Shown: positions 1-64,000 of the stretch, in pieces
Position numbering within the stretch: position 1 is the first letter of the stretch
Layout: every line of letters starts with the position of its first letter
Source of the DNA: a virus
Taxonomy: Duplodnaviria; Caudoviricetes
DNA length: 64,000 nucleotides
IMG/VR virus record: IMGVR_UViG_3300020576_001330
Location: 451 to 64,450 of that record
Reading direction: 5' to 3' (one strand)
The notes under the pieces: model-generated
What the model was told of the DNA's origin: nothing
Database searches by the model: none
What the model saw: only the letters and a program-made list of their open reading frames with translations
Made by a program: the position numbers and the translations under genes

Positions 1-726
1 AGAAAATTTGTAATGGGAGATATTCACGGTTCATATAAAGCATTATTACAATGTTTAGAACGAAGTGGATTCAATAAAGAAGAAGACGAGTTAATCCAAC
101 TTGGTGATGTTTGTGATGGCTGGTCTGAAGTATATGAATGTGTTGAGGAACTTTTAACTATAAAGAATTTAATTACTATTAGAGGAAATCATGATCAATG
201 GTTTTATGAATTCATTAGAACTGGGATTCATGGATCACAATGGACTCAAGGTGCAGATGCTACAAGAGATTCATATGGAAAAAGAAGCATGATGATTCCA
301 GAGTCCCATGAGAAATTTTTTGGAACACAAATGAATTATTATGTTGATGAAGAAAACAGGTGTTTTGTTCATGGTGGATTTAACAGACATTTAAGTGTAA
401 AAGATCAAACATATTCTCATATCTATTATTGGGATAGGGATTTGTGGTACTCTGCATTGTCATTTGCAGCCACTATAAGAGGTAATAAAGATATAGATAC
501 TCCAAGAGTTATTAAAACAGCTGATAAGTTTAAAGAGATCTATATAGGTCATACAGCTACAACAGCTTGGGATAAGGATACTCCAATGCAGGCTGGTAAT
601 ATTTGGAATTTAGATACAGGTGCTGGATTTAAAGGAAGATTAACTATTATGGATATAGATAACAAAGAATTTTGGCAATCTGATCCTGTTCAAGAGCTAT
701 ACAAAAATGAAAAAGGAAGAAACTAA
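1..726 (+). CDS. Calcineurin-like metallophosphoesterase (phage Ser/Thr phosphatase family), probably 5'-truncated by the window edge
   Basis: GDIHG, GDVCD, RGNHD, FVHGG and IGHT motifs. The frame is open from base 1 (RKFVMGDIHG), so the real start probably lies upstream of the ATG at 13. Confidence 0.9.
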   Translation, partial: RKFVMGDIHGSYKALLQCLERSGFNKEEDELIQLGDVCDGWSEVYECVEELLTIKNLITIRGNHDQWFYEFIRTGIHGSQWTQGADATRDSYGKRSMMIPESHEKFFGTQMNYYVDEENRCFVHGGFNRHLSVKDQTYSHIYYWDRDLWYSALSFAATIRGNKDIDTPRVIKTADKFKEIYIGHTATTAWDKDTPMQAGNIWNLDTGAGFKGRLTIMDIDNKEFWQSDPVQELYKNEKGRN

Positions 727-1664
727 TGAAAACATTAAACCTAGCATATCCTGATAAATCAGATATAAAATACAAAATAAGTAAATTTCCTGATGGGCAA
801 CAGAATATTGTTATTGAGCCTACTTATTGGATTACAGATCAATTAACTATTACAGCTGTAACAATCAAATCACGTCTTAACAACTGGCGTGATTTAGAAC
901 TTATTACTTGTGCTGTAGCATCATTACGCGAATTAGGAATTGAAGAAATTCATCTTTATACTCCTTATATTATGGGTGCTAGAAGTGATAGAAAATTTGA
1001 AGAGGGTGGAAATAATTATCTTAGAGATGTTATTTGTCCTATCATTAACTCTTTAAACTTTAAATCAGTAACTTGTATTGACCCACATAGTGATGTGCTT
1101 GAAGCTTGTATTAAAGGGTTTAGAAAAGAATCTAATTTAAGTTTGCTTAAATGGGCATTATATGATCCTGCATTACAAGGTATTTATAAAATTGGTGATA
1201 ATTTAAATAATTTTAATTTAATATCACCTGATGCAGGTGCAAGTAAAAAAATCTATAAATTAGCTGATCAAATTGGTTATAAAGGAGATATTATCACTTG
1301 TAGTAAAGAGAGAGATGTTGATGGTAAATTAACTAAAGTTAATGTTCCATTTTCAGAAACTGATTATCAAGGTAAAGATTTTATTATAATTGATGATATA
1401 TGTGATGGAGGAGCTACCTTTATTAATATTGCTAAAGAGCTAAAAATAGAAAGTAAGGGGAAGATTTATCTCATAGTAACTCATGGTATATTCTCAAAAG
1501 GATTCACAGAGTTATCTAAATACTTTGATGGTATTTACTGTACTAATAGTTATTCTGATTTAAATGGACATTATTATCCTGAAGGTGAAGATTTTTCATC
1601 AGGAGATAGAGGCTTCCCTGTTAAAGAAATATCAAATTTAGTTAAACAATTAAATATATTTTAA
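726..1664 (+). CDS. prs: Ribose-phosphate pyrophosphokinase-like protein (PRPP synthetase fold; candidate Adps, ADPR-PP synthetase)
   Basis: KFPDGQ, PYIMGARSDRKF, DPHS, SPDAGA and the PRT loop IIIDDICDGGATF, plus LIVTHGIFS. Confidence 0.9.
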   Translation: MKTLNLAYPDKSDIKYKISKFPDGQQNIVIEPTYWITDQLTITAVTIKSRLNNWRDLELITCAVASLRELGIEEIHLYTPYIMGARSDRKFEEGGNNYLRDVICPIINSLNFKSVTCIDPHSDVLEACIKGFRKESNLSLLKWALYDPALQGIYKIGDNLNNFNLISPDAGASKKIYKLADQIGYKGDIITCSKERDVDGKLTKVNVPFSETDYQGKDFIIIDDICDGGATFINIAKELKIESKGKIYLIVTHGIFSKGFTELSKYFDGIYCTNSYSDLNGHYYPEGEDFSSGDRGFPVKEISNLVKQLNIF

Positions 1665-2080
1665 TGCAAACATTAACCACAATAAAAGAACTTTTAAGTA
1701 ATACTAAATTTACTTTATTTGATCAGAGATTTCAATTCCTTGTAATGGCAAAAGGAGATGGATTCCTTATTCAATTAGAGTGCTGGATGAAGTGTAATAT
1801 CCATAATCAATATGGCTGGCAAAAAGGAGGTAAATATTATATTTCATCACATGCTATTAATGATGAGATTATATTAACTGCCTGGAAAGCTTGTCAAGAT
1901 TTTATAATGCATGAAGCTCGTGAAACATTTACTTATAAAAATCAAACTATTTTTCATCCTCATTATGATATTGAAGAATTAGTTGAGTTTTGTGAAACTG
2001 CAAGAGTTTCAAAAAGACCACACAATTTAATAGCAGAACATATTCAATCAGTACAAACAGCACAAGATATAGACATATGA
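1664..2080 (+). CDS. Conserved phage hypothetical protein
   Basis: 138-aa ORF coupled by TAATG overlap; GKYYISSH...EIILTAWKA...HEARETF...IFHPH pattern recognised from phage proteins of unknown function. Confidence 0.75.
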   Translation: MQTLTTIKELLSNTKFTLFDQRFQFLVMAKGDGFLIQLECWMKCNIHNQYGWQKGGKYYISSHAINDEIILTAWKACQDFIMHEARETFTYKNQTIFHPHYDIEELVEFCETARVSKRPHNLIAEHIQSVQTAQDIDI

Positions 2081-2150
2081 ACCCATTACTATTAGTAGAT
2101 TTTTACAAACCACATTAGAAGAAATACGAAATAAATTAAAATTAATTTAA
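2077..2150 (+). pseudogene. nadV: Deletion scar of a nicotinamide phosphoribosyltransferase-like gene (NAMPT/NadV/Namat)
   Basis: ATG 2077 reads MNPLLLVDFYK (NAMPT N-terminal L-x-D-x-Y-K motif), then stops at 2116-2118. A second frame from 2109 reads TTLEEIRNKLKLI-stop (NAMPT-like C-terminal TLxEIR helix) ending at 2150. ATGA and TAATG overlaps with both neighbours are intact. Confidence 0.7.
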
Positions 2151-2566
2151 TGTCTTTAATAGTAATATTTGCAATTATATTTATTCATTGGTTTGGAGAC
2201 TTTGTTCTCCAAACTGATGAACAAGCTAAAAAGAAAAGTACAGATTGGAGGTATTTAATACGACATACTTTTAATTATAGTTTTACTTGGTTCTTAATAG
2301 GTACTATCTGGAGTATAGTTTCTAATATTTATACAAGTATTTATACAAATAATACTTATCTATTTAGCTGGTGGTTTGTCTGGGTATTTAGTTTTATAAC
2401 TTTTATAACACATACAATAACAGATTATTTCACAAGTAGATTAAATTCTAAATTATGGGCTAAAGGAGATGTACATAACTTCTTTGTATCTATAGGATTT
2501 GATCAAGTTTTACATTATGTACAATTATTTTTAACTTATCAATTATGTGTACAAATATTCTCTTAG
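2150..2566 (+). CDS. DUF3307-like membrane protein
   Basis: HWFGDFVLQ, HTITDY and GFDQVLH motifs; several hydrophobic helices. Confidence 0.75.
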   Translation: MSLIVIFAIIFIHWFGDFVLQTDEQAKKKSTDWRYLIRHTFNYSFTWFLIGTIWSIVSNIYTSIYTNNTYLFSWWFVWVFSFITFITHTITDYFTSRLNSKLWAKGDVHNFFVSIGFDQVLHYVQLFLTYQLCVQIFS

Positions 2567-2661
2567 GAGTAATTATAGGATTATGCATAGGTATTCCAAT
2601 TGGAATGATCTATGAAGATTTGTTTGATAAAATGGATTTAAGGGGGAGGAGAAAAAAATGA
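2545..2661 (+). CDS. Small single-pass membrane peptide, 38 aa (not in ORF track)
   Basis: MCTNILLGVIIGLCIGIPIGMIYEDLFDKMDLRGRRKK: hydrophobic helix with repeated GxxxG and a basic tail. Confidence 0.45.
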   Translation: MCTNILLGVIIGLCIGIPIGMIYEDLFDKMDLRGRRKK

Positions 2662-2712
2662 TATATTTATCAAAAGAATACAATATAATCAGGGAAATAA
2701 AAAATTTTAAAA

Positions 2713-3039
2713 ATGGCAAAAAAATATCCAAAATTACCACTTAGATTTAAAACTAAGTGGATTAAGGCTCTTAGATCTGGGAAGTATCAGCAGGGCCAAT
2801 ATAAATTATATAATAAAGAAAATAAGACATACTGTTGCTTGGGAGTAGCTTGTAGTATTAGTGGAGTTGCAGATAAGGAATTTAGGCTGTTTGGTATGAT
2901 AGATGGTGAATTAAGAAAAAATCCTAAAATTCCTGAAGTTTTGCTTGGGACAAATACTTTAACTAATAAATTAGTACATTTTAATGACTCTGGTTACTCA
3001 TTTAAAAGAATAGCTAACTGGATTGAGAAAACTTTATAA
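2713..3039 (+). CDS. Conserved phage hypothetical protein
   Basis: KWIKALRSGKYQQG...YCCLGVAC...FNDSGYSFKRIANWIE pattern seen in diverse phages. Confidence 0.75.
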   Translation: MAKKYPKLPLRFKTKWIKALRSGKYQQGQYKLYNKENKTYCCLGVACSISGVADKEFRLFGMIDGELRKNPKIPEVLLGTNTLTNKLVHFNDSGYSFKRIANWIEKTL

Positions 3040-3069
3040 TACTTTTTTAGTTTGGTTTGTTTTTTAATT

Positions 3070-3098
3070 AAAGAGGGGATGTGAAAGTCCCCTCTTTT
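3070..3098 (+). terminator. Intrinsic terminator at the convergence of the two arms (possibly bidirectional)
   Basis: AAGAGGGGA-TGTGAAAG-TCCCCTCTT perfect 9-bp stem followed by T-run; overlaps the stop codon of the convergent ORF. Confidence 0.8.
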
Positions 3099-6000
3099 AC
3101 TTTTTAGTATATTTATATGTATTCTCACCAAAAATTTGATTATAAGTAGCTTCAGTACTATTCCAGGCACTTAATACAGGAAATAAATCACTCCATTCTT
3201 TAGCAGTTTTACTTCTTCCTTTTCTAAACCCCTTTTTATAAGTGTCTTTATCAGGATTAGTTATGTAATTAATTGAGGCATTGATGGCTTCCGTACCATC
3301 CATGATAGTTTTCATAATAGGAATAGGATCTTTAATAATTGCAAAGGATGAACTTGGGAATATAAAGAATGTTAAATCCTGATATACACGTTGTAATAAG
3401 TTTACAGTAAAGTTTACTTCGGGATCATCATCTCCACCACCTGCTAATGCATGGAATACCATACCTAGTCCAACTGCTAAAATAATCATTCTAAACTCAG
3501 CAATCTGAGCTCTCATATTTTCAACATCTAAATCAGATAACCCGATTTCTTTTAAGTACTTTTCATAAGATTCTACAGCATTAGCGGCTAAAGGATTTTT
3601 ACCAATATGCTCACCAATTAAAGGTAAGTTAGTCAATTTAGCTAAAGTTACTAAGGTAGTATTTAAAGTAAATTTACCAGCACCTTTTAAACCTTTAGCA
3701 GTTAATCCATCTCTGAGTGTAAGCATTCTACCTTTAGTTTCAAGGTACTTATTTTCAGAACCAAATCTTTCTTCAATTGCTCTTGGAAGCCAGGTTTTAA
3801 ACAACATAAAGATACGACCATAAAATTTACCCTTAAAAGGCATTGGTGTGTTATAATCACCCTGAGTTCTATGTCTAACTATATCAATACGATCTCTGAA
3901 TTGAGTTAGTTTAGATATATTTTGACCAGATTCATTTAAATGAACTAACTTATTCCATTCAGGAGCTTCTCCAAATTCAGAAGTTTTCCAGTCACCAAAT
4001 TCATCAAATGCCTCATATAGATTCTTTTCTTTACCTGCAAGATTCTTAATCTTTGTATTATGTAACTTAGCAAGTAAAATCTGATTAGCTATAAGATATT
4101 CACCAGATTCCTGAAGAAGGAATAGTACCTGTGGTATCTTTTTTAGATACTCATTCTTACCGTACTCCTTAGAGTCTTCAATGAAAGTTTCTTTGACTAC
4201 TCCAAATTTAAGAGCCAATGATCCTATTTTCATAGCTTCTTTATTGGTAAGTAAGTTAGCTGTACCAAACTTAAGCATGCTATTTCTGAGCTTAATCATA
4301 GCCCAATCCAAGTCTTTCGTGTTAAAATCCTTTTCACGAGCAGCATAAACATAGTTATTAATCATACCTATACTTACGTTGGCTAATGCGCTAAAAGGCT
4401 TTAAACCTATCAAATTAAGACGTGTAAAGTCAACTACAGCATCACTATACTTAATCCAAGAATGCTTCTTTAAAACAGGTTCTGGGCCTATTTTACCGCC
4501 CTCATACCATTCTTCATAATCCTTTCTTAACTGTTCTTTTTCTTCTTCTGTAACCTCACGCATAATACCAGAAGTATCATCTGTTCTTGTTTGACCAGTA
4601 AGTTCAGCATTTTCTCTAAATTTAAACGCTTCGATAGCATTTGTTAGCATGCCAGCAGTTTCAAGGGGATTCTTATTGAGATCTTTTCTGATTTTATCAG
4701 TTATTGGGTTTTTTTCAATCTTTTTAGTCTTTTCTAATTGATACCCAACAAGTTCCAATAAAGGCTGAATTTCAAGCTTATGCTCATAAGTAACAGCCAT
4801 TTCAAAGCCTTTTCTAAGCAAATCTACAGGATTTTTAAATTGTCCTTCCCTTTGTATTTCATATAAGCTTTTAGGCCTAATTAGAGGCTTAGGACGACCT
4901 TTTTCATCAGTAAGATTAGGTAGAGTCTCATTTAATTGATGATATGTTAAAGAGACTGTAAACCAGTCTAAAGCCGATTCTTTAATACCTTTTAAAATAT
5001 TACCCAATTGAAACTTAGACTCAGTCAAATCCAGCTTAGTTTGATGAATGACATTATCATACATTCCAAGCTCTGAAGTTAATGTTGGAGAAGTTTTGTC
5101 ATAAATTTCCTGAACTTTATCTACGTACCAGTTATATACTTCCAAATCTTTAACTTTCTCGAAATCAGGATTTTTATACTTTTCAAGAGGTGTTTTTACC
5201 AGATAAGCGTACCACTTATCTGCATAAATGTTAGTTCCACCTATATTAGATCGTGGTATTCCATCTTTAGTGATGGTAAATGATCCGTCAGGGTTTACCA
5301 CACCTTTATTTTCCCAAGAATACTGTTGTTTAAACTTTTCTACAGCATCTTGGTTTACTTCACCATCAAATGTGTTAGCTTCTTCAACTTCTTTTAAATG
5401 CTTTTCAAACAAAGCTTTACCTTCTGGAGTAAGTTGATAAGTATAGTTCTGCTCAAACCACTCACCAATCTCTCTTTTAGCATTCATCCAATCTTCTTTA
5501 GTAGAAGAATCATTGAGTTTTCTAAGTTTTCTATACACTTCTGCCTGGGCATTATAAAAGTCATGTGAGTACATGCTTATAAGGTGTCCTTTGGCATCAA
5601 AGATTTTTTTAAATTCTTCCTCACTGTATTTTTTGACCAAATCACGATACTCTCTATCAAATTGATTTACTTCCAAATCAGTTTGACGAGATCTCCAATT
5701 CATTACAGCAGCTGCAAACTGTAAGTGCGGAATATTAGTAGTTTCCAAACTCATAGTCATAGATTTAGCTCCTCCTAAATCAGCATAAGCCTTTTCAAGT
5801 TCTTCAGGAGTAATTTCTCTGCCATAAGCTTTAGATGCTTCTACTAATCTTTGCTTAATGAATTTATCAAATTTATCCTGAAGACGAATTGTTTCAGCAC
5901 GAACTTGAGTAATTTGTCTGTTAAAAGATTCATCTTCTGGAGCATTTAATAATAATTTATCAAATTCATTAGTAAAGTATAAAATCTTTTTTACATCTAC

Positions 6001-8355
6001 AAAATCTGCATCAGACATTTCATTGAAAGGCTTACTTAAAGCATTACGAGCTACATCTAATTGAGCTTTAGCTACACTTAAAATATCAGAGTAAGTAGCT
6101 TGTTCAGTTAGTTTTTCTAAAGCAGCACGAATCCTTTTGATGCTCTCACGAGTACCAGCTCTTTCTTCACCATATTGCTGTTTTAATTCAGCTTGTCTAT
6201 TCTTAAATACAAGCTTAGCAGCATCTATAGTTTTAATTAACTTTTCATCAGATTTAATAGAGTTTGGATCAACTGCCTGGTTATGAGTAACATTTCTAAC
6301 TTGTTTCTCTCCTAAAGTTTTCTTTTCTATAAAGGAATCAGTTAATCTTTCAAGTTGTGCTTGTTTATCATTAAACAATGATTTAATCCAATTCCAAAAC
6401 TGTTTATACCAAATATTAGCTTTAGTTTTTTGAGCTACAGTTTGCTCCCCAATAGCCTGTACTAAAGCTTCTTCAGATCCAAATAATCTAATACCTTTCT
6501 GTACAATTGAAGAATTTTTAAACCATGAGATATAGTGGTGGGCATATTCGTGAGCTAAAGTATCAGTATTTTGATTTAAAGAATCAATCAGTACTTTACC
6601 AGCTTTAATATTAGCCTGACCACGTAATCCTTGTAATTCAGTATATTCCAATGAAATTTCAGGATATACCTCTTGTAGTACAGAAGCTACCTCTTTAGCA
6701 GTCTGTTCATCAAAAGATTGTACGCCTTGAGCTTTTTGAAAATGGATAACGTCTAAGTGAGATTCATTTAATTCTACTTCATTCCAAGTATTTCCATATT
6801 CATCAGTAATTAATTCGGGATTAAATCCTTGTTTTTTAAGAATATTAGTTACAGTATTTTCATAAAAATTATATATAGGTTTTAAAGCACCAAATCCTTC
6901 TTTTTCTATCCTTTTAAGTTCTTGTTTAAGTTGAGCTATTTCTTCTTTATAAGATTCTATTTTAAATTCTTTAGCTCCAAGTTCTATTGCTTTCTCAAGT
7001 TCTTTAATCCTATCTTCTTTCTGCTTCTTAAACTCTTCTAAAGTAGTATGCCCTTCAACTTTACTAGCTGTATTACCAGTAGGAAATAATACTTTTTCAT
7101 ATCCTTTCTTAGCACTATCTTGTATAATAGACTTAACAAAGAATGTTACCCAGTTATTATCTTTTTGAAGTAATTTAGTAAAAGCGTCTGCATTATCTAA
7201 ATAAGTATCTAAAAATGTTTCCCAAATTTTAGTATATTCATTAGCATTTATTTCATTACTATTTTTATAGTAATGCCAAACATTTTTATCATCTTTTTCA
7301 GCAGTATATCTATTACTTTCAAATTCAAAATTATTTCTCCATTTCTGAAATAAATCAGATTGTACTTCTAATATTCTACGAGTTTTAGTAGCATTTTTAT
7401 CTTCTTTAAGAATCTTTGCTTTTCTATATTGCTCTGCAAATGTTCCCTTATTTTCTAAGCTGTATAAATAATTATTAAACTTATAAGTAGCTCCAAATTC
7501 TGATTGACTTACTAACTTTCCATTATTTTTAGCCTTCTCAAATTCAGTTTCATCACTTTGTTCTCTATTTTCTGTAAATTCTTTTGTATAAAATTCTCCT
7601 TCATTTATATCAAAAGCCATTTTCTTAGTATCTTCTACACTTTGTATAGGAGATTGTTCCTCACTTCTAAACCAACCTATACCATTATCAGTAGAAAATT
7701 GAGCATGTCCTTTAATACTAGGTGTAATAGCTGGTGTAGCTATTTCTTGTTCAGAATAATTAGTACCTCCTGGAACTGTTAGGTTAGAATAATGTTGAGT
7801 TGGTTTAAATTGTTCCCCTTTTAATTCTTCATATTTTGATTGAGCCTTGCCATATTCATCTTGTGATATTTCTTTATTATTTTTTAAATATTTTTCTACA
7901 CCCAATTCCCAGTCATTTTGAAAAAATTGTATTTGATAATTATCATTTTCAATATTGAAATTATCATAATTATTATTTAATGCTGACACCTTTTCCCCAG
8001 CAGTATTAATCTCAACAGTATAACTATAATTAGCTAGTAAATCAGTAACAATCTCATTAAGATTAGTTTTACCTAATCCTTTAATAAGTTCTCTTTGTTC
8101 TCTTGGTACAGCAAGTTCAGCTAAGATTTTTTCTAAGCTCCAGTTGTTTTTATTACCCTTATCAAATATTTGTTTAGCTTTATCGGAATTTAAAATCTGA
8201 ATAGCTTTTAAACCAGCTTTAACAATACTTTGTTTACTTTCAATTTCAGGTACATTACCTTCATACTTATCCCATAAGTAATAAGCAATATCCTCTCCTC
8301 TACTTGATACAAGTAATTTCCACTCTTCTAAATTTTTATTTGGACAATGTGCCAT
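3097..8355 (-). CDS. Large virion-ejected (cargo) protein, 1752 aa, with zincin-like motif
   Basis: Adjacent to the vRNAP; HEYAH (6538-6552) with downstream EEAL; N-terminal domain with GWFRS...RILEVQSD...GYEKVLFP motifs; helical C-terminal region. Confidence 0.75.
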   Translation of the reverse strand: MAHCPNKNLEEWKLLVSSRGEDIAYYLWDKYEGNVPEIESKQSIVKAGLKAIQILNSDKAKQIFDKGNKNNWSLEKILAELAVPREQRELIKGLGKTNLNEIVTDLLANYSYTVEINTAGEKVSALNNNYDNFNIENDNYQIQFFQNDWELGVEKYLKNNKEISQDEYGKAQSKYEELKGEQFKPTQHYSNLTVPGGTNYSEQEIATPAITPSIKGHAQFSTDNGIGWFRSEEQSPIQSVEDTKKMAFDINEGEFYTKEFTENREQSDETEFEKAKNNGKLVSQSEFGATYKFNNYLYSLENKGTFAEQYRKAKILKEDKNATKTRRILEVQSDLFQKWRNNFEFESNRYTAEKDDKNVWHYYKNSNEINANEYTKIWETFLDTYLDNADAFTKLLQKDNNWVTFFVKSIIQDSAKKGYEKVLFPTGNTASKVEGHTTLEEFKKQKEDRIKELEKAIELGAKEFKIESYKEEIAQLKQELKRIEKEGFGALKPIYNFYENTVTNILKKQGFNPELITDEYGNTWNEVELNESHLDVIHFQKAQGVQSFDEQTAKEVASVLQEVYPEISLEYTELQGLRGQANIKAGKVLIDSLNQNTDTLAHEYAHHYISWFKNSSIVQKGIRLFGSEEALVQAIGEQTVAQKTKANIWYKQFWNWIKSLFNDKQAQLERLTDSFIEKKTLGEKQVRNVTHNQAVDPNSIKSDEKLIKTIDAAKLVFKNRQAELKQQYGEERAGTRESIKRIRAALEKLTEQATYSDILSVAKAQLDVARNALSKPFNEMSDADFVDVKKILYFTNEFDKLLLNAPEDESFNRQITQVRAETIRLQDKFDKFIKQRLVEASKAYGREITPEELEKAYADLGGAKSMTMSLETTNIPHLQFAAAVMNWRSRQTDLEVNQFDREYRDLVKKYSEEEFKKIFDAKGHLISMYSHDFYNAQAEVYRKLRKLNDSSTKEDWMNAKREIGEWFEQNYTYQLTPEGKALFEKHLKEVEEANTFDGEVNQDAVEKFKQQYSWENKGVVNPDGSFTITKDGIPRSNIGGTNIYADKWYAYLVKTPLEKYKNPDFEKVKDLEVYNWYVDKVQEIYDKTSPTLTSELGMYDNVIHQTKLDLTESKFQLGNILKGIKESALDWFTVSLTYHQLNETLPNLTDEKGRPKPLIRPKSLYEIQREGQFKNPVDLLRKGFEMAVTYEHKLEIQPLLELVGYQLEKTKKIEKNPITDKIRKDLNKNPLETAGMLTNAIEAFKFRENAELTGQTRTDDTSGIMREVTEEEKEQLRKDYEEWYEGGKIGPEPVLKKHSWIKYSDAVVDFTRLNLIGLKPFSALANVSIGMINNYVYAAREKDFNTKDLDWAMIKLRNSMLKFGTANLLTNKEAMKIGSLALKFGVVKETFIEDSKEYGKNEYLKKIPQVLFLLQESGEYLIANQILLAKLHNTKIKNLAGKEKNLYEAFDEFGDWKTSEFGEAPEWNKLVHLNESGQNISKLTQFRDRIDIVRHRTQGDYNTPMPFKGKFYGRIFMLFKTWLPRAIEERFGSENKYLETKGRMLTLRDGLTAKGLKGAGKFTLNTTLVTLAKLTNLPLIGEHIGKNPLAANAVESYEKYLKEIGLSDLDVENMRAQIAEFRMIILAVGLGMVFHALAGGGDDDPEVNFTVNLLQRVYQDLTFFIFPSSSFAIIKDPIPIMKTIMDGTEAINASINYITNPDKDTYKKGFRKGRSKTAKEWSDLFPVLSAWNSTEATYNQIFGENTYKYTKK

Positions 8356-8356
8356 A

Positions 8357-11300
8357 TTAACAAATTCTTTTTAAAATTTTACCTATTTCTTCTACTGAAT
8401 ATCCCATTCCTTCTAATAACTTAGAATTTATCTGATCATAAGAATAAGACTTACCATCTTTTAAAGTCATTGATGGAATTTCAGGTACAAAATCTTCACT
8501 TAATTCAACAATTGGAGAAGCTTGCTTATCTCTTACTTCAAATTCTTTTGGTAAAATTATATTATTAGGTAAATTTTTATTTTCTAACAATGATTTCATT
8601 TCTTGTTCAGAAAATCCTGCCATATTAGTACCAAATTTTGTAACTAAGAATTTTAATTCAGGATGATTATTGGCTTCTTGAATTAAAGCATTTATAGATT
8701 GTTCTATTCTATCTAATGAAACACTTCTTTTAGAACCAATAGATAATTTTGTTCCTGATATAGAAGCTGCTTTTGTAACAATACCAAAAGATTTACCTTC
8801 TGTTCCCTGCATTAATTTATCAACAATTCCATATTCTGACCATTTACCTTTTGTACCTACTGGTAATGCTGTATAATTAGAGGAAGTAGTACCTCTTTGA
8901 GCTAATCCAGCAGTTCCCCCACCATGTCCTCCTGCTGTATTTGCACCAAATACAAATACTTCATTTGGTTTTAAAGAAGTTATATTTTCTGGTGTATATT
9001 CTCTTATAGTTGGAGAAGCTTTAGCTTGAATATCATCTTTAAATTTTCCTAATTCTTTAGCTACTGTTGTATAAGATTCAACTAAAACTTTAATAAAATT
9101 ACTATTTATTCCTTTACCTTCCCACCTACTATTTTTTACTCCTACTGTATGTTCAGAAGCCAGAAGAAACTGTAATCCACCACGCTCATTAATTTCATTT
9201 ATTAATTCTGGATTTTTACGAAGTTTTTGAACTTGTAATTTATACATTAAATTCATATCATATTTTAATGCTTCTTCCGTGTTTAAATGTGGGGCTTTTA
9301 TTTTAGATGCATTTGCCTTATATAGACTCTCAACATCCATTAAATCTTTAGCTTGCCAATTAGGATTTGTTAATCTCTTGCCTAATGGATCAGTAGATCT
9401 TGTTGAAATGTTTATTCCTTGTATAGAGGAAGCTTTAGCTTGAGGTTTAACTTCAGCTTTTTCAAATTCTCTTTGAGCTTCAGCCATATCAGCATCCCAG
9501 ATTGTAGGAGGAATATTTTCCTGTTCTTTAAGAGCTTCCTGTTTAGCTACAATGTCTTTATGAGCTTTATCAAATGCTTCATTTTGAGCTGGAGTTAATG
9601 CATAAGGTTGTCTTTCAGAACTTCCATATGGAGTTTTAATTTCATACTTAGCAGAATTTTTATCCCATTTAACCTTCTTTAAAAGTACACCTTCAAGTTT
9701 TATCCATTTAGGCATCTTTAAATCACCGTTTTCATCAATGAATGGAGAGTTAATCTCATCTTGTGCATTCTTAGTTGATTTTGTAAAGGTAATAGTAGTA
9801 CGATCTAAACTTGTACCTTGATAATAATCAGCTGTACGAGATTTAAGTTTATTCTTATTAATACTATGTCTGATATAATTCTCAATAGTCATATCAATAA
9901 ACTCTCTTGTATTCATGCCTACAAGCTGTTTAAAAGCCTCCTCATTAACCTTATCCTCTGTAAGTAATCTATTTACTTCCTGTGAAGCTTTAGCTAATCC
10001 TAAGAACATTTCTGGAAGCATGTACTTAACAAAACTTCCATTTTTAAACATTAATGAATCTTTAAATACCAGGTAATTAAACATGTCCTGATATAACTCA
10101 GGATTCTTTTCAGCAATTCTACCACCAGAATTTAATAAATTATCCTGTGTAGTTTCAGTAAACTTAGTTCTTGAATCCATAGTTACCTTAGAGTAACCTG
10201 ACTTAGCATCATCTTCAAATCTTAATACTCTTAACAAATAGTTATTTGGATTCTCCTGTAAGTAATTAAGTAATTTACTTGACAATGAATTATTACCTTT
10301 TAACAACAAGCTTGAGAATTTTTGAGTATTCTCTCTTGTTCTTAAAGTACTAAGCTGTAATGAAGCTATAATAATCCTTTTAATCTCAGTTCTATCATCA
10401 GATGATAAATTCTTTCCAAATGAAAAAACAAAGGCATCAAAGATTTTTTTAGCTAGTTTAGTTTCAGATATATCATAATGAGTTAATGCATCTAACGCAT
10501 CTTTAACATAAGTAATATTCTGATTTAAAACTGGATTCTGTACAATCTTAGATAACATCCCTGGAATAGGTTCAGGCTCCGATGTTTTAGGTCTTAAAGC
10601 TTTTTCAGCTTCAAGTATCTTATGAAAATCTTCAATGTCAGTACCCAGTGATCTATTAGTACTTAAGATTCTGTTTACATGAGCACGAGTTTTATCTAAG
10701 GTCATTAATCTTTCATACAACTTTAAAGCTTTATACTGAGTGGTATAATACTCAGGAGTATAAAGTTTTTGCTGTTCAGCTTTTAAAGCTGCTTCCATTT
10801 CAGCATCTGTAATATTAAAGTCTTTTGGAAGATTTTTTTCTCCTAAAGCTTTTACAATTCTGCTTAATTCAGCATCAACAATAATACCTTCCTTTTCTTC
10901 TCCTTTTGTATAAGGTAATGCAGGATTAGTTAATCTTTGAGTTTTACCTAATTCTTTTGTAATAGTTTTAATAGAAGGTTGAATAAAGTATCTGTCAATA
11001 GTCTTCTCAGGAATATTCAAACCAAACATTAACATGACCTTATTTACAGTATTGAAATCATAGTTAAGGAACTTAGCAAATGGTTTCTTCATACCATCAA
11101 TGATACTACCCAAAGTCATTGAGATCTTATCAAATTTACTACGAGTATCTTCAGTACTTGCAAAGCTGTCATATGTATTACCATTGAAGTACAATTGATA
11201 ATCTTCGCTAACATTTAATCCAAGTTGTGTTACAAATTGAACAAAGCTACTACCATTTACAGTTGTACCTACAAGACCTTTACTTTGTACAGCAGCTTGA

Positions 11301-14300
11301 CGAGCATTTAAAATACTTAATGGTGAACCATTAATACGTGTATGCTCTACATCATTCTCTTTACCCAACTTAATACTTTCATCACTCTTTTCAGCTAAAG
11401 GCTCACTAAATGCCTGCTTTAATTCAGGGGAATTAAGAATTTTCCACTTTAAATCAAATAATTTATTAGTTAAAGCCTGCTTAGCATCAAGACCAGATTG
11501 AATTAATTTTTCAGGAGTATTTGGAAGATTGAATTTATTTAATACTTGCATAAGTACTCTACTTCTTATTCTTTTTAATTCATCTTCTAAATAAGTAGGA
11601 TGAACTAAAATCTTTTTAAAGTATAACTCATCTTCTTCATTAATTATATCGTCACCAAAAGATATATTTAATTTTCTATACTCAGGATCATTTTGTAATA
11701 ATTCATTATATTCAGCTTTAACATAAGTATTATTAGCTTTTAAATCTTTTATATACCCATCAAATTTTTCTTCAGGGGTACTTTCCTTACCATATTCAAT
11801 AACTTTACCAGTAGAATCTTTGAAATATGCCTTCTTATAAGCATATAAAGCATCTACGTCAAAGTCCATACCCATTAACCATACAAAGTCTGAAGGTGCT
11901 ATAATAGTATCTCCATATGCATCTGGAAGCAATTCTACAATCTTAGCTGTAGCTATACTGTGATAAGACTGGGAAGGTACACGGAATAATATAATTTGAT
12001 CACCTTTTTTAAATCCTCTTTCATCAGCCCATTTGCGAGATACAACTACTTCAGCAGGAATTGTAGTTCCTTCTTTATGTAACATACCTTGTAAAGGACG
12101 ATATTGACCAGTTTTAGGATCTTTAATATTGTATCCTTCAGATGACATAGCTGTAAACTTCACACCAGGTACTTTCTGTCTGAATACTTCTTTATAAGTA
12201 CTTAAGAATAAATCTACAAATTTAGTATGTAAGTGAGCCAAGTTAGAGTCATACTTCATTTTTTTACCTTCTGCTTCTAACATTTCAAGCATTTGGTTAT
12301 CAGGAGTACTCTCTTCTACAATACTACGGAATTTACGCAGCAATACTTCCATATCACCACGCTCACCATTTTGAATTAATACACTTTGTACAAAGTTAAA
12401 TACCTGTGTACGCATTTGTGAATTAATTCTATTGTGCTCATCAAGCAATTCTCTTGTGGCAGGATCTTTAATCTCACTACCTAAGATATTCTCAATCTGA
12501 TTAGATGCTGTAATCTTACCAGCTTCTTTAGAGTCATTCTCCTGTTGAAGCCTTCTGTAAATATTAGGTATATTGTGAATTTGATCTTTACTTACAGTAA
12601 TCTCATTTTTATGAATCGAATCTTTTAAATTAAGAGCATTATCAGGAAAGAATAACTTTGCAGCTGTTTGTGGTACTATATGAGTTATTTTTCTATCTTT
12701 AGTGTGTTTTAATAACTCCCACTTTTTAAACAGTTCTTCTTTACCTTCTAATGGAACAAATTTACCATTAACATATTTAGCACATAACTGTGGTGTAATA
12801 TAACATACAGCCATCTTGTTAAATACAGGTCTTCCATCAGCATCAAATCCAGCTACTACTTGTTTGCTTGGAATTAAATCAACTCCAGCTTCTTTAATTT
12901 CATCTAAAGTAGGCCAAACAGGAAATCCATTTTCAATAACATTACCCTGAAGTTTATTTACTACATCAATAATCTTATCGTTAAGTCTTCCTTGTCTTGC
13001 TAAATCATCAACATAAGAATCTAATCCAGAATAAACCTGAGCATCATCTGTTTTGATTTCATCCCAACCTTCTACATCTTTGTATTGAGGATCATAGCTT
13101 TTCTCTTTTGTATCTCTGTTAATATAAGCTACAGAACCTTTAACAAACACAACCTGGTGCATATCAGTAGGATTGTTATCTCTGGCATAACTAAATCCAG
13201 CTGCATTTACCATACTAACACGTTTGATATAATCATCAAAGTTCTTAGCATTAGCATAATCACCAGATATTAACTGGTTTATACCGATTGTAGTGAGCGT
13301 ATTGTTTAAAGTAAAATTATATAAGTACCCGTTAAGATCTCCATATAATTTAATTATATCTTTATTGATTTTTGTTTCAAGTTTGTTTTCAGTAAGTAAC
13401 TGTAAATGATCTTTAACTTCATTATCAACTGCAATCTTAATTAAATCAAGTACACGATCTTTTACACTTTCTAAATCAACTTTAGCTCCTGCCAGTACAG
13501 ACATTGCTTCTGTATCAGCTGTATTATTAAACATTGCAAAATGAATCCATACAGGCTTCTTTTCTTTATTATTATTAGCTAAGAAATCATTTCCATATAC
13601 ACCATTGATTCTGTTGTATTCCTGTTTAAACAAATTCCACAGATCAGTTTTACCTTGTTCTGTGAAAGATTTAGTAACAGAATCATAATATTTAAATACA
13701 GGAAGTACTCCCCACATTTGCTGTGATTTATCAGCGTACTGATTTAATACAACTGGAGCACTTTGAATACCATTGTACTTTTGAGAACTTTGATTCTGAA
13801 AAAGTGCATGCATATAAATCAATGCATCATATGTATTGATTCTACGTGCAGTAACTCCCCTATCATCTAATTTAAGATCATAAGCTAAACCAGTCTCAAA
13901 ATTATTCATTATATTGACAATAAGAGCAGGGTCTTTACTCAATAACGGGTTAAGTTCCCAATAAGCTTTATTGGCCTCAATGAATTTTTTAGTACTTTCT
14001 ACATCCTTAAATATCTCTTTAAACTTACGAGTTTGTACTCCTAATAATGAATCTAATCCATAAGAGTACCTCTTTTTACCTTCAGCATCAGTATAAGTCT
14101 TTTGGAAAGCATATGGATCAAAGTTGGCATTAGCATTAGCTATATCAGTAAGTAATCCCTCTTGTCTTTCAAATACATTTTTATCAAGATTCTGACGAAT
14201 AAATTCAAGGTCTTTTACGCCAATAATCTTTATATTACGATCTTTTAAAATATCTCTATTTTGAATGTCTTCTGGATTATTACTAAATGAAAACTTTAGA

Positions 14301-17300
14301 TATTCTTTCTCCAGGTTAATTCCAATATTGTTAAATACTTTGAATACTTTATTTTCTAAAGACTCATTAAAGTATAACCACTTTTTATCAGATTCAGTAA
14401 ATTCAGTTTGTCCTTTTAAGAACTTTTCCAACATTACAAAATCATTTTGAAGTAAACTTAAAAGAGATTTATCTTTTAATTTTACATCTCCAACAATCTT
14501 GTTGTAAATCTTTAAATAAGAATCTTTCCACTTACCATAAGTAGTCTCGTTTAAGTCTCTTTTATTTTCAATAAACAGCTCGTATTTATCTCCATTATCA
14601 CGAGCTTGCATGTACAGAATCTTGTTTAACTCAAATGCTTTTTTAAGCTGAGTTAAAATATTCTTACCATTAACTCCAACACCATCTGTATCCTGATCAT
14701 ATCCAGAAAGCTGTACTATTCTGTTATAGAAAGCATGAATCTGCTTATTATAAGCACTCATAGCCTTCATGGTACTCATAATATCTGACGGAGAAGTACT
14801 GGCAATGGATAAAGTAGGTAACATTCTGTTATACACTTCTCTCCAAGGTAATGCAGTTTGAACTTCACGTCCAAACATATCAAAATCTTTATATAAAGTA
14901 GTAGCTAAGAGCTTTTTAATTTGAGCTCCAACTCTGATACTAGGATCATACTCAGATGACATTGCATCAAAATTTAATTCAGAATCATCATCCGTAAAAG
15001 AATCAAAATCTTGAACATTCTCCTGATAACCTTGTTGCTTCAAAAATTTAGTTACCTCAGACAAAATCAAATCTTTATTCTGAACTAACTTATTATGAAA
15101 CTTTTTCATAGCTAACAAGTCTTCAGATACGTTGACTCGACTTTTAATGAATTCAATATTATGAGGTAAAGTTAAATCATAAGCAGCTGCATAAGCATTA
15201 AATGCATTTAATATCCTACTTCCAGTTTCTGATTTATTAAATTGACTATTAAGTACTCCAGCTGCAATTGTGTAAATAATATGATTAGATTCACTTGGAG
15301 AAGTATTCTTAATAATCTTGTAGTACTCTCCAGTACGAGTATCTTTGAATGAAGAGTTTTTAAAAGCTCCTGAATCAATTCTATTGAATAAATGGATAAT
15401 ACTCTGATTACCTAATATTGTGTTAATGAAGTTTCTAATCTTTTCAAATAAAATTCTCCATACACTTTTAACTTCTTTCTGTTTATTTTGCCAATCTGCA
15501 TACTTATCTGCAAGAGCTTCTTCATAAACTCTTGTTTCCATCTCTTTATCAGAGAGCTTATCATATTGGGAAGAAGTACTACGCAAATCTTCAATAGCCT
15601 TAGCTAACTGACTTGGTGTATAATTTAACTCAGATTTAATCTTATTTCTGTACAAGAATTGCTTTCTTGGAGATAATAAGTTATTAAACAAGGCATGAAA
15701 AGCTTCGTGGTAAGTATAAGTACGAGATACACCATTAGCTATATACAATGCTTTACCCAATACAGTACCTACACGAGTACCGTTGATAATTGCGTTGGAT
15801 ACTAATGTATTAATATCTTGTACTGTAAAAGCATCGCCAAATTTATCCTGTACAAACTCACGAGCTTGTTGTACAGTAAATGGATTAGATACATCCACTA
15901 AATTTATAACTTTATCAGAAGTTGTAGTACCTGTTCCAGTCTCTAATGCAGTTCTTCTTGCATCTTCTTCTGAAATACCAGCAGCTAATAATCTTTTGTA
16001 CATTTCTTCCTGCTCAGGAGTAAATGTTACAGGTTGAGCTGGTACATTTGGAGCAGCATTAGCTAGTATTTCATCAATACCTTCAGGTTCTACTACATCA
16101 GATACTCCAAAGAAATCATTGACTTCTTTAATTTGAGCTTCTGTTTGTGGATTTAAAGCAGCTAATTCAGCATCATATTTAGCCTTGATTTCAGGTATAA
16201 TATGCTCTTTAATATAATCATCATTAGATGGATAAGTCTTTACTACTTCACTTGTACCAATTCCTGTTGCTCTTGTAAAACTTTTTTTTGAAGCATCTAC
16301 AATATGTTGTGTATCCCAAGAACCGTTATTAGAAACTATTTGGTCATAATGTAAATCTTCACCATTGGCAGGTAATATATCAATACTGTCTAATTCTTCT
16401 TGTCTTCTTCTTTCTATATCAGCTTCAATGAGTTGTCTATGAGTTTTATTTTCAGGATTATTTAACTTTTTACCTTGATAATAAACACCATCTACTTTAA
16501 CTTCATATTCTGTATTACCTACTTTACCTATTTCTATATCAGCTTTTTTAGCTTCTATTGTATTAACAGGAGTAACTACAACTGGCTGATCTTTAAATTC
16601 AAAGTTTTCAGGATAGAATGTAAATTCAGCTCCCCATTTTTTAACAATTCCTTGCTTAGTACTTGAAGCTAATTGTTTTAATGGATTAGTTACTTTCTTT
16701 TCATCTGTATCTAAAGGTAAATTTTTACGTAAAGTAACATCGCCTACATAAACTTTAGTATCTCCAACAGTTAAGTGCAGTCCAGATAAGAATTTTTTAA
16801 AATCAGCAAAGTTAGTAAATGTATTTCTAACTTTAACTTCTTGTCTTGGATTATCTCTACCTCTTCCTTCATCTAATACAAGAACTACTTTTAATGAATA
16901 GTTTTCTTCATTACTTGCTTTAGCTACACGGAAGGTAATGTTAAATTTAGAATTACTTGATTTTACAAAGAAGTCAAGCTTTCTTAACATCTCATTTAAC
17001 TGAGGACGTAATGTTTCTAAATCTACATTTGTAGGTAAGTTATGTGCATCTGTTACAACAGTATTTAAAGCATCAATACTCTCCTGAGCTTCTGCTGATT
17101 TTAAATCAACTGTATCAGGGAATAATCTTACCCAAAGAATCTTTCCATTTGGAAACTTAGCCTCAACATAATATGAACCACTTTCTAAGCCATCTGGAGC
17201 AGTTTCAGGTGTAATACCATTAACATAGTACTCCTTACCTGCTAACTTGTAAATAACAGCTCTATTTTGAAACTCAGGAAACTTTGTGGCACTTATAGGA

Positions 17301-20300
17301 GTACCATTCCCAATCCAATCAAATTCTGCTTTTGGGGTTAGATTATAGGTATTATCAGGTAATGCAGATTTATCTCCATGTTGTTCTACATAGATTACTG
17401 CCGCATCATTGAATTCTTTTGCTCTTTTCCAGTTGTCTTGGAACTCTTTATATGTTTCAGGTGTAATTTCCTGATTGTTAAACTTGAATAACTGCTTAAA
17501 CAAGTCAATATGCATATCAGTAAAAACAACAGGCTTCCAATTGTTATGTTCATCTAAATATTCGTAAAAATCTGGGTTATAACCATGTGATAGTGCATAT
17601 ACATTTTTAGAATCCTGTGGATCAGTAATTTCTAAAATAATATGTACACCTTCTTTTCTCTTACCACGTAAACGAACTTGTTTACCAAGTGGTACAACAT
17701 TACCAAATTTAGTAGGTTTAACTTTGGTAGCTTTTAACTTAATGTATTTTTTGTATTCAGACATTGGTACTGTTCCAAGTATTTTGGAAAGTAACTCATC
17801 TGCAAAATGTGCTGGAAATGCTTTTGGGCCATGTTTTTGAAGTAAACTTTCTTTAGTAGCTCCTTCAGCTTTACCTCTTTCAGAGGTCATCATATCCTCT
17901 AGCTGTTCTTGTTCACGTTTTAAATTATATCTATGAATAGCATTAAAATGATTTACCCCAAATAATCCTTCAATAGTTCTGTTAGAAGGGTTAATTTTAT
18001 TAGTTTCATTCCAACCATCTTTAGTATTTAGTACTTCACCAGTTTTAGTAATGTAATCAATACTACCATCAGGTAATCTAGTTTGACTAACTACTTCAAC
18101 TTCTGCTGGATCAGCAAGTATTCCAAATCTATCAACCTTTTGAATAGTTTTACCTGTGAATTGTGTTGTGGGCTGCTGTTGTAAAATTTGAGCAGCAGGT
18201 TGTTTCTTCTCAACTTTTGGAATCTCTGTTAATTTATTTCCGTCTATTAAAATTTTAATAAGATCTGTTAAATATCTTAACTGTCTATCATATTTACTTC
18301 TTACTTCTTGCAATTCTAACAATCTTTCTTGCTGAGCTTCTAATGCTTGCTCTGAAATTTCTCCATGCTCTAAAGCATTTAAAATTTCCTCTTCTAAAAG
18401 GTCATGTTGCTTTTGAAGAGTTGCATAATTAACAAGTCTTTCTTTACCAGGTTTATTAATTATTCCTGATTTATCATAGTTAAGAAGCTCTCTAAGTTTA
18501 TCTGTATCAGGTTTAAATTTATTTTCTTTTTTAAACCTTTCAAGTAAATTAAATCTCTCTAGAATAACTTTTGTAATTTCCTTTAAATACGCTATAGATT
18601 TTTCTAAAAGTTGTTTAATATTAGAAATTATCTTTTCTATAGACGAAAGTTTCTTTTCGATTTTAGCTTTTTTGTCTTTTAACTCAGATAAAGTTAAAGT
18701 TTTTAAACTAGGATCATTTAAAAGAGAGTTATAATATTGTAACCTATTTTCCAGATCTTGCTTAATTACAGTTAATGTTTTAATAGTTTCTTTTAAATCT
18801 GTAATTTGATCTTGTAATTCTTTAGCCTGAGAAATTAAATTTTTATATTTCTCTCTTGCATTTTTTAAGTTTCTAATATCTTTTGAATTATTTCCATTCT
18901 CTTGTAATTTAGTTTGGTAATAATTAATACTTTTTAAAGCTCTATCAATTTTAGAATTTAAAGAGTCTAAATTAGAATCTAACTGAGCCTGTAAAATTTC
19001 AACAGATTTAGCATTTTGATTTATTTGATTTTTATGTTCTTCTATTTTAGCTTTTACTGTATCAGCAACAGCTTTAATTGCTTGAGTATTACTCTCACGA
19101 GTAATTAACTCTCCCATTATTTTTTCATAATCATCTTCACCTTCAGCATCTAGTTTTTCTTTATTTACTGCTGCCTCCTGTTTAACTTCATCTTTTGTTG
19201 ACTCCGCCTTAATTTTATTATTTAATTCATCTAAAGCTTTTTGTTTAGCTTCACTTTCTTTTAATTTCTCTTCTGAATGCTTTTTATAGTCATCTAAATT
19301 TTTTAATTTAAGAAGCTTGTTATAATTGTCTTGGTGTAGTTGTTTTCTAGCTTGTACTGGAATTAAATCTTGGTTGATTTTAAACAACTCAATCGGAGCT
19401 TCTTCAATAATATTTTTAGGCTCTTCTAAAGTTTTAAAGGTTTCTTTTAAAGGCTTTAATTGTTCTTTTAAAATTTCAATTTGCTTTTTATAATCATAAA
19501 TCAATGCTTTTTCAGGAGAATTTTTAATCTCATTTTCTAGAAAAGCAATACTCATCTCTTTAAACTTAATTTGATGTTCTAAATCTCTATAATTAAAGGT
19601 ATCTTGATCTTTAGAATTTAATCTAAGTTTTGTTTTTTGATCTTGTAAATCTTTTTCTTCGGTATTAGCTTTTGTTAATCCAATAATAGTATTAAAAAGA
19701 TCTTGTTTAGCTATACGTTTAGCAATTTTAGACTCTTTAGAATCAAAGAATCCTCCAAGAGTATCTATATAATCATTAACAGCTGCATATTTATGATATG
19801 CAGTTTTAATATTACTAATTTCTTTTTGTAAATCTTCTTCTGATAATAAAGGATTACCATTAATATCTTTTTGTTGACTTACAGATTTTAAACCCTCAAT
19901 TAAATGATGTACTGTATCTGTATCAAAAGCCTTTTGTAATACTTCTGTTTTTAATCTTAATAACTTATCATCCGCATGATCAAAAGGAGTACCAGTTAAT
20001 TCTTTGGTATATTTAGAATATGCTCTAAGATCTTTATAAATACCAATGGGAATACTTACAGCTCCGCCACCAAGAAGTGACAGCATTCCACCAGATTCTT
20101 CTGAGAACTGGAAATTGGGATCATGAGAATATCTACCATCTTCATTTCTTACTATACCAATTGGTGAATAGTTTATTGAAGACATTGTATCATAAGCATC
20201 AGTTAGAATAGATGAAATCAAACCTTGATTTTCATATAACCCTAAATTTAATGCGTGATCTTGTTGTCTTTGGGATGCTGCATATTGAAATCCTTCTTCA

Positions 20301-21829
20301 CCTTTTTCTTTTAAATAATTTGTGTAAAGTCTTCCAAATCTGCTAATATTTCTAGTTAATTTACTAGCATCAGTAAATGTCTCAATCCCTCTTTCCAGTC
20401 CTTTTAAAGGCTTGCTAAGTCCCGTAATTAAGTCTCCTAACTTATTTCCAGGCATTATAAGAGCTTCTACTATATCAGGTATAGCTAGAGCCATATTTTC
20501 ATTAAAGAGCTGATCTTTACCAACTCTGGCTTGCATACGAATCCTTCTTAAATCTTCTTCAGAAGGTTCTTGTCCAGGATGATATTTTTGCCAGTTTTCT
20601 AATAAAGTTTGTTGGTTTTGTTTAATAGCATCACCAACTTCTGAGTTTGATTCTATTCTTCTTGAATTAGTAATAAGTCCAAGTGCTGTAGTCAATGCTA
20701 CTCCAGCAGCTACCTTAGATGCTACAGGTTCTGGGGCTAATGCCCCTAAAGCAGCAGCAGCTAAATTTTGAAATACTTTTCCACCAAAAGTTCCAGCAAT
20801 TGACTGTCCCATCAGAGAAGCAGAACTTCCCCATACTTGAGGGTATGAATAAGTCAGTTTATCCCATAAATCAGCTTGAGAGCCTTGACCTTGCACTAAC
20901 CAATTTTTAATTTGATACTTTTTACTTACAGGCTCATTTTTAATTTCAGCTGTATTAGAATCAATATCTTTTTGATATTTTTGTACATTTGCAGAAGCTG
21001 TTTGAGCTAAATTATTTAACTCTTGCAGTTCTTGCATATATGTATTTTGATCAATAGTACCAGATTGTAATTTATAATCTAAATCACTTTTTTTATCTGG
21101 ATATTCATCTAATATTCTTTGGGCATCATCTTGTAAATTAAAGTCTGAGCTTTGCTGAGTTTGATCTATACCTTGTAAAAAACTATTTTTAATATTATCC
21201 CATTTGGTATTTAAAGCTCCTTGCTCTACCCAATCAGTATTTTCATCTGCAATTCCTTTTGTAGGATCTGGTAATACAGATGCATCATATATTCTATCAG
21301 TTTGATCTCCAAATAATTTTTGTTTTTCTTTTATTAAATCTGATACAGCGGAGTTGGAAAATTTTGATAAATTTTCTACATACTGTTTAGTTTGTAAAAA
21401 GTTTTCAGGACTTTGAATTTTAGCCATATTAGCTTTCCAATCTCCTCCCATAGCAATAGCTTTATCAACAGTATCAGGCCCAGCATTGTAAGCAGCTAAA
21501 GCCTTTTCCCAATCTTGATATTTATCAAACTGTTGCTTTAAATATTTAGTACCGCCTTGAATATTTTGATTAGCATCCCAAGGATCTACACCAAGTTCTT
21601 TTGCTGTATCAGGCATCAACTGCATTAATCCAATAGCTCCTGCCTTTGATACAATAGCTGGATTTCCACCAGACTCTTGTTTAATTACAGCTTTAACTAA
21701 ACTATTAGGTACACCATTAGTATAACCAGCTTCATCTCCCAAGGCAACTTGATTTTTTCCAAGTTCTTTAGGAGCTAAACCAAGTTCAGCCTTTTCTCGT
21801 TGTAAATTATTTACTATTTCGTTATTCAT
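8357..21829 (-). CDS. Virion RNA polymerase polyprotein, 4490 aa (crAss-like, phi14:2 gp66-type)
   Basis: Catalytic GMDFDVDAL at 11852-11866; N-terminal SLT lytic transglycosylase (QESGGNP, GLMQLMP, ALAAYNAGP); zincin HEAFH at 15695-15709 with downstream EEALAD; C-terminal NADAR-like and macrodomain-like modules. Confidence 0.92.
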   Translation of the reverse strand: MNNEIVNNLQREKAELGLAPKELGKNQVALGDEAGYTNGVPNSLVKAVIKQESGGNPAIVSKAGAIGLMQLMPDTAKELGVDPWDANQNIQGGTKYLKQQFDKYQDWEKALAAYNAGPDTVDKAIAMGGDWKANMAKIQSPENFLQTKQYVENLSKFSNSAVSDLIKEKQKLFGDQTDRIYDASVLPDPTKGIADENTDWVEQGALNTKWDNIKNSFLQGIDQTQQSSDFNLQDDAQRILDEYPDKKSDLDYKLQSGTIDQNTYMQELQELNNLAQTASANVQKYQKDIDSNTAEIKNEPVSKKYQIKNWLVQGQGSQADLWDKLTYSYPQVWGSSASLMGQSIAGTFGGKVFQNLAAAALGALAPEPVASKVAAGVALTTALGLITNSRRIESNSEVGDAIKQNQQTLLENWQKYHPGQEPSEEDLRRIRMQARVGKDQLFNENMALAIPDIVEALIMPGNKLGDLITGLSKPLKGLERGIETFTDASKLTRNISRFGRLYTNYLKEKGEEGFQYAASQRQQDHALNLGLYENQGLISSILTDAYDTMSSINYSPIGIVRNEDGRYSHDPNFQFSEESGGMLSLLGGGAVSIPIGIYKDLRAYSKYTKELTGTPFDHADDKLLRLKTEVLQKAFDTDTVHHLIEGLKSVSQQKDINGNPLLSEEDLQKEISNIKTAYHKYAAVNDYIDTLGGFFDSKESKIAKRIAKQDLFNTIIGLTKANTEEKDLQDQKTKLRLNSKDQDTFNYRDLEHQIKFKEMSIAFLENEIKNSPEKALIYDYKKQIEILKEQLKPLKETFKTLEEPKNIIEEAPIELFKINQDLIPVQARKQLHQDNYNKLLKLKNLDDYKKHSEEKLKESEAKQKALDELNNKIKAESTKDEVKQEAAVNKEKLDAEGEDDYEKIMGELITRESNTQAIKAVADTVKAKIEEHKNQINQNAKSVEILQAQLDSNLDSLNSKIDRALKSINYYQTKLQENGNNSKDIRNLKNAREKYKNLISQAKELQDQITDLKETIKTLTVIKQDLENRLQYYNSLLNDPSLKTLTLSELKDKKAKIEKKLSSIEKIISNIKQLLEKSIAYLKEITKVILERFNLLERFKKENKFKPDTDKLRELLNYDKSGIINKPGKERLVNYATLQKQHDLLEEEILNALEHGEISEQALEAQQERLLELQEVRSKYDRQLRYLTDLIKILIDGNKLTEIPKVEKKQPAAQILQQQPTTQFTGKTIQKVDRFGILADPAEVEVVSQTRLPDGSIDYITKTGEVLNTKDGWNETNKINPSNRTIEGLFGVNHFNAIHRYNLKREQEQLEDMMTSERGKAEGATKESLLQKHGPKAFPAHFADELLSKILGTVPMSEYKKYIKLKATKVKPTKFGNVVPLGKQVRLRGKRKEGVHIILEITDPQDSKNVYALSHGYNPDFYEYLDEHNNWKPVVFTDMHIDLFKQLFKFNNQEITPETYKEFQDNWKRAKEFNDAAVIYVEQHGDKSALPDNTYNLTPKAEFDWIGNGTPISATKFPEFQNRAVIYKLAGKEYYVNGITPETAPDGLESGSYYVEAKFPNGKILWVRLFPDTVDLKSAEAQESIDALNTVVTDAHNLPTNVDLETLRPQLNEMLRKLDFFVKSSNSKFNITFRVAKASNEENYSLKVVLVLDEGRGRDNPRQEVKVRNTFTNFADFKKFLSGLHLTVGDTKVYVGDVTLRKNLPLDTDEKKVTNPLKQLASSTKQGIVKKWGAEFTFYPENFEFKDQPVVVTPVNTIEAKKADIEIGKVGNTEYEVKVDGVYYQGKKLNNPENKTHRQLIEADIERRRQEELDSIDILPANGEDLHYDQIVSNNGSWDTQHIVDASKKSFTRATGIGTSEVVKTYPSNDDYIKEHIIPEIKAKYDAELAALNPQTEAQIKEVNDFFGVSDVVEPEGIDEILANAAPNVPAQPVTFTPEQEEMYKRLLAAGISEEDARRTALETGTGTTTSDKVINLVDVSNPFTVQQAREFVQDKFGDAFTVQDINTLVSNAIINGTRVGTVLGKALYIANGVSRTYTYHEAFHALFNNLLSPRKQFLYRNKIKSELNYTPSQLAKAIEDLRSTSSQYDKLSDKEMETRVYEEALADKYADWQNKQKEVKSVWRILFEKIRNFINTILGNQSIIHLFNRIDSGAFKNSSFKDTRTGEYYKIIKNTSPSESNHIIYTIAAGVLNSQFNKSETGSRILNAFNAYAAAYDLTLPHNIEFIKSRVNVSEDLLAMKKFHNKLVQNKDLILSEVTKFLKQQGYQENVQDFDSFTDDDSELNFDAMSSEYDPSIRVGAQIKKLLATTLYKDFDMFGREVQTALPWREVYNRMLPTLSIASTSPSDIMSTMKAMSAYNKQIHAFYNRIVQLSGYDQDTDGVGVNGKNILTQLKKAFELNKILYMQARDNGDKYELFIENKRDLNETTYGKWKDSYLKIYNKIVGDVKLKDKSLLSLLQNDFVMLEKFLKGQTEFTESDKKWLYFNESLENKVFKVFNNIGINLEKEYLKFSFSNNPEDIQNRDILKDRNIKIIGVKDLEFIRQNLDKNVFERQEGLLTDIANANANFDPYAFQKTYTDAEGKKRYSYGLDSLLGVQTRKFKEIFKDVESTKKFIEANKAYWELNPLLSKDPALIVNIMNNFETGLAYDLKLDDRGVTARRINTYDALIYMHALFQNQSSQKYNGIQSAPVVLNQYADKSQQMWGVLPVFKYYDSVTKSFTEQGKTDLWNLFKQEYNRINGVYGNDFLANNNKEKKPVWIHFAMFNNTADTEAMSVLAGAKVDLESVKDRVLDLIKIAVDNEVKDHLQLLTENKLETKINKDIIKLYGDLNGYLYNFTLNNTLTTIGINQLISGDYANAKNFDDYIKRVSMVNAAGFSYARDNNPTDMHQVVFVKGSVAYINRDTKEKSYDPQYKDVEGWDEIKTDDAQVYSGLDSYVDDLARQGRLNDKIIDVVNKLQGNVIENGFPVWPTLDEIKEAGVDLIPSKQVVAGFDADGRPVFNKMAVCYITPQLCAKYVNGKFVPLEGKEELFKKWELLKHTKDRKITHIVPQTAAKLFFPDNALNLKDSIHKNEITVSKDQIHNIPNIYRRLQQENDSKEAGKITASNQIENILGSEIKDPATRELLDEHNRINSQMRTQVFNFVQSVLIQNGERGDMEVLLRKFRSIVEESTPDNQMLEMLEAEGKKMKYDSNLAHLHTKFVDLFLSTYKEVFRQKVPGVKFTAMSSEGYNIKDPKTGQYRPLQGMLHKEGTTIPAEVVVSRKWADERGFKKGDQIILFRVPSQSYHSIATAKIVELLPDAYGDTIIAPSDFVWLMGMDFDVDALYAYKKAYFKDSTGKVIEYGKESTPEEKFDGYIKDLKANNTYVKAEYNELLQNDPEYRKLNISFGDDIINEEDELYFKKILVHPTYLEDELKRIRSRVLMQVLNKFNLPNTPEKLIQSGLDAKQALTNKLFDLKWKILNSPELKQAFSEPLAEKSDESIKLGKENDVEHTRINGSPLSILNARQAAVQSKGLVGTTVNGSSFVQFVTQLGLNVSEDYQLYFNGNTYDSFASTEDTRSKFDKISMTLGSIIDGMKKPFAKFLNYDFNTVNKVMLMFGLNIPEKTIDRYFIQPSIKTITKELGKTQRLTNPALPYTKGEEKEGIIVDAELSRIVKALGEKNLPKDFNITDAEMEAALKAEQQKLYTPEYYTTQYKALKLYERLMTLDKTRAHVNRILSTNRSLGTDIEDFHKILEAEKALRPKTSEPEPIPGMLSKIVQNPVLNQNITYVKDALDALTHYDISETKLAKKIFDAFVFSFGKNLSSDDRTEIKRIIIASLQLSTLRTRENTQKFSSLLLKGNNSLSSKLLNYLQENPNNYLLRVLRFEDDAKSGYSKVTMDSRTKFTETTQDNLLNSGGRIAEKNPELYQDMFNYLVFKDSLMFKNGSFVKYMLPEMFLGLAKASQEVNRLLTEDKVNEEAFKQLVGMNTREFIDMTIENYIRHSINKNKLKSRTADYYQGTSLDRTTITFTKSTKNAQDEINSPFIDENGDLKMPKWIKLEGVLLKKVKWDKNSAKYEIKTPYGSSERQPYALTPAQNEAFDKAHKDIVAKQEALKEQENIPPTIWDADMAEAQREFEKAEVKPQAKASSIQGINISTRSTDPLGKRLTNPNWQAKDLMDVESLYKANASKIKAPHLNTEEALKYDMNLMYKLQVQKLRKNPELINEINERGGLQFLLASEHTVGVKNSRWEGKGINSNFIKVLVESYTTVAKELGKFKDDIQAKASPTIREYTPENITSLKPNEVFVFGANTAGGHGGGTAGLAQRGTTSSNYTALPVGTKGKWSEYGIVDKLMQGTEGKSFGIVTKAASISGTKLSIGSKRSVSLDRIEQSINALIQEANNHPELKFLVTKFGTNMAGFSEQEMKSLLENKNLPNNIILPKEFEVRDKQASPIVELSEDFVPEIPSMTLKDGKSYSYDQINSKLLEGMGYSVEEIGKILKRIC

Positions 21830-24059
21830 AATATGCAGGTGCTAATGTTCCACTTCCTCCTGGTTTTTTACCAAGTTCAATTGGTTGTTCTTTTTTTTCT
21901 ATTAAAGCTGCTCTCATATTAGCTAATATTTTAGCTAAATATTTATAAGCTTTTCTTTCTGTGGCTAAATCTGGTGCTGAGGATACCATTTTTATTGTTT
22001 CTTGATACTCTTTTTGTAAAAAGTCTGCGGTAGATTTATCATACTTTGATAGTATAGTTAAATTTAAATCCACATGATCATTTAATTTTTGTAAATCTTT
22101 TTCTACAACTGGTTTTAAAGATTGATAAGCTAGATTTTTTTCAGTTTCTTCTTGTACAATACGAGAAGCTTCTTGTTGTTGAGCTGTAGCTTGTTTTCTA
22201 ACATGTTCTGGAGCAGCACTATTTCCAAAATAAGCTTGAGTACTTCCTTCTACATCTAATTTTACTGGAGTATTAATAGAGATTTCATACTTTGCTGGTT
22301 TTTTATCTGAGGCTGGTTCAGTTAAAACTACTAATCCAGCATCCATAGCTTGTTGAATTCTTTTATTCCCCTTATCAGTATCATTAGGTGATAGCATGCT
22401 GATTAATTGCTGATGGGTAACTTCAGCTGTACCACTTAATATAGGTTCTCCTGTGTTTCCTGCATATAAAGTACCACTACTTAAAGGACGGAAGTTTACA
22501 GTTCCTTTTAAAGACTGTACACCAATACTTAAATCAGCCATTAATTGTGACTTTGGATCTGAAGCTATAGTTTCAACTTGCTTATAAAATTCAGGTTTTG
22601 TAATATCAATACCTTTTTCTTTAGCTATTTTTAAAAGGTCTTTATATTCAGAAGTTCCTTCAAAAGCATAATTTTCCAAATCTTTAGAACTTATTGTCTT
22701 TATAGTTTTTAGGTGGGCATTTGCTCCTGAGCCCTCTCTTTTATTTATGGTTAAAGACAATGGAGCATTTGGCCCCTCATCACTTGTTTCATAATCATAT
22801 GAAATTACATATCCTGGGTATTCTTTTTTTGCTCTTTCAGAAGCAGCATTAGATACATTTTTCCAAGATTTTAAAGTTTTATCTTTTAAAGCTTTATAAG
22901 CACCCCCAATATTAATCATATCAGAATTTTGCCTAGTTTCTTCTGGCGATTTAGTAGGATCTGTTACACTAAAGAAAGCTTTTTTACCAGTAAGATTTAA
23001 ATTAAATGTTCCTTTTTCTTTATTAGGTTGTGATCCTCCAACCATATAAGCAAGTGCATCTATATCTTTTACATCTGCTTCTCCTGTATTATTTAATTGT
23101 TGTAAAGCGTCTGTGGCAGGATTAGGGTATAATTCATCCTTTTTAATTCCATTAGTATTAGATGTAGAATCAGTTTGATCTGCTATTCCAGTTATCTCAT
23201 CTTTATAAATTGGAGAGGTTTCTTCTCTGTCTTGTTGGTATCCTAAATAATTAGCTGTTGCAATTTCTGCCATTCTAGCTGATGGATTAGTACTTTGCCA
23301 TGTTTGGTCATATCCAGCTACTTTAGCTTCTTGATTAAATCTTGCCTGATCGTAATTAAAAGTTTGTAATCCTTGAAAACTTGGATCTTTTTCAGCTAAA
23401 TTTTTAAACATTCCATATACTTTATCTGGAGTAATCGTTTTAATAATTTCTCCAGTATAAGCATTTTTAACATGTGTTAATCCTTTAGAATCTACATAAG
23501 AACTTACTGGAATTCCTTGATCTGCATACTCTTTTGTAATAGTAGCTTTAATACGATCAAAATAAGGTTTAAATTCTTCAGTTTTTCCTGGAGCAACACT
23601 TTGATACCAACTTGGATCAAAATTGCCTTGTCTTTGTGTCCAACCAGAATTTGGATTATAAAAATCCTGAACATGATTTTCAAATCCTGGGCCTAATCTA
23701 AGTGTAGCAGCATATTCTTTAGCTGCTTCATCTTGTTTTATAGTTTGATATTCAGGATCAGATTTAATCTGATTCGCAATTTGTTTAATTTTGTAAGCTC
23801 CTCCAGACAAATTGCCAGATTTTTGCATTTCTTCATATAAAGAATTTACCTGATTTTGTATTTTATCCCTATAAGCTTTTGCTCTTTCTTGTGTTGCGTA
23901 ACCTCCTTGAATAGTAGAAGCTATCCCACTTAAGTTAGAAAGCTCAGTCTCCTGAATATCAGCTCTTTTTTGAACTGCATCAGCTGCCCTAAGCATAAAT
24001 TCTTTATCATAAGGTTGAATATCTAGTTGGGCAGGTTTGCCCCAAATTCCTATTGCCAT
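21822..24059 (-). CDS. Virion cargo/ejection protein, 745 aa
   Basis: Position directly upstream of the vRNAP; helical N-terminus; no catalytic motif recognised. Confidence 0.6.
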   Translation of the reverse strand: MAIGIWGKPAQLDIQPYDKEFMLRAADAVQKRADIQETELSNLSGIASTIQGGYATQERAKAYRDKIQNQVNSLYEEMQKSGNLSGGAYKIKQIANQIKSDPEYQTIKQDEAAKEYAATLRLGPGFENHVQDFYNPNSGWTQRQGNFDPSWYQSVAPGKTEEFKPYFDRIKATITKEYADQGIPVSSYVDSKGLTHVKNAYTGEIIKTITPDKVYGMFKNLAEKDPSFQGLQTFNYDQARFNQEAKVAGYDQTWQSTNPSARMAEIATANYLGYQQDREETSPIYKDEITGIADQTDSTSNTNGIKKDELYPNPATDALQQLNNTGEADVKDIDALAYMVGGSQPNKEKGTFNLNLTGKKAFFSVTDPTKSPEETRQNSDMINIGGAYKALKDKTLKSWKNVSNAASERAKKEYPGYVISYDYETSDEGPNAPLSLTINKREGSGANAHLKTIKTISSKDLENYAFEGTSEYKDLLKIAKEKGIDITKPEFYKQVETIASDPKSQLMADLSIGVQSLKGTVNFRPLSSGTLYAGNTGEPILSGTAEVTHQQLISMLSPNDTDKGNKRIQQAMDAGLVVLTEPASDKKPAKYEISINTPVKLDVEGSTQAYFGNSAAPEHVRKQATAQQQEASRIVQEETEKNLAYQSLKPVVEKDLQKLNDHVDLNLTILSKYDKSTADFLQKEYQETIKMVSSAPDLATERKAYKYLAKILANMRAALIEKKEQPIELGKKPGGSGTLAPAYYE

Positions 24060-24064
24060 AGTTG

Positions 24065-24096
24065 CAAATTTAAATAATTATTTTGATATAAACAAA
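24065..24096 (-). promoter_or_regulatory. Bacteroidota sigma-A promoter
   Basis: TTTG-N20-TAAATTTG(CA), 5 nt upstream of ATG 24059. Confidence 0.8.
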
Positions 24097-24108
24097 TTTT
24101 TAGTAATT

Positions 24109-27100
24109 TTATCTTCCTCTTTTTGAACGCATTATACGAGCATATTCTGGATAAGCCATTTCTAAAAATTCCTGATCTCTATTATAGTTCTGTTTGTTCT
24201 GTGAATACTTAGAAAGATCTCCAGCAGCTTGCATAAGATAATTTCTACGAGCATCTTTAGCTTGGAAATTAAACATATCAGATTGCCAGTCAATACCTCT
24301 ATTACCAGTTTCAATTTGAGAATTAAGTCCCTTAAATTGATTCTTAATGCCTGTATTAGCCTGATCTACATTGAATGAGTAATCACCCATTGCTTTAGCT
24401 CCTTGTGCAGCTATACTAGCTTGTCCAGCTCTTGAATACATTCCAGAGTTTCTTAATCCATATTGTGATCCAGCAATACCTCTACGAATAGGTTCAAAAT
24501 CCTTCTGCATTAAATCTGGAGTCATGTATTTAGTATAATATTTAGAAGCTTTAACTTTATCAGCTTTACTTAATCCTGCAACTGTATTAGCAATTACTGG
24601 AGCTAAATCCATCGCTGTATTAGCCCAGTTACCAGTTCTATTAGTTGGTGGAGGAGTACTGTTTCTATCAGATTCCCATCTTCCATAAGTAGTTCCAGTA
24701 TTATTCAAGTTTACATTAGGAGGAGTAGCAGCCATTGATCCATATCCTGGCAACCCATCATAACCTCTATATCCGCTATAAGCATCATTATTTGCAAACA
24801 TCTTTTGCCCGTAATTAGCCATTGGAGCTCCTGAATAAGCAACACTAGAACTAGGATCTAAACCAGCTCTTTGTGCATTATAAGCATTACCAGACATATA
24901 ATCAGCAGCAAATACACTGGGATCTGCTCCATAATCTGATAATTTTTTACTTCCAGTTCCATCACCTAAAATCCACTTACTTCCTCTTGAAGTAATAGCT
25001 CCACCACGCCTCATTTGATCCATTTCAGCATCAAGTGTTTCTAAATCACCACCATATTTCTTTATAGCTCTGCGAATAGCATTTCTTAATTTAGAATCTC
25101 TTTCATTGTTACGAGCAGTTAAATACTCTTCATTTTGCTGAATAGCATGATTTTTTAATTTATCTGTAGCTAGTTTCATTTGATCTCCATTGTTTCTTGT
25201 TGACAATGCCTTTGTATTTTTATCTAATCTTCTTGATATACTCATTTGAGTTTTATCTAATTCTGAACCTGGTTCATCTGTAATAACATATTCACCATCC
25301 AGTACTTTTTCATTTCCTTGAATTTCAGCATTCGGTGCATAATCCATACCACCTTGCTCATGTGAAGCCCCATAAGCATGCTCAATTCCATAACCTTCAT
25401 CATGCATTACCCCACCTTGGATTCTGCGAATATTACCACCTTGATCATATCTGCTTGTTACAACTCTTCCTTGCGGATCAATGTTTAATAATCCTCCATT
25501 AGCCATAAAGCCTGAATCTTGAAATCCTTCTGTATTTGTTAGTAAATCATTGTGGGCTTGGGTTCTTTTATCTTTTTTTGCTTTCATAAGACCATAAGTA
25601 AATGGAACTGCAAGAGAAAGAAGCTTTTCACCAGTATTAAATCTCTTATCATTTAATGCTCCTAATGCTCTTGATGGGTCTAATACTCCAGATGTAAAAG
25701 CTTGTCCTATAGCAGAGTTCCCTGCAATTTTAGTACCTATTTGTGATACTGCTGATATAGCAGCACCCCAAGGCCCAAATGAACCTATACCTTGTTGTAC
25801 AGCACTTGGTTTAGTAGGGTCTTCTATTTGTTGTACTCCTTGAGCTTGTCCCAAAGAACTAATAGTCCCCCCATATGGATGTTTAACAGGTAACAAGTTT
25901 GTATCTCTATTAGGATCACCTTGTTCTTTTAACCATCTTTTATGAGCATCAATCTTAGCTGAATCCAACTTTCCAGTCTTATCATAATCCTTCATTTGTT
26001 CTTCTTGATAATATGGACGTGCATCCATATATTTTGTTTGAACAAGTTTCTTAGTTGGAAGCGTACTTGGTACTCTTACTGTATCTTTAGGCATTTCTTG
26101 TGGTGTTTGTACTTGTTCAGACACTATCTTTTTTTGTTTTTTTACTTGGTTATTGATAGCCTGTGTGGTGTGTAATTCTTTTACAAGTGTTTGAGCTGGT
26201 ACTTGATCTTTTTGTAGTATTACTTGTTGTTTAGGAAATTCAAATTTTGGAATAACATCATATATACCATAGTCTGGATTTTCAAAATATTTTTTACCAG
26301 TCTCGTAGTTTAAAAATCCCTTTACTGATGGGTATACACAATAAGAATTAGGTCTAGAAAGAGTTTTTAAGTACTCTCTATATTTTTCAGGAATTGTCCA
26401 ATCTTTTACTAGATCTTCTTTAGTTTTTTTGTCTATACGTTGACTGTTTACATACCTATCATCTCCAATAACATTATATCCAGTTGGTGCGTTTTGTGCG
26501 TATTGTCTGTCACCAATAAACATAGCATCCCCATAACCTTCTCCCTTTATAGCAGCTTTTCCTGCTATATATGCAGCACCCATCTTAGAAGCTTTTCCTT
26601 TTTTTAAGTCTTCTTTTATTTCTTTAGCCGGAATAAAGTATTGAGAATATTCTGGTTTATATGAAAATCTTCCTCTTGTAGCTTGTAGCCCAGATAAAGT
26701 TGCTTTTTCTAAAGGATTAAGTCTATTTTCAAGCAGACTATCCATAGTATTAATTTCTGCTCGTAAATTTTTTTTAGACTTTTCAGTTTCTCTGTAAGAA
26801 AATAAAGCAGCACGTGAACTATCCCTGTATGCTTCTATTCTAGGATCGTTTGGGTCTTTAGTTATATAAGGAGCAATAGTTCCTCCTGTTGGAAAACTCA
26901 TTCCATTTCTTTGCAAAAATGGCCCACTTGTTACATGAGCATCATTAGCTTGATGAAATGCTTCCATGTTTGATGGTGTGTAATTTCTTTTCTTTATTTT
27001 ACCACCATGTTTATGAGTATCTTTTTGTAATACATAAGCACTTCCAGCAATTGGAGCTGTTTGCCACATGTTATTCATAAGATCTTTCATAGCTTTTGGA

Positions 27101-28218
27101 TCTTTTATATATTTCCCCATTCCAAAAAATCCGTTGGATATTAAACGGTCTGTCATTCTTTGCGTAAATTCATTTTCAGGATTATGATTAAAATAAAAAC
27201 GGCCTTGATTAATTCTTGCTCTTATTTCTGTAGGATCTGTATAATATTTAAAATCTTTTATATCTTTATTTGACATGTTTTTAAAAAGTTCTTCTTTTGA
27301 ACTTTCTGTTACTCCAAAAGGCTTTAATAAATCTTCTCTTTCTGCTGGCCCTAAATACATCCCATTTCCATCAGATAAGTGTGAAAGTTCGTGAGCTATA
27401 GTATGTTCTCTATTAAGAGGATTTAATACATTATTTAAAGATACTCTTTTAGAATAAATTTTATCGGGGTATCCTAATGACAATCCTTCGGAGTTATCAT
27501 AATATTTTAAAAATTTTTGAAAATCATCTACAAGTAAGTTTCTATAACTTTTATCTTTAAATTGGTTTAGCGTATTAGGTATATATCTTCTTTCTGGTTT
27601 ATATGCGTTATAATTAAAATCTGATTTAGAGAACGGTTTATTTTTTAAACTTTTATCAAAATGTATATCAAGATTCTTTCTTTCATATTCATCTAATCTT
27701 CTTAAAATTTCTGGAGACTCATGCCAATCTTTTATAAATTTTTCTCCGCTCATCCCTGTATTTACATTTTTACCTTTTACATAAGTTTTAAGATTATTTA
27801 AAGATTTCTTGCTAAAAATTTTTTTGCCTATTTCTAATGCTTTGATAATTTTATTTGGCGAATCTACATTTTCAGTTCCGCTAGTAATTATTTTAGTTGC
27901 AATTGTTTTAGCTTCTTGTTTAGCAGCTATTTCAGCAGCTATTTCTTCAGCTTTACCAGCAGCTTTTAAAGCTCTATATCCTTTTACACCAGCTTGAATT
28001 CCTTTTGCAACTGGAGGTAAAGGTAACATAGCCATGATAATATCATCAGTTATTTCATTGCTAGTTTTTCCAGAAGAAGCATTTTGACCAGGAGTGTAAC
28101 TTCTTTGAGGTTGAAAAATATGATAATCTCTCTGAACTGGATTCAAAAAAGATTTAGGATGTGGATAAGCAGATAAGTTTCCACCTTCTGGATATTTTTT
28201 TCTAATTCTTACTTTCAT
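24109..28218 (-). CDS. Virion cargo protein, 1369 aa, with repeated xxxGG motifs and a zincin-like domain
   Basis: YPEGG, HKHGG, FPTGG, HPYGG, MANGG, YDQGG, SHEQGG, MRRGG; HELSH at 27379-27393 followed by PTEIRAR; position matches the crAss-like cargo block. Confidence 0.7.
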   Translation of the reverse strand: MKVRIRKKYPEGGNLSAYPHPKSFLNPVQRDYHIFQPQRSYTPGQNASSGKTSNEITDDIIMAMLPLPPVAKGIQAGVKGYRALKAAGKAEEIAAEIAAKQEAKTIATKIITSGTENVDSPNKIIKALEIGKKIFSKKSLNNLKTYVKGKNVNTGMSGEKFIKDWHESPEILRRLDEYERKNLDIHFDKSLKNKPFSKSDFNYNAYKPERRYIPNTLNQFKDKSYRNLLVDDFQKFLKYYDNSEGLSLGYPDKIYSKRVSLNNVLNPLNREHTIAHELSHLSDGNGMYLGPAEREDLLKPFGVTESSKEELFKNMSNKDIKDFKYYTDPTEIRARINQGRFYFNHNPENEFTQRMTDRLISNGFFGMGKYIKDPKAMKDLMNNMWQTAPIAGSAYVLQKDTHKHGGKIKKRNYTPSNMEAFHQANDAHVTSGPFLQRNGMSFPTGGTIAPYITKDPNDPRIEAYRDSSRAALFSYRETEKSKKNLRAEINTMDSLLENRLNPLEKATLSGLQATRGRFSYKPEYSQYFIPAKEIKEDLKKGKASKMGAAYIAGKAAIKGEGYGDAMFIGDRQYAQNAPTGYNVIGDDRYVNSQRIDKKTKEDLVKDWTIPEKYREYLKTLSRPNSYCVYPSVKGFLNYETGKKYFENPDYGIYDVIPKFEFPKQQVILQKDQVPAQTLVKELHTTQAINNQVKKQKKIVSEQVQTPQEMPKDTVRVPSTLPTKKLVQTKYMDARPYYQEEQMKDYDKTGKLDSAKIDAHKRWLKEQGDPNRDTNLLPVKHPYGGTISSLGQAQGVQQIEDPTKPSAVQQGIGSFGPWGAAISAVSQIGTKIAGNSAIGQAFTSGVLDPSRALGALNDKRFNTGEKLLSLAVPFTYGLMKAKKDKRTQAHNDLLTNTEGFQDSGFMANGGLLNIDPQGRVVTSRYDQGGNIRRIQGGVMHDEGYGIEHAYGASHEQGGMDYAPNAEIQGNEKVLDGEYVITDEPGSELDKTQMSISRRLDKNTKALSTRNNGDQMKLATDKLKNHAIQQNEEYLTARNNERDSKLRNAIRRAIKKYGGDLETLDAEMDQMRRGGAITSRGSKWILGDGTGSKKLSDYGADPSVFAADYMSGNAYNAQRAGLDPSSSVAYSGAPMANYGQKMFANNDAYSGYRGYDGLPGYGSMAATPPNVNLNNTGTTYGRWESDRNSTPPPTNRTGNWANTAMDLAPVIANTVAGLSKADKVKASKYYTKYMTPDLMQKDFEPIRRGIAGSQYGLRNSGMYSRAGQASIAAQGAKAMGDYSFNVDQANTGIKNQFKGLNSQIETGNRGIDWQSDMFNFQAKDARRNYLMQAAGDLSKYSQNKQNYNRDQEFLEMAYPEYARIMRSKRGR

Positions 28219-29039
28219 TATTTAATACGTTGGCCGATGAGATTATATATAATTGTAGGTTGAACTGTTACAATATTTGATTTATATATGATAGCAATAG
28301 GATAGTACTCAGTAACAGTACCATCATAGTCCTGCTGTAAAAGCTTATAATAAGAAATGCCCCTATAAGGGCTATAATCCAGATAACGATAAAAAACGGG
28401 ATAAGTAGTATTCCCAGAACCTTTAATTCTGGTGAGATCCATGAATTTGAAGGTGGAGTCTGCTTTTTGGATTTGAAAAAAATCATTATTAATTTCGGAT
28501 TTAGTTGACCATTCTAATTGAACTGCATCATCCTTTACTTCCCCACTAAAATAATCCAACTTCACAGGTAATGGACTTGGTATATATCTTGCACAAATTG
28601 CATCTTGTAAACATAAAGCTTTCCAGCCTAAACACAATATATAATATCTTGTAGTATCTAATCCTTGTACATATGTATTAGCAGCTAATGGATAAATATT
28701 ACCCTGCCAGATAATAGTATCACATGTAGGAGAAAATATTTTAAACTTTAAGTACTGGTAAACACTTGGGCCACAACTTGAACTTTGTACAAGCATATAG
28801 CTCATATTTAAATCAGCTGTTTCAGGTTTAAACCAAAAGCAATAATTTACAACATCTCCAGCATTTACAGGTGGAGAAAGTGTTGTAAATGTACAATTGT
28901 TACCACGTACAGTATCTATAATTGGGCCAGAACATTGTCCTGAAGCATCTTTAGGAACAAAAAATAAAAGTATAGCTAAGATTATAGCTATTAAGATTAC
29001 TAAAAAGTCTGTTAAGGCTTGTACTTTATCTCTTGTCAT
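28218..29039 (-). CDS. Secreted protein with Bacteroidota T9SS-cargo-type Ig-like domain and truncated CTD-like tail
   Basis: Signal peptide ending ASG/Q; PLPVKLDYF...VQLEWSTKSEINNDFF...YRYLD...YYKLLQQDYDG; ends IYNLIGQRIK. Confidence 0.7.
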   Translation of the reverse strand: MTRDKVQALTDFLVILIAIILAILLFFVPKDASGQCSGPIIDTVRGNNCTFTTLSPPVNAGDVVNYCFWFKPETADLNMSYMLVQSSSCGPSVYQYLKFKIFSPTCDTIIWQGNIYPLAANTYVQGLDTTRYYILCLGWKALCLQDAICARYIPSPLPVKLDYFSGEVKDDAVQLEWSTKSEINNDFFQIQKADSTFKFMDLTRIKGSGNTTYPVFYRYLDYSPYRGISYYKLLQQDYDGTVTEYYPIAIIYKSNIVTVQPTIIYNLIGQRIK

Positions 29040-32000
29040 CTTGGTGATTTTTTATAGGCCGATTTAAAACTACTTAATTGGAGTCTGTTATTTGATGCAT
29101 TATCATAAATTAAATCTACAATGACGTATTTATCACGCATTCTTTCTCCAAATGATTTATCAGTTAAGGATAACTCGGAAGGAGCAAATATATCAGTAGG
29201 TACAGTATTATAGAGAACACGATTTCTAAGATAGGATAAATTCCAAGTCCTCTCTTTTCTTCTAGATACTTGAGTAACTTGTCTAAAATCAGTATTTTGA
29301 TAATCATTGTAAATACGAATGCTGTCAAAAGTATCATCTGGTATATTTACTGGGTTAGCGTAGTTGGTATCATCAATACTATCTGTAATCATCTCATAGT
29401 TATCAAATACCTTTGTTTCAGTTGGGTAAGGATTTATAATTAAAGAAAGCTTACTTGGATAAATTGTACGATAAAAACTTCCATATAGCCCATCTCCATG
29501 TCTCCACAATTGCATTAAGTCATCAGAAGGTGATATAAACCTGCTTAAATCATTTAAATATACAGGAGGAGTAAAGCTATAGAATGAAGTAAAGGCATCA
29601 ATAAAATCATTATATGCGATTGTGAAAGCCTTTTTAGTTGCACAAGATACACTTACATCTGGAGAATCTGCATTATCCAATTGAGTAAAGTCACTTTGTA
29701 ATGTAATAGTATCTCCAATAGCTGCAATAACTTTAAATACCTCTAATACAGGAGTATTATTTACAGCAAATTCTACTACAACTTCATCGTCAACTTGTAT
29801 GCATGCTGGATAGTGACCTGATCTGAAATTGATTTGTACTGGACTTAAGTTGAATAAAGTACCTTTAGTTCCAGCAGTAAATACCAGATCTCTAAATGTC
29901 ATTATAGCTTCATTGTACCTAAAGTCATATGTACTTGTTACTCCCTTGTTTAAATATGGGTTATCACTAATTTGTAATAAACCATTTAAGTTGTTACTTA
30001 TATAACTTGATAATCCTTTAGCTACAGTTATTGAAACTGGAGAAGTACCAGTTAATTTATAAATATTTTTAGTGTTTATGTCAAAGAAGAATACAGCATC
30101 GTGACTTTGAGTAAAGCTATGAATATGTTTAGATCCAATAATCTTAGAAATATAATCATATCTTGAAAGTACTCCAGATGTACCAAGAGTTAATTCTGCT
30201 CCTGAAGTATCCTGAGTTAAGGCTCTTTCATTAACAGTTGTTACGCTTATTCCCCCATCTTGAAATCCAAATAATCTGTCTTGATGTACTAATAGAATAT
30301 TTAATTCTCCCTGTGCTGTATCTAAATCAATGTATTCATCTTCTTTAAATACTCCCCAGGAATCTACTAGCTCACCATTAATTTTTAATCCAGATTTATG
30401 TATTCTTACATCATATTTATTCTTTGCAATAAATGGATCAGGTCTAGGGAAGAATAACATTACATCATTTTCCTGCATGTAATCTATGTACATTCTGAAT
30501 TCTTCTATTGAGTCTATTTCAATTCCTGTTTGTGCTCCAGTTAATGCGTTTTTATTAAATACTGCCGAATCTGGATTAGTTCTCCAATCTACATTAATTG
30601 TACTTTCTAAAGCTACAAATCTCCCCATAGAAAGTGCGTTATCATATGTTGCAGGGGCATCGCCATTTACATTAACGTCTGGCCCATTTGCAAAGTTGAC
30701 TACATTATCAAATAAACATACATAAGTATCACCACCAAATACATAAGAAGTATAAGAACTTGTGCCTATTTCAGTAAATACAATATGTCCTGTTCCTATG
30801 TACTCATTTAAACTTTTAGCTGAATTAGTGTATCCTCCATATTGAGACACCACGTCTCTTTTATAGTTAGCAATATAAACTCTATTTACTGCACCACCAG
30901 CATTTTGAGCTATTCCATCTGTAACTGCATACCCTGCTAATCCTCCAAGATCGCTAAAGTCATTAGAAAATAACATTAGTTTCCTGCCTCCATAACTTCT
31001 AGTTTCCCCTGGGCCGTTAGCATCACCACTAAAATTACAAGCTGTAGAAATTGATCCTATAGAATATACACTATTTCCTGGTTGTTCTATTAACGCATTA
31101 TTTATAAATGCTGCGTCTTCTAGTGTATATTTTCCTTGTCTTGTTGTATTATTAATGGGCGAACATGGTGTATAAATAAAATTTTTTATTACCCACTTAT
31201 TAGTTTGTAATCCTCCTGCAACAAGAGCATATCCTTCTTGGTTAGAGGCAACTGTACCTAGAAAATCTATATAATCAGTTGAGTTAAATCCCGAATAGCC
31301 TCCAAATAAAAAATTTGGCGAGTTTAGTGACATTAAAACATGGCTAACTTCATTATCAGGCGCATATACTATTGGCGGTATTATTTGAGATATAGTATAA
31401 TGTCTGCCTGCATTTGGGTTGTACCAACCTACATTAAAAGTACCCTGATCTAAAATACTTCTGTCAGAGTCTTCTCTTTTTACCCTTACAATACTATATC
31501 CAGATATTTGATTTGCAATGGTATCTAAGTTAGATACAGTAAATTTAATTCCCATTACCCATGCTACACACGGCTTAGCTCCATTAGAATCACTAATTGG
31601 AAATTGTAAACTTCTCTTTAGAGGATCTCCTGATGGGTTAGTTACAGGATCTAAATCTGGCATATATACATGAGGCATGCGTATATCAGCAATCCAATGT
31701 ACAAAGGATTTTTCTCCTTTTTTAGAATAGAAGACTATTCCAAATCTGTACGTTTCATCTCTTTGGTATCCTTTAAGTGCAGCTTGAATAAATGGGCTAT
31801 GAAAGTTCTTTATATTAGCTATGCAGGGGTAATCTGTATATAAACCTTGTCCAAAACTATAAGTATGAGTTTGTCTTGAAGAACTTGAATAATTTGCAGA
31901 AGTTCCAGATCCTGTAATGTCTCTATTATCTAATTCAATAGTCCCAGGATCATCTGACCTGTTTGTAAACTCATATGATACATTTGGGCCTTCTCCACCT

Positions 32001-33454
32001 AAAGTAATACCGTCACTTTTATATAAATAGTTATTTGCACTATAAGGTTCTTGGTTTGGGTTATGATCATCTGGATCTGTATAAGTTACGCCAGCATGAT
32101 TATATCTGTAAGCACGAGTATCAAAATCAACATCAAAATCACTGTACTTTACATTACCAAAGAACAAGTAATGATTTTTTGAAGCAATTGTTTTTACAGT
32201 CTGAAAGTTAATGTTACTTGAAATAAACTCATCTAATGTTACTGGTACTTTAGTTTCTCTACCAGTTAAAGTAAAGTCTAATATTCCAGTACCTGGTATG
32301 GGCTCATTAGCTACAATGTTAATTTCAGGATTACCTGTTGCAGAAGCTCTATAAATGCTAACAATTTCAACACGATTAAATGAGGTATCAAGATTAAATA
32401 GTTTGTACTTTATTTGTTTTGTTGTGGGAACTGCAATAGCACTTCCTTGATATTCTGTAGTAGTACTGGTTAAATCATTAACTCCAGTTAACGGTAATGG
32501 ATTACAAGGTACAAAAAAAGATGTACTTGCTCCAGCTGTCTTTTTTAATCTGTAAGAAAGCTGATAACAACCTGTATTTAAAATACCACCACTTTGTACA
32601 ATATCCTGTGGTACAATGTTTCCTAAATTATATACAGGTGTATTTTCTAATGTACTTAAATCTAAAGCCATTACATTAGGATCAACTGTATTTAATGCCT
32701 TTGGAGTATTGTAATTATCTGTAAAGTAAATTTTTTGGATTGTATCAATCTCAAAGTTACTTACAAATTGAGCTGGGTTTGCTATTGGATGAGCAACACT
32801 AAAATTTAAATTGTTGTTATAAATTAACTTAATTTGTACCTCAAATGTAAATTTATTATAACTAACTCTCCATACTTGTCCAGTTTCACCACTTGGTTGT
32901 GAGCTTGCTGTATTAGCTGTAAAAATGATAAAGTCATCTCTTAATTTACCCCAACCCATAATCTTAGGCTGAGGAGTACCTAATACATAAGTATTATTAA
33001 TAGTGTGCCCGTGAGGAGCTGATGAGGCAGTTAATGCTGGAGTAAGTAATCTATTAGTACTATCTAATAAACTATACAGTACTACACGATCATTATTGTA
33101 AGCAGCATGCACTCCCCACGATTGTAATGTAGCATTATTATTTACCGTATCAGCAAATGGTTTTTGCCACGAATCAATTGTTAAATCAATAAGTACTGAT
33201 GTACTACCAAAGATTGTAGCAATTACAATTTGAAAAGCTGCATTCGCAGTACCTCTTGTAATTTCAACTACATTAGAACAACCTGGAATTGTAAAAAATG
33301 ACTCATTACCTTTAATATTTCTCCATATGCCAGTACTAGAACCAATCTCTGTTACAAGTTGTCCATTCTCAGAATGAAGATAATTAGTAGGTTGATATAA
33401 GGATTTAGCCATATCCTTATTCATTCCTTTTGTGAAGTTATTTACAAATTCCAT
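29036..33454 (-). CDS. Tail muzzle/stabilisation protein (crAss-like)
   Basis: N-terminal NNFTKGMNKD, GYQRDETYRFGIVFY motif, beta-rich 1472 aa, canonical position upstream of the cargo genes. Confidence 0.8.
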   Translation of the reverse strand: MEFVNNFTKGMNKDMAKSLYQPTNYLHSENGQLVTEIGSSTGIWRNIKGNESFFTIPGCSNVVEITRGTANAAFQIVIATIFGSTSVLIDLTIDSWQKPFADTVNNNATLQSWGVHAAYNNDRVVLYSLLDSTNRLLTPALTASSAPHGHTINNTYVLGTPQPKIMGWGKLRDDFIIFTANTASSQPSGETGQVWRVSYNKFTFEVQIKLIYNNNLNFSVAHPIANPAQFVSNFEIDTIQKIYFTDNYNTPKALNTVDPNVMALDLSTLENTPVYNLGNIVPQDIVQSGGILNTGCYQLSYRLKKTAGASTSFFVPCNPLPLTGVNDLTSTTTEYQGSAIAVPTTKQIKYKLFNLDTSFNRVEIVSIYRASATGNPEINIVANEPIPGTGILDFTLTGRETKVPVTLDEFISSNINFQTVKTIASKNHYLFFGNVKYSDFDVDFDTRAYRYNHAGVTYTDPDDHNPNQEPYSANNYLYKSDGITLGGEGPNVSYEFTNRSDDPGTIELDNRDITGSGTSANYSSSSRQTHTYSFGQGLYTDYPCIANIKNFHSPFIQAALKGYQRDETYRFGIVFYSKKGEKSFVHWIADIRMPHVYMPDLDPVTNPSGDPLKRSLQFPISDSNGAKPCVAWVMGIKFTVSNLDTIANQISGYSIVRVKREDSDRSILDQGTFNVGWYNPNAGRHYTISQIIPPIVYAPDNEVSHVLMSLNSPNFLFGGYSGFNSTDYIDFLGTVASNQEGYALVAGGLQTNKWVIKNFIYTPCSPINNTTRQGKYTLEDAAFINNALIEQPGNSVYSIGSISTACNFSGDANGPGETRSYGGRKLMLFSNDFSDLGGLAGYAVTDGIAQNAGGAVNRVYIANYKRDVVSQYGGYTNSAKSLNEYIGTGHIVFTEIGTSSYTSYVFGGDTYVCLFDNVVNFANGPDVNVNGDAPATYDNALSMGRFVALESTINVDWRTNPDSAVFNKNALTGAQTGIEIDSIEEFRMYIDYMQENDVMLFFPRPDPFIAKNKYDVRIHKSGLKINGELVDSWGVFKEDEYIDLDTAQGELNILLVHQDRLFGFQDGGISVTTVNERALTQDTSGAELTLGTSGVLSRYDYISKIIGSKHIHSFTQSHDAVFFFDINTKNIYKLTGTSPVSITVAKGLSSYISNNLNGLLQISDNPYLNKGVTSTYDFRYNEAIMTFRDLVFTAGTKGTLFNLSPVQINFRSGHYPACIQVDDEVVVEFAVNNTPVLEVFKVIAAIGDTITLQSDFTQLDNADSPDVSVSCATKKAFTIAYNDFIDAFTSFYSFTPPVYLNDLSRFISPSDDLMQLWRHGDGLYGSFYRTIYPSKLSLIINPYPTETKVFDNYEMITDSIDDTNYANPVNIPDDTFDSIRIYNDYQNTDFRQVTQVSRRKERTWNLSYLRNRVLYNTVPTDIFAPSELSLTDKSFGERMRDKYVIVDLIYDNASNNRLQLSSFKSAYKKSPR

Positions 33455-34263
33455 TATTTAAATCTACGTTGCTCTTGTATTCCCAGATCTTTGAAGAAGT
33501 GGTTATAAGAATTTACTTTTGGTAATAAGCGCACTATTGAATTGCGGAGACTTTCTTGCTGCTCTACATCTGGTACTTTAATTTCAGATGCAGCTGCTGC
33601 GATAGAAAACTCTTTATTATTTCTTGACTCAATGTAAACATCTTTAGGTATAGAACCTTGTCTCCATTGAATATAATCATTTTTCCATGTAAGATAATCT
33701 GCTACAGCTCTTTTAAATTTAGCCGTATCAGGAATCATTACATATCCATCTGGATCAATTGGTATAGCCCAGTAAGCCATACAAACCTTCCCTTCTTTAA
33801 TATTAAATACAATTCTATTGTCTGTAATATCAAATGTAATATCTTGATATAATGGAGCCAGATTTGGATTTACACTTGCTTGTGGACTAAATTCATTTCC
33901 AAATTGATCCACAAATATATCCATTGATGTATTCATGCTTTCTAAATCACAGCAATCTCCGCCCATCAAATAATGAAAACTATTTTGTCTCCATCTTACA
34001 GGGTTTCCATTTACAGCAATACCACCTGGCATTAAAGCTTGAAAATCACATGGAAGCGGAACTGAAAAGTTTTTGAAGTCATATACTGGATCTTGTTTTG
34101 ATCCTATAACTTTTGGAATATAAGTGAGTGGTAATTTTAAAAGGTCGCATAGTTCCGCAGTCCAGAGGCGAATATCATCATCACTTAATTCATTTTGAGT
34201 GCCTGTATTACTATAAAATTGTTCTACAGCTTCTCTGCTTGATACTAGTTTAGGTATAATCAT
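33454..34263 (-). CDS. Tail ring (tubular) protein
   Basis: Size, position before the muzzle gene, AIPIDPDGYVMIPD motif. Confidence 0.65.
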   Translation of the reverse strand: MIIPKLVSSREAVEQFYSNTGTQNELSDDDIRLWTAELCDLLKLPLTYIPKVIGSKQDPVYDFKNFSVPLPCDFQALMPGGIAVNGNPVRWRQNSFHYLMGGDCCDLESMNTSMDIFVDQFGNEFSPQASVNPNLAPLYQDITFDITDNRIVFNIKEGKVCMAYWAIPIDPDGYVMIPDTAKFKRAVADYLTWKNDYIQWRQGSIPKDVYIESRNNKEFSIAAAASEIKVPDVEQQESLRNSIVRLLPKVNSYNHFFKDLGIQEQRRFK

Positions 34264-34790
34264 TATTCTTCAGGATAATCACATTCACGATTTTTAAGTT
34301 TTTTAGCTACTCTCCTCTTACTTAAAAGACTTGGTATAAATTTATACACAGATTTTCCTGGTATCTTACACTTTCTTTTATTCCATTGCCACTTGTACCT
34401 GTAGCCATCTGTATGCTCATTTGTAAAATACACTACTTTCTGTATTTTACGACTTTCATGATAATCTATTTTTAACATATTATGTGTTAAAAGATTATCA
34501 AAATTCATTTTTCTTTTTTTAATTGAGAGAACTCCAATATTAAGAGGCAATTTAAATTGCTCTCCTTCAATGATCTTCTCTGTAATCATACTAAACAAAT
34601 CGCTAAGTACCAAGGAATAAGTACTAGCATCAACTAAAAGTCCAGTATTATCACTAAATTTTGATTTAAACTTCTTATAGGCGTATTCCTTCTTGTAATA
34701 CTTGTAGAAATCTGCCATCCCATAATCAACAGGATAATTGTTTTTTATACCTTTTCTTGGTGTTGGTATAAATGTTCTTACCTCACTCAT
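34263..34790 (-). CDS. IHF/HU-like protein of the crAss-like tail module
   Basis: IIEGEQFKLPLNIGVLSIKKRK resembles the IHF/HU arm; basic; conserved position. Confidence 0.55.
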   Translation of the reverse strand: MSEVRTFIPTPRKGIKNNYPVDYGMADFYKYYKKEYAYKKFKSKFSDNTGLLVDASTYSLVLSDLFSMITEKIIEGEQFKLPLNIGVLSIKKRKMNFDNLLTHNMLKIDYHESRKIQKVVYFTNEHTDGYRYKWQWNKRKCKIPGKSVYKFIPSLLSKRRVAKKLKNRECDYPEE

Positions 34791-35482
34791 GCATTACGTT
34801 GTTGTGATTCAGTCTTCCCTTCTTCATCTCCTTTAAAATCACTTGGAACTGATACTTGTATTTTTAGATCTTTAAGTACCAACTCCTTAAGTAATGGTAT
34901 CATGTGAGAACTGATAGGAAAAGCCATGTCATTAGTATAACAAGGACTACCCGTACAAGTAAAATGTTGCCCAGCTTCTCTGGGATCTTCAAACACACCT
35001 GTAATACTTCCTTTAGAAAAAGCAAAGGGAGGATTAATAATGTAGATGTATCCATTTTTTAATGTGGCTTTAGCTGAGTTCTTTGTCCACTTAGAAATAC
35101 CAGAACGAATAAATCTGGCATAAGGCATAAATGAAAAGGAAGTACCAGTAATATCATTACCTGATACACGGGTAATTAAATCTCTTTGATATAATTCAAT
35201 TGGTTTTGGAATCTTTAATTTGCTTCGTAATACAGTACACTCAGTACTTGTATCACAACATTCACTTGCATCCACAGAAATAAATTCAACGCAAGGTAAA
35301 GTCTGAGTTACATTATCACTCAGACTTCTTCCCTTGTTTTGATCTTGTCGGATTAAGAAATTTCTATTATTAATTACAGAAAATTCAACTTGTTCTTGGG
35401 ATAATAAAGAGTCATCCGAGTACCTCCCTGTTCCCTGAATTGTGCTTAAAGAATCATATACAAGTTGATTTAATGTAGTCAT
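34787..35482 (-). CDS. Tail ring protein
   Basis: MTTLNQLVYD...DDS N-terminus, GVFEDPRE, FPISSHMIP; position in tail block. Confidence 0.65.
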   Translation of the reverse strand: MTTLNQLVYDSLSTIQGTGRYSDDSLLSQEQVEFSVINNRNFLIRQDQNKGRSLSDNVTQTLPCVEFISVDASECCDTSTECTVLRSKLKIPKPIELYQRDLITRVSGNDITGTSFSFMPYARFIRSGISKWTKNSAKATLKNGYIYIINPPFAFSKGSITGVFEDPREAGQHFTCTGSPCYTNDMAFPISSHMIPLLKELVLKDLKIQVSVPSDFKGDEEGKTESQQRNA

Positions 35483-36259
35483 TTATTTTTTCTTTTTTAA
35501 CAGAGGTTTGATAGCCTCATATACTGCATTAGATATTTGAAAATATTTACCACAGTCAATACATTGCATTCTTCTCTTTTTTAATCCATTTGCCATTGTA
35601 CGCTCACCATTTGAAATAGTGTGTGTACTTTTGCAAGACGGGCAATGATGGGGTTCTCCACCTGTATGAACAGCTTTATGAGATTTGTGAGTTGTGTAAG
35701 GATCTAATTTATTGTAAACCTTTTCAAGTAATACAACATCCTTTTTACAGTACTCAACCATTTTATCCATAGCTTTCTTATCATTGTTTAGAATGATTTC
35801 TTTCCATAGAGAAAATCCACCTGTGTCCATTTTGTGTCCAAGTCCAAGATAAGATGCAATGTAATCTAACTTATTGGAATTGAAACGAAAACCTTTTCTA
35901 CTGAGTTTTAAAGTGTCTAAGCTATGAATATCTGGTGCTATAGATACACCATGATAAATACAACGAGTTCTTAACCATTTTATGTCATAAGCATCACCAT
36001 TATGACCAAGTACTTCGTCTGCTGAATTAATAACCTTTGCAAACTCCTGTACCATTTTTTTATCATCTCCTTTATTCCAAGTGAGATGATGTACTTTTGA
36101 GTCACCTTCCCATTTCCAGCAAATACAAATAATTGCTCTTTCTTTGAGAATACTCTTATGGTCAATATTGAGTTTGTACCCAATATTCCATGAAAACACT
36201 ACATTTGGGCTTGTCTCTATATCAAAGTACAGCCTTTTAAATTTCTTTTCTTTCTCCAT
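35483..36259 (-). CDS. DnaQ/RNase H-like 3'-5' exonuclease with C-terminal Zn ribbon
   Basis: FDIET (ExoI), GHNGDAYD (ExoII), YCKKDV (ExoIII); CPSC...CIDC. Confidence 0.85.
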   Translation of the reverse strand: MEKEKKFKRLYFDIETSPNVVFSWNIGYKLNIDHKSILKERAIICICWKWEGDSKVHHLTWNKGDDKKMVQEFAKVINSADEVLGHNGDAYDIKWLRTRCIYHGVSIAPDIHSLDTLKLSRKGFRFNSNKLDYIASYLGLGHKMDTGGFSLWKEIILNNDKKAMDKMVEYCKKDVVLLEKVYNKLDPYTTHKSHKAVHTGGEPHHCPSCKSTHTISNGERTMANGLKKRRMQCIDCGKYFQISNAVYEAIKPLLKKKK

Positions 36260-36332
36260 CCTTATCCGACCCTAAAAGAGACTGAACACCTTACGGGGTA
36301 TAAGCAGCTCCAAAAACTATTAAAATGAGCTG

Positions 36333-36364
36333 CAAATATAAGTCTTATTTTTGGTATTAGCAAG
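36333..36364 (-). promoter_or_regulatory. Bacteroidota sigma-A promoter
   Basis: CTTG-N20-TATATTTG(CA) upstream of the exonuclease gene; GCAGCTC/GAGCTGC inverted repeat (36304-36333) over the start site. Confidence 0.7.
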
Positions 36365-36367
36365 TTT

Positions 36368-36847
36368 TTAGATAAAAGATTTCTTCATGATTTTCAATGA
36401 GATACGCCCTAAAAGGAAGATAATTGTAGCCCATCCAAGGTATCCTGGGTACTTAAAATACCAAGGTGTGTACTTAACTTCCTCAATTGTAGTCTTATGT
36501 GAACTTGAATCACGTTGAGCAGTCTGGTACTTTTCGAGTTCAACCCTCATCTTTTCAATGATAATATCCTTCTCGTCACAGTAATTAGTAACTTGTACTT
36601 TTCCATTATGTACTTGTACTAAAGCAGTACTCTTCTTAGACGCACTTTTAAGGATATATACCGTGTCTTTATCACATGGTACTTCATACCTTATAGTATC
36701 GCCAGGAATGGTTATAATGGTATCCTTAATGCGTACAAGGTCATGAATCCTTAGACTGTCCTTTATCTGTAGAATCGAGGCTTCCTTCTGAGTCTTGCAA
36801 CTCATTATCAGCATCAGTATTGGAATCAGGAATAGTAATTTTTTCAT
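36368..36847 (-). CDS. Lipoprotein with C-terminal TM helix (unimolecular-spanin-like)
   Basis: MKKLLFLIPILMLIMSC lipobox, C-terminal hydrophobic helix, adjacent to endolysin and holin candidates. Confidence 0.6.
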   Translation of the reverse strand: MKKLLFLIPILMLIMSCKTQKEASILQIKDSLRIHDLVRIKDTIITIPGDTIRYEVPCDKDTVYILKSASKKSTALVQVHNGKVQVTNYCDEKDIIIEKMRVELEKYQTAQRDSSSHKTTIEEVKYTPWYFKYPGYLGWATIIFLLGRISLKIMKKSFI

Positions 36848-37043
36848 CTGTCATAAAATTTGTTAAGAACTTACCTACAATACCTAATATTGTAGTAATT
36901 GTACCAACTATTGGATAAGCTGATAATTGTGCTGACTGTCCTACTAGTAAAGCAATCATTAAGCAGGCATCCCCAACTTTTCTCCATTTCGCAGGTGTGG
37001 GGCTATAGTAAGAAGTCTTGAGTTTATTTACTTTCTTTGTCAT
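36741..37043 (-). CDS. Holin-like membrane protein
   Basis: YYSPTPAKWRKVGD followed by two hydrophobic segments; directly after the endolysin candidate. Confidence 0.55.
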   Translation of the reverse strand: MTKKVNKLKTSYYSPTPAKWRKVGDACLMIALLVGQSAQLSAYPIVGTITTILGIVGKFLTNFMTDEKITIPDSNTDADNELQDSEGSLDSTDKGQSKDS

Positions 37044-37483
37044 CGTTTGGTTTGAATTGTAATTGTAATTTTATCTGCTTTTTGTAATTCAGCCATTAAT
37101 TTAGTAAATGTTGGACGTGAGTTTCTAATCTCATCATTTAAAGCCATTGATCCGACTAAAATGCATCCTTCTGTATCAGCAGGGAAATTACCAGTATGGA
37201 TACGAACTCCCTCATAACCTGGTACTTTAAGAAGTAACGGCATTAACTTCTTAAATCTATTTGACATATTAATGATTACATCGTATGTACCTTCAGGAAT
37301 AGCTGTATTGCCTTTAATTTTTCCTTCACCTGCATCATCGAAATCACCATCTTTATTTTTATCCACTAATGTTCTTACTGGATCTTCAAGAGTGTAACAG
37401 AACAAAGTACCATTCAGATACAATTCTGAGATAGTGCTTTTATCTGTAAATTTAAATCTGAGTACTTTAAGTTCAATTGTCAT
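37040..37483 (-). CDS. DUF5675-family protein, putative endolysin
   Basis: TLEDP, AIPEGTY, GVRIHTGN, DTEGCILVG motifs. Confidence 0.8.
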   Translation of the reverse strand: MTIELKVLRFKFTDKSTISELYLNGTLFCYTLEDPVRTLVDKNKDGDFDDAGEGKIKGNTAIPEGTYDVIINMSNRFKKLMPLLLKVPGYEGVRIHTGNFPADTEGCILVGSMALNDEIRNSRPTFTKLMAELQKADKITITIQTKR

Positions 37484-37808
37484 TTTTCTTTTTTCTTTTT
37501 AATTTTGGAATTTGTGGTAATCTGTAACCAAGTAATTTAAGTAAGGTTAAAACACCAACTGTAATTGAGATTATGAATGCTGTAGTTTGCAGGATTTTGA
37601 AGATGAGGTCATTCCATGTATTTAAATCAACAAGTAATCTGTGTGTACTTTGTTGAATATTCATTAAAACTGTTCCAGCTCCCCAACATCCCCAACTAAT
37701 GCACCACTCTAAAAAATTCTGTTGTGGGGTATTGTTTGCAGGATACATTACGTTGTTGTGAGGTTTTAGGTCTGAGATCTTCTTGCCCATAACAGACAAG
37801 AAGACCAC
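37473..37808 (-). CDS. Small membrane protein (holin/antiholin candidate)
   Basis: Hydrophobic segment(s) and basic C-terminus, upstream of the endolysin candidate. Confidence 0.5.
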   Translation of the reverse strand: MVFLSVMGKKISDLKPHNNVMYPANNTPQQNFLEWCISWGCWGAGTVLMNIQQSTHRLLVDLNTWNDLIFKILQTTAFIISITVGVLTLLKLLGYRLPQIPKLKRKKKNDN

Positions 37809-37848
37809 AAACTAATAGTATAATTGTTAAAAACTTCTTAATCATAAA

Positions 37849-38862
37849 TTAAGGTGTTGGAGGAATACATCTGTAAACCCACTTTCTATCAAAGTGAATT
37901 ACAGCTACTACATCAATGTATTGCTTTTGAAAAGCTGTTAACTTGTTATTAAAGTCATTAATAAGTACCTGTTCTACAGCTTTAAATGGATTTGGCTGTG
38001 ATGCATTAGCAATTAATACTCCACCAGAGAAATCATTAGCAGCACCAATACTCTTCTTTTCATCAGAAATAATTAAGGCCACTTTAGCTTTAAATGCTGT
38101 TCCTCTCATGGTACTAACTTGTCTAGCTCCTTTTGCAATTACATCTAATCTACCAGAAGCATTTGCATAATTATACGTGGGATAACCATTTACATAAACG
38201 TGATGTAAAATTCTATCAGAGTTTAGTAATTGATCTCTTGCAGCAATAGTATCTGGTACTCCTGCTAAATTTTTGTACCAACCTTGATAGAAATCATTAT
38301 CAGATGTTGTACCTGCAATAGCTGTTAAATCAGTTAGCCATGATGGAAATGTAACTACATTATTCCACCACTCTAATTCAAGATTATATCTAGTAAACTT
38401 TTTCTTAGGATCTGTTTGTGTATTTTGGAATCTTTTAGTATTTCCTGATACAAATGTATTTTTACTTCCACCAACAGCAGCTCTTACAGTAATACCCGAA
38501 TCAGCACATTGCTTTAAGAATCCTGCCAAAGCAGCATCATTTGAGGGACTTGATACAATTCCATTTAAGTCATAAAAGTAAAATCCAGTAAATCCATACT
38601 TCTTGGCGTATTTTAAAAGCTTAGCTTTTTCAGCAGTATTCTTATAAATACCCTGAGTACTATCTACATATAACCAGCGTTCCCAAGTTGTAATATTCTG
38701 TAAAGGCATAGCCAAAGATTTGGAATATACAGTTGAGTCTTTTGGTAATATATCTGCTTCCTTATTACAACTGAATAAAGAATTGAATACAGATATTAAT
38801 ATCCATACAAGTAAAGCTGTGGCAATAAAACCTAATACACTTTGTTTATTGTGTTTTGTCAT
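37849..38862 (-). CDS. Lipoprotein with glycoside-hydrolase-like TIM-barrel domain
   Basis: Lipobox LFSC followed by NKEAD; LLKYAKKYGFTGFYFYDL and NLELEWWN motifs shared with ORF 41136-44282. Confidence 0.55.
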   Translation of the reverse strand: MTKHNKQSVLGFIATALLVWILISVFNSLFSCNKEADILPKDSTVYSKSLAMPLQNITTWERWLYVDSTQGIYKNTAEKAKLLKYAKKYGFTGFYFYDLNGIVSSPSNDAALAGFLKQCADSGITVRAAVGGSKNTFVSGNTKRFQNTQTDPKKKFTRYNLELEWWNNVVTFPSWLTDLTAIAGTTSDNDFYQGWYKNLAGVPDTIAARDQLLNSDRILHHVYVNGYPTYNYANASGRLDVIAKGARQVSTMRGTAFKAKVALIISDEKKSIGAANDFSGGVLIANASQPNPFKAVEQVLINDFNNKLTAFQKQYIDVVAVIHFDRKWVYRCIPPTP

Positions 38863-38875
38863 AAATTTGTTTTTG

Positions 38876-39136
38876 TTAAATTCCCACTTGTGATCCAGCT
38901 GCTATTGCAGCATCACTAATATCTCCTGCTAATAAAGAGCAAAAGTTTTCTACAATATTTTTTTGTAGATCTGATTGACTAATATTTGGAAATGAGGCTA
39001 AAGTGCCATCATGCATTTCTGTAATAATACTTTCTAAACTTGAAGGAAGTTTTTCTCCAAGTCTTGCAATATTACATTGTTGCCAAGCTTCATAAATAGC
39101 ATTAATAAAAGTCGAGTTACATAGTTTTTGAATCAT
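38876..39136 (-). CDS. Hypothetical protein
   Basis: 86-aa ORF in operon context. Confidence 0.6.
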   Translation of the reverse strand: MIQKLCNSTFINAIYEAWQQCNIARLGEKLPSSLESIITEMHDGTLASFPNISQSDLQKNIVENFCSLLAGDISDAAIAAGSQVGI

Positions 39137-39157
39137 TGTTTGTTTGGTTTTTAAGGG

Positions 39158-40723
39158 TTAATATTTAGAAATTGAATTTATATTATATGTTCCTGTTAAT
39201 GCTGTATTATCAATAAAAGAAACATTGTCTCCTAAGTTAGCAAGTTTGACAGAGGCTAGTCCTCCAATAATTGCAATTATCCCACCAGCATTACTCAGTG
39301 TAATTGCTGTACCGTCATTATTACTGATTGTAAAATTATGATCTAAAACAGTTGCTCCAGGATCTGTAATTGTTGTTGGTGTACCTGTCCCTGAATAGGT
39401 TCGTATAATTCCATATCCAGAAGGAACAAATAAAGAACCGCCAGATACGGCTGAATCAACATCCACAGTTAAATCAAAATCGTTGTATCTGCCAAACCAT
39501 ACTTTTGAATCATAACTTTGTTTTATAACATGCGATTTAGCATTGCTCCAAGAACAACTAACAAGTGAATATGCATTATCTGTATCTGGTATTATTTGGC
39601 TGTTCATTCCAATTGAACAGTTAATTACGCTTATAAATGTACCAGATGCATCACCTAAAACTCCTGTTGATCCTACATCTACTGCTCCCAAAACACTGTA
39701 AGGTACATATATCACAGCGTTTGATTCGCAAGCTAAATCGCTAATGGTATGTCCATTTGTAACACAATGTAATACTGAATTTGATCCAATATAAGAAGAT
39801 GAAATATTTAAATTGTCAAAATTGTTACAGTTTATAGTAACATCTGATTCTAAGATGCTGTTGATTATTGTAATTGTTGGATTTGTTGCCGGTTTATCAA
39901 AATAAGTATTTTTTAAAGTAGAATTTTGCATTTTAACAGGATCGCCCCAATTCAAAATATCTATTGCATTTGATGGACTACCGGAAATTTTAGTAAGGGT
40001 GTTATTAATTGCAGGAACATAGACGCCTATAATTTCCTTCGCTCCATACCAATCCATCGTTACTTCTACATAAAAGGAAGGAGATCCGTTGTTGGCTTTT
40101 CCAAATTGAGATAATATTGGAAATGCTGCACCCTGGAAATATGTTGCTTGAAAAATTGCATCATACAACTGTATTCCTGCTGTTGTTGCTGGAAAATTAG
40201 TAATACGATAAAACTGTCCATCAATTAAATTACCAGCAATCGTTTCACTATTAACATTAGCATAATCTAAATCAAGAACTTTTGGACTTTGTAATTGCTC
40301 TTCTAAAATATTATTAATATTTAAAGAAGAATAATCAACAGCTTTAATACTTAACCAGTAAATGAGGCATACAGGATAGCTGCTGCAATCCCCAGTAAGA
40401 GTATAATTTCCCGAAGCGTCAAATGTGGCAACATCAACTTCTTCAGCCAAAGTGGTTTTTGGGTTTTCCCCTGTTGGGATTCCAGATATTGCATCCTTTG
40501 TTGATACAAGGGCATCAGCACCTTTTGGGAGTTGGTCAAGGAGGATGGTTGCTCCTGTGGGGATTGTAATTGTTCCCGTTTGACTATTAATTTCTGTAAA
40601 ATAGGCGATCTTGTACTCATTGTTTTCTAAATTTGCAACTCTGCCAGGAATAGTAGGATCACCACCACCTGAAGATCTACTCCCCTTGGCAAATATTTTT
40701 TTCCTTACTGTTCCTTTTGACAT
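39158..40723 (-). CDS. Tail fibre/spike-like protein with beta-helix-like repeats
   Basis: Ser/Asn/Ile-rich quasi-repeats (e.g. SSYIGSNSVL, NCSIGMNSQI); located in the fibre cluster. Confidence 0.55.
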   Translation of the reverse strand: MSKGTVRKKIFAKGSRSSGGGDPTIPGRVANLENNEYKIAYFTEINSQTGTITIPTGATILLDQLPKGADALVSTKDAISGIPTGENPKTTLAEEVDVATFDASGNYTLTGDCSSYPVCLIYWLSIKAVDYSSLNINNILEEQLQSPKVLDLDYANVNSETIAGNLIDGQFYRITNFPATTAGIQLYDAIFQATYFQGAAFPILSQFGKANNGSPSFYVEVTMDWYGAKEIIGVYVPAINNTLTKISGSPSNAIDILNWGDPVKMQNSTLKNTYFDKPATNPTITIINSILESDVTINCNNFDNLNISSSYIGSNSVLHCVTNGHTISDLACESNAVIYVPYSVLGAVDVGSTGVLGDASGTFISVINCSIGMNSQIIPDTDNAYSLVSCSWSNAKSHVIKQSYDSKVWFGRYNDFDLTVDVDSAVSGGSLFVPSGYGIIRTYSGTGTPTTITDPGATVLDHNFTISNNDGTAITLSNAGGIIAIIGGLASVKLANLGDNVSFIDNTALTGTYNINSISKY

Positions 40724-41109
40724 TACATGAAGTATTGAACTTTCAGATATTTTGTACTTGCAGCATCAACTGCAATAGCTCTAAAAGCATTTAAGTTTGT
40801 ATGATTTAAGATTTCTATTGTATCAAATTCTCCTACTGGTACTCCAGCAGATGAACCACCAGCTGAACCTGTAACAGGAGTAGTACCATCTACTGTATAT
40901 CTAATAGCAGCATTTGCATTACTACTACTAATAGCCTCTACAGTAATTTCTGCACTCATTGCATTTGCTGGTACTGTAAGTCTAACTACAGCAGAATTGG
41001 TTACGGATACTGTTTGATACCCTACACAAATTCTACCATTGTTTCCTTCAGCTAATAGATTTCTAATTGATTTTAAGAGGTCTTCTCTTGTATTGTGCTC
41101 TAAACTCAT
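40723..41109 (-). CDS. Small beta-rich virion-associated protein
   Basis: IRYTVDGTTP motif; 128 aa within the fibre cluster. Confidence 0.5.
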   Translation of the reverse strand: MSLEHNTREDLLKSIRNLLAEGNNGRICVGYQTVSVTNSAVVRLTVPANAMSAEITVEAISSSNANAAIRYTVDGTTPVTGSAGGSSAGVPVGEFDTIEILNHTNLNAFRAIAVDAASTKYLKVQYFM

Positions 41110-41135
41110 TATAGTTTATGTTTTTATTAATGTTA

Positions 41136-44100
41136 TTATTCTAATGATTCTATTGTTCCCGTATCAGGATTATAATCTACAGGTACTTTAAATTCTGCTT
41201 CTTCTTCACAACAATCACATCCACAGATTCTTGTTACTTGTTCAAGTAAAGTTTGAATATCTTGACATGTTAAGCAAATCTCATCTCCAGGTGTAATACA
41301 AGTTAAAGCATCAATCACAAGAGTTAAGAATTTTAAATCATCTTGTAATCTTTTTGCCATATCTACTTTACCTGAAGTAGAATATGATAAGTACTTTTTA
41401 GCCAATACACTTGAGCAACATTGTGCTTTTAATAAAGCTACTTTAAATTCAGTTAATGAAAATTCAGCACAGTCGTTGTAAATTGAAAATGAATATGTAT
41501 TAGTACATCCATTATCATCTGTAATTGTTACTGTATATGTCCCTGCGTCTAAATCAGCAATGTCTGAGGTAATAGCTCCTGTACTCCATAAGTAACTATA
41601 AGGTGCAGTACCTCCTGTAATATCTACAAGGGTAATACTTCCTTTTGTGTTACTTGAAGGTATAATTTGAGTAACTGAATAAATTGCAGTTATCTGAGCT
41701 GGATAAGTTAAAGTAGTAGATTGTGATACTGAACAGTTATTTCCATCAGTAACAGTACAACTATAAGTACCAGCTCCAACTCCAGTTAATGTACTCGATG
41801 CTCCTGTTTCAGAGAATCCTGTACTCCAAGTAAATAAATATGGAGCTCCTGTACCACCTTCTGCACCTGCTAAGATTGAACCATCTAACCCACCATAACA
41901 AGCAGGATTAGTAGGACTTAAAGACATTGAAATTGCTTCAGTATTGTTAATTGAATCAGATATTGTGTTAGATACACATCCTTTAGAATCTACAACAGTA
42001 ATAGTATAACTTAAACTTCCTGTTACTAATGGAGACCAGGGGATATTTGAAAATGTACGACTTGTACTATTTCCTATATAAGTTAAAGTTGTAAATCCAC
42101 CAATTCCATTATCCACATTTAATGTATAAGTATAAGGAGCTGTACTTGGTGTAGTAATATTTACAGTTATTCCAGCATCTTGACCTCCATTACAAGTAGG
42201 ACTTGTTGATGTTGCTGTAATTACAGGAGAAGAACTTGCTGATAAAGTATAATTATTACTTAAGAAACATCCTGATGTAGGAGATCCTGAATATACTTCA
42301 ACTGTATAAGAACCACTTGGTAATCCTGTAAATACGTGAGGTACTGCAAAAATAGTAGTACCACTATCAATACTACAAGTATATACTGAGCTTGGGCCGC
42401 CTGAAGCAGCTGAAACATTTATACTTCCACCAGCTCCAGTACAATTTGCATTTACTGCATCTACTGTAGCACTTAATATTGTAGGCTCAGTAACAGTTAA
42501 TGTTGGTGTAGTATAAGGAGTTCCAAGAGCTGAGTCATTTAAAGTACATCTATAATCTCCTGGACATAGTGATGTAATTTGATCTGTTCCAGCTCCAGCT
42601 CCTACAAATGGAATCCATGATGCTGTACCAGTATCATATATCTCCCAATCAAATGTATAAGGTTGTGTTCCACCACTTGGATTAACTGTAATCATACCAT
42701 CACAAAATCCGTTACAGCTACAATTAAGTATGCTATAACTCATAAATAATGGATCAGCTGTTGGTGGAGGATCAGTTATTAGTGGCCTAATTAATTCCTG
42801 ATCAAATATTAGTATAGTTGTCCAGTTAGCATGAGAATCCTGAGTTGGAGTGATGTCTCCATCAGCTACAGCTTTATTATAAGTCTTTCCAGTTTCAGGT
42901 GATGGATTAGAGCATGTTGGGCCTATTGTATAAGTTAAAGTATAATCCCAGCAATCCTGAATACTTCTTGGATCATATACTCCAGTATTTGGAGCTGATA
43001 TTGTTCCAGGAGGACAACAAGCACCACCACAATAGTTTCTATTTGTAGTTTGTGTTGTAGGATTAATTAAAGGCCAGAATACTTGACTTTCACTTACATT
43101 AGCAGCTAATGTTCTACCCTCTAAAAAATATCCGCTATAAGCACTTCCAGTATCATCACAGCCACTTGCATTTGCAGTTGGCGACTCAGCTGAAATAATA
43201 ATCCCAAGTTCTCTTGTACCAGTTACGTTATTTAAAATGTCTGCTACTACTCTTGAATAAGATCCTGTAGGATCATTCGCATAGTTACCATTGCAATAGT
43301 TCCAGTTAGGTGTTCTCCAATATACAGCAATACAAATTCTATCTATAATTGGATCAATACCTCCATCTGCATATAATCTTGCAAGTTGCCGAATACCGCC
43401 AGCATAGTTGGGGAACCCTACATATACCTCAGTTGTTAATCCAGTTGTATCATTAGCATTTAAGAAATTTCTACATGCTTTTACACGGTATAAAAATGTT
43501 TCGTAATCTACTACTGCAAGTGATAAATTGATTTGTTTATATTGTCTGCAACCTAGTGCTGCCACTGGTAAACTTCTATCAAAAGCAACTCTTGTTAAGT
43601 TTGATCCTGTATAAGTTACTCCTATGATTTGACGATAATAATCAGTACCATTAATATTAATTTTGATAAAATCATCAAGTCCTACTCCTGTAATATTTGT
43701 TGCAGATGTTTGTCCAGTACAATCCACTGGTGGAACACCGTCCCAACCAATAGCTAAAGTTGTATTACATGTAACAGGTTCTGGATTTAACGCAGCAGTA
43801 TATGGGAATCTCCAGAATTCAGTTTCATAGTTAATAACACTAAACTGCTCATTAGGGGCAACAGAGTTATTATACTCTACAATTTTTCTAACCTGGGAAG
43901 TACCATCAAATCTAGTTGTTAAATAGTTAGGCTTAAATACATCACAAATAGCACCAACTTTAATTCCAAATGCGCTGAATCTTGCAATAATGTTTTGAAG
44001 AATAGCTTTTCCATTAGCATTAAATGATTCCATAGCTGCCCCAGCACTTCCATTAGAATCAATGAAGGTAGGAGCTGAAGCTAAACCATACAATATAGCA

Positions 44101-44282
44101 TAGTTGTAACCTCTTGATGACATATAAATAATAAGATCATCTATTTTATTACCAGATCCATTTGGATAAGCCCCATAACCATCTGCGCCTAACAAATGCG
44201 TATATGGACTATTATCCGTAGTGCTGGTACTAAAACTATTTATGTATAATCCTACAGTAGTAGGACTTCCAGCTGCTGCCAT
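41136..44282 (-). CDS. Tail-associated protein: N-terminal GH-like barrel, SprB-type repeats, Cys-rich C-terminus
   Basis: NYETEFWR barrel motif; repeats GGTQPYTFDW, GGTGAPYLFTWSTG, GGTAPYSYLWSTG...AGTYTVTITDDNGC; C-terminal CLTC...ICGCDCC. Confidence 0.7.
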   Translation of the reverse strand: MAAAGSPTTVGLYINSFSTSTTDNSPYTHLLGADGYGAYPNGSGNKIDDLIIYMSSRGYNYAILYGLASAPTFIDSNGSAGAAMESFNANGKAILQNIIARFSAFGIKVGAICDVFKPNYLTTRFDGTSQVRKIVEYNNSVAPNEQFSVINYETEFWRFPYTAALNPEPVTCNTTLAIGWDGVPPVDCTGQTSATNITGVGLDDFIKININGTDYYRQIIGVTYTGSNLTRVAFDRSLPVAALGCRQYKQINLSLAVVDYETFLYRVKACRNFLNANDTTGLTTEVYVGFPNYAGGIRQLARLYADGGIDPIIDRICIAVYWRTPNWNYCNGNYANDPTGSYSRVVADILNNVTGTRELGIIISAESPTANASGCDDTGSAYSGYFLEGRTLAANVSESQVFWPLINPTTQTTNRNYCGGACCPPGTISAPNTGVYDPRSIQDCWDYTLTYTIGPTCSNPSPETGKTYNKAVADGDITPTQDSHANWTTILIFDQELIRPLITDPPPTADPLFMSYSILNCSCNGFCDGMITVNPSGGTQPYTFDWEIYDTGTASWIPFVGAGAGTDQITSLCPGDYRCTLNDSALGTPYTTPTLTVTEPTILSATVDAVNANCTGAGGSINVSAASGGPSSVYTCSIDSGTTIFAVPHVFTGLPSGSYTVEVYSGSPTSGCFLSNNYTLSASSSPVITATSTSPTCNGGQDAGITVNITTPSTAPYTYTLNVDNGIGGFTTLTYIGNSTSRTFSNIPWSPLVTGSLSYTITVVDSKGCVSNTISDSINNTEAISMSLSPTNPACYGGLDGSILAGAEGGTGAPYLFTWSTGFSETGASSTLTGVGAGTYSCTVTDGNNCSVSQSTTLTYPAQITAIYSVTQIIPSSNTKGSITLVDITGGTAPYSYLWSTGAITSDIADLDAGTYTVTITDDNGCTNTYSFSIYNDCAEFSLTEFKVALLKAQCCSSVLAKKYLSYSTSGKVDMAKRLQDDLKFLTLVIDALTCITPGDEICLTCQDIQTLLEQVTRICGCDCCEEEAEFKVPVDYNPDTGTIESLE

Positions 44283-44292
44283 AATTATTTAA

Positions 44293-46239
44293 TTAAAACC
44301 AACCTAATTGAGTAATTTCTACTTTACTATTCCATCTTACAACATCAGGTGCTTCAGAAGTACTATCACAAGTAAAGTGAAGAATATTTCTTGTTCCCGC
44401 TGAATCTACATAAATTGCTAATTCAACAGCTGCTGCTCCATAATCTTCATATAAAGCATCTGAAGTAGTTAATATAACTCCGTCAGCAGCGTGACCTGGA
44501 GGGTTTGGAGGAGCTGTTATTGCTGCTACGTTATTATATGTTGGTACTCCACTAGGAGGAATAATATAAATTTTATCTAAAATTGTAATAATTCCACCAA
44601 CGCATTTTGCAGTAAAATGCACATCCCAGATACAAGTTTTAGAAGAAGTTATATTGTAAGAGATAACTTCTGCCTTTACCTTCCAAATAGAATTTGACGG
44701 CATTACTAATTGACTATTATACAAACCAAATCCTTGTAACCAAGTTGATAAATCTCTCGCTTTATAAGTGTTATTTGTAAAAGTTGCCGCATTTGCAATG
44801 ATAATTTGATTATCTCCTTTTGTTGCAAATTTACCTCCTGCAAGAGTTAACGTAATTGGAAATTGAATTTTTCCTTCTTCTCCTGTAATTAACGTATTAT
44901 TTGCATATGTTCCAAGATTGTGAGAATTGCCAAAAGCAGCTACGTTTGTTTGAGCTACTCCCCCCGCTTGTGTTATAGCAGAAGCATCGTGTGCTGTTCC
45001 TGCTAATAAAGAATTTTCAAGTGCTGTATTACTAGTATGACCTTCACCAAGAGCTACGTTATCTTGACCATTTAATATGTGTCCTCCTCCAAATGCTACA
45101 CATCTAGTCCCTGGTACAGAATTTCCATCTCCAAATGCTGCTGAGTCATTTCCAGCTACAGAATTATTATTATTAAAAGCAATAGCTCTGTCCCCAACAG
45201 CTGATCCTACTCCTGATGTATTTTGAACATAGCAATCTAGTCCATTACCTGGTTTAAATGCTCTTGGATAACCATGCCAAATAAACCAATTTACATAACT
45301 TGGAGTAGTACTAGTAATGTCACCAGTACAATATAATACATCATTATTAAATACACGAAATTCATTTACACCATCAGTTACGATACCATTAGATATAAAT
45401 CTATAAGCTGAACCTTGCGTAATAGTACCTCCTGAAGCTGGAACTGGAAAATATATTTTACCTGCTGCAAAGCATGTTGCAGATGCCCCAACACAAGCTG
45501 CTGGACTTAATGTTCCGATAATAAATGCCCCAGCTGGCCCAGCTGCTCCTTGACTTCCTTTATCACCAACAACACTAATACTTACAAGTACATCACTACC
45601 ATTTGTTAATGGAGCTGTACTACCTCCTAAGTACGTTAAACTTGTTAATGTTCTAAATGTACCTGGATCTGAACCACCACCAATTGAATATACTACATAT
45701 TTAGTACTGTCAGTTTTATCAGTAATTTTAATTAGTGATTTTGTTCCAACGTTAGTGCTGGAATAAAACAAACTTAATACATTACTTAAATCAATTGCAT
45801 TAGTATCAAATTCTGAAATTGCCATTGAAGTTGTAGCTGCATTAGTAGCTCCAGCTAAAGACAAGAATCCTGAAGTAGGATTTGAAGCACTTGATAAACC
45901 ATATCCTAAGAACTTGTATTCAAAGGAAACTCCTCCAAATATACCATCAGTTCCATCTGTGCCATTAGTTCCATTAGTTCCATTAGAACCTACTACTCTA
46001 TCCCAAGTAGTAAAGTCTGATGCAGCTGGAGTAAGTGGTGTAGTACTTTGAATAATACTAATCCAGAATTTTCCATTTGTTGTACCAGGATCATCTAAAG
46101 CTGCTGGGTAAGTAAAGTTTGCTCCAGAAGAACTAGATGCTGATGCAATATATACATAGGCAGATTGTCCATCATTTCCAGGTTGGTTTGGTTGTCCTAA
46201 TGGAGGAAGCATTAAATTGTCATTACAATCAATACACAT
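44293..46239 (-). CDS. Tail fibre protein with collagen-like and YadA-head-like repeats
   Basis: MCIDC N-terminus, GTNGTNGTDGTDG, GDKGSQGAAGPAG, SAAFGDGN/VALGEGH beta-roll repeats. Confidence 0.7.
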   Translation of the reverse strand: MCIDCNDNLMLPPLGQPNQPGNDGQSAYVYIASASSSSGANFTYPAALDDPGTTNGKFWISIIQSTTPLTPAASDFTTWDRVVGSNGTNGTNGTDGTDGIFGGVSFEYKFLGYGLSSASNPTSGFLSLAGATNAATTSMAISEFDTNAIDLSNVLSLFYSSTNVGTKSLIKITDKTDSTKYVVYSIGGGSDPGTFRTLTSLTYLGGSTAPLTNGSDVLVSISVVGDKGSQGAAGPAGAFIIGTLSPAACVGASATCFAAGKIYFPVPASGGTITQGSAYRFISNGIVTDGVNEFRVFNNDVLYCTGDITSTTPSYVNWFIWHGYPRAFKPGNGLDCYVQNTSGVGSAVGDRAIAFNNNNSVAGNDSAAFGDGNSVPGTRCVAFGGGHILNGQDNVALGEGHTSNTALENSLLAGTAHDASAITQAGGVAQTNVAAFGNSHNLGTYANNTLITGEEGKIQFPITLTLAGGKFATKGDNQIIIANAATFTNNTYKARDLSTWLQGFGLYNSQLVMPSNSIWKVKAEVISYNITSSKTCIWDVHFTAKCVGGIITILDKIYIIPPSGVPTYNNVAAITAPPNPPGHAADGVILTTSDALYEDYGAAAVELAIYVDSAGTRNILHFTCDSTSEAPDVVRWNSKVEITQLGWF

Positions 46240-46249
46240 GTTGTTATTT

Positions 46250-46864
46250 TTAACAAGCGTCGCAACGCTTAATGTTACAATAGTTTAATAAATCATTTAA
46301 TATTTTTTGTGCTCCTGCAAGATCACCACATGCAGCTGCATACTTTGCTTTATGTCTTAACATATAAGCATTGTAAAGATCATCAATCTTTTTACTCTTT
46401 TGCTCCTTTGTACAAGTAGCACAGATTTGAATGTCTTTTAATTTTTTATCCAAACAACAACAGACGTTATGATCTGATACTACATCACATTGAGATGTGT
46501 ACAGTCTTCCATTTGTTACGTCTGTAATAGTGTATTTAAAGTGATATACACCATCTTCTATAGTTGTGAGTCCTAATGCTGCTGCTGTTACTTCGTAAGT
46601 AATAGCTCCTGTTACACCAATATTAGCTATGATAAAGTCAGCTCCTGGGATAGTTATACTTGTTACAGTACCATCTGGAGTAGTTACATCAAGATAAAGT
46701 TTAGTAGTATCTACTGAACTTGCAGGAAAACCTGTTGGTGAACCACTTGTATCATATCCAAACGGATTTGATACGGGGTTAAATAAAGGAGTTATATCTC
46801 CGAAGAAAAAGCTAGTACCATCAGATTTTAAAGTAACAGAAGTTTGTAATCTAAGTGTAGCCAT
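46250..46864 (-). CDS. Tail hub-like protein
   Basis: Beta-rich N-terminus with DGVYHFKY; Cys-rich helical C-terminus; position after the capsid genes. Confidence 0.5.
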   Translation of the reverse strand: MATLRLQTSVTLKSDGTSFFFGDITPLFNPVSNPFGYDTSGSPTGFPASSVDTTKLYLDVTTPDGTVTSITIPGADFIIANIGVTGAITYEVTAAALGLTTIEDGVYHFKYTITDVTNGRLYTSQCDVVSDHNVCCCLDKKLKDIQICATCTKEQKSKKIDDLYNAYMLRHKAKYAAACGDLAGAQKILNDLLNYCNIKRCDAC

Positions 46865-46876
46865 TTTTCTTTAAGT

Positions 46877-46913
46877 AAAAAGGGCAGACAGTGATTTTAC
46901 ACCATCTGCCCTT
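46877..46913 (-). terminator. Intrinsic terminator after the capsid operon
   Basis: Minus strand AAGGGCAGATGGTG-TAAAAT-CACTGTCTGCCCTT, 14-bp stem with 2 G.U pairs, then T-run. Confidence 0.85.
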
Positions 46914-46954
46914 GTATTTATAATCGGTAAAAGTAAAAAATACTGGTTATCAGA

Positions 46955-48295
46955 TTATACTGATTGAGAAGACATACCAGCAGATACCATCCACTCATTC
47001 AACTGATCTAAAAGACGTGTACTATTTTTAGCACCGTCAGTTGAATCTGGAGTAAATATAAACAGTTGTTCTTGCATTGGAACTACACCAGAGATAGGAG
47101 ACTTTTTACTTCTGTCAGCCCACTCAATTACAATTGCATCATACAACGGAATTGAACCATCTGTAGGAGTAACTTGTCTTCCAGTAGGCAAAGGAACAAT
47201 TGTTCTGTTCAATGCACCTTCATTTCCAGCTGCAAAGCTTTCCATTTCTGCTACGTGACGATAATCTCCAAAACCTAAAGCTGCTTGTGTAGGAGTTGCT
47301 ACAGCAGTTGTACCAAAGCCTTTCAATTCAATACGGAAAGATACTCTTTTGTATTTGAAGAAATCTTTAGTCCAGGTCAAAGGAAGACCTGTGAATTTCA
47401 ATCCATAGTTAGTAGCAGTTGCTACAACACCGCCAGCTTGAGAAGCTGTTGCAATAGCAAGAGCAGCATTAGATGTTCCTTGGAAGTAAGTATGAATTCT
47501 GAATTGAGTAGAACTCAAAGTACTATCAGTACTTGGAATACCTACTACAATATAAACTGGAACTCCTACTCCTCTACCACCACCAGCTGTACCAAGACGG
47601 ATAATTGCTCCAATGGCTTGTACAGAAGAATCTGCTGCATCAAGTGTTACAATATCACTACCGTTTACAACAGCAGCAGTTGTTGCTGATCCACTTGGGT
47701 CAGCTGCTGTACCATCACACAATACTTCACATTTAATTTGAGCACCTGTACCTGCCAATGTTTGTTTAAACATATCCTGGTTAATGTCAAATGACAATTG
47801 TTTTGCAATTGATTGCTGTGTAGCTGCTGTGCTGTAATAATCGTAAGCTTTACGATATTGTTGTTTAGACCACATCATGTCATCCCAAAGACCTACATAG
47901 GTCAGGATGAAATCTGTTCCTGAGTTATCAATAGATCCAGTTGATCCATTATAACCTACAGTTGTTACTTGTTCTGCACCTGCTGAACCATCTTTTCCTC
48001 TAAATGCTGTAACATCAGTTCCAACAATTGTAGGTGAAAAATTAAGCAAGTTTCCAACACGCTGAACCAAACGGATGCTTGGATAGTTAGCAATAGTATT
48101 GGTACTAGATGCCGGTAAAATAACTTCACCAGATGCACCCATACCAAGTGCTACGATTGATCCATCTTCAAGATATGTAGAGGACGCTGTTGGGTCTGTA
48201 ATTTGTAAGCTAGAGACTGCAATAGCAGATCCACCTGCTGCAATTTCTTTTCCAACCATTACATTCATTACGTTTTTTTGTGTCTGTACTGACAT
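46955..48295 (-). CDS. Auxiliary capsid protein-like structural protein
   Basis: 446 aa, beta-rich, downstream of MCP and before a terminator; role assigned from crAss-like synteny. Confidence 0.55.
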   Translation of the reverse strand: MSVQTQKNVMNVMVGKEIAAGGSAIAVSSLQITDPTASSTYLEDGSIVALGMGASGEVILPASSTNTIANYPSIRLVQRVGNLLNFSPTIVGTDVTAFRGKDGSAGAEQVTTVGYNGSTGSIDNSGTDFILTYVGLWDDMMWSKQQYRKAYDYYSTAATQQSIAKQLSFDINQDMFKQTLAGTGAQIKCEVLCDGTAADPSGSATTAAVVNGSDIVTLDAADSSVQAIGAIIRLGTAGGGRGVGVPVYIVVGIPSTDSTLSSTQFRIHTYFQGTSNAALAIATASQAGGVVATATNYGLKFTGLPLTWTKDFFKYKRVSFRIELKGFGTTAVATPTQAALGFGDYRHVAEMESFAAGNEGALNRTIVPLPTGRQVTPTDGSIPLYDAIVIEWADRSKKSPISGVVPMQEQLFIFTPDSTDGAKNSTRLLDQLNEWMVSAGMSSQSV

Positions 48296-48337
48296 GTTTC
48301 TTTAATTTTAAAGGTTAATATTAATTGTTTGTTTTGT

Positions 48338-48802
48338 TTAGAATACGATGAATCTTACTTCAATTGTACCATTTAATACTGCTGTTCCTACGTTAGCAAT
48401 TACAATTGTTGCTGAACCAGCTGCTGGTACAACTCTTGAAATTGCTGGTTGTCCAGTAGTACCACCATAAGCTGTGATTACTGCGTAAACAATGCTTGTA
48501 GCTGCAATATTACTGTTTGTTAGGGTCAATGATGTTACAGGTGATCCTGTTCCACTTGTTGGCGAAGTTGTTAATGTTGCTGTGGTAAACTTTCCTGCAA
48601 CTGCATTAATTGTAGGAGTGTTACTTGCACTAGTTGTACTAACATTTACACCTGTTTTAGCATTCAGATACTCAATGATTGGATTCAAATCACTTGCTCT
48701 TACAACTTGATTTTCACCTACGCCAAGATCTAATTGCGCCAATCTTCCTTTACTTGCTTTAACAATTGGTTCAATTGGACTTTTAAATGTATTTACAGAC
48801 AT
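48338..48802 (-). CDS. Small structural protein (decoration-like)
   Basis: Thr/Ala-rich, beta-rich ORF in the head operon. Confidence 0.5.
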   Translation of the reverse strand: MSVNTFKSPIEPIVKASKGRLAQLDLGVGENQVVRASDLNPIIEYLNAKTGVNVSTTSASNTPTINAVAGKFTTATLTTSPTSGTGSPVTSLTLTNSNIAATSIVYAVITAYGGTTGQPAISRVVPAAGSATIVIANVGTAVLNGTIEVRFIVF

Positions 48803-48825
48803 TTAGTTATTTTTTAAATTGTGAA

Positions 48826-49593
48826 TTATTCTATTTCGTTTAATTTTTCTCTTGCATCATTGACTCTCTGTGACTCAATATCTCCTAATGCATTCCTGAC
48901 AGCTATTGCAATTACTTCTCTGTATGACTCATCTGTGAGTTCTCCCTGAGCAGTTCCTAGCAATCCAAGTGGTGATTGTTTCTGAGCTTTATCAATTTTC
49001 TTGGGATCTTTTAAGTACCTTAGATTATATCCTCTTGGAGTTATAACCATTTGTGGACTTATTACAATCTCAAAATGTTCCAGCGTTCCTATTCTACCAT
49101 AAGGTAATCTATAAACTCTGTTAAAGCTTGGCTTTGCAAAAGGATTAGCTACTGCTGTATTATACTTGTCATGAGTTAAAGCTACTACTGGTACTCTTAC
49201 CGTCTTAGTCCTTTCATTACAATCAGTGTATTGTACAACTAATTCTTCATTTATTGCATGCCTGTACTTGGGATAAGGAGTTCCATTTTCATCAAGTACT
49301 GTACTTCCATCTGGAAGAGCTACAAAGAATGCATTTTCTTTATTGTCAAGTGTACTTGGTAACATACTTAATCTTGCATTTACTACAAGACTTTGCAGAT
49401 CTTTAACTCTTTTTTGAGTTTCCTCTAAGGATTCTCTTTTAAAGTTATTTCCCCAAGCCCTCTGTTCAATAAACTCTTCTTGAGCATTTGACAGATACAA
49501 ATCAATTTCTGCATCTGTAAAGTTAGCTGAGTTAAAACTGTCAGTTTTATCCACACCCACCTTGAATTCAGTATGCATGCGGTTAACTATCAT
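48826..49593 (-). CDS. Head-tail adaptor ring protein
   Basis: MHTEFKVGVDK...EIDLYLSNAQEEFI N-terminal pattern; crAss-like synteny. Confidence 0.65.
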   Translation of the reverse strand: MIVNRMHTEFKVGVDKTDSFNSANFTDAEIDLYLSNAQEEFIEQRAWGNNFKRESLEETQKRVKDLQSLVVNARLSMLPSTLDNKENAFFVALPDGSTVLDENGTPYPKYRHAINEELVVQYTDCNERTKTVRVPVVALTHDKYNTAVANPFAKPSFNRVYRLPYGRIGTLEHFEIVISPQMVITPRGYNLRYLKDPKKIDKAQKQSPLGLLGTAQGELTDESYREVIAIAVRNALGDIESQRVNDAREKLNEIE

Positions 49594-49604
49594 CTTCTCT
49601 CAGT

Positions 49605-50477
49605 TTATTTTATTGCGTCAATTTTTGCTTTTAGACTAACCTTTACCTGACTGTATGAAGGGTCTTGTAAGTTGGCAACTGTTTCAGTTAAACTATTACC
49701 AATCAAATCACCACCGCTGATATAGTATTTGGGGCCATTCTTTTTCATTACACCTGCTTGTAAACATTCCTGAATAAATACAAGTGTTTTGTAATCTGGA
49801 TTATTAACTAAGTCCAGAAACTTTTGAGGTTGTTCATCTACAATCTTTCCAAGTGTTGCTACAACGAAATCTGGTGTTGCTGATTTGGATACTTTGAATT
49901 TACCTTCCTCATAAATTCGTAAGAAGTCAATTTGTTCATTAAAGGACATTGCAGTAAATTTCTTCATTGCATCTACTTTAATCATTACCCTCTTACTATC
50001 ATAAGATGCTTCAACTTCCTGATTAGAAAGTACAAACTCTTTTCTTGGATCTTCATTAGCATCTTCATAAGACAGTGCTACTTTATCGCAGACACTTAAA
50101 TATGCATATCTAATCTTATCGAGTTCACTTCTATCACAGTCAATAACAACTCCTGATTGTGGTACTTTAGCATAGATTTTAGGATTTGCCCAAGTTTCCT
50201 TCGAGTATGGGGATAAAGCCATTGTCTTCATCCCCATTTTAATCTCAAGTTCTCTAGCTTCCTGATCTGTAAGCCCTGTTTTCACAAGTCCTACGTTATC
50301 TAATTCAGGAGAGATCCAAATCTCTGCGCCTGAAAAGATATGCAATCCATCATGCTTATTATCAATTTGCTCCAGCCAAGTCTTACGAACTGGCTTTAGC
50401 ATGTACTTACCTGTTAATCTGCTTTTAGCAGTTGCTGGTGCTGTAGTTTTTTCCATCTGTTTATTATCTTTCTCCAC
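49605..50477 (-). CDS. Conserved crAss-like protein downstream of MCP
   Basis: Synteny; GLVKTGLT and GVMKKNGPKY motifs. Confidence 0.6.
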   Translation of the reverse strand: MEKDNKQMEKTTAPATAKSRLTGKYMLKPVRKTWLEQIDNKHDGLHIFSGAEIWISPELDNVGLVKTGLTDQEARELEIKMGMKTMALSPYSKETWANPKIYAKVPQSGVVIDCDRSELDKIRYAYLSVCDKVALSYEDANEDPRKEFVLSNQEVEASYDSKRVMIKVDAMKKFTAMSFNEQIDFLRIYEEGKFKVSKSATPDFVVATLGKIVDEQPQKFLDLVNNPDYKTLVFIQECLQAGVMKKNGPKYYISGGDLIGNSLTETVANLQDPSYSQVKVSLKAKIDAIK

Positions 50478-50507
50478 GACTACTTTTGTTTAATTTGTTA
50501 ATTACTA

Positions 50508-51965
50508 TTAGTATGTATATGATACGTTAGGAATTAATTCAGCTGCACTCAAAGGATTCTGCAATTTAATTGCCTGAGTTGTCAGATATTTAATTTCATA
50601 ACCATCTACTCCTGATGCACCCATTCCATTGTTTTGAGGGCCAAACGGAGATGTACTACCTGGTACATACCATTTAATATCAGTACGTCCTTTAACTCCC
50701 AATTTCTGAATGTTTGGTTCACCATTAGTTGTACCAATGTTCATGATAGTCATACGATAGTTTTCAGTATAACCACCATCTGGGTGAGGCAACCTGTTAT
50801 GGATTACGTTGTCATATTCAGGCATGTGCATTACAGTGTACTTAATTCCATTGTAACCTTCAAATGTCTTGTATTGACCTCTGAATCCAAGATTAGATCC
50901 TGTACCAGTCAACCTGTCTGGATTACCCATTGGTTGGAATACTGCTACTTTATCCTCAATCAGTTTAGAGAACATGAACATACCACGCTCACCAGTTAAA
51001 ATCAAGAACTCTCTTTGGTCTTCTGTCAAGATATTGATAGACAAGTTTTGTGCTACCTCATGCAGATAATCCAAAGTTAAAGTGTTGTAGTAGAATTTAT
51101 AAGAAGGAGAGATTTGCTGACGCAATCCTGCACCCTGCTTAATTACAAAACCATTACGTGCTTTAGTAGCGAATGTACCATCAGCTCTTTGGTTAAATTC
51201 GGAGAACATCAATTGAGAAGCTTTTTCACGTCTCCATTGCATCTCTGTGATAATATCCTGCCATTTAGTCCAAACAGTCACTGGCTTACCATCACCAACA
51301 TTCATTGTAATTAACAATGGACGGTTGTGCATGTTACCCGCAACTACTTGTTCTTTAGACAGAGTACTGAAGATGTTACGCATCTCAAAGTGAGATGTGA
51401 ATTGCGCTTGGCTATATTCATCATTCAGTGTGTTTGTAACAATGTTGTTCTGACGAGATACTTTCTTACCAGCAGTCATTAACTGAGCTGGAATGAAACC
51501 ACCTGTTGCAGGATTCATTGATTGTACCTCATATACCCAACCTGAACCAGTTGAATAACCTTCACCTACGATACGAACACCAAATGTTCTGTCATCAAAG
51601 ATTAAGTAATCGGATACACCAAAGTTTCTTTCTTCAAGTTCAAGCAAGAATTTCTCTTGGTTAAGACCTGCTTTACCTACTGAACTGTAAGCTGCGGAAG
51701 TAAATGAAAGAATCTTAATTGCTCTTTCTTCATCCCCTTTAAGCATCCAACGGAATTCTCCATCGTGCTCCATCATCTTAGTCGGGTATTTAGAAAGGAA
51801 ATTATCCAATCCCAAATAGCCACGTCTGTTAAAAATTTCAGTTACAATCTCAGAAGCGAGTTGTGGCTGATTTTGATAAATAGCGTATAAGTGGTTCTCA
51901 GTCGTAAGACCTGCCCAACTTTTTGCATACGATACCTGTAGTGCGTTTAAACCTTGTACTGCCAT
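50508..51965 (-). CDS. Major capsid protein
   Basis: WAGLTTENHL, FRWML, GAGLRQQI, LTGERGMFMF; 485 aa; synteny downstream of portal. Confidence 0.9.
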   Translation of the reverse strand: MAVQGLNALQVSYAKSWAGLTTENHLYAIYQNQPQLASEIVTEIFNRRGYLGLDNFLSKYPTKMMEHDGEFRWMLKGDEERAIKILSFTSAAYSSVGKAGLNQEKFLLELEERNFGVSDYLIFDDRTFGVRIVGEGYSTGSGWVYEVQSMNPATGGFIPAQLMTAGKKVSRQNNIVTNTLNDEYSQAQFTSHFEMRNIFSTLSKEQVVAGNMHNRPLLITMNVGDGKPVTVWTKWQDIITEMQWRREKASQLMFSEFNQRADGTFATKARNGFVIKQGAGLRQQISPSYKFYYNTLTLDYLHEVAQNLSINILTEDQREFLILTGERGMFMFSKLIEDKVAVFQPMGNPDRLTGTGSNLGFRGQYKTFEGYNGIKYTVMHMPEYDNVIHNRLPHPDGGYTENYRMTIMNIGTTNGEPNIQKLGVKGRTDIKWYVPGSTSPFGPQNNGMGASGVDGYEIKYLTTQAIKLQNPLSAAELIPNVSYTY

Positions 51966-51990
51966 GTTGTTTTAGTTGTTTGTTTTATTT

Positions 51991-53124
51991 TTAGCCACGT
52001 CTTTGTTGCTTTGCTAATTCGAGGGCTTTTTGAATCTTACCTAAATTAACTTTACTAAAAGGTGTGTCCTTTTCTTTATAAGTGTTAACAGTTTTCTTAA
52101 CCTCTCTGGTTACTTCTGTTTTCAGTTTTGTTTTAATATTTGAAACATCGCCGTTTAACAACAAAAAGAATTGTGCAATTTTAAGGTTTGCTAAAGGATC
52201 AGCCTTTAATGCCTTTGTAAGTTGTGTTTCACGTTTGGCATCAAATTTGATGTATCCGTCATACAACTTTTGTTTTTCTTCTTTTGTTAACTTTATTCCT
52301 GGGATAATTTCATCCGCAGTCATAATGGTTTTTTCAATATTTTTAAGAGTATCTTGCCACTCTTTTTCAGCTTGCTTCTTTCTTTCCTGAGTTTCCTTAA
52401 TCAAATTTTGCTGGTACTTCTCTTCAAAAACCTTTAATTTTTCAAGAGCTTCCTTTGATTCTTCTTCCAGTAAAAGGTTATCTTCAAGCCTTTTAATTTT
52501 CTTTTCGATAGCATCCTCTTTATAATCCTGATTGGCTAAATGCTGACGCAGAATATTCTTCTGTAAATCAACATCTTTTTCTAAGGTATCTTCATCAATA
52601 GCTGAAAACTCTATTTGACGAGACTTAGAATCAATCAGTTCCATTAAAGGAACTCCTTCTTCAAAGTTATTAATTAAATCATGTAGTACTTCAGGTAAGT
52701 CCTGTTTATAAGCTTCAACCTTACTTTTTACTACATCATTTAATTTAGTCTCCAGATAGTCTTCAGAATCTTCAAACTTCTCTGGATCAAAATCTATAAT
52801 CCCTTTTGTACCTGCCCACTCAGCAATTGCACGAATTGGTGATACTTCTTCTGTTCCTTCTTCGGAAGCTGCTTCTTCTCCAGTATTCTCTGGAGTCTCA
52901 ATTTCAGTTTCTTCTTCGATCTCAGGATCATCTGGGGTACTAGTTACTTCTTTTTTAGTGGCTGTCTGCTTTTGGAACTCTTCCAAACTTTCAACCTCGC
53001 CAATAGTAAACTCTTTTACGTCTTCAATGTCTTTATCTGTCAACTCTGTGTTTTCAGGTGCTGGAAAATCCATTTCTGGTAAATCCCTAAACATTGATAA
53101 ATCTAATTCATCTTGCTCTGCCAT
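51991..53124 (-). CDS. Acidic coiled-coil protein between portal and MCP (scaffold-like)
   Basis: Highly acidic N-terminus, helical; conserved crAss-like position. Confidence 0.65.
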   Translation of the reverse strand: MAEQDELDLSMFRDLPEMDFPAPENTELTDKDIEDVKEFTIGEVESLEEFQKQTATKKEVTSTPDDPEIEEETEIETPENTGEEAASEEGTEEVSPIRAIAEWAGTKGIIDFDPEKFEDSEDYLETKLNDVVKSKVEAYKQDLPEVLHDLINNFEEGVPLMELIDSKSRQIEFSAIDEDTLEKDVDLQKNILRQHLANQDYKEDAIEKKIKRLEDNLLLEEESKEALEKLKVFEEKYQQNLIKETQERKKQAEKEWQDTLKNIEKTIMTADEIIPGIKLTKEEKQKLYDGYIKFDAKRETQLTKALKADPLANLKIAQFFLLLNGDVSNIKTKLKTEVTREVKKTVNTYKEKDTPFSKVNLGKIQKALELAKQQRRG

Positions 53125-53146
53125 ATCTTTCTCACAATTAGAACTG

Positions 53147-53178
53147 CAAAGATAATACGTATTTTTAGTAAAATCAAG
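53147..53178 (-). promoter_or_regulatory. Bacteroidota sigma-A promoter for the scaffold/MCP operon
   Basis: CTTG-N20-TATCTTTG(CA). Confidence 0.8.
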
Positions 53179-53231
53179 TACTTGTGCAATATTGTCTTGA
53201 GTTCCTATAGTACATATGTCATTTTGTCAGT

Positions 53232-55658
53232 TTATTTTTTACCTGTTTTTGGTTTAGGCTTATGCCTAACTTTAAATTTTTCTATTCTTTCTTTAGCATC
53301 TAACTCTTTAAGTTTCAATGCTTTCTCTTCTTTTGTACGTTGGTTTTCAGCTTCAATTTTCTTATCTTCCAATTTTAGCTTCTTTTCCTCCATGTACCTC
53401 TGCCACTCATGCTTTCTTTCTTCTAAAGCCAATTTACCCTGCTCCATTACATCTGGAGTGCCGTCATTATCAGCATCTTGGTTTTGTTCAAATCCAAGAG
53501 TTTTAATTTCCGCAATTTGTATATTGGTTTGACGATCTTGTTCTTTATTGTAATCATCCCTATCCATTTTTTCTTTCTCTAAAGCTAAAGCCTCGTCATG
53601 CATTTGTTTTTGCATTTCCTGTTCTTGTTCAGCTTGACTTTGTTGAGCTTCCTGCATTTGTTGCTCAGAGTCAATCAATTTAGCTTTAATATCAGACAAA
53701 CTAGTACTATTTAACACATCTACTACAGCAGACATATTAATCTTTTCATTCTGGATAGCTGACTGCATTAATTGCTTAAGTGTTTCTAGAGCTTGTTGAT
53801 CTTTAGTACTATTAGACAAGAACACTCCATAATCAGCATTTACAAAGTCACCTTCTACTTTAAATAACACAGTAGCCAGATCATCTGTAATATACTGAAA
53901 GTTCTTAGGATTATCTTCTAAGCATTCTTTAGCCACTTCAATAACAGCTTCACAAACTCTTTTCTTAAAGAATTCGTGTGGTGCAAAGTAAGGTTCTGTA
54001 ATATGAGAGCTTTGTACTACAGCTCTTTCAGTATTACCTACTAATTCGCTGGAGTTAATTGCTCCTAATCTTTGTCTGGTAATACCAGAGGTTTGCTCAA
54101 TCTGTTGATTAACATAATCAAGCATTGCAATATGCTGCTGTATATAAGCACCAGTTTCAAGATCCAGAGATTTGTTTTGGTTACTTTGATTAAAGTTAGC
54201 CCCTCCAGAACTTGATCTGTTACTTTCGTTATATGAGTTAACAAACCCAAAACCCATAGCCTGAGCATAGTACATCCATTTTTCTACTTCCCAGTTATCA
54301 GGAATAAGACTCGTATCAATAAGTGCAATCTTACCAATATTCTTAGCCATTGCAAGTTCGGTTCTGTACCACAAGATAAGATATAAATATATCCAAGGTA
54401 CTAAACGATCCATCATTGATACTGCTCTTGAATTTTGACAAGAGTACACAGTTCCTATATAACCTGACTTACACTCACTTAAATTATCCATACTTCGGAA
54501 TTGTTGTGGACACGGCCCACATAAATCCCAAAGATATATATCCATTCCGATTCTTACACCTCTCCAGTATTCTTTAACCCAGAACCATTCAATGTATTGG
54601 TTCTTATCACCTTTAGGCATTTTAAATCCCTCCTCAACAATTACTTGTTGTGGAGCTCCATTCTCATCATAAAAGTGCCACACACCCTGTTTTTTAAACG
54701 ATGCCCACTTTACTCTATGTACTGGAATACCACGATTACTCCAACCATCATCAAATGAGTAAATACTATCTACTTCAGGAATGTTAAACTGCATGTCACC
54801 ATAATTGTACATGCTAGTTTGTCCTGAACCAATTAATTCCATTTGCTCAATTTGATCTGGAGTTAACCATTCATAGAACTCATTAACAATCTCTGAAACA
54901 CTCATTTGAGTTCTTTCATAGATTTTATCAGCTTCATCAATAAGATCTGAGTTAGAAGGTAGTTGAAACCAGATCTCAAGTGGATTTACTCTTCGTACTT
55001 TTACTCCATCACCAACTCTGTCAACAGCTATAATTTCTTCTGCTGCTAAAAGTACATCCTTAAAGCAATCATTAAAGATCTTATCCAGGTTCTCGTGACG
55101 ATAATAATGAGTTAATAGCTTTTCAGCTACACTCTCAATCATCATCTTTGGAGTATAGTTCTGGTACTTTGTAAGTTGTTCTGGTGCAGGAGGTGGATTA
55201 TCTGGGTCAATACTTTGTGGATCAATGTGCGCCACAAGCATTTGTTCCAGTACTCCCAGAATTTCTGCTTTCTTTGCTTCTTGTTTAGAATGCAAAGCAT
55301 CTTCATTAACAGCTCTTACAACTGGATTAAAGGGTCTTTTAGATTCTTCTCCTAATAAGAGATTGAATCTTGGAGATGTTACGTCATAAGGTTGTAAAGA
55401 TGCTGGAAAATTAAAAGACTTAATTTGTTCTTTACTTAAATTAAAAGGATTTAAAACATAATCAAAGTCAGCTTTGTTAATCCTGTTATTGAAAAGTTCA
55501 TAGTTTCTCCTCTTATCTCTGGATGAAGACCTGCGTGTTCTTCCATAAGCATAAGTAATACCTATTACTCCATCAATGCATTCTTTCCTCCACTGCTCAT
55601 CTTTTTCTTTAAAAGACTTCTTTTGTATTGGAAAATATTGTAATGTAGTTTGATCCAT
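53232..55658 (-). CDS. Portal protein
   Basis: 808 aa after terminase; GITRQRLG and ELVGNTERAVVQSSHITE motifs; coiled-coil C-terminus. Confidence 0.9.
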   Translation of the reverse strand: MDQTTLQYFPIQKKSFKEKDEQWRKECIDGVIGITYAYGRTRRSSSRDKRRNYELFNNRINKADFDYVLNPFNLSKEQIKSFNFPASLQPYDVTSPRFNLLLGEESKRPFNPVVRAVNEDALHSKQEAKKAEILGVLEQMLVAHIDPQSIDPDNPPPAPEQLTKYQNYTPKMMIESVAEKLLTHYYRHENLDKIFNDCFKDVLLAAEEIIAVDRVGDGVKVRRVNPLEIWFQLPSNSDLIDEADKIYERTQMSVSEIVNEFYEWLTPDQIEQMELIGSGQTSMYNYGDMQFNIPEVDSIYSFDDGWSNRGIPVHRVKWASFKKQGVWHFYDENGAPQQVIVEEGFKMPKGDKNQYIEWFWVKEYWRGVRIGMDIYLWDLCGPCPQQFRSMDNLSECKSGYIGTVYSCQNSRAVSMMDRLVPWIYLYLILWYRTELAMAKNIGKIALIDTSLIPDNWEVEKWMYYAQAMGFGFVNSYNESNRSSSGGANFNQSNQNKSLDLETGAYIQQHIAMLDYVNQQIEQTSGITRQRLGAINSSELVGNTERAVVQSSHITEPYFAPHEFFKKRVCEAVIEVAKECLEDNPKNFQYITDDLATVLFKVEGDFVNADYGVFLSNSTKDQQALETLKQLMQSAIQNEKINMSAVVDVLNSTSLSDIKAKLIDSEQQMQEAQQSQAEQEQEMQKQMHDEALALEKEKMDRDDYNKEQDRQTNIQIAEIKTLGFEQNQDADNDGTPDVMEQGKLALEERKHEWQRYMEEKKLKLEDKKIEAENQRTKEEKALKLKELDAKERIEKFKVRHKPKPKTGKK

Positions 55659-55675
55659 GATAATTTATAGAATTG

Positions 55676-55707
55676 CAAAAATAGTCTTAAAAATACCACA
55701 ATTCAAG
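55676..55707 (-). promoter_or_regulatory. Bacteroidota sigma-A promoter for portal
   Basis: CTTG-N20-TATTTTTG(CA). Confidence 0.75.
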
Positions 55708-55724
55708 TAAACTTGAAATTATTG

Positions 55725-57719
55725 TTACCAGCCTATAGTATTTTTATTAAAAAGCCCCCTGTTAAAGAAGTCTTGTTTATGTGCTGGAATGTATTTTGGC
55801 TTGTCATCAATTACAGGAATATACCTTCTTTCCTCATTTATTTGATAAATTGCCATCATTAATGCCATAACACGGTCTGTATTCTTTTCACCATCATAAG
55901 CAATTAACTCTTTTAAAAGAGGAATACTGCGAATTTTGTGGTAATTTTTAATGTTTTTGTCTTTGTCATAATCTTGAAGTAGCCATTGAAGGATGAGTCC
56001 CTCTCCAAATTTCTTCAGTTCATCATGCATTTTCATACCAAGCTTTCTTGTTAAACTTGGCTTTTTGATAATATCCTGTACTAATTTAGGTTCTTCACAC
56101 AGTAAGTACAAGCTTCCTTGTCCTTCAAAGTAATCATAAATACCCTTTACGTTATTCTCATACAAAGCACGAGCATTGTAAAATAACAATAATCTGCGTA
56201 CCTGTTCATAATAATCTTTACTTGTTTGAGGTCTTGCTGTATATTCTGCTACTATTCTACCTGTAAGTTTATTAATGATTACAGTACTTCCTAATGAGCC
56301 TGTGGTTGATATGTCATGATCATATGGGTCAATACCTGCTACATATACACCATAAGGAATACTTCCCTGGTTATCTCTTACAGGCATTTCATAAATGATA
56401 ATTGGAGCATCTTTAGGATCATCTTTTCTAAGAGGATAGTTGTAGATCATTCTCAACTCTTTATCCTCTTTAAAATCAATGTTACCTTCAGGATCAATTA
56501 CCATTCTTCCTTTGTATAAGTTCTGCTCATACAATGGATCAAGTTCTAATCTAGCCAGTACTCCTAAAAGATCTTGTGATGGAAACATATTACCTGAGAG
56601 TTTCATCATTGCCTCACGAGGAGTCATTGGTTTCTCAGCAATATATCTCTTAATAGAGTTTACATCCTTGGTATTTTTAGATACAATAGCTCTATCTGCT
56701 TCAATTGCTTTACGAGCTTTTACTTCATCAGAGTTACCATCTGCATCATAGTACCCTTCTAAGTTAGAATACTCAGGTACAAAGAATCCAGATTTGTTTC
56801 CTTCTGCACCCTCATCCCAGATATTATCAACTGCACGAATGTTATAACCTCTTGGGTTTTCAAACAATTCCTGTAATCCTTCAAAGTCAGCTCCTTCAGT
56901 ACCACCTGTACCAAATGCTACCATTAATCCGAATACATTAGATCCTTGTTCTAAAGAGGAACGTGCAATTTGCCAAGCTTGTAATAAACCAGGTAACTTA
57001 CCGCCCTCTTCAAATAAAAGAAGCTTTCCTCTTTTACCACGAGCTCTATTTGGATCATTCTTTAAAGTAACACCTAGGATCTCTGACTTGTAACCCTTCT
57101 CTACTTCTTTACCATTAATTAAGGCTTTATAAGAAGCTCTACGATGTAACTCAGTATTACGTACTTGTCTTCTTTTTGCCCAAGCTGTATGCTCGTTGAT
57201 GAAGTCCATCATCTCCCAAGCCTTGGTAAGAATACCATCACCAATCAAATATTCCTTCTCACCAGCAATTGCAAAAGATCTTGAACCTCTAATTAGGAAG
57301 AAGTTTCTATTAAGCATACTTCCACCTTTAAATGAATATCCACGACCACGAGTTTTTAATACTACTCCGTGTTGTCCTGCTTTCTCTGCTTCATTTAAAT
57401 AATGGTAATAATTGTAATCTCCATCCCAAGGAGCTGCAAAGTCTAATATACGATTAGATTGTACTTTACCATCATCTGTATAAGTTAATTTACCTTCAGC
57501 ATCTAAGATTGGTATTGTAAGATAGATTGGTGAATAGTTTAAATAGAAGTAATAGTACCCTGGAATGTAATCATGTCCAGCATGGTATCCTTCTAAACAA
57601 CGTTTAGCCTCTTGTCTCCAATAGTTCATATAGGATCTAGAACCTGGCTGGTACTTACAGTACGTGCCATACTCCTTAAAGGTTAATGCTGCTTCTCTAA
57701 AACTATCTGAATTTACCAT
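55725..57719 (-). CDS. terL: Terminase large subunit
   Basis: Walker A LKTRGRGYSF, Walker B LLFEEGG, FGTGG, nuclease AGIDPYD and DRVMA. Confidence 0.95.
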   Translation of the reverse strand: MVNSDSFREAALTFKEYGTYCKYQPGSRSYMNYWRQEAKRCLEGYHAGHDYIPGYYYFYLNYSPIYLTIPILDAEGKLTYTDDGKVQSNRILDFAAPWDGDYNYYHYLNEAEKAGQHGVVLKTRGRGYSFKGGSMLNRNFFLIRGSRSFAIAGEKEYLIGDGILTKAWEMMDFINEHTAWAKRRQVRNTELHRRASYKALINGKEVEKGYKSEILGVTLKNDPNRARGKRGKLLLFEEGGKLPGLLQAWQIARSSLEQGSNVFGLMVAFGTGGTEGADFEGLQELFENPRGYNIRAVDNIWDEGAEGNKSGFFVPEYSNLEGYYDADGNSDEVKARKAIEADRAIVSKNTKDVNSIKRYIAEKPMTPREAMMKLSGNMFPSQDLLGVLARLELDPLYEQNLYKGRMVIDPEGNIDFKEDKELRMIYNYPLRKDDPKDAPIIIYEMPVRDNQGSIPYGVYVAGIDPYDHDISTTGSLGSTVIINKLTGRIVAEYTARPQTSKDYYEQVRRLLLFYNARALYENNVKGIYDYFEGQGSLYLLCEEPKLVQDIIKKPSLTRKLGMKMHDELKKFGEGLILQWLLQDYDKDKNIKNYHKIRSIPLLKELIAYDGEKNTDRVMALMMAIYQINEERRYIPVIDDKPKYIPAHKQDFFNRGLFNKNTIGW

Positions 57720-58073
57720 TTAATTGCGCTTACAAAAAAAATAAAGATTTGGGTTTTCCACATCTTCTAAAAGAAATTCTAATATTTCCTTTGATTTACA
57801 ATAGCCTTGAAAGAATGTAATAGTACTATTTATACAAGCATTATCTAATCCTGTGTAAGATATTCTTAAGAAATTATTTAAAGCCCCATCAACACTATAA
57901 AACTTTATATCTATTCTTCCAGAATTTGTTTTAGGATAATCATGTCCTTCTAAACATAGAATATCTTTATCACAAATATAATGAATTTCTTTATAAGAGT
58001 CATGTCCATTATTACATAACCCCAATTTAAATCCTTTATTTAGTACAATACTTGTTATTTCTGAATATGTCAT
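57720..58073 (-). CDS. Hypothetical protein
   Basis: The track start (TTG 58085) overlaps tRNA-Trp; the in-frame ATG at 58073 is more plausible. Confidence 0.6.
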   Translation of the reverse strand: MTYSEITSIVLNKGFKLGLCNNGHDSYKEIHYICDKDILCLEGHDYPKTNSGRIDIKFYSVDGALNNFLRISYTGLDNACINSTITFFQGYCKSKEILEFLLEDVENPNLYFFCKRN

Positions 58074-58082
58074 AATTGTTTG

Positions 58083-58155
58083 CAAGGGTGATAGGACTCG
58101 AACCTATAACATACAGTTTTGGAGACTGTTGTTCTACCAATTGAACTACACCCAT
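58083..58155 (-). tRNA. trnW: tRNA-Trp(CCA)
   Basis: Cloverleaf; anticodon arm ACAGT-CTCCAAA-ACTGT; TTCGAGT T-loop; no encoded CCA. Confidence 0.9.
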
Positions 58156-58165
58156 GTATTTTTTG

Positions 58166-58238
58166 CGTGGAGATTAAGAATCGAACTTAAATCCTTCTGA
58201 TTAACAGTCAGATGCTTTACCAATTAAGCTATCTCCCC
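58166..58238 (-). tRNA. trnN: tRNA-Asn(GTT)
   Basis: Anticodon arm TCTGA-CTGTTAA-TCAGA; one acceptor-stem mismatch. Confidence 0.9.
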
Positions 58239-58244
58239 TTGTAG

Positions 58245-58319
58245 CCCACACGATGAGATTTGAACTCATGATCTCCTCATAGACAGTGAGGCAGGGACTC
58301 CAGACTCCCCTACGTGCAG
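58245..58319 (-). tRNA. trnD: tRNA-Asp(GTC)
   Basis: Anticodon arm CCTCA-CTGTCTA-TGAGG; G73. Confidence 0.88.
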
Positions 58320-58334
58320 GTAATTAATTTTTAG

Positions 58335-58404
58335 GGTGTTAGTGGGACTCGAACCCTATTCCCCAGATTCACAGTCTAGTACTTTACCCATAAGCTACTA
58401 ACAC
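58335..58404 (-). tRNA. trnH: tRNA-His(GTG), irregular T-stem, no encoded G-1
   Basis: Anticodon arm CTAGA-CTGTGAA-TCTGG; acceptor GTGTTAG/CTAACAC; C73; T-stem 3' strand one base short. Confidence 0.7.
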
Positions 58405-58406
58405 AG

Positions 58407-58479
58407 TGCAACCTTCAGGACTCGAACCTGAATCTGAAGCTCTTCAGGCTACTGCATTGACCATCTTTGCTAAAGTTGC
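58407..58479 (-). tRNA. trnF: tRNA-Phe(GAA)
   Basis: Anticodon arm GTAGC-CTGAAGA-GCTTC; acceptor GCAACTT/AGGTTGC; A73. Confidence 0.85.
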
Positions 58480-58487
58480 ATATTTTA

Positions 58488-59036
58488 TTAAATTGGATCT
58501 ATATCCTCAAAAGCTCCTGATTCCTCACCACCACGAGCTCTTGTATTTTCTTGTAATTCTTTTCTAATCTTTTCATCTAACTTTGCAAGTGATTCAGCTA
58601 CCTTAGCTGTATCTCCCATTGCTTTAGTTACATCAGTTACTTTATAAACAGGTTGCCCTCTTTTATCTCTCTCTTGAAAGTTAACTGAGTTGAAGTAATT
58701 GATCAATTCTTCTAATGTATTTTGAGCTGCTTTAATAAGACGCATACTTGGAGTCTTCTGCAATTGATTATATTTATCAATCGCATTTAGTACATCTTGA
58801 TCAGGTACATAATTACCTCCAAATATATCTTCCTTAATAGCTTGATCTCTTTCTTCTTGAGGAAAGGCTAAGTAACTGGATTTATAATCAGCTGTAAAAT
58901 ATACAAAGGCTAACTCTTTAAAAGCTTTAGCTTTATCCTTACTCTTGTCCCTGTCCCACAAAATAGCAAATTCTTGAATTGCCAGTGTATGGGGCAGGGG
59001 TTCAATTGCAGTCTTATTAAATTTAAATAATAACAT
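58488..59036 (-). CDS. Conserved crAss-like protein upstream of terL (small terminase candidate)
   Basis: WDRDKSKDKAKAFKELAFVYF...TPSMRLI helical protein; TerS role inferred from position only. Confidence 0.5.
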   Translation of the reverse strand: MLLFKFNKTAIEPLPHTLAIQEFAILWDRDKSKDKAKAFKELAFVYFTADYKSSYLAFPQEERDQAIKEDIFGGNYVPDQDVLNAIDKYNQLQKTPSMRLIKAAQNTLEELINYFNSVNFQERDKRGQPVYKVTDVTKAMGDTAKVAESLAKLDEKIRKELQENTRARGGEESGAFEDIDPI

Positions 59037-59299
59037 TAGTTCTTTTTTGAAGCTACGTACTCTGTTACTGTTTTAGACATTGGAAAGTCTGTTAAACAAA
59101 TTGTAGTATAAGGATTTCTAATTCCGTCATATGGATTAGAAGTACCAACCCAAGGACCTTGCCAAGGCATAACAGGGTATGGATTTTGAGGAATACTTGG
59201 AATATATTCAATTTGTTTATCCAATAGAATAACTAACTCTTCCATTGTAATTTGATCTGCTTTAAGTAGTCTTGATAAAATATCTAGTTTCTTATTCAT
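59036..59299 (-). CDS. Hypothetical protein
   Basis: 87-aa ORF, Pro-rich middle, TAATG-coupled. Confidence 0.6.
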   Translation of the reverse strand: MNKKLDILSRLLKADQITMEELVILLDKQIEYIPSIPQNPYPVMPWQGPWVGTSNPYDGIRNPYTTICLTDFPMSKTVTEYVASKKN

Positions 59300-59534
59300 G
59301 TAATGCTTTGTCTAATTTTATATATGTTGAAAGTCTGCACTTTCCTTGTTGTACTGCTTGAAATAAATCTTGTGTCATTCTTTCAATAAGTGCCTTTTCA
59401 TATGTAATAATTGGGTCAACATAAAAACTTAACGGAGCAGAGTCTATTATTAATTTCCAACATTGTCTAAATTGCTCTGCTGAGACACCTTCTGGTAATT
59501 TTGTTATATCTATTTTTAAAACTTTTTCGTCCAC
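59292..59534 (-). CDS. Hypothetical protein
   Basis: 80-aa ORF in operon. Confidence 0.55.
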   Translation of the reverse strand: MDEKVLKIDITKLPEGVSAEQFRQCWKLIIDSAPLSFYVDPIITYEKALIERMTQDLFQAVQQGKCRLSTYIKLDKALHE

Positions 59535-59923
59535 TATTTCAAATTTTCTAATTTATAAATCCCTTTACTTATATCTCCAATCAAATCCTGAAGTTTATTC
59601 TGAATGTCTGGAGCATAATTAAAAGCTGCTTGTTTACTTGTTACATATGTACGTACTTCTTTTAAGTACGCAATAGGCTCTTCTGCATTTGAAGCGGGAA
59701 TAGTATAAGGTTGTAATCCTTTATATCCCTGAATCAATTCAGCAATGGTATCAGCATGATCTCTTACTGCATCATAGAGATCTCCTAAAGCTACATGGGC
59801 AGCATAACTTGTAGTTTTTAAATGCGCTAAATGGAGCACATCACCACAATGAAATAATTTACCTACAAATTCTACTTCCATACTTGTTGAGGAGTTTACC
59901 AGTCGTTTTACTTTTGTATCCAT
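59534..59923 (-). CDS. Ferritin/Dps-like four-helix protein (DUF5856-like)
   Basis: HLAHL...YAAHVALGDLYD...DTIAELIQG...IYKLENLK. Confidence 0.7.
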   Translation of the reverse strand: MDTKVKRLVNSSTSMEVEFVGKLFHCGDVLHLAHLKTTSYAAHVALGDLYDAVRDHADTIAELIQGYKGLQPYTIPASNAEEPIAYLKEVRTYVTSKQAAFNYAPDIQNKLQDLIGDISKGIYKLENLK

Positions 59924-60300
59924 TAGTTAATGTCTTTACTCATTAATGGTGCTGCAAGTCCTGAGTGACTTGAGTTCAATTTAGCTTTAGATAGCATATC
60001 AGCCAGCTCTTTATCAATTACACCTGTTACTTCATATTCATTGATCAATGCATAGTTTTTACCGTTAAATTCCATCATAAGGAATTGTACATGTGGTACA
60101 GTAACTACATAATCACCTGGTTTCATTGTAACAACATCCTTACCTACTGCGTGCACAATACACCAAGGCTCAGGATCAAATTTAGTTTTACCAGCTTTAA
60201 CAATTCCTGATCCTGGAATCAACTCACTGGATTCAGCTACAATTTCTACAAGTACTCTGTTGAGTACAGGCTTAATCATTTCTCCTACTAATTTTGTCAT
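59923..60300 (-). CDS. groES: Co-chaperonin GroES-like protein
   Basis: IKPVLNRVLV, SGIV, VHAVG, KPGDYV, YALINEYEV. Confidence 0.8.
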   Translation of the reverse strand: MTKLVGEMIKPVLNRVLVEIVAESSELIPGSGIVKAGKTKFDPEPWCIVHAVGKDVVTMKPGDYVVTVPHVQFLMMEFNGKNYALINEYEVTGVIDKELADMLSKAKLNSSHSGLAAPLMSKDIN

Positions 60301-60623
60301 ATTTGTGTTTTTACTTGTTCCAATTCTTCAATTACCGAAAGTCTCTCAAGATCTTTGTCTATCGGGTATTTATAGGTTAGCTTTACTCTTAATAAAGCTA
60401 CTTCTTTTTCCAGATAATCTACCCTACGATCCATATTGTAGTAATTATCAATAAAAGGTTTTAATATTTGATTTACATATCTTTGAGATGTAGTTAAACT
60501 AATCTCTCCACTCCTGTATAAATTTAAAAGTTTTAAAATCTGTTCATCATTTATAACTTTAGGATTTAATTCGTAAGTCTTAGGTTTTTTAAAAAACCCC
60601 TTTATTTTATCTACCACCCTCAT
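60297..60623 (-). CDS. Hypothetical protein
   Basis: 108-aa helical ORF. Confidence 0.6.
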   Translation of the reverse strand: MRVVDKIKGFFKKPKTYELNPKVINDEQILKLLNLYRSGEISLTTSQRYVNQILKPFIDNYYNMDRRVDYLEKEVALLRVKLTYKYPIDKDLERLSVIEELEQVKTQI

Positions 60624-60970
60624 CTTTTTGTTTTTATTCCTTTTAAAAATCCAATTGGTGTTCTTCTTGTTGTTTTATGATTCTGTTCTTTTAGAGCACA
60701 TATGTATTCATAACTATGTTCAATTACTACATCTCCATAATCCTTTACAAACACACGACACTTATTCTTTATAATACTGCCCTTAGAGTTTAGTATCTGT
60801 TCTGGTCTAGATACATCATCTATATCCCACTGATGTTTAATGATAATTCCCTTTTTAATTAATCTGGGTTTATCTTTTTCACTTTTAGGCTCTGAATATA
60901 AATCAACCTTTGTTTTAAATTCAAGTAACATATTAGATCCATTTATCTCCATCTGGATGAGGACATGCAC
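60620..60970 (-). CDS. Hypothetical protein
   Basis: 116-aa ORF; start uncertain. Confidence 0.6.
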   Translation of the reverse strand: MHVLIQMEINGSNMLLEFKTKVDLYSEPKSEKDKPRLIKKGIIIKHQWDIDDVSRPEQILNSKGSIIKNKCRVFVKDYGDVVIEHSYEYICALKEQNHKTTRRTPIGFLKGIKTKR

Positions 60971-61187
60971 AAGCTACACATCTTACCTTTGCTTCCAGTA
61001 CACAACCACATTGGGTACATGTACTTAATACATTTAAAGCTTTTGGATAAGCTGAGTTTAATGGACAATTAGAGCAGATCTCTAATCTCTTTTTAGCCAG
61101 TATCTCTGCCTCCTCATTGTGCCATACCAGATTTGTCCAGCCCTCCAGAATCTGACTTATCTTGCTTTGCTTGTTTTCTGAGCTCAT
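60933..61187 (-). CDS. Small Cys-rich putative Zn-binding protein
   Basis: RLEICSNCP...CTQCGC...CP...KW. Confidence 0.6.
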   Translation of the reverse strand: MSSENKQSKISQILEGWTNLVWHNEEAEILAKKRLEICSNCPLNSAYPKALNVLSTCTQCGCVLEAKVRCVACACPHPDGDKWI

Positions 61188-61401
61188 CTCTTTCCTTCCA
61201 AACTTCAGTTAAATTTTCCTGTATCCATTTCTTTTTATTTGGGTGGACACCAAACTTCCCAAGGTACTTAAAATTTGTTGTTCCTAAATCACGATTTCTC
61301 CAGTTCTCAACCATAAACTTAAAAGGTGATTCTACAATAGCTTTAACCTGAGCTTTTGACAGGTTGTGCTTTTTACATAAAATATCAATTAAGTCTTCCA
61401 T
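61114..61401 (-). CDS. HU/IHF-like DNA-binding protein
   Basis: LSKAQVKAIVES...FKYLGKF. Confidence 0.6.
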   Translation of the reverse strand: MEDLIDILCKKHNLSKAQVKAIVESPFKFMVENWRNRDLGTTNFKYLGKFGVHPNKKKWIQENLTEVWKERDELRKQAKQDKSDSGGLDKSGMAQ

Positions 61402-61592
61402 TCAAATACATATATATCATAAGAGTCTTTGTACATATTGACATGTACCAGATGATTTAGAATTGTTCCGCTGTTTTGGCTATTAAAGGTTTCTTCCGCC
61501 TCATCAAGTCTAAGTACAATGTCAAGCATTTCTTCTAAAGTCAATTCTGGTAAAACTCTTCTACTTATTAGCTGGTGCAATTGAGAATACAA
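61389..61592 (-). CDS. Hypothetical protein
   Basis: 67-aa ORF overlapping its neighbours. Confidence 0.45.
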   Translation of the reverse strand: MYSQLHQLISRRVLPELTLEEMLDIVLRLDEAEETFNSQNSGTILNHLVHVNMYKDSYDIYVFEWKT

Positions 61593-61947
61593 TATTAATC
61601 TTTTTTAGTGATTCTAAGTCTTTAGATACAAATACTGGATTAAAGAATAAGTTTCCCTCTTCATCTTGCTTTAAGATTCCAAGAGTTAATAGTCTTTTCT
61701 CTGCTTTAATAATCTGATTCCTTGAAATCTTTAATTTCTGAGCCAGTAACTTAACGGTACTTTCTCCAAAGATAAGAGTATTTAAAGTCTTCTTATCTTT
61801 AAAACGAGATTGATTACTGTAGTATAATAGCATATAAGCAGACAGTACTCTTCGATCCGTTTCTTTCAACGGAATCTTTGGAGCCATCCACTCAAGCCAT
61901 TTATCAAAAAACTCTTTAGTTGTTGTTTGTATCTGTACAGTTATCAT
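61561..61947 (-). CDS. Winged-helix DNA-binding protein (RepL-like)
   Basis: LAQKLKISRNQIIKAEKRLLTLGIL HTH followed by FFNP wing. Confidence 0.5.
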   Translation of the reverse strand: MITVQIQTTTKEFFDKWLEWMAPKIPLKETDRRVLSAYMLLYYSNQSRFKDKKTLNTLIFGESTVKLLAQKLKISRNQIIKAEKRLLTLGILKQDEEGNLFFNPVFVSKDLESLKKINIVFSIAPANK

Positions 61948-62341
61948 TCCCTACAATCTCCATCTTCTTCTTAACTGCTTTTGGTTTGGGATGCATCTTG
62001 CCCCAAATCTTGTCTACTAAGAACCCAATCATGTACGAAAGAGGCTCTTCATTATTCATTATATCTACATCACAGGTAGTTAAAAGTCTCTTAGCTACGT
62101 GAGTAACTTCATGAGCTACAGTTCCTGGGGATGCATTAGGAGCTAAAATTACAACGTACCTTTTAGTATCAGGCTCGTCGTACAAAAACATAGCTTGGCT
62201 TATCTCCTCATCAGCTTCAGCTAAATACCAATTCTTCTTTTTAAATAAGTGCTTTTTTGCAGCATGTACATCTTCTGCTAATATTACAGTTAAGAAGGCT
62301 TCATAAATCTCAAGTTCGATTTTATATTGCTTTAGCCTCAT
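61916..62341 (-). CDS. Zincin-like metallopeptidase
   Basis: VAHEVTHVA plus downstream EEPLSY. Confidence 0.65.
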   Translation of the reverse strand: MRLKQYKIELEIYEAFLTVILAEDVHAAKKHLFKKKNWYLAEADEEISQAMFLYDEPDTKRYVVILAPNASPGTVAHEVTHVAKRLLTTCDVDIMNNEEPLSYMIGFLVDKIWGKMHPKPKAVKKKMEIVGNDNCTDTNNN

Positions 62342-62352
62342 TGTAATTTATT

Positions 62353-62415
62353 TTAACACTTTCCTTTTCCCTTGCCACCCTTTGTAGGTTTTGGCATCTT
62401 CTTTCCTTTGCTCAT
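62353..62415 (-). CDS. Basic Lys/Gly micropeptide, 20 aa (not in ORF track)
   Basis: MSKGKKMPKPTKGGKGKGKC fills the gap between two genes; A-rich leader. Confidence 0.5.
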   Translation of the reverse strand: MSKGKKMPKPTKGGKGKGKC

Positions 62416-62419
62416 TGGT

Positions 62420-62701
62420 TTATTTATTTAAATCTAAAATTATCATTCTGTAAGATTCTTTTTGTACTACAGGTTTTACTGGATCATCAAACAAAGGATG
62501 CTTCATTATTGTCCAAGTGCACTCTTGTTGACTTCCATATATACCCTCATCTTTCCATTTTTGTACCTGTTCTTCCCAAGCTTTAGCTTCTGATCCATCC
62601 AGATCCCACTCAAATGCCTGATCTCCAATATCACCAAGATGATATTTATGAAGAATAGTAGTTGATTTTTTATCAGAATGGAGTATCTCTACACTTCTCA
62701 T
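62420..62701 (-). CDS. Hypothetical protein
   Basis: 93-aa ORF. Confidence 0.6.
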   Translation of the reverse strand: MRSVEILHSDKKSTTILHKYHLGDIGDQAFEWDLDGSEAKAWEEQVQKWKDEGIYGSQQECTWTIMKHPLFDDPVKPVVQKESYRMIILDLNK

Positions 62702-62889
62702 ATCTCAAATTTTAATTTAATTCCCTTAAACTTATCTAACTCATCCAGTGCTACTATAGCTGTACTTAATTGTAACCCAGTCTTTAACATAAATTGTTTG
62801 ATCAGGTTATTAATTTGAAGTTCTAACTCTTCTTTTTCTTTAAGTAACAATTCTGTATCCATATTAAAAACTAAATATATCTCTTCCAA
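62698..62889 (-). CDS. Hypothetical coiled-coil protein
   Basis: 63-aa ORF with TTG start; an internal ATG (MDTELL) may be the true start. Confidence 0.5.
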   Translation of the reverse strand: MEEIYLVFNMDTELLLKEKEELELQINNLIKQFMLKTGLQLSTAIVALDELDKFKGIKLKFEI

Positions 62890-63086
62890 CTTAGCTGAAA
62901 ATCAGCCTATACAGTCAAGAGGGGAATTACTTCCTTGCCAACATCGTATCTGTCCACTTCATTGTCTTATTCAGATTGATACGCCTGTATAACTTTTAAG
63001 TCGAATTTAACTTAAAAGAAGATTTTACCTGATCCAAGCACCTTCCAACTTTATTAGGTTGTGCAAGTTTCCTTTAAGTTAATTAG
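62883..63086 (-). ncRNA. Candidate structured non-coding RNA
   Basis: Several stems (9-bp CTTTTAAGT/ACTTAAAAG, TATACAG/CTGTATA, CGTATC/GATACG, GTAA-tetraloop hairpin, GCTGA/TCAGC) in an ORF-free gap. Confidence 0.45.
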
Positions 63087-63160
63087 TGGCGGGGACAAGA
63101 CTCGAACTTGTGACCTCTGGATTATGAGTCCAGCATTCTAACCATCTGAACTACCCCGCT
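63087..63160 (-). tRNA. trnM: tRNA-CAT (Met; initiator/elongator/Ile2 identity unclear)
   Basis: Anticodon arm CTGGA-CTCATAA-TCCAG; A1.C72 mismatch; A73. Confidence 0.9.
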
Positions 63161-63169
63161 TTAAACCAT

Positions 63170-63355
63170 TTAAGCTTGTGGCTTAGCAATAGATTTAATC
63201 TTAGTCACAATTGACCAGATTGTACCTACTGCTGCTAAAAGTAATCCTGATACTTCAGCTACTGTGCCGTCATCAACGATTCCTTTTGCAATCAGATAAC
63301 CTCCCACGAAGGTTAAACCATGTCTGATAATTCCTGTTACTTGATCTTGATTCAT
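63170..63355 (-). CDS. Small two-TM protein (Pam3-gp28-like putative holin)
   Basis: IIRHGLTFVGGYLIAKG...VGTIWSI. Confidence 0.6.
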   Translation of the reverse strand: MNQDQVTGIIRHGLTFVGGYLIAKGIVDDGTVAEVSGLLLAAVGTIWSIVTKIKSIAKPQA

Positions 63356-63384
63356 GTTTTTATAGATTTTAGTTAACTAAGGTG

Positions 63385-63416
63385 CAAAGATAATACAAAG
63401 AAATGGAAAAGTCAAG
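63385..63416 (-). promoter_or_regulatory. Bacteroidota sigma-A promoter heading the minus-strand region
   Basis: CTTG-N20-TATCTTTG(CA). Confidence 0.8.
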
Positions 63417-63724
63417 TCTTTTTAAAGAAAGTTTTACTACACTATAGTATATTATTGAAAATGAAGCTAATAATTTTCAAAACTGTGGCAAATTTGCACT
63501 AATTTCAATAGTCTTTAGAACTTAGGTTTGAAAAACTACTGAAAATGGATGTATTTGTAATATGTACTATATTAATGTGTCTTGGTATTTACCTGGTTTT
63601 TTAGCTTTTCTAAAATTTTTTCCCAAAATTTTTTAAAAAAATGAGAACTTGAACCTGCTGTCAAAACACCACCACCTAAAATGGGCATCGGGAAAGTCCC
63701 CGTACCTTAAAAAACTATATAAGC

Positions 63725-63946
63725 ATGAAAGCTATCGTAATTTATGTTTCAAAATCAGGTAATTCTGCAATTCTTGCTGTGCGTCAATCATTTGGTGCTG
63801 TAACATGCGATGTTGCAAGTGGTTGGGTTGGCTTGAATGAGAAGGTTGAAGTTGGTCAAGAGCTTCCTATTCCAGCTAAAACTGTTGCTGTACGGGCTGA
63901 GGTTGCCAAAGATGGTACTGTGTTTAATAAGCTGGTATTCAGCTGA
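63725..63946 (+). CDS. Hypothetical beta-rich protein, first gene of the divergent arm
   Basis: 73-aa ORF with A-rich leader, followed by a terminator. Confidence 0.7.
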   Translation: MKAIVIYVSKSGNSAILAVRQSFGAVTCDVASGWVGLNEKVEVGQELPIPAKTVAVRAEVAKDGTVFNKLVFS

Positions 63947-63947
63947 T

Positions 63948-63969
63948 AAGAGGGGAGAAATCCCCTTTT
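63948..63969 (+). terminator. Intrinsic terminator
   Basis: AGGGGA-GAAA-TCCCCT plus T-run right after the stop codon. Confidence 0.8.
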
Positions 63970-64000
63970 ATTTCCATCAAACAACTACTAAACTACTAAA

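What the first reader, a model, noticed from the sequence alone, without database searches (positions are those of the whole stretch)
2077..2150. 74-nt fossil of a deleted NAMPT/Namat gene two genes after the Adps-like gene
Seen: the gap between two ORFs encodes MNPLLLVDFYK in one frame and TTLEEIRNKLKLI-stop in another, joined near 2106-2110. The ATGA overlap with the upstream gene and TAATG overlap with the downstream gene are preserved. Known: NAMPT proteins begin with L-x-D-x-Y-K-x-x-H and typically end in a TLxEIR helix. Inference: nearly the whole NAMPT-like gene was excised while translational coupling was kept, recording loss of an anti-defence NAD-reconstitution pathway. ORF callers would miss this.
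Basis: partly seen in the sequence, partly recalled or inferred. Interest (0 to 1): 0.8.

Follow-up and report, generated by a model that had tools for sequence, protein, structure and literature searches.

The report
Deletion scar of phage Namat gene
The 74-base gap is the real leftover of a roughly 1.5-kb nicotinamide-transferase (NAMPT/Namat-type) gene whose middle was deleted from a crAss-like phage, and related phages carry other scars of the same NAD-rebuilding gene pair, so this counter-defence pathway is being lost repeatedly.

Summary
Window 2077-2118 is a 13-codon ORF that matches the conserved N-terminus of phage NAMPT/Namat proteins. Window 2109-2150, in another frame, encodes their last 13 residues plus the stop. 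Position-specific scores built from 17 intact homologues give 35.1 and 33.5 bits. The next best sites in all six frames of the 64-kb window score 7.8 and 15.0, and the shuffle maxima are 15.0 and 15.8. An independently assembled metagenome contig (L053, 99% identical) has the identical junction, so this is not a collapse peculiar to this contig. L053 has additionally lost the neighbouring Prs/Adps-like gene and keeps only its ends. A more distant relative (L054) has a 46-codon in-frame Namat stub at the same position directly upstream of the DUF3307 gene, plus an Adps stub. Intact partners of homologous Prs-like genes carry the published Namat signature, so the lost gene was probably the Namat half of NARP1. 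The junction (2105-2115) can be assigned to both ends, which suggests deletion at 5-11 nt of microhomology. No intact allele was found between the same neighbours. The contig is about 66% complete, so a second copy elsewhere is not excluded. This is a clean pseudogene scar of moderate interest.

The parts
13..726 (+). Calcineurin-like (NinI-like) metallophosphatase gene, first gene of the tightly packed + strand operon; its stop overlaps the start of the next gene
   Evidence: Pfam PF00149 E 3e-11; phrog_246 E 6e-43. Homologues lie within 6 kb of the Prs-like gene in about 10 of 34 related loci.
726..1664 (+). Intact Prs/Adps-like gene (312 aa), now without a partner
   Evidence: PF14572 and PF00156; phrog_619 E 6e-63. 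It is 55-69% identical to Prs-like genes whose neighbours are Namat-type. R86/R89, H121, D169, K194, D223, D224 and D227 are present; residue roles from PMC13586617.
1664..2080 (+). ORF138, a small conserved gene of unknown function between the Adps-like gene and the scar
   Evidence: 16 homologues; phrog_1540. AF2 model has pLDDT 82 with no PDB fold match. Elsewhere it is not linked to Prs/NAMPT.
2077..2118 (+). 5' fossil: start codon and first 11-13 codons of the NAMPT/Namat gene, now a 13-codon mini-ORF ending in TAG; ATGA overlap with ORF138
   Evidence: PSSM 35.1 bits against a runner-up of 7.8. 36 of 39 nt identical to the start of the intact gene in L048.
2105..2115 (+). Deletion junction; these bases can be assigned to either the 5' or the 3' part (microhomology of 5 to 11 nt)
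   Evidence: The 5' homologue L048 matches through 2115. The 3' homologues L022 and L054 match from 2105/2106 onward. The ancestral repeat is inferred, not observed.
2109..2150 (+). 3' fossil: last 13 codons and stop of the NAMPT/Namat gene, in a different frame from the 5' fossil; TAATG overlap with the DUF3307 start
   Evidence: PSSM 33.5 bits against a runner-up of 15.0. 28-29 of 33 nt identical to the 3' ends of intact genes in L016, L029, L036 and L022.
2150..2566 (+). DUF3307 membrane protein gene, the downstream neighbour whose start context the 3' fossil preserves
   Evidence: PF11750 E 2e-7; phrog_2470. Same position relative to the stub in L054.

Best explanation
The 74 bases are a pseudogene scar. 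An ancestor of this Crassvirales-like phage carried an operon of metallophosphatase, Adps-like (Prs-like), ORF138, Namat-like (NAMPT family) and DUF3307. A single internal deletion of about 1.4-1.6 kb, not a multiple of three, removed the whole catalytic body of the NAMPT-family gene.

The deletion probably arose by slippage or illegitimate recombination between a short direct repeat present near both ends of the gene (bases 2105-2115 fit both ends). What survives is the start codon region, which overlaps the stop of the upstream gene, and the last 13 codons, which overlap the start of the downstream gene. The likely reason is that deletions reaching into those overlaps would damage the neighbours.

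No enzyme can be made from the remnant. At most a 13-residue peptide is translated. The two-enzyme NAD-reconstitution pathway (NARP1-type: ADPR to ADPR-PP by Adps, then ADPR-PP plus nicotinamide to NAD+ by Namat) is therefore broken in this genome, leaving an apparently intact orphan Adps-like gene.

Shown: the scar, its homology, its presence in a second assembly, and other scars in relatives. Inferred: the Namat (rather than Nampt) identity, the microhomology mechanism, and the selective reason why the ends survive.
For: - Termini match: 35.1 and 33.5 bits, each the top site in 64 kb by a wide margin; alignment of 18 intact homologues showing both conserved termini.
- Context: an intact 497-599-aa NAMPT-like gene lies next to or near homologous Prs-like genes.
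- Same junction, 101/101 nt identical, in the independent contig L053.
- Different stubs of the same gene: L054, 46 codons in frame, directly upstream of DUF3307; L018, C-terminal about 16 codons with ATGA overlap to the next gene; L009, an internal piece plus the C-terminal piece.
- Adps-like stubs occur in L053 and L054 and in L032, L033 and L035.
- No PF04095 match anywhere in the 64,450-nt record, with a positive control of 5/5.
- Namat signature GS[FY]TYQYNTRD in 15 of 18 intact partners, matching the consensus given in PMC12774641 section 23.
- A Prs (PF14572) plus Nampt operon is NARP1 according to bioRxiv 10.1101/2024.02.11.579819.
- Crassvirales affinity: the terminase is 47% identical to crAss-like phages only. 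The cultured crAss-like phage DAC15 has NAMPT, a hypothetical gene and Prs together.
Against: - No intact allele was found between the same two neighbours, so the ancestral state is reconstructed from more distant loci whose gene orders differ.
- The record is about 66% complete, so an intact NAMPT/Namat could lie in the missing third.
- No reads were available, so a coexisting long allele cannot be excluded.
- The Namat-versus-Nampt call cannot be made on the 26 surviving residues.
- The N-terminus is most like one clade of homologues and the C-terminus is equally like another. The 'PH' that extends the microhomology is seen in only one intact homologue, L048, which was itself found by searching with the remnant's own pattern.
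Confidence: 0.9

Rival explanations
1. Assembly collapse or mixed population: the real phage has a full-length gene, and the assembler jumped between the two ends.
For: No reads could be inspected. Bases 2105-2115 could be a short repeat.
Against: A repeat of at most 11 nt is far below assembler k-mer sizes. An independently assembled ENA contig (L053) is a different strain: 98.7-99.2% identical, with its Prs-like gene also deleted. It has exactly the same junction. Other relatives have different stubs. A coexisting long allele in the population is still possible but would not change what this allele is.
Confidence: 0.04
2. Two-step decay: the window allele is not one 1.5-kb deletion but a second small deletion (about 60 nt) inside an older L054-like 46-codon in-frame stub inherited from a common ancestor.
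For: The window's retained parts (13 + 13 codons) are nested within those kept in L054 (15 + 31 codons). Both lineages share the neighbourhood of ORF138, stub and DUF3307.
Against: The junction bases CCACAT match the 5' end of an intact gene (L048) as well as the 3' end, which fits a single event equally well. The window lineage still has an intact Adps-like gene while L054 does not. Divergence between the two lineages is large (76-89% nt). The two histories cannot be told apart with these data.
Confidence: 0.3
3. The remnant is retained because it is functional now, as a translated leader or spacer that keeps ribosomes on the operon and provides the initiation region of the DUF3307 gene. It would then be more than a neutral scar.
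For: In the window, L054, L018 and L009 the surviving 3' end abuts or overlaps the start of the next gene. In the window, L053 and L054 the surviving 5' ends overlap or abut the previous stop. All 26 surviving residues are still consensus-like.
Against: The frameshift ends the mini-ORF 31 nt before the next ATG. There is no variation between the window and L053 with which to test constraint. Survival of the ends is also expected from simple filtering of deletions that damage neighbours.
Confidence: 0.15
4. Chance resemblance of an AT-rich intergenic spacer to NAMPT termini.
For: The peptides are short.
Against: Each is the top-scoring site in six frames of 64 kb by 18-27 bits over the runner-up and over all shuffles. 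They are adjacent, ordered and next to the partner gene. DNA identity to real gene ends is 28-36 nt of 33-39.
Confidence: 0.005

Closest known systems
NARP1 (Adps + Namat) of coliphage Bas63 and Bacillus phage SPbetaL1 (Osterman et al., bioRxiv 10.1101/2024.02.11.579819; structures PMC12774641, PMC13586617)
   Same: A Prs-family gene (PF14572) is paired in one operon with a NAMPT-family gene. Intact partners in relatives carry the published Namat clamp-helix signature. The residues shared by PRPS and Adps are present in the window enzyme.
   Different: Here the Namat half is reduced to 26 codons in two frames, so the pathway cannot run. An unrelated 138-aa gene sits between the two. The window Prs-like protein is only about 30-35% identical to those of Felix O1-like coliphages. 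No enzyme assay exists for this clade.
NARP2 / NadV-type phage Nampt (Vibrio phage KVP40)
   Same: Same NAMPT fold family; the conserved N-terminal D-x-Y-K-x-x-H and C-terminal T-L-x-E-I-R features are family-wide.
   Different: NARP2 pairs Nampt with an Nmnat, not with a Prs-like gene. No Nmnat was looked for or seen near the scar. Relatives' partners have the Namat signature rather than Nampt-like sequence.
NAMPT - hypothetical - Prs module of the cultured crAss-like Bacteroides phage DAC15 (NC_055832)
   Same: Crassvirales genome with the same two families separated by one small gene.
   Different: Opposite gene order. The intervening gene is not homologous to ORF138. Both enzymes are intact.
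Pseudogene remnants formed by deletion between short direct repeats (a general phenomenon in bacteria and phages; from general knowledge)
   Same: Internal deletion, frameshift, loss of the catalytic body, and a junction compatible with microhomology.
   Different: Both gene ends are preserved to the base where they overlap neighbouring genes. The same two genes show several separate scars in related phages.

Membership tests
NAMPT/Namat protein family (PF18127 + PF04095) | Conserved N-terminal segment (L-x-D-x-Y-K-x-x-H) | tested here: met
   35.1-bit PSSM match at 2077, top of all six frames; alignment.
NAMPT/Namat protein family (PF18127 + PF04095) | Conserved C-terminal helix (T-L-x-E-I-R) followed within about 5-10 residues by the stop | tested here: met
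   33.5-bit PSSM match at 2109, with the stop 13 codons after the first T.
NAMPT/Namat protein family (PF18127 + PF04095) | Catalytic phosphoribosyltransferase domain present | tested here: not met
   No PF04095 match in the whole 64,450-nt record, with a positive control of 5/5. Only 74 nt lie between the neighbours. It is therefore a remnant of a member, not a member.
Namat subfamily (ADPR-PP-specific) | Selectivity-clamp helix signature G-S-X-phi-X-phi-X-phi-T-R-D (PMC12774641) | not testable with these tools
   The region is deleted in the window. It is present in 15 of 18 intact partners of homologous Prs-like genes, so the Namat identity of the lost gene is inferred.
NARP1 operon | Adps-clade Prs-like gene in the same operon | tested here: inconclusive
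   PF14572/phrog_619 and conserved active-site residues are present, and relatives are paired with Namat-type genes. No tree against cellular Prs and no Adps reference sequence were available. The PDB search returned only cellular PRPS, at E 7e-12 or weaker.
NARP1 operon | Both enzymes intact | tested here: not met
   The Namat partner is reduced to a frameshifted 26-codon scar.
Deletion pseudogene | Intact homologues in relatives, a disrupted frame here, and the same allele in an independent sequence | tested here: met

The most novel reading that the evidence does not exclude
In this environmental Crassvirales-like clade the Adps-like enzyme has a role that does not need Namat. One possibility is that it works with the co-operonic metallophosphatase on ADP-ribose-derived molecules; another is that it acts as a genuine PRPP synthetase. 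That would explain why the partner is lost again and again while the Prs-like gene stays intact: 8 of 32 informative loci lack an intact partner, against the 3% reported for sequenced phages. On this reading, boundary-preserving internal deletions are the regular way these tightly overlapping operons shed accessory genes.
Probability: 0.2. Interest if true: 0.6.

Novelty: new member of a known kind. Interest (0 to 1): 0.4.

Why it matters
The scar is direct sequence evidence that a phage counter-defence pathway (NAD reconstitution) can be discarded. Three related genomes give a small natural series. The window has lost Namat. L053 has the same loss plus a later Adps loss. L054 has different scars in both genes. 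This allows an order of loss to be read, and it shows that orphan Adps-like genes are far commoner in these uncultured phages than the 97% co-occurrence reported for sequenced phages suggests. For annotation, 'Prs-like gene present' should not be scored as 'NARP1 present'. It also shows that short inter-ORF gaps in overlapping phage operons can hold datable gene fossils that ORF callers never report. It does not reveal a new mechanism.

Tried and rejected
The contexts of the 16 ORF138 homologues from the large protein collection, including one at 90% identity on a 17.5-kb contig, could therefore not be read. This was the best chance of finding an intact allele.
- Single-protein searches of viral contigs with ORF138 and with the C-terminal 500 aa of the adjacent 1752-aa protein found no relatives.
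- A degenerate DNA pattern for 'ORF138 end overlapping a NAMPT start' found nothing in viral contigs.
- ORF138 relatives in jumbo-phage contigs, Saprospiraceae MAG contigs and other MAGs have no Prs/NAMPT nearby.
- L055 (68% ORF138) has a frameshifted ORF138 and an unrelated downstream gene.
- I tested whether ORF138 is a NARP1 accessory such as the Macro-domain phosphatase Adpp. It has no Pfam hit, its AF2 model has no PDB fold match, and it is not homologous to the gene between NAMPT and Prs in DAC15. Rejected for lack of evidence.
- The apparent Prs-NAMPT fusion in L005 was an artefact of my ORF extension; a stop separates the two genes.
- The PDB sequence search did not return an Adps entry, so no direct Adps comparison was made.
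- One literature search, for NARP1 loss, was badly worded and gave nothing useful.
- Low-threshold PSSM scans found no further stubs in nine Prs-only or Prs-stub loci.

Full report
**What is in the sequence.** The + strand of window 1-3040 is a tightly packed operon. It holds a calcineurin-like phosphatase (13-726), a Prs-like gene (726-1664), a 138-aa ORF (1664-2080), a DUF3307 membrane protein (2150-2566), a 38-aa ORF and a 108-aa ORF. Almost every junction is a stop/start overlap.

The one gap is 2081-2149. ATG 2077 overlaps the upstream TGA as ATGA and opens a 13-codon ORF ending at TAG 2118. In the frame whose codons start at 2109, the sequence encodes 13 residues and TAA 2148-2150, which overlaps the DUF3307 ATG. 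The 5' part may be 13 residues rather than 11. The mini-ORF ends 31 nt before the next start, so literal coupling to the downstream gene is broken.

**Is it more than chance?** Searching IMG/VR with the Prs-like protein gave 34 loci. Most have a 497-599-aa NAMPT-family gene beside or near the Prs-like gene. Their aligned termini show the family-wide N-terminal and C-terminal motifs.

PSSMs were built from 17 of these proteins, all found independently of the remnant. They score the window's 5' part at 35.1 bits and its 3' part at 33.5 bits. The runners-up in all six frames of the 64-kb window score 7.8 and 15.0, and the maxima over 20 shuffles are 15.0 and 15.8. At the DNA level the 5' part shares 36 of 39 nt with the start of the gene in L048. 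The 3' part shares 28-29 of 33 nt with the ends of the genes in L016, L029, L036 and L022. Chance is excluded.

**Is it an assembly artefact?** A profile of ORF138 homologues retrieved two informative metagenome contigs.
- L053 is an ENA assembly, 98.7-99.2% identical to the window on both sides. It is identical over the 101 nt centred on the scar.
- L053 is a different strain. Its Prs-like gene is reduced to the first 38 nt and the last 13 nt or so, within a 29-codon ORF, and an extra 180-aa ORF precedes that stub.

The same junction in a distinct genome from a separate assembly, together with a possible repeat of at most 11 nt, argues strongly against a collapse.

**Relatives with other scars.** L054 has ORF138 at 91% aa identity. 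It carries the following genes in order: phosphatase, two small ORFs, a Prs stub (first 22 codons plus a short 3' piece), ORF138, a 97-aa ORF, a 46-codon ORF and DUF3307.

That 46-codon ORF is an in-frame fusion of the first 15 and last 31 codons of a NAMPT-family gene.

Other loci show further scars:
- L018 keeps only the last 16 codons or so, with an ATGA overlap to the next gene.
- L009 keeps an internal piece and the C-terminal piece.
- L032, L033 and L035 have Prs-like stubs.

Five further contigs have a full Prs-like gene but no PF04095 match anywhere in the contig, and one of them is 94% complete (positive control 5/5). They also have no terminal stubs.

Of the 32 informative loci, the tally is:

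| Partner state | Loci |
|---|---|
| Single-ORF partner | 19 |
| Partner split by inserts | 5 |
| Stub | 3 |
| None | 5 |

On a Prs-like tree the partner-less loci are scattered, with modest support and long branches. That implies several independent losses. Osterman et al. report a Namat next to 97% of Adps-clade genes in sequenced phages, so this clade departs from that figure.

**What the lost gene was.** A phage operon of a PF14572 Prs-like gene and a Nampt-like gene is the NARP1 pathway. Adps pyrophosphorylates ADP-ribose, and Namat joins ADPR-PP to nicotinamide to remake NAD+.

The published Namat-specific clamp-helix consensus is matched by 15 of the 18 intact partners. The window's Prs-like protein has the residues that the Adps structure paper lists as shared with PRPS and hits phrog_619 at E 6e-63. 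It is only distantly similar to cellular PRPS structures.

The lost gene was therefore most probably a Namat. The diagnostic region is deleted, however, and I built no Adps/Prs tree, so this step is an inference. The phage itself is Crassvirales-like: the terminase hits only crAss-like phages, at 47%, and there is a 4490-aa ORF. The cultured crAss-like phage DAC15 has NAMPT, a hypothetical gene and Prs together.

**How the deletion happened.** The window reads TAC AAA CCA CAT TAG in the 5' frame and CAA ACC ACA TTA in the 3' frame. The intact 5' end in L048 matches through CAT (2115). The intact 3' ends in L022 match from CAA (2106), and the 3' side in L054 supports at least ACAAA (2105-2109).

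Between 5 and 11 nt can therefore be assigned to both ends. That is what a deletion between short direct repeats would leave, and it explains the frameshift. The size is about 1.4-1.6 kb, judged from relatives' gene lengths.

This is a model; the ancestral sequence was not found. A two-step history through an L054-like 46-codon stub is not excluded.

**Why the ends survive.** In the window and in L054, L018, L009 and L053, the pieces kept are those that overlap or abut the neighbours' stop and start codons. The simplest reading is filtering: deletions that reach into the overlaps damage the neighbours and are lost. A positive role for the remnant, as a leader or initiation region, is possible but untested.

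**Limits.**
- The record is 66% complete, so another NAMPT copy could exist off-contig.
- No reads were available.

**Verdict.** This is a real, well-supported gene fossil of the Namat half of a NARP1-type pathway in an uncultured crAss-like phage. It is accompanied in relatives by further scars of both genes. It is a new example of a known kind of thing, useful for the evolution and annotation of phage anti-defence genes, and of moderate interest.

Noticed in passing
window 2658-2744 (compare L054:3694-6110): A second scar in the same operon. The first 9 codons of the window's 28-aa ORF (25 of 27 nt identical) are the start of a 424-aa RNA ligase gene in L054. L054 has RNA ligase (PF09414), a PNKP kinase-phosphatase (PF25109 + AAA_33) and an 80-aa ORF between the p38 and p108 homologues. 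The window lacks these 2.4 kb. This looks like loss of an RNA-repair module that left a 5' stub. The direction (deletion versus insertion) was not proven.
   Followed up: partly
L053:2873-3415 and L018:6927-7415: Homologous ORFs of 180 and 162 aa (54% identity, E 4e-55) with no Pfam or PHROG family. Each lies directly beside a stub: the Adps stub in L053, and in place of the Namat body in L018. The family was seen in no other fetched locus. It may be a gene that replaces its neighbour on arrival.
   Followed up: partly
L003:1885-4682; also L006, L010, L028, L029: NAMPT/Namat genes interrupted by inserts of 0.2-1.2 kb. In L003 the insert holds a reverse-strand 216-aa HNH-like ORF and a 122-aa ORF, and the gene is split into ORFs of 293 and 290 aa. 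Whether these are introns, inteins or true splits is unknown.
   Followed up: partly
L002, L014, L019, L021, L024 (whole contigs): Full-length Prs/Adps-like genes in contigs with no NAMPT-family domain at all, one contig being 94% complete. Orphan Adps-like genes seem common in this clade, against the 3% reported for sequenced phages.
   Followed up: partly
window 13-726 and homologues in L004, L005, L015, L016, L019, L023, L024, L030, L033, L053, L054: A NinI-like metallophosphatase is often in or next to the Prs/NAMPT module, and is stop/start-overlapped with the Prs-like gene in the window. The published NARP1-associated phosphatase is a Macro-domain protein, not this family. A parallel role is conceivable but untested.
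   Followed up: no
window 2150-2566 and L008, L023, L026, L032, L035, L036, L037: DUF3307 membrane protein genes recur within a few kb of Prs/NAMPT genes in varying order. Their function is unknown.
   Followed up: no
window 1664-2080; L061-L067: ORF138 has homologues at 51-55% identity on contigs binned into Saprospiraceae (Bacteroidota) MAGs, a possible hint at the host group. Its AF2 model (pLDDT 82; helix, three-stranded sheet, long helix) has no PDB fold match. The copy in L055 is frameshifted.
   Followed up: partly
window 863-1547 vs Leptolyngbya phage Lbo-JY46 (L001): The Prs-like gene shares 76.5% nucleotide identity over 685 nt with a cyanophage gene. That is unexpectedly high for phages of different host phyla. 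The cyanophage also has a NAMPT-family gene 1.5 kb upstream.
   Followed up: no
window 3071-3097: A G+C-rich inverted repeat between the convergent + strand operon and the 1752-aa minus-strand gene looks like a bidirectional terminator. This was read and not scanned.
   Followed up: no

Follow-up and report, generated by a model that had tools for sequence, protein, structure and literature searches.

Why should a phage RNA polymerase end in two domains that resemble ADP-ribose-processing enzymes? The question arose from a first-pass annotation of the window, i.e. the whole stretch of 64,000 nucleotides analysed here (positions 451 to 64,450 of IMG/VR record IMGVR_UViG_3300020576_001330), in which the C-terminus of a virion RNA polymerase (vRNAP) was read as a NADAR-like module (i) and a macrodomain-like module (ii) and both were taken for candidate injected ADP-ribose erasers. 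The motifs quoted for the modules were all found in a single minus-strand open reading frame (8357-21829), where they had been placed, and the ranges proposed for them (aa 4140-4260 and 4275-4435) agreed with the HMM envelopes (4136-4263 and 4279-4433).

The carrier: a giant crAss-like polymerase protein

8357-21829, minus strand: giant ORF of 4490 aa, predicted crAss-like polyvalent virion RNA polymerase protein (ORF list and translation)
21452-21733, minus strand: SLT (lytic transglycosylase) domain, N-terminal, aa 33-126 (Pfam PF01464, E 2.5e-26)
15695-15709, minus strand: HEAFH zincin-type motif, aa 2041-2045 (read from the sequence)
10910-12352, minus strand: vRNAP catalytic region, aa about 3160-3640 (tblastn)
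8360-8521, minus strand: C-terminal tail, aa 4437-4490 (kept in ortholog P0203, covered in P0137)

Genes encoding terminase, portal and major capsid protein are located upstream of the giant ORF on the same strand, and the portal shares 33% identity with those of Crassvirales. The SLT domain also matched SLT70 and a tape-measure lysin in a search of PDB sequences. The region around the HEAFH motif, which is also carried by the giant protein of cr50_1, gave no family match and is, judged by the motif, a putative protease. The catalytic region was found by tblastn to be similar to phi14:2 g066, a "catalytic RNA polymerase subunit" (aa about 3280-3640, E 4e-7); RNAP subunits of crAssphage also matched it (E down to 4e-9) and it contains the Asp-rich metal motif DFDVD (aa 3322, 11852-11866). 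phi14:2 gp66 was not retrieved by phmmer of the whole giant protein against the PDB, megablast of the giant gene against the phage collection gave no match, and the best Pfam match of the C-terminal tail was sub-threshold (UBA_2, E 0.16).

By sequence homology the 4490-aa ORF encodes a virion RNA polymerase polyprotein of the crAss-like type, in line with the first-pass annotation. Its catalytic region is homologous to that of crAss-type vRNAPs (phi14:2 gp66; crAss001 gp47/gp49/gp50) and its gene has the same location, after the tail and cargo genes, but SLT, zincin-type motif, NADAR-like and macro parts are added in a single chain, which we take to be about twice the size of phi14:2 gp66. RNAP-associated relatives were detected in crAss001 virions by mass spectrometry (PMC10172136) and, by analogy, the giant polymerase protein is most likely packed into the phage particle.

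Module (i), a predicted minimal NADAR domain

9041-9424, minus strand: module (i), minimal NADAR-fold domain, aa 4136-4263 (AF2 model, VIA, hhalign)

The motifs of module (i) start at aa 4138 (GINISTRS, 9395-9418), 4166 (VESLYKA), 4225 (SEHTVG), 4236 (WEGKG) and 4244 (NFIKVL). Among 1.84 billion proteins, module (i) had homologues in 198 cluster representatives (E<=1e-3), and for 45 of them the match reached E<=1e-30; as for module (ii) below, this is well above what chance would give. Neither PF08719 (NADAR) nor PF08010 (Phage_30_3) matched module (i) in Pfam at E<=1, PF08719 matched one of 42 family members (E 0.004), and the C-terminus of the giant protein gave no NADAR, Macro or DarG match when scanned directly against Pfam, PADLOC and PDB sequences. 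The AF2 model of the module had a pLDDT of 91.5. Since Foldseek found nothing significant with this model (YbiA was at rank 7), an exhaustive VIA search was needed: ranks 1-3 of 48,161 chains were taken by the three solved NADAR structures, 8bau (Z 8.1, 116 aligned, rmsd 3.1), 2b3w (Z 7.5) and 8bat (Z 5.8), and the first non-NADAR row followed at Z 4.5. Alignment of the family with the YbiA alignment by hhalign gave a probability of 96.5% (E 8e-10, 89 columns), and with the family profile as query YbiA (2b3w) was retrieved from the PDB (E 0.009). In the ESM Atlas, the clusters PF08010 and PF08719 came nearest (score 0.90), which is a lead only. The family profile was also compared by hhalign with the single T4 gp30.3 sequence, but the match of 3% was spurious and the YbiA profile was used instead. 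Judged by the model and these comparisons, module (i) has the NADAR-superfamily fold, in which small beta hairpins flank a helical core.

E4167 aligns with the motif-1 Glu (P. nicotianae E43, E. coli C7 E88, YbiA E48), which is kept in 138 of 143 NADAR-like domains. At +7 from this Glu, the position of the canonical motif-1 Lys (K50, K95, YbiA K55), module (i) has Ala4174; the canonical Lys is present in 72 of the 143 domains and is essential for ADPr-guanine hydrolysis (K50/K95; PMC11543638). Lys4171 is located at +4, and K or R was found at +4 or +7 in 136/143 domains, with (+4,+7) pairs of (Q,K) in 42, (K,A) in 35, (K,K) in 20 and (K,N) in 18. In sequence, this pairing fits a lysine shifted by one helical turn, and Lys4171 may make up for the missing canonical Lys. 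E4226-H4227 align with YbiA E125-H126 in hhalign, so that module (i) has Glu at the second acidic position, which is E125 in the YbiA type, Asp in the DarG1 type and His in T4-type phage NADARs; across the family it is S, T or E in 48, 46 and 31 domains, and the next residue is His in 134 of 143. Trp4236 of the WG motif is kept in 137/143. The YbiA-invariant R66-E90 block of about 25 residues (P. nicotianae K75-R93), retained in T4 gp30.3, is missing from module (i), leaving a gap of about 29 residues in both the HMM and the hhalign alignment. In the solved NADAR-ADPr complex a block of this type binds adenine, proximal ribose and pyrophosphate (PMC11543638), and its loss suggests a substrate other than the standard ADPr-base.

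The assignment to the NADAR/YbiA pattern was therefore borne out for the fold (VIA top three) and for profile homology but not for the canonical Lys (Ala4174), the R66-E90 block or a Pfam match. Fold and profile homology are common to module (i), YbiA, DarG1 and the phage AdfN proteins (T4 gp30.3, AdfN-Bas32, AdfN-Bas60), and motif-1 Glu, KF/KL helix, E-H motif and WG-motif Trp all align with the superfamily. Module (i) differs in having about 130 aa, no counterpart of R66-E90 and Ala at K55/K95, and it sits inside a virion polymerase, whereas AdfN is a standalone early gene. AdfN is able to erase DarT1 marks from phage DNA, and all phage NADARs tested to date strip ADP-ribose off DNA guanine and counter DarTG1 (PMC11825919).

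Module (ii), an A1S_2505-type macrodomain

8531-8995, minus strand: module (ii), A1S_2505-type macrodomain, aa 4279-4433 (NF049995, phrog_2072, AF2, Foldseek, VIA)

Motifs of module (ii) start at aa 4279 (TPENITS, 8975-8995), 4292 (FVFGAN) and 4394 (FLVTKFGT). The module scored 75.6 bits against NCBIfam NF049995 A1S_2505_Nterm (curated cut-off 45) and matched phrog_2072 at E 1e-21, and its nearest ESM Atlas clusters (scores 0.93-0.95) are named A1S_2505; by sequence, it is an A1S_2505-family domain. There was no match to Pfam Macro, neither for module (ii) nor for 43 family members at E<=0.1, and the PADLOC DarG models did not match it at E<=1. The AF2 model (pLDDT 87.3) was compared with known structures: Foldseek listed the VEEV nsP3 macrodomain (probability 0.99, TM 0.48-0.52), then Poa1p, TARG1 and BT1257, the best matches being macrodomains almost throughout, and in VIA DarG 5m3i was tied best (Z 9.2, 125 aligned, rmsd 3.1) and macrodomains filled about 24 of the first 25 rows. 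As modelled, module (ii) has a macrodomain fold nearest to the DarG/TARG1/Poa1p/alphavirus group. The A1S_2505-type macrodomain-like reading was thus upheld by family and fold; Foldseek, named in the first-pass annotation as a check for both modules, supported the fold for module (ii) only and was not significant for module (i).

N4297, H4302, G4303, G4305 and T4352 are near-invariant in the macro family, and two Gly-rich stretches, GGHGGGTAG and GTNMAGF, are present. The second Gly-rich loop aligns with GCGLD of TARG1 at a sub-threshold E of 0.16, and within this sub-threshold alignment Lys4353 aligns with the catalytic K84 of TARG1 (DarG K80). Its position is Met in 75 of 132 macro-family domains; Lys was found there in 6/9 large carriers versus 29/123 small proteins. 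At the position of TARG1 D125 module (ii) has no Asp.

The fold is shared with the macrodomains of TARG1/OARD1, DarG, Poa1p and alphavirus nsP3 over 125-136 residues (Z 8-9.2). Further likeness to the TARG1 group may lie in the Gly-rich loop that follows the FVFG(S/A)N strand and in G(C/T)(G/N)xAGF, which aligns with the GCGLD loop of TARG1, but sequence similarity stays below threshold and the catalytic Lys is unconserved across the family of module (ii). With the A1S_2505 family (NF049995; phrog_2072) it shares the invariant N, H, G, T and AG residues. Most members of this family are standalone proteins of 125-170 aa without assigned function, whereas module (ii) is a cassette in a structural, presumably injected polyprotein, and the family label "non-structural" does not fit the window copy. 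Rhodobacter phage genes annotated as "ADP-ribosyltransferase" were considered as writer-eraser fusions and rejected; they encode standalone A1S_2505-type proteins of 122 aa, and the label is probably an annotation slip.

Repeat-bracketed cassettes and their relatives

9429-9443, minus strand: joint 1, copy 1 of a 15-nt direct repeat, encoding (P)QAKAS, at the upstream edge of the NADAR cassette (exact-repeat count)
9010-9029, minus strand: joint 2, copy 2 of the 15-nt repeat (9015-9029) overlapping copy 1 of a 12-nt repeat (9010-9021), encoding QAKASP
8512-8523, minus strand: joint 3, copy 2 of the 12-nt repeat, encoding (K)QASP, at the downstream edge of the macro cassette

Both cassettes are bracketed by short exact direct repeats. 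The exact 15-mer occurs twice in the window and no more (0.02 expected) and can be extended to a 42-nt repeat of 76% identity; the exact 12-mer likewise occurs twice and no more (0.04 expected). The 15-nt joint was also considered as a widely shared DNA word, which was rejected: its 84 single matches in viral contigs, none adjoining a NADAR-like or macro domain, are chance matches. Shorter joint words were not found in related loci. The ortholog P0203, 90-96% identical, is without exactly the NADAR cassette, and module (i) is 60-77% identical between carriers that have little else in common by BLAST. Between closer copies dN/dS amounted to 0.12-0.19, which indicates purifying selection. The last 360 residues of the vRNAP polyprotein are best read as two in-frame cassettes that can move separately.

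A macro domain is also present in 15 of 150 NADAR-like carriers, adjacent in either order and once nested, and 39 of the 79 large carriers have the vRNAP region. The nested case is L003, in which the macro domain is inserted in a NADAR-like scaffold without Glu motif and His. In L007, a related giant protein, an AAA_33 domain (P-loop kinase-type fold) comes after the macro cassette, which in L008 stands alongside GNAT and SF1 helicase domains. A cr50_1-like virus has the macro cassette on its giant protein as well, at aa 4025-4151. Small relatives join the same macro and NADAR-like domains to YpsA/YAcAr SLOG and DUF4326 domains. In the window itself, a Prs-like gene is located 6 kb from the locus.

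Discussion

From sequence homology and structural models, it is probable that ready-made tools against ADP-ribose-based defences of bacteria are injected by the phage. What the tools act on is less certain. Of the readings weighed here we prefer injected erasers of ADP-ribose adducts on nucleic acid near the polymerase, and hold this to be possible, at somewhat less than an even chance. In the mechanism we infer, the C-terminus would be packaged with the polymerase and both domains would enter the cell with it, before or together with the DNA, and would there meet adducts set by host ADP-ribosyltransferases on the incoming single-stranded or opened template DNA, possibly also on early RNA. The macrodomain would hold ADP-ribose by its Gly-rich loops and cut the ribosyl linkage, and the NADAR core (Glu4167, Lys4171, Glu4226-His4227, Trp4236) would cleave N-glycosidic ribosyl-base bonds. 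In favour of this reading are the two folds, the conserved putative active-site residues, the purifying selection, the recurrent pairing of the domains, the homology of the carrier to a packaged polymerase and the activity of the phage NADARs tested to date. DarT would be one among several possible targets. It had been claimed that both eraser chemistries are delivered; both folds are indeed there, but the missing NADAR block and Lys, the poor conservation of the Lys in the macro family and the PADLOC DarG result do not support the chemistries themselves. The eraser reading is weakened because no Pfam NADAR/Macro or PADLOC DarG model matches either module, because the NADAR block is absent, Ala replaces the canonical Lys and the TARG1/DarG Lys is mostly Met in the family, and because the close ortholog P0203 manages without the NADAR cassette. 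Also, we know of no DarT-type system in the host of this phage, which counts against it, as does the gene-context argument of Iyer et al. that phage Macro and NADAR act mostly on soluble ADPr derivatives (PMC9503650), a view that the SLOG and DUF4326 fusions of the small relatives fit.

In a second reading the substrates are soluble: NAD-derived immune signals or toxic derivatives of ADPr (cyclic ADPR isomers, His-ADPR or ADPr-1''-phosphate, for example) would be broken down by both domains, which, delivered at injection, would blunt Thoeris-like or other TIR/SIR2-type defences. It agrees with the published contextual prediction for phage Macro/NADAR/SLOG/Nudix, tandem NADAR-Macro included (PMC9503650), with the SLOG and DUF4326 pairings, with the nearby Prs-like gene and with the lost adenine/pyrophosphate block, which suggests a non-standard substrate. 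Yet we consider it rather unlikely: polymerase copies per virion are few (about 6 were suggested for crAss001, PMC10172136), tethering to a polymerase is better suited to a target close by than to clearing a signal in bulk, signals of the Thoeris type arise after sensing and often late in infection, and DarG and TARG1, the nearest structural neighbours, have macromolecular adducts as substrates. Macromolecular adducts could also be those on proteins, where host or phage ARTs have modified the vRNAP, host RNA polymerase or some other protein. The top structural matches include macrodomains of the TARG1 type and of the viral nsP3 type, which are protein de-ADP-ribosylases, and T4 injects the ART Alt, aimed at host RNAP (by annotation; PMC9503650); but no ART domain was found among the neighbouring cargo genes of the window and characterised NADARs act on N-glycosidic base adducts, not proteins (PMC11543638, PMC11825919), which makes stripping of proteins improbable.

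We give little credence to a role in RNA-end repair or clean-up, in which early transcripts or tRNAs would be protected and the macrodomain would be a Poa1p-like ADP-ribose-1''-phosphate phosphatase, with Tpt1/KptA by-products or NAD-capped or ADP-ribosylated RNA as substrates. Poa1p is among the best structural matches of module (ii), L007 and L008 place the macrodomain next to AAA_33 and to GNAT and SF1 helicase domains, and enzymatic reversal of RNA ADP-ribosylation is documented (PMC11833690), but no ligase, Tpt1/KptA or 2H partner was found in the window and the kinase association is confined to one relative. There is similarly small likelihood that one or both domains are non-catalytic, as ADP-ribose/NAD-binding or scaffold modules of the polymerase, or that the NADAR-like cassette is dispensable baggage. 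This would account for the missing canonical Lys and ligand-binding block, for the cassette-free ortholog and for the degenerate scaffold of L003, but Glu, His, Trp and one Lys are near-invariant over 143 copies, and both the module identity of 60-77% between otherwise dissimilar carriers and a dN/dS well below 1 speak against it. Returning to erasers of nucleic-acid adducts, a more specific form is a long shot: the minimal NADAR and the macrodomain might be one composite enzyme that, once injected, repairs a defence mark co-transcriptionally and with an undescribed base specificity. The macrodomain would then supply the ADP-ribose grip that the NADAR clade has lost, cleavage of the ribosyl-base bond would be left to the NADAR core, and the pair would clear ADP-ribosylated bases off the single-stranded template during transcription.

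To call this an undescribed system, as was done at first pass, is too strong: in 2022 Iyer et al. had already predicted that Macro, NADAR and Nudix are packaged in virions and that viruses have tandem NADAR-Macro proteins, and had found phage Macro and NADAR to be typically standalone (PMC9503650). The window protein resembles the polyvalent proteins described by these authors, which are giant, multidomain, predicted to be injected and combine SLT, zincin-type and polymerase parts (PMC5512222, PMC9503650), but neither publication describes the repeat-bracketed cassettes or the minimal NADAR clade, the 2017 set of polyvalent-protein domains contains no Macro or NADAR (PMC5512222) and crAss-like phages are absent from both studies. 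RNA viruses, too, have ADP-ribose-processing domains in covalent linkage with the viral polymerase, in their replicase polyproteins (PMC9503650); in animal RNA viruses, however, Macro and NADAR largely exclude each other and the polymerase as such is not packaged, whereas the window protein has both in tandem on a DNA-dependent virion polymerase. In sum, the design had been predicted for phages, and new are the vRNAP carrier, the NADAR variant, the NADAR-less ortholog, the repeat-bracketed cassettes and the recurrent pairing in either order.

Crassvirales rank with the most abundant of all known phages and, to our knowledge, little is known about how they evade host defences. If the two domains are active and injected, counter-defence would be carried as protein, ready ahead of gene expression, and would offer a testable route into the ADP-ribose-based immunity of Bacteroidota. 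The minimal NADAR clade, without the known ligand-binding block, may have a specificity outside that of characterised NADARs, and the repeat-bracketed cassettes together with a natural cassette-less variant make the C-termini of vRNAPs a place to search for more injected effectors.

The carrier protein and its gene neighbourhood

The window is a single strand-biased late-gene block of the phage and comes from a viral contig in IMG/VR (64,450 bases, estimated completeness 66%). Several very large ORFs come after the terminase, portal and major capsid genes, and the portal is ~33% identical to portals of Crassvirales, e.g. that of cr50_1.

Features from the gene survey of the window, and the giant gene of the Suoliviridae reference genome cr50_1
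55725-57719, minus, terminase
53232-55658, minus, portal
50508-51965, minus, major capsid
24109-28218, minus, large ORF of 1369 aa, carrier neighbour
21822-24059, minus, large ORF of 745 aa, carrier neighbour
8357-21829, minus, carrier, 4490 aa
3097-8355, minus, large ORF of 1752 aa, carrier neighbour
726-1664, plus, PRPP-synthetase-like gene (weak but above-threshold matches to PF14572 and PF00156), called 'Adps-like' in another first-pass note
L012:4826-19150 (MT774375.1, 65825-80149), minus, giant gene of cr50_1, annotated 'DNA helicase'

The three large neighbouring ORFs matched no Pfam or PHROG model and presumably encode cargo or RNAP-associated proteins. The PRPP-synthetase-like gene adjoins genes for a calcineurin-like phosphoesterase and a DUF3307 protein (13-726 and 2150-2566).

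Both modules lie within the final 360 codons of the carrier, and the motifs that the first-pass annotation had described for them were each found in place. The N-terminal SLT lytic transglycosylase (PF01464, E 2.5e-26), the motifs HEAFH (aa 2041) and DFDVD (aa 3322) and the similarity of aa 3160-3640 to phi14:2 g066, a 'catalytic RNA polymerase subunit', and to crAssphage RNAP subunits (tblastn, E 4e-7 to 4e-9) identify the carrier, by sequence, as a crAss-type virion RNA polymerase (vRNAP) fused to further parts. This fits the 'polyvalent protein' architecture (Iyer et al. 2017, PMC5512222). Packaging is known for relatives only, as virions of crAss001 contain the RNAP-associated gp47, gp49 and gp50 (PMC10172136).

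Module (i) is a NADAR-fold domain

No family model from Pfam, PHROG, NCBIfam or PADLOC matched module (i), aa 4136-4263. When 1.84 billion cluster representatives were searched in full with HMMER, 198 relatives emerged, and 45 of these had E<=1e-30. Among them are small proteins that stand alone and giant ones (1,000-6,300 aa) in which the position of the domain varies. The AlphaFold2 model (42-sequence alignment) had a pLDDT of 91.5. An exhaustive VIA search of 48,161 chains placed NADARs at ranks 1-3 (8bau, Z 8.1; YbiA 2b3w, Z 7.5; 8bat, Z 5.8), with a drop to 4.5 at rank 4. A PDB search with the family profile found YbiA (E 0.009), hhalign against the YbiA-family profile gave a probability of 96.5% (E 8e-10), and among ESM Atlas clusters the nearest bear PF08010 (T4 gp30.3) and PF08719. 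The NADAR identity proposed earlier therefore holds at the superfamily level. The Foldseek comparison that had been suggested was uninformative for this module.

The key NADAR residues, as defined by Schuller et al. (PMC11543638), are retained in part: E4167 occupies the motif-1 Glu position (E43/E88), E4226-H4227 those of E125-H126 and W4236 that of W133, but the essential Lys (K50/K95) is replaced by Ala4174. Of 143 family copies, 138 conserve the Glu, 134 the His, 137 the Trp and 139 the Lys of the KL/KF helix, which points to an enzyme. In 136 of them, position +4 or +7 relative to the Glu is Lys or Arg, and the pairing patterns at the two positions, (Q,K), (K,A), (K,K) and (K,N), suggest that part of the family has its Lys shifted by one helical turn. 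The YbiA-invariant block R66-E90, which contacts adenine, the proximal ribose and pyrophosphate in the P. nicotianae NADAR complex (PMC11543638), has no counterpart in module (i), whereas T4 gp30.3 (AdfN) retains it. The substrate may differ from those of AdfN or of the DarG1 antitoxins.

Module (ii) is an A1S_2505-type macrodomain

Module (ii), aa 4279-4433, scored 75.6 bits against NF049995, 'A1S_2505 family phage non-structural protein' (cut-off 45), and matched phrog_2072 at E 1e-21. The 232 relatives from a word-indexed search are mostly unnamed standalone proteins of 125-170 aa; one is labelled O-acetyl-ADP-ribose deacetylase by JGI. With the AlphaFold2 model (pLDDT 87.3, 43-sequence alignment), nearly all best Foldseek matches were macrodomains, namely VEEV nsP3 (probability 0.99), Poa1p, TARG1 and BT1257. 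VIA placed the M. tuberculosis DarG macrodomain first, tied with other entries (Z 9.2, 125 residues, rmsd 3.1), and of the 25 highest-ranked rows about 24 were macrodomains. The assignment in the first-pass annotation is thus borne out, and the model places the predicted macrodomain fold in the TARG1/DarG neighbourhood. No Pfam Macro or PADLOC DarG model matched; by sequence the module belongs to the A1S_2505 family and not to the DarG family.

The best PDB sequence for the family profile was TARG1/OARD1, at E 0.16 only. This alignment places the family motif G-C-G-x-A-G-F on G-C-G-L-D of TARG1; it also puts Lys4353 of module (ii), which directly follows the invariant Thr, on TARG1 K84. At that position, 132 family domains have Met (75) or Lys (35) most often, and six of the nine large carriers have Lys. 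A standalone 122-aa A1S_2505-type protein, gene 55 of Rhodobacter phage RcBigEagle (L010:3926-4294), is annotated 'ADP-ribosyltransferase', as in about ten sister phages; judged by its predicted fold, the family is macro, of eraser or reader type, and not a transferase.

Both modules behave as cassettes

An ortholog of 4281 aa (P0203) is 90-96% identical to the whole carrier, including macrodomain and tail, and lacks exactly aa 4134-4271. On either side of this segment lies a copy of a 15-nt exact direct repeat, at 9015-9029 and at 9429-9443 (spacing, 414 nt; 0.02 expected in the window), and the repeat lengthens to 42 nt at 76% identity. A 12-nt exact repeat brackets the macro cassette (8512-8523 and 9010-9021, 498 nt apart; 0.04 expected), so the order is joint, NADAR, joint, macro, joint, tail. 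Each of the joints encodes a linker of the (Q)AKAS or QASP type; the 15-mer itself is not widespread as a DNA word. The NADAR-less P0203 and the repeats are evidence that the modules are movable cassettes. The 54 residues after the third joint (aa 4437-4490; 8360-8521, minus) are conserved in P0203 and another protein, P0137. Their sole domain match was UBA-like and sub-threshold, and they may be an anchoring or packaging element.

Among 79 NADAR-like carriers of at least 700 aa, 39 contained the vRNAP catalytic region (iterated HMM), with the NADAR-like domain usually downstream and sometimes upstream of it. A macrodomain was present in 15 of 150 NADAR-like carriers, next to the NADAR-like domain and on either side of it; these carriers include small proteins (370-600 aa), some of which also bear YpsA/YAcAr SLOG or DUF4326 domains. 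At L003:2959-3678 (IMGVR_UViG_3300044961_000262), a macro cassette copy of 87% identity is nested in a degenerate NADAR-like domain, where it sits after the W-E-x-G motif and before the final helix; this host domain has lost its Glu motif and has Asn for the conserved His. Related giant proteins combine the same macro cassette with a following AAA_33 kinase-type domain (L007:3031-4539), or the NADAR-like and macro cassettes with a following GNAT acetyltransferase and PIF1/SF1 helicase (L008:3022-6981). The 4775-aa protein of cr50_1 has an A1S_2505 macrodomain (aa 4025-4151), HEAFH and a vRNAP catalytic region (aa 3012-3361; E 2e-48, own HMM) and no NADAR-like domain; its label 'DNA helicase' understates it. 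Between closer copies of both modules dN/dS was 0.12-0.19.

Possible function

The modules had been put forward as the best candidate for an undescribed system. Virion-packaged Macro/NADAR domains and tandem NADAR-Macro proteins of viruses were already proposed in 2022, so that this label goes too far; Iyer et al. describe the phage domains as typically standalone and do not mention crAss-like phages (PMC9503650), and a literature search for 'Crassvirales' together with 'macrodomain' found no paper. Specific to the present genome are the carrier protein, the minimal NADAR clade without the ligand-binding block and the natural variant without the NADAR cassette.

Degradation of soluble ADPr-derived signals, favoured for phage Macro/NADAR on contextual grounds by Iyer et al. 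2022 (PMC9503650), is the main alternative; the SLOG and DUF4326 fusions and the missing ligand-binding block fit it, and we consider it rather unlikely here. Other possibilities are a clean-up of RNA ends, removal of ADP-ribose from proteins and a role without catalysis. We tentatively prefer, at somewhat less than even chances, that the domains free nucleic acid close to the polymerase from ADP-ribose. The reasons are that they are covalently attached to an enzyme that is bound to DNA and present in few copies; that DarG and TARG1, both erasers acting on macromolecules, are among the closest structural matches; that macro copies borne by vRNAPs tend to keep the catalytic Lys; and that all phage NADARs tested to date act on ADPr-guanine in DNA (PMC11825919). 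On this preferred reading, the modules would be injected with the vRNAP and would strip ADP-ribose from the nucleic acid around it.
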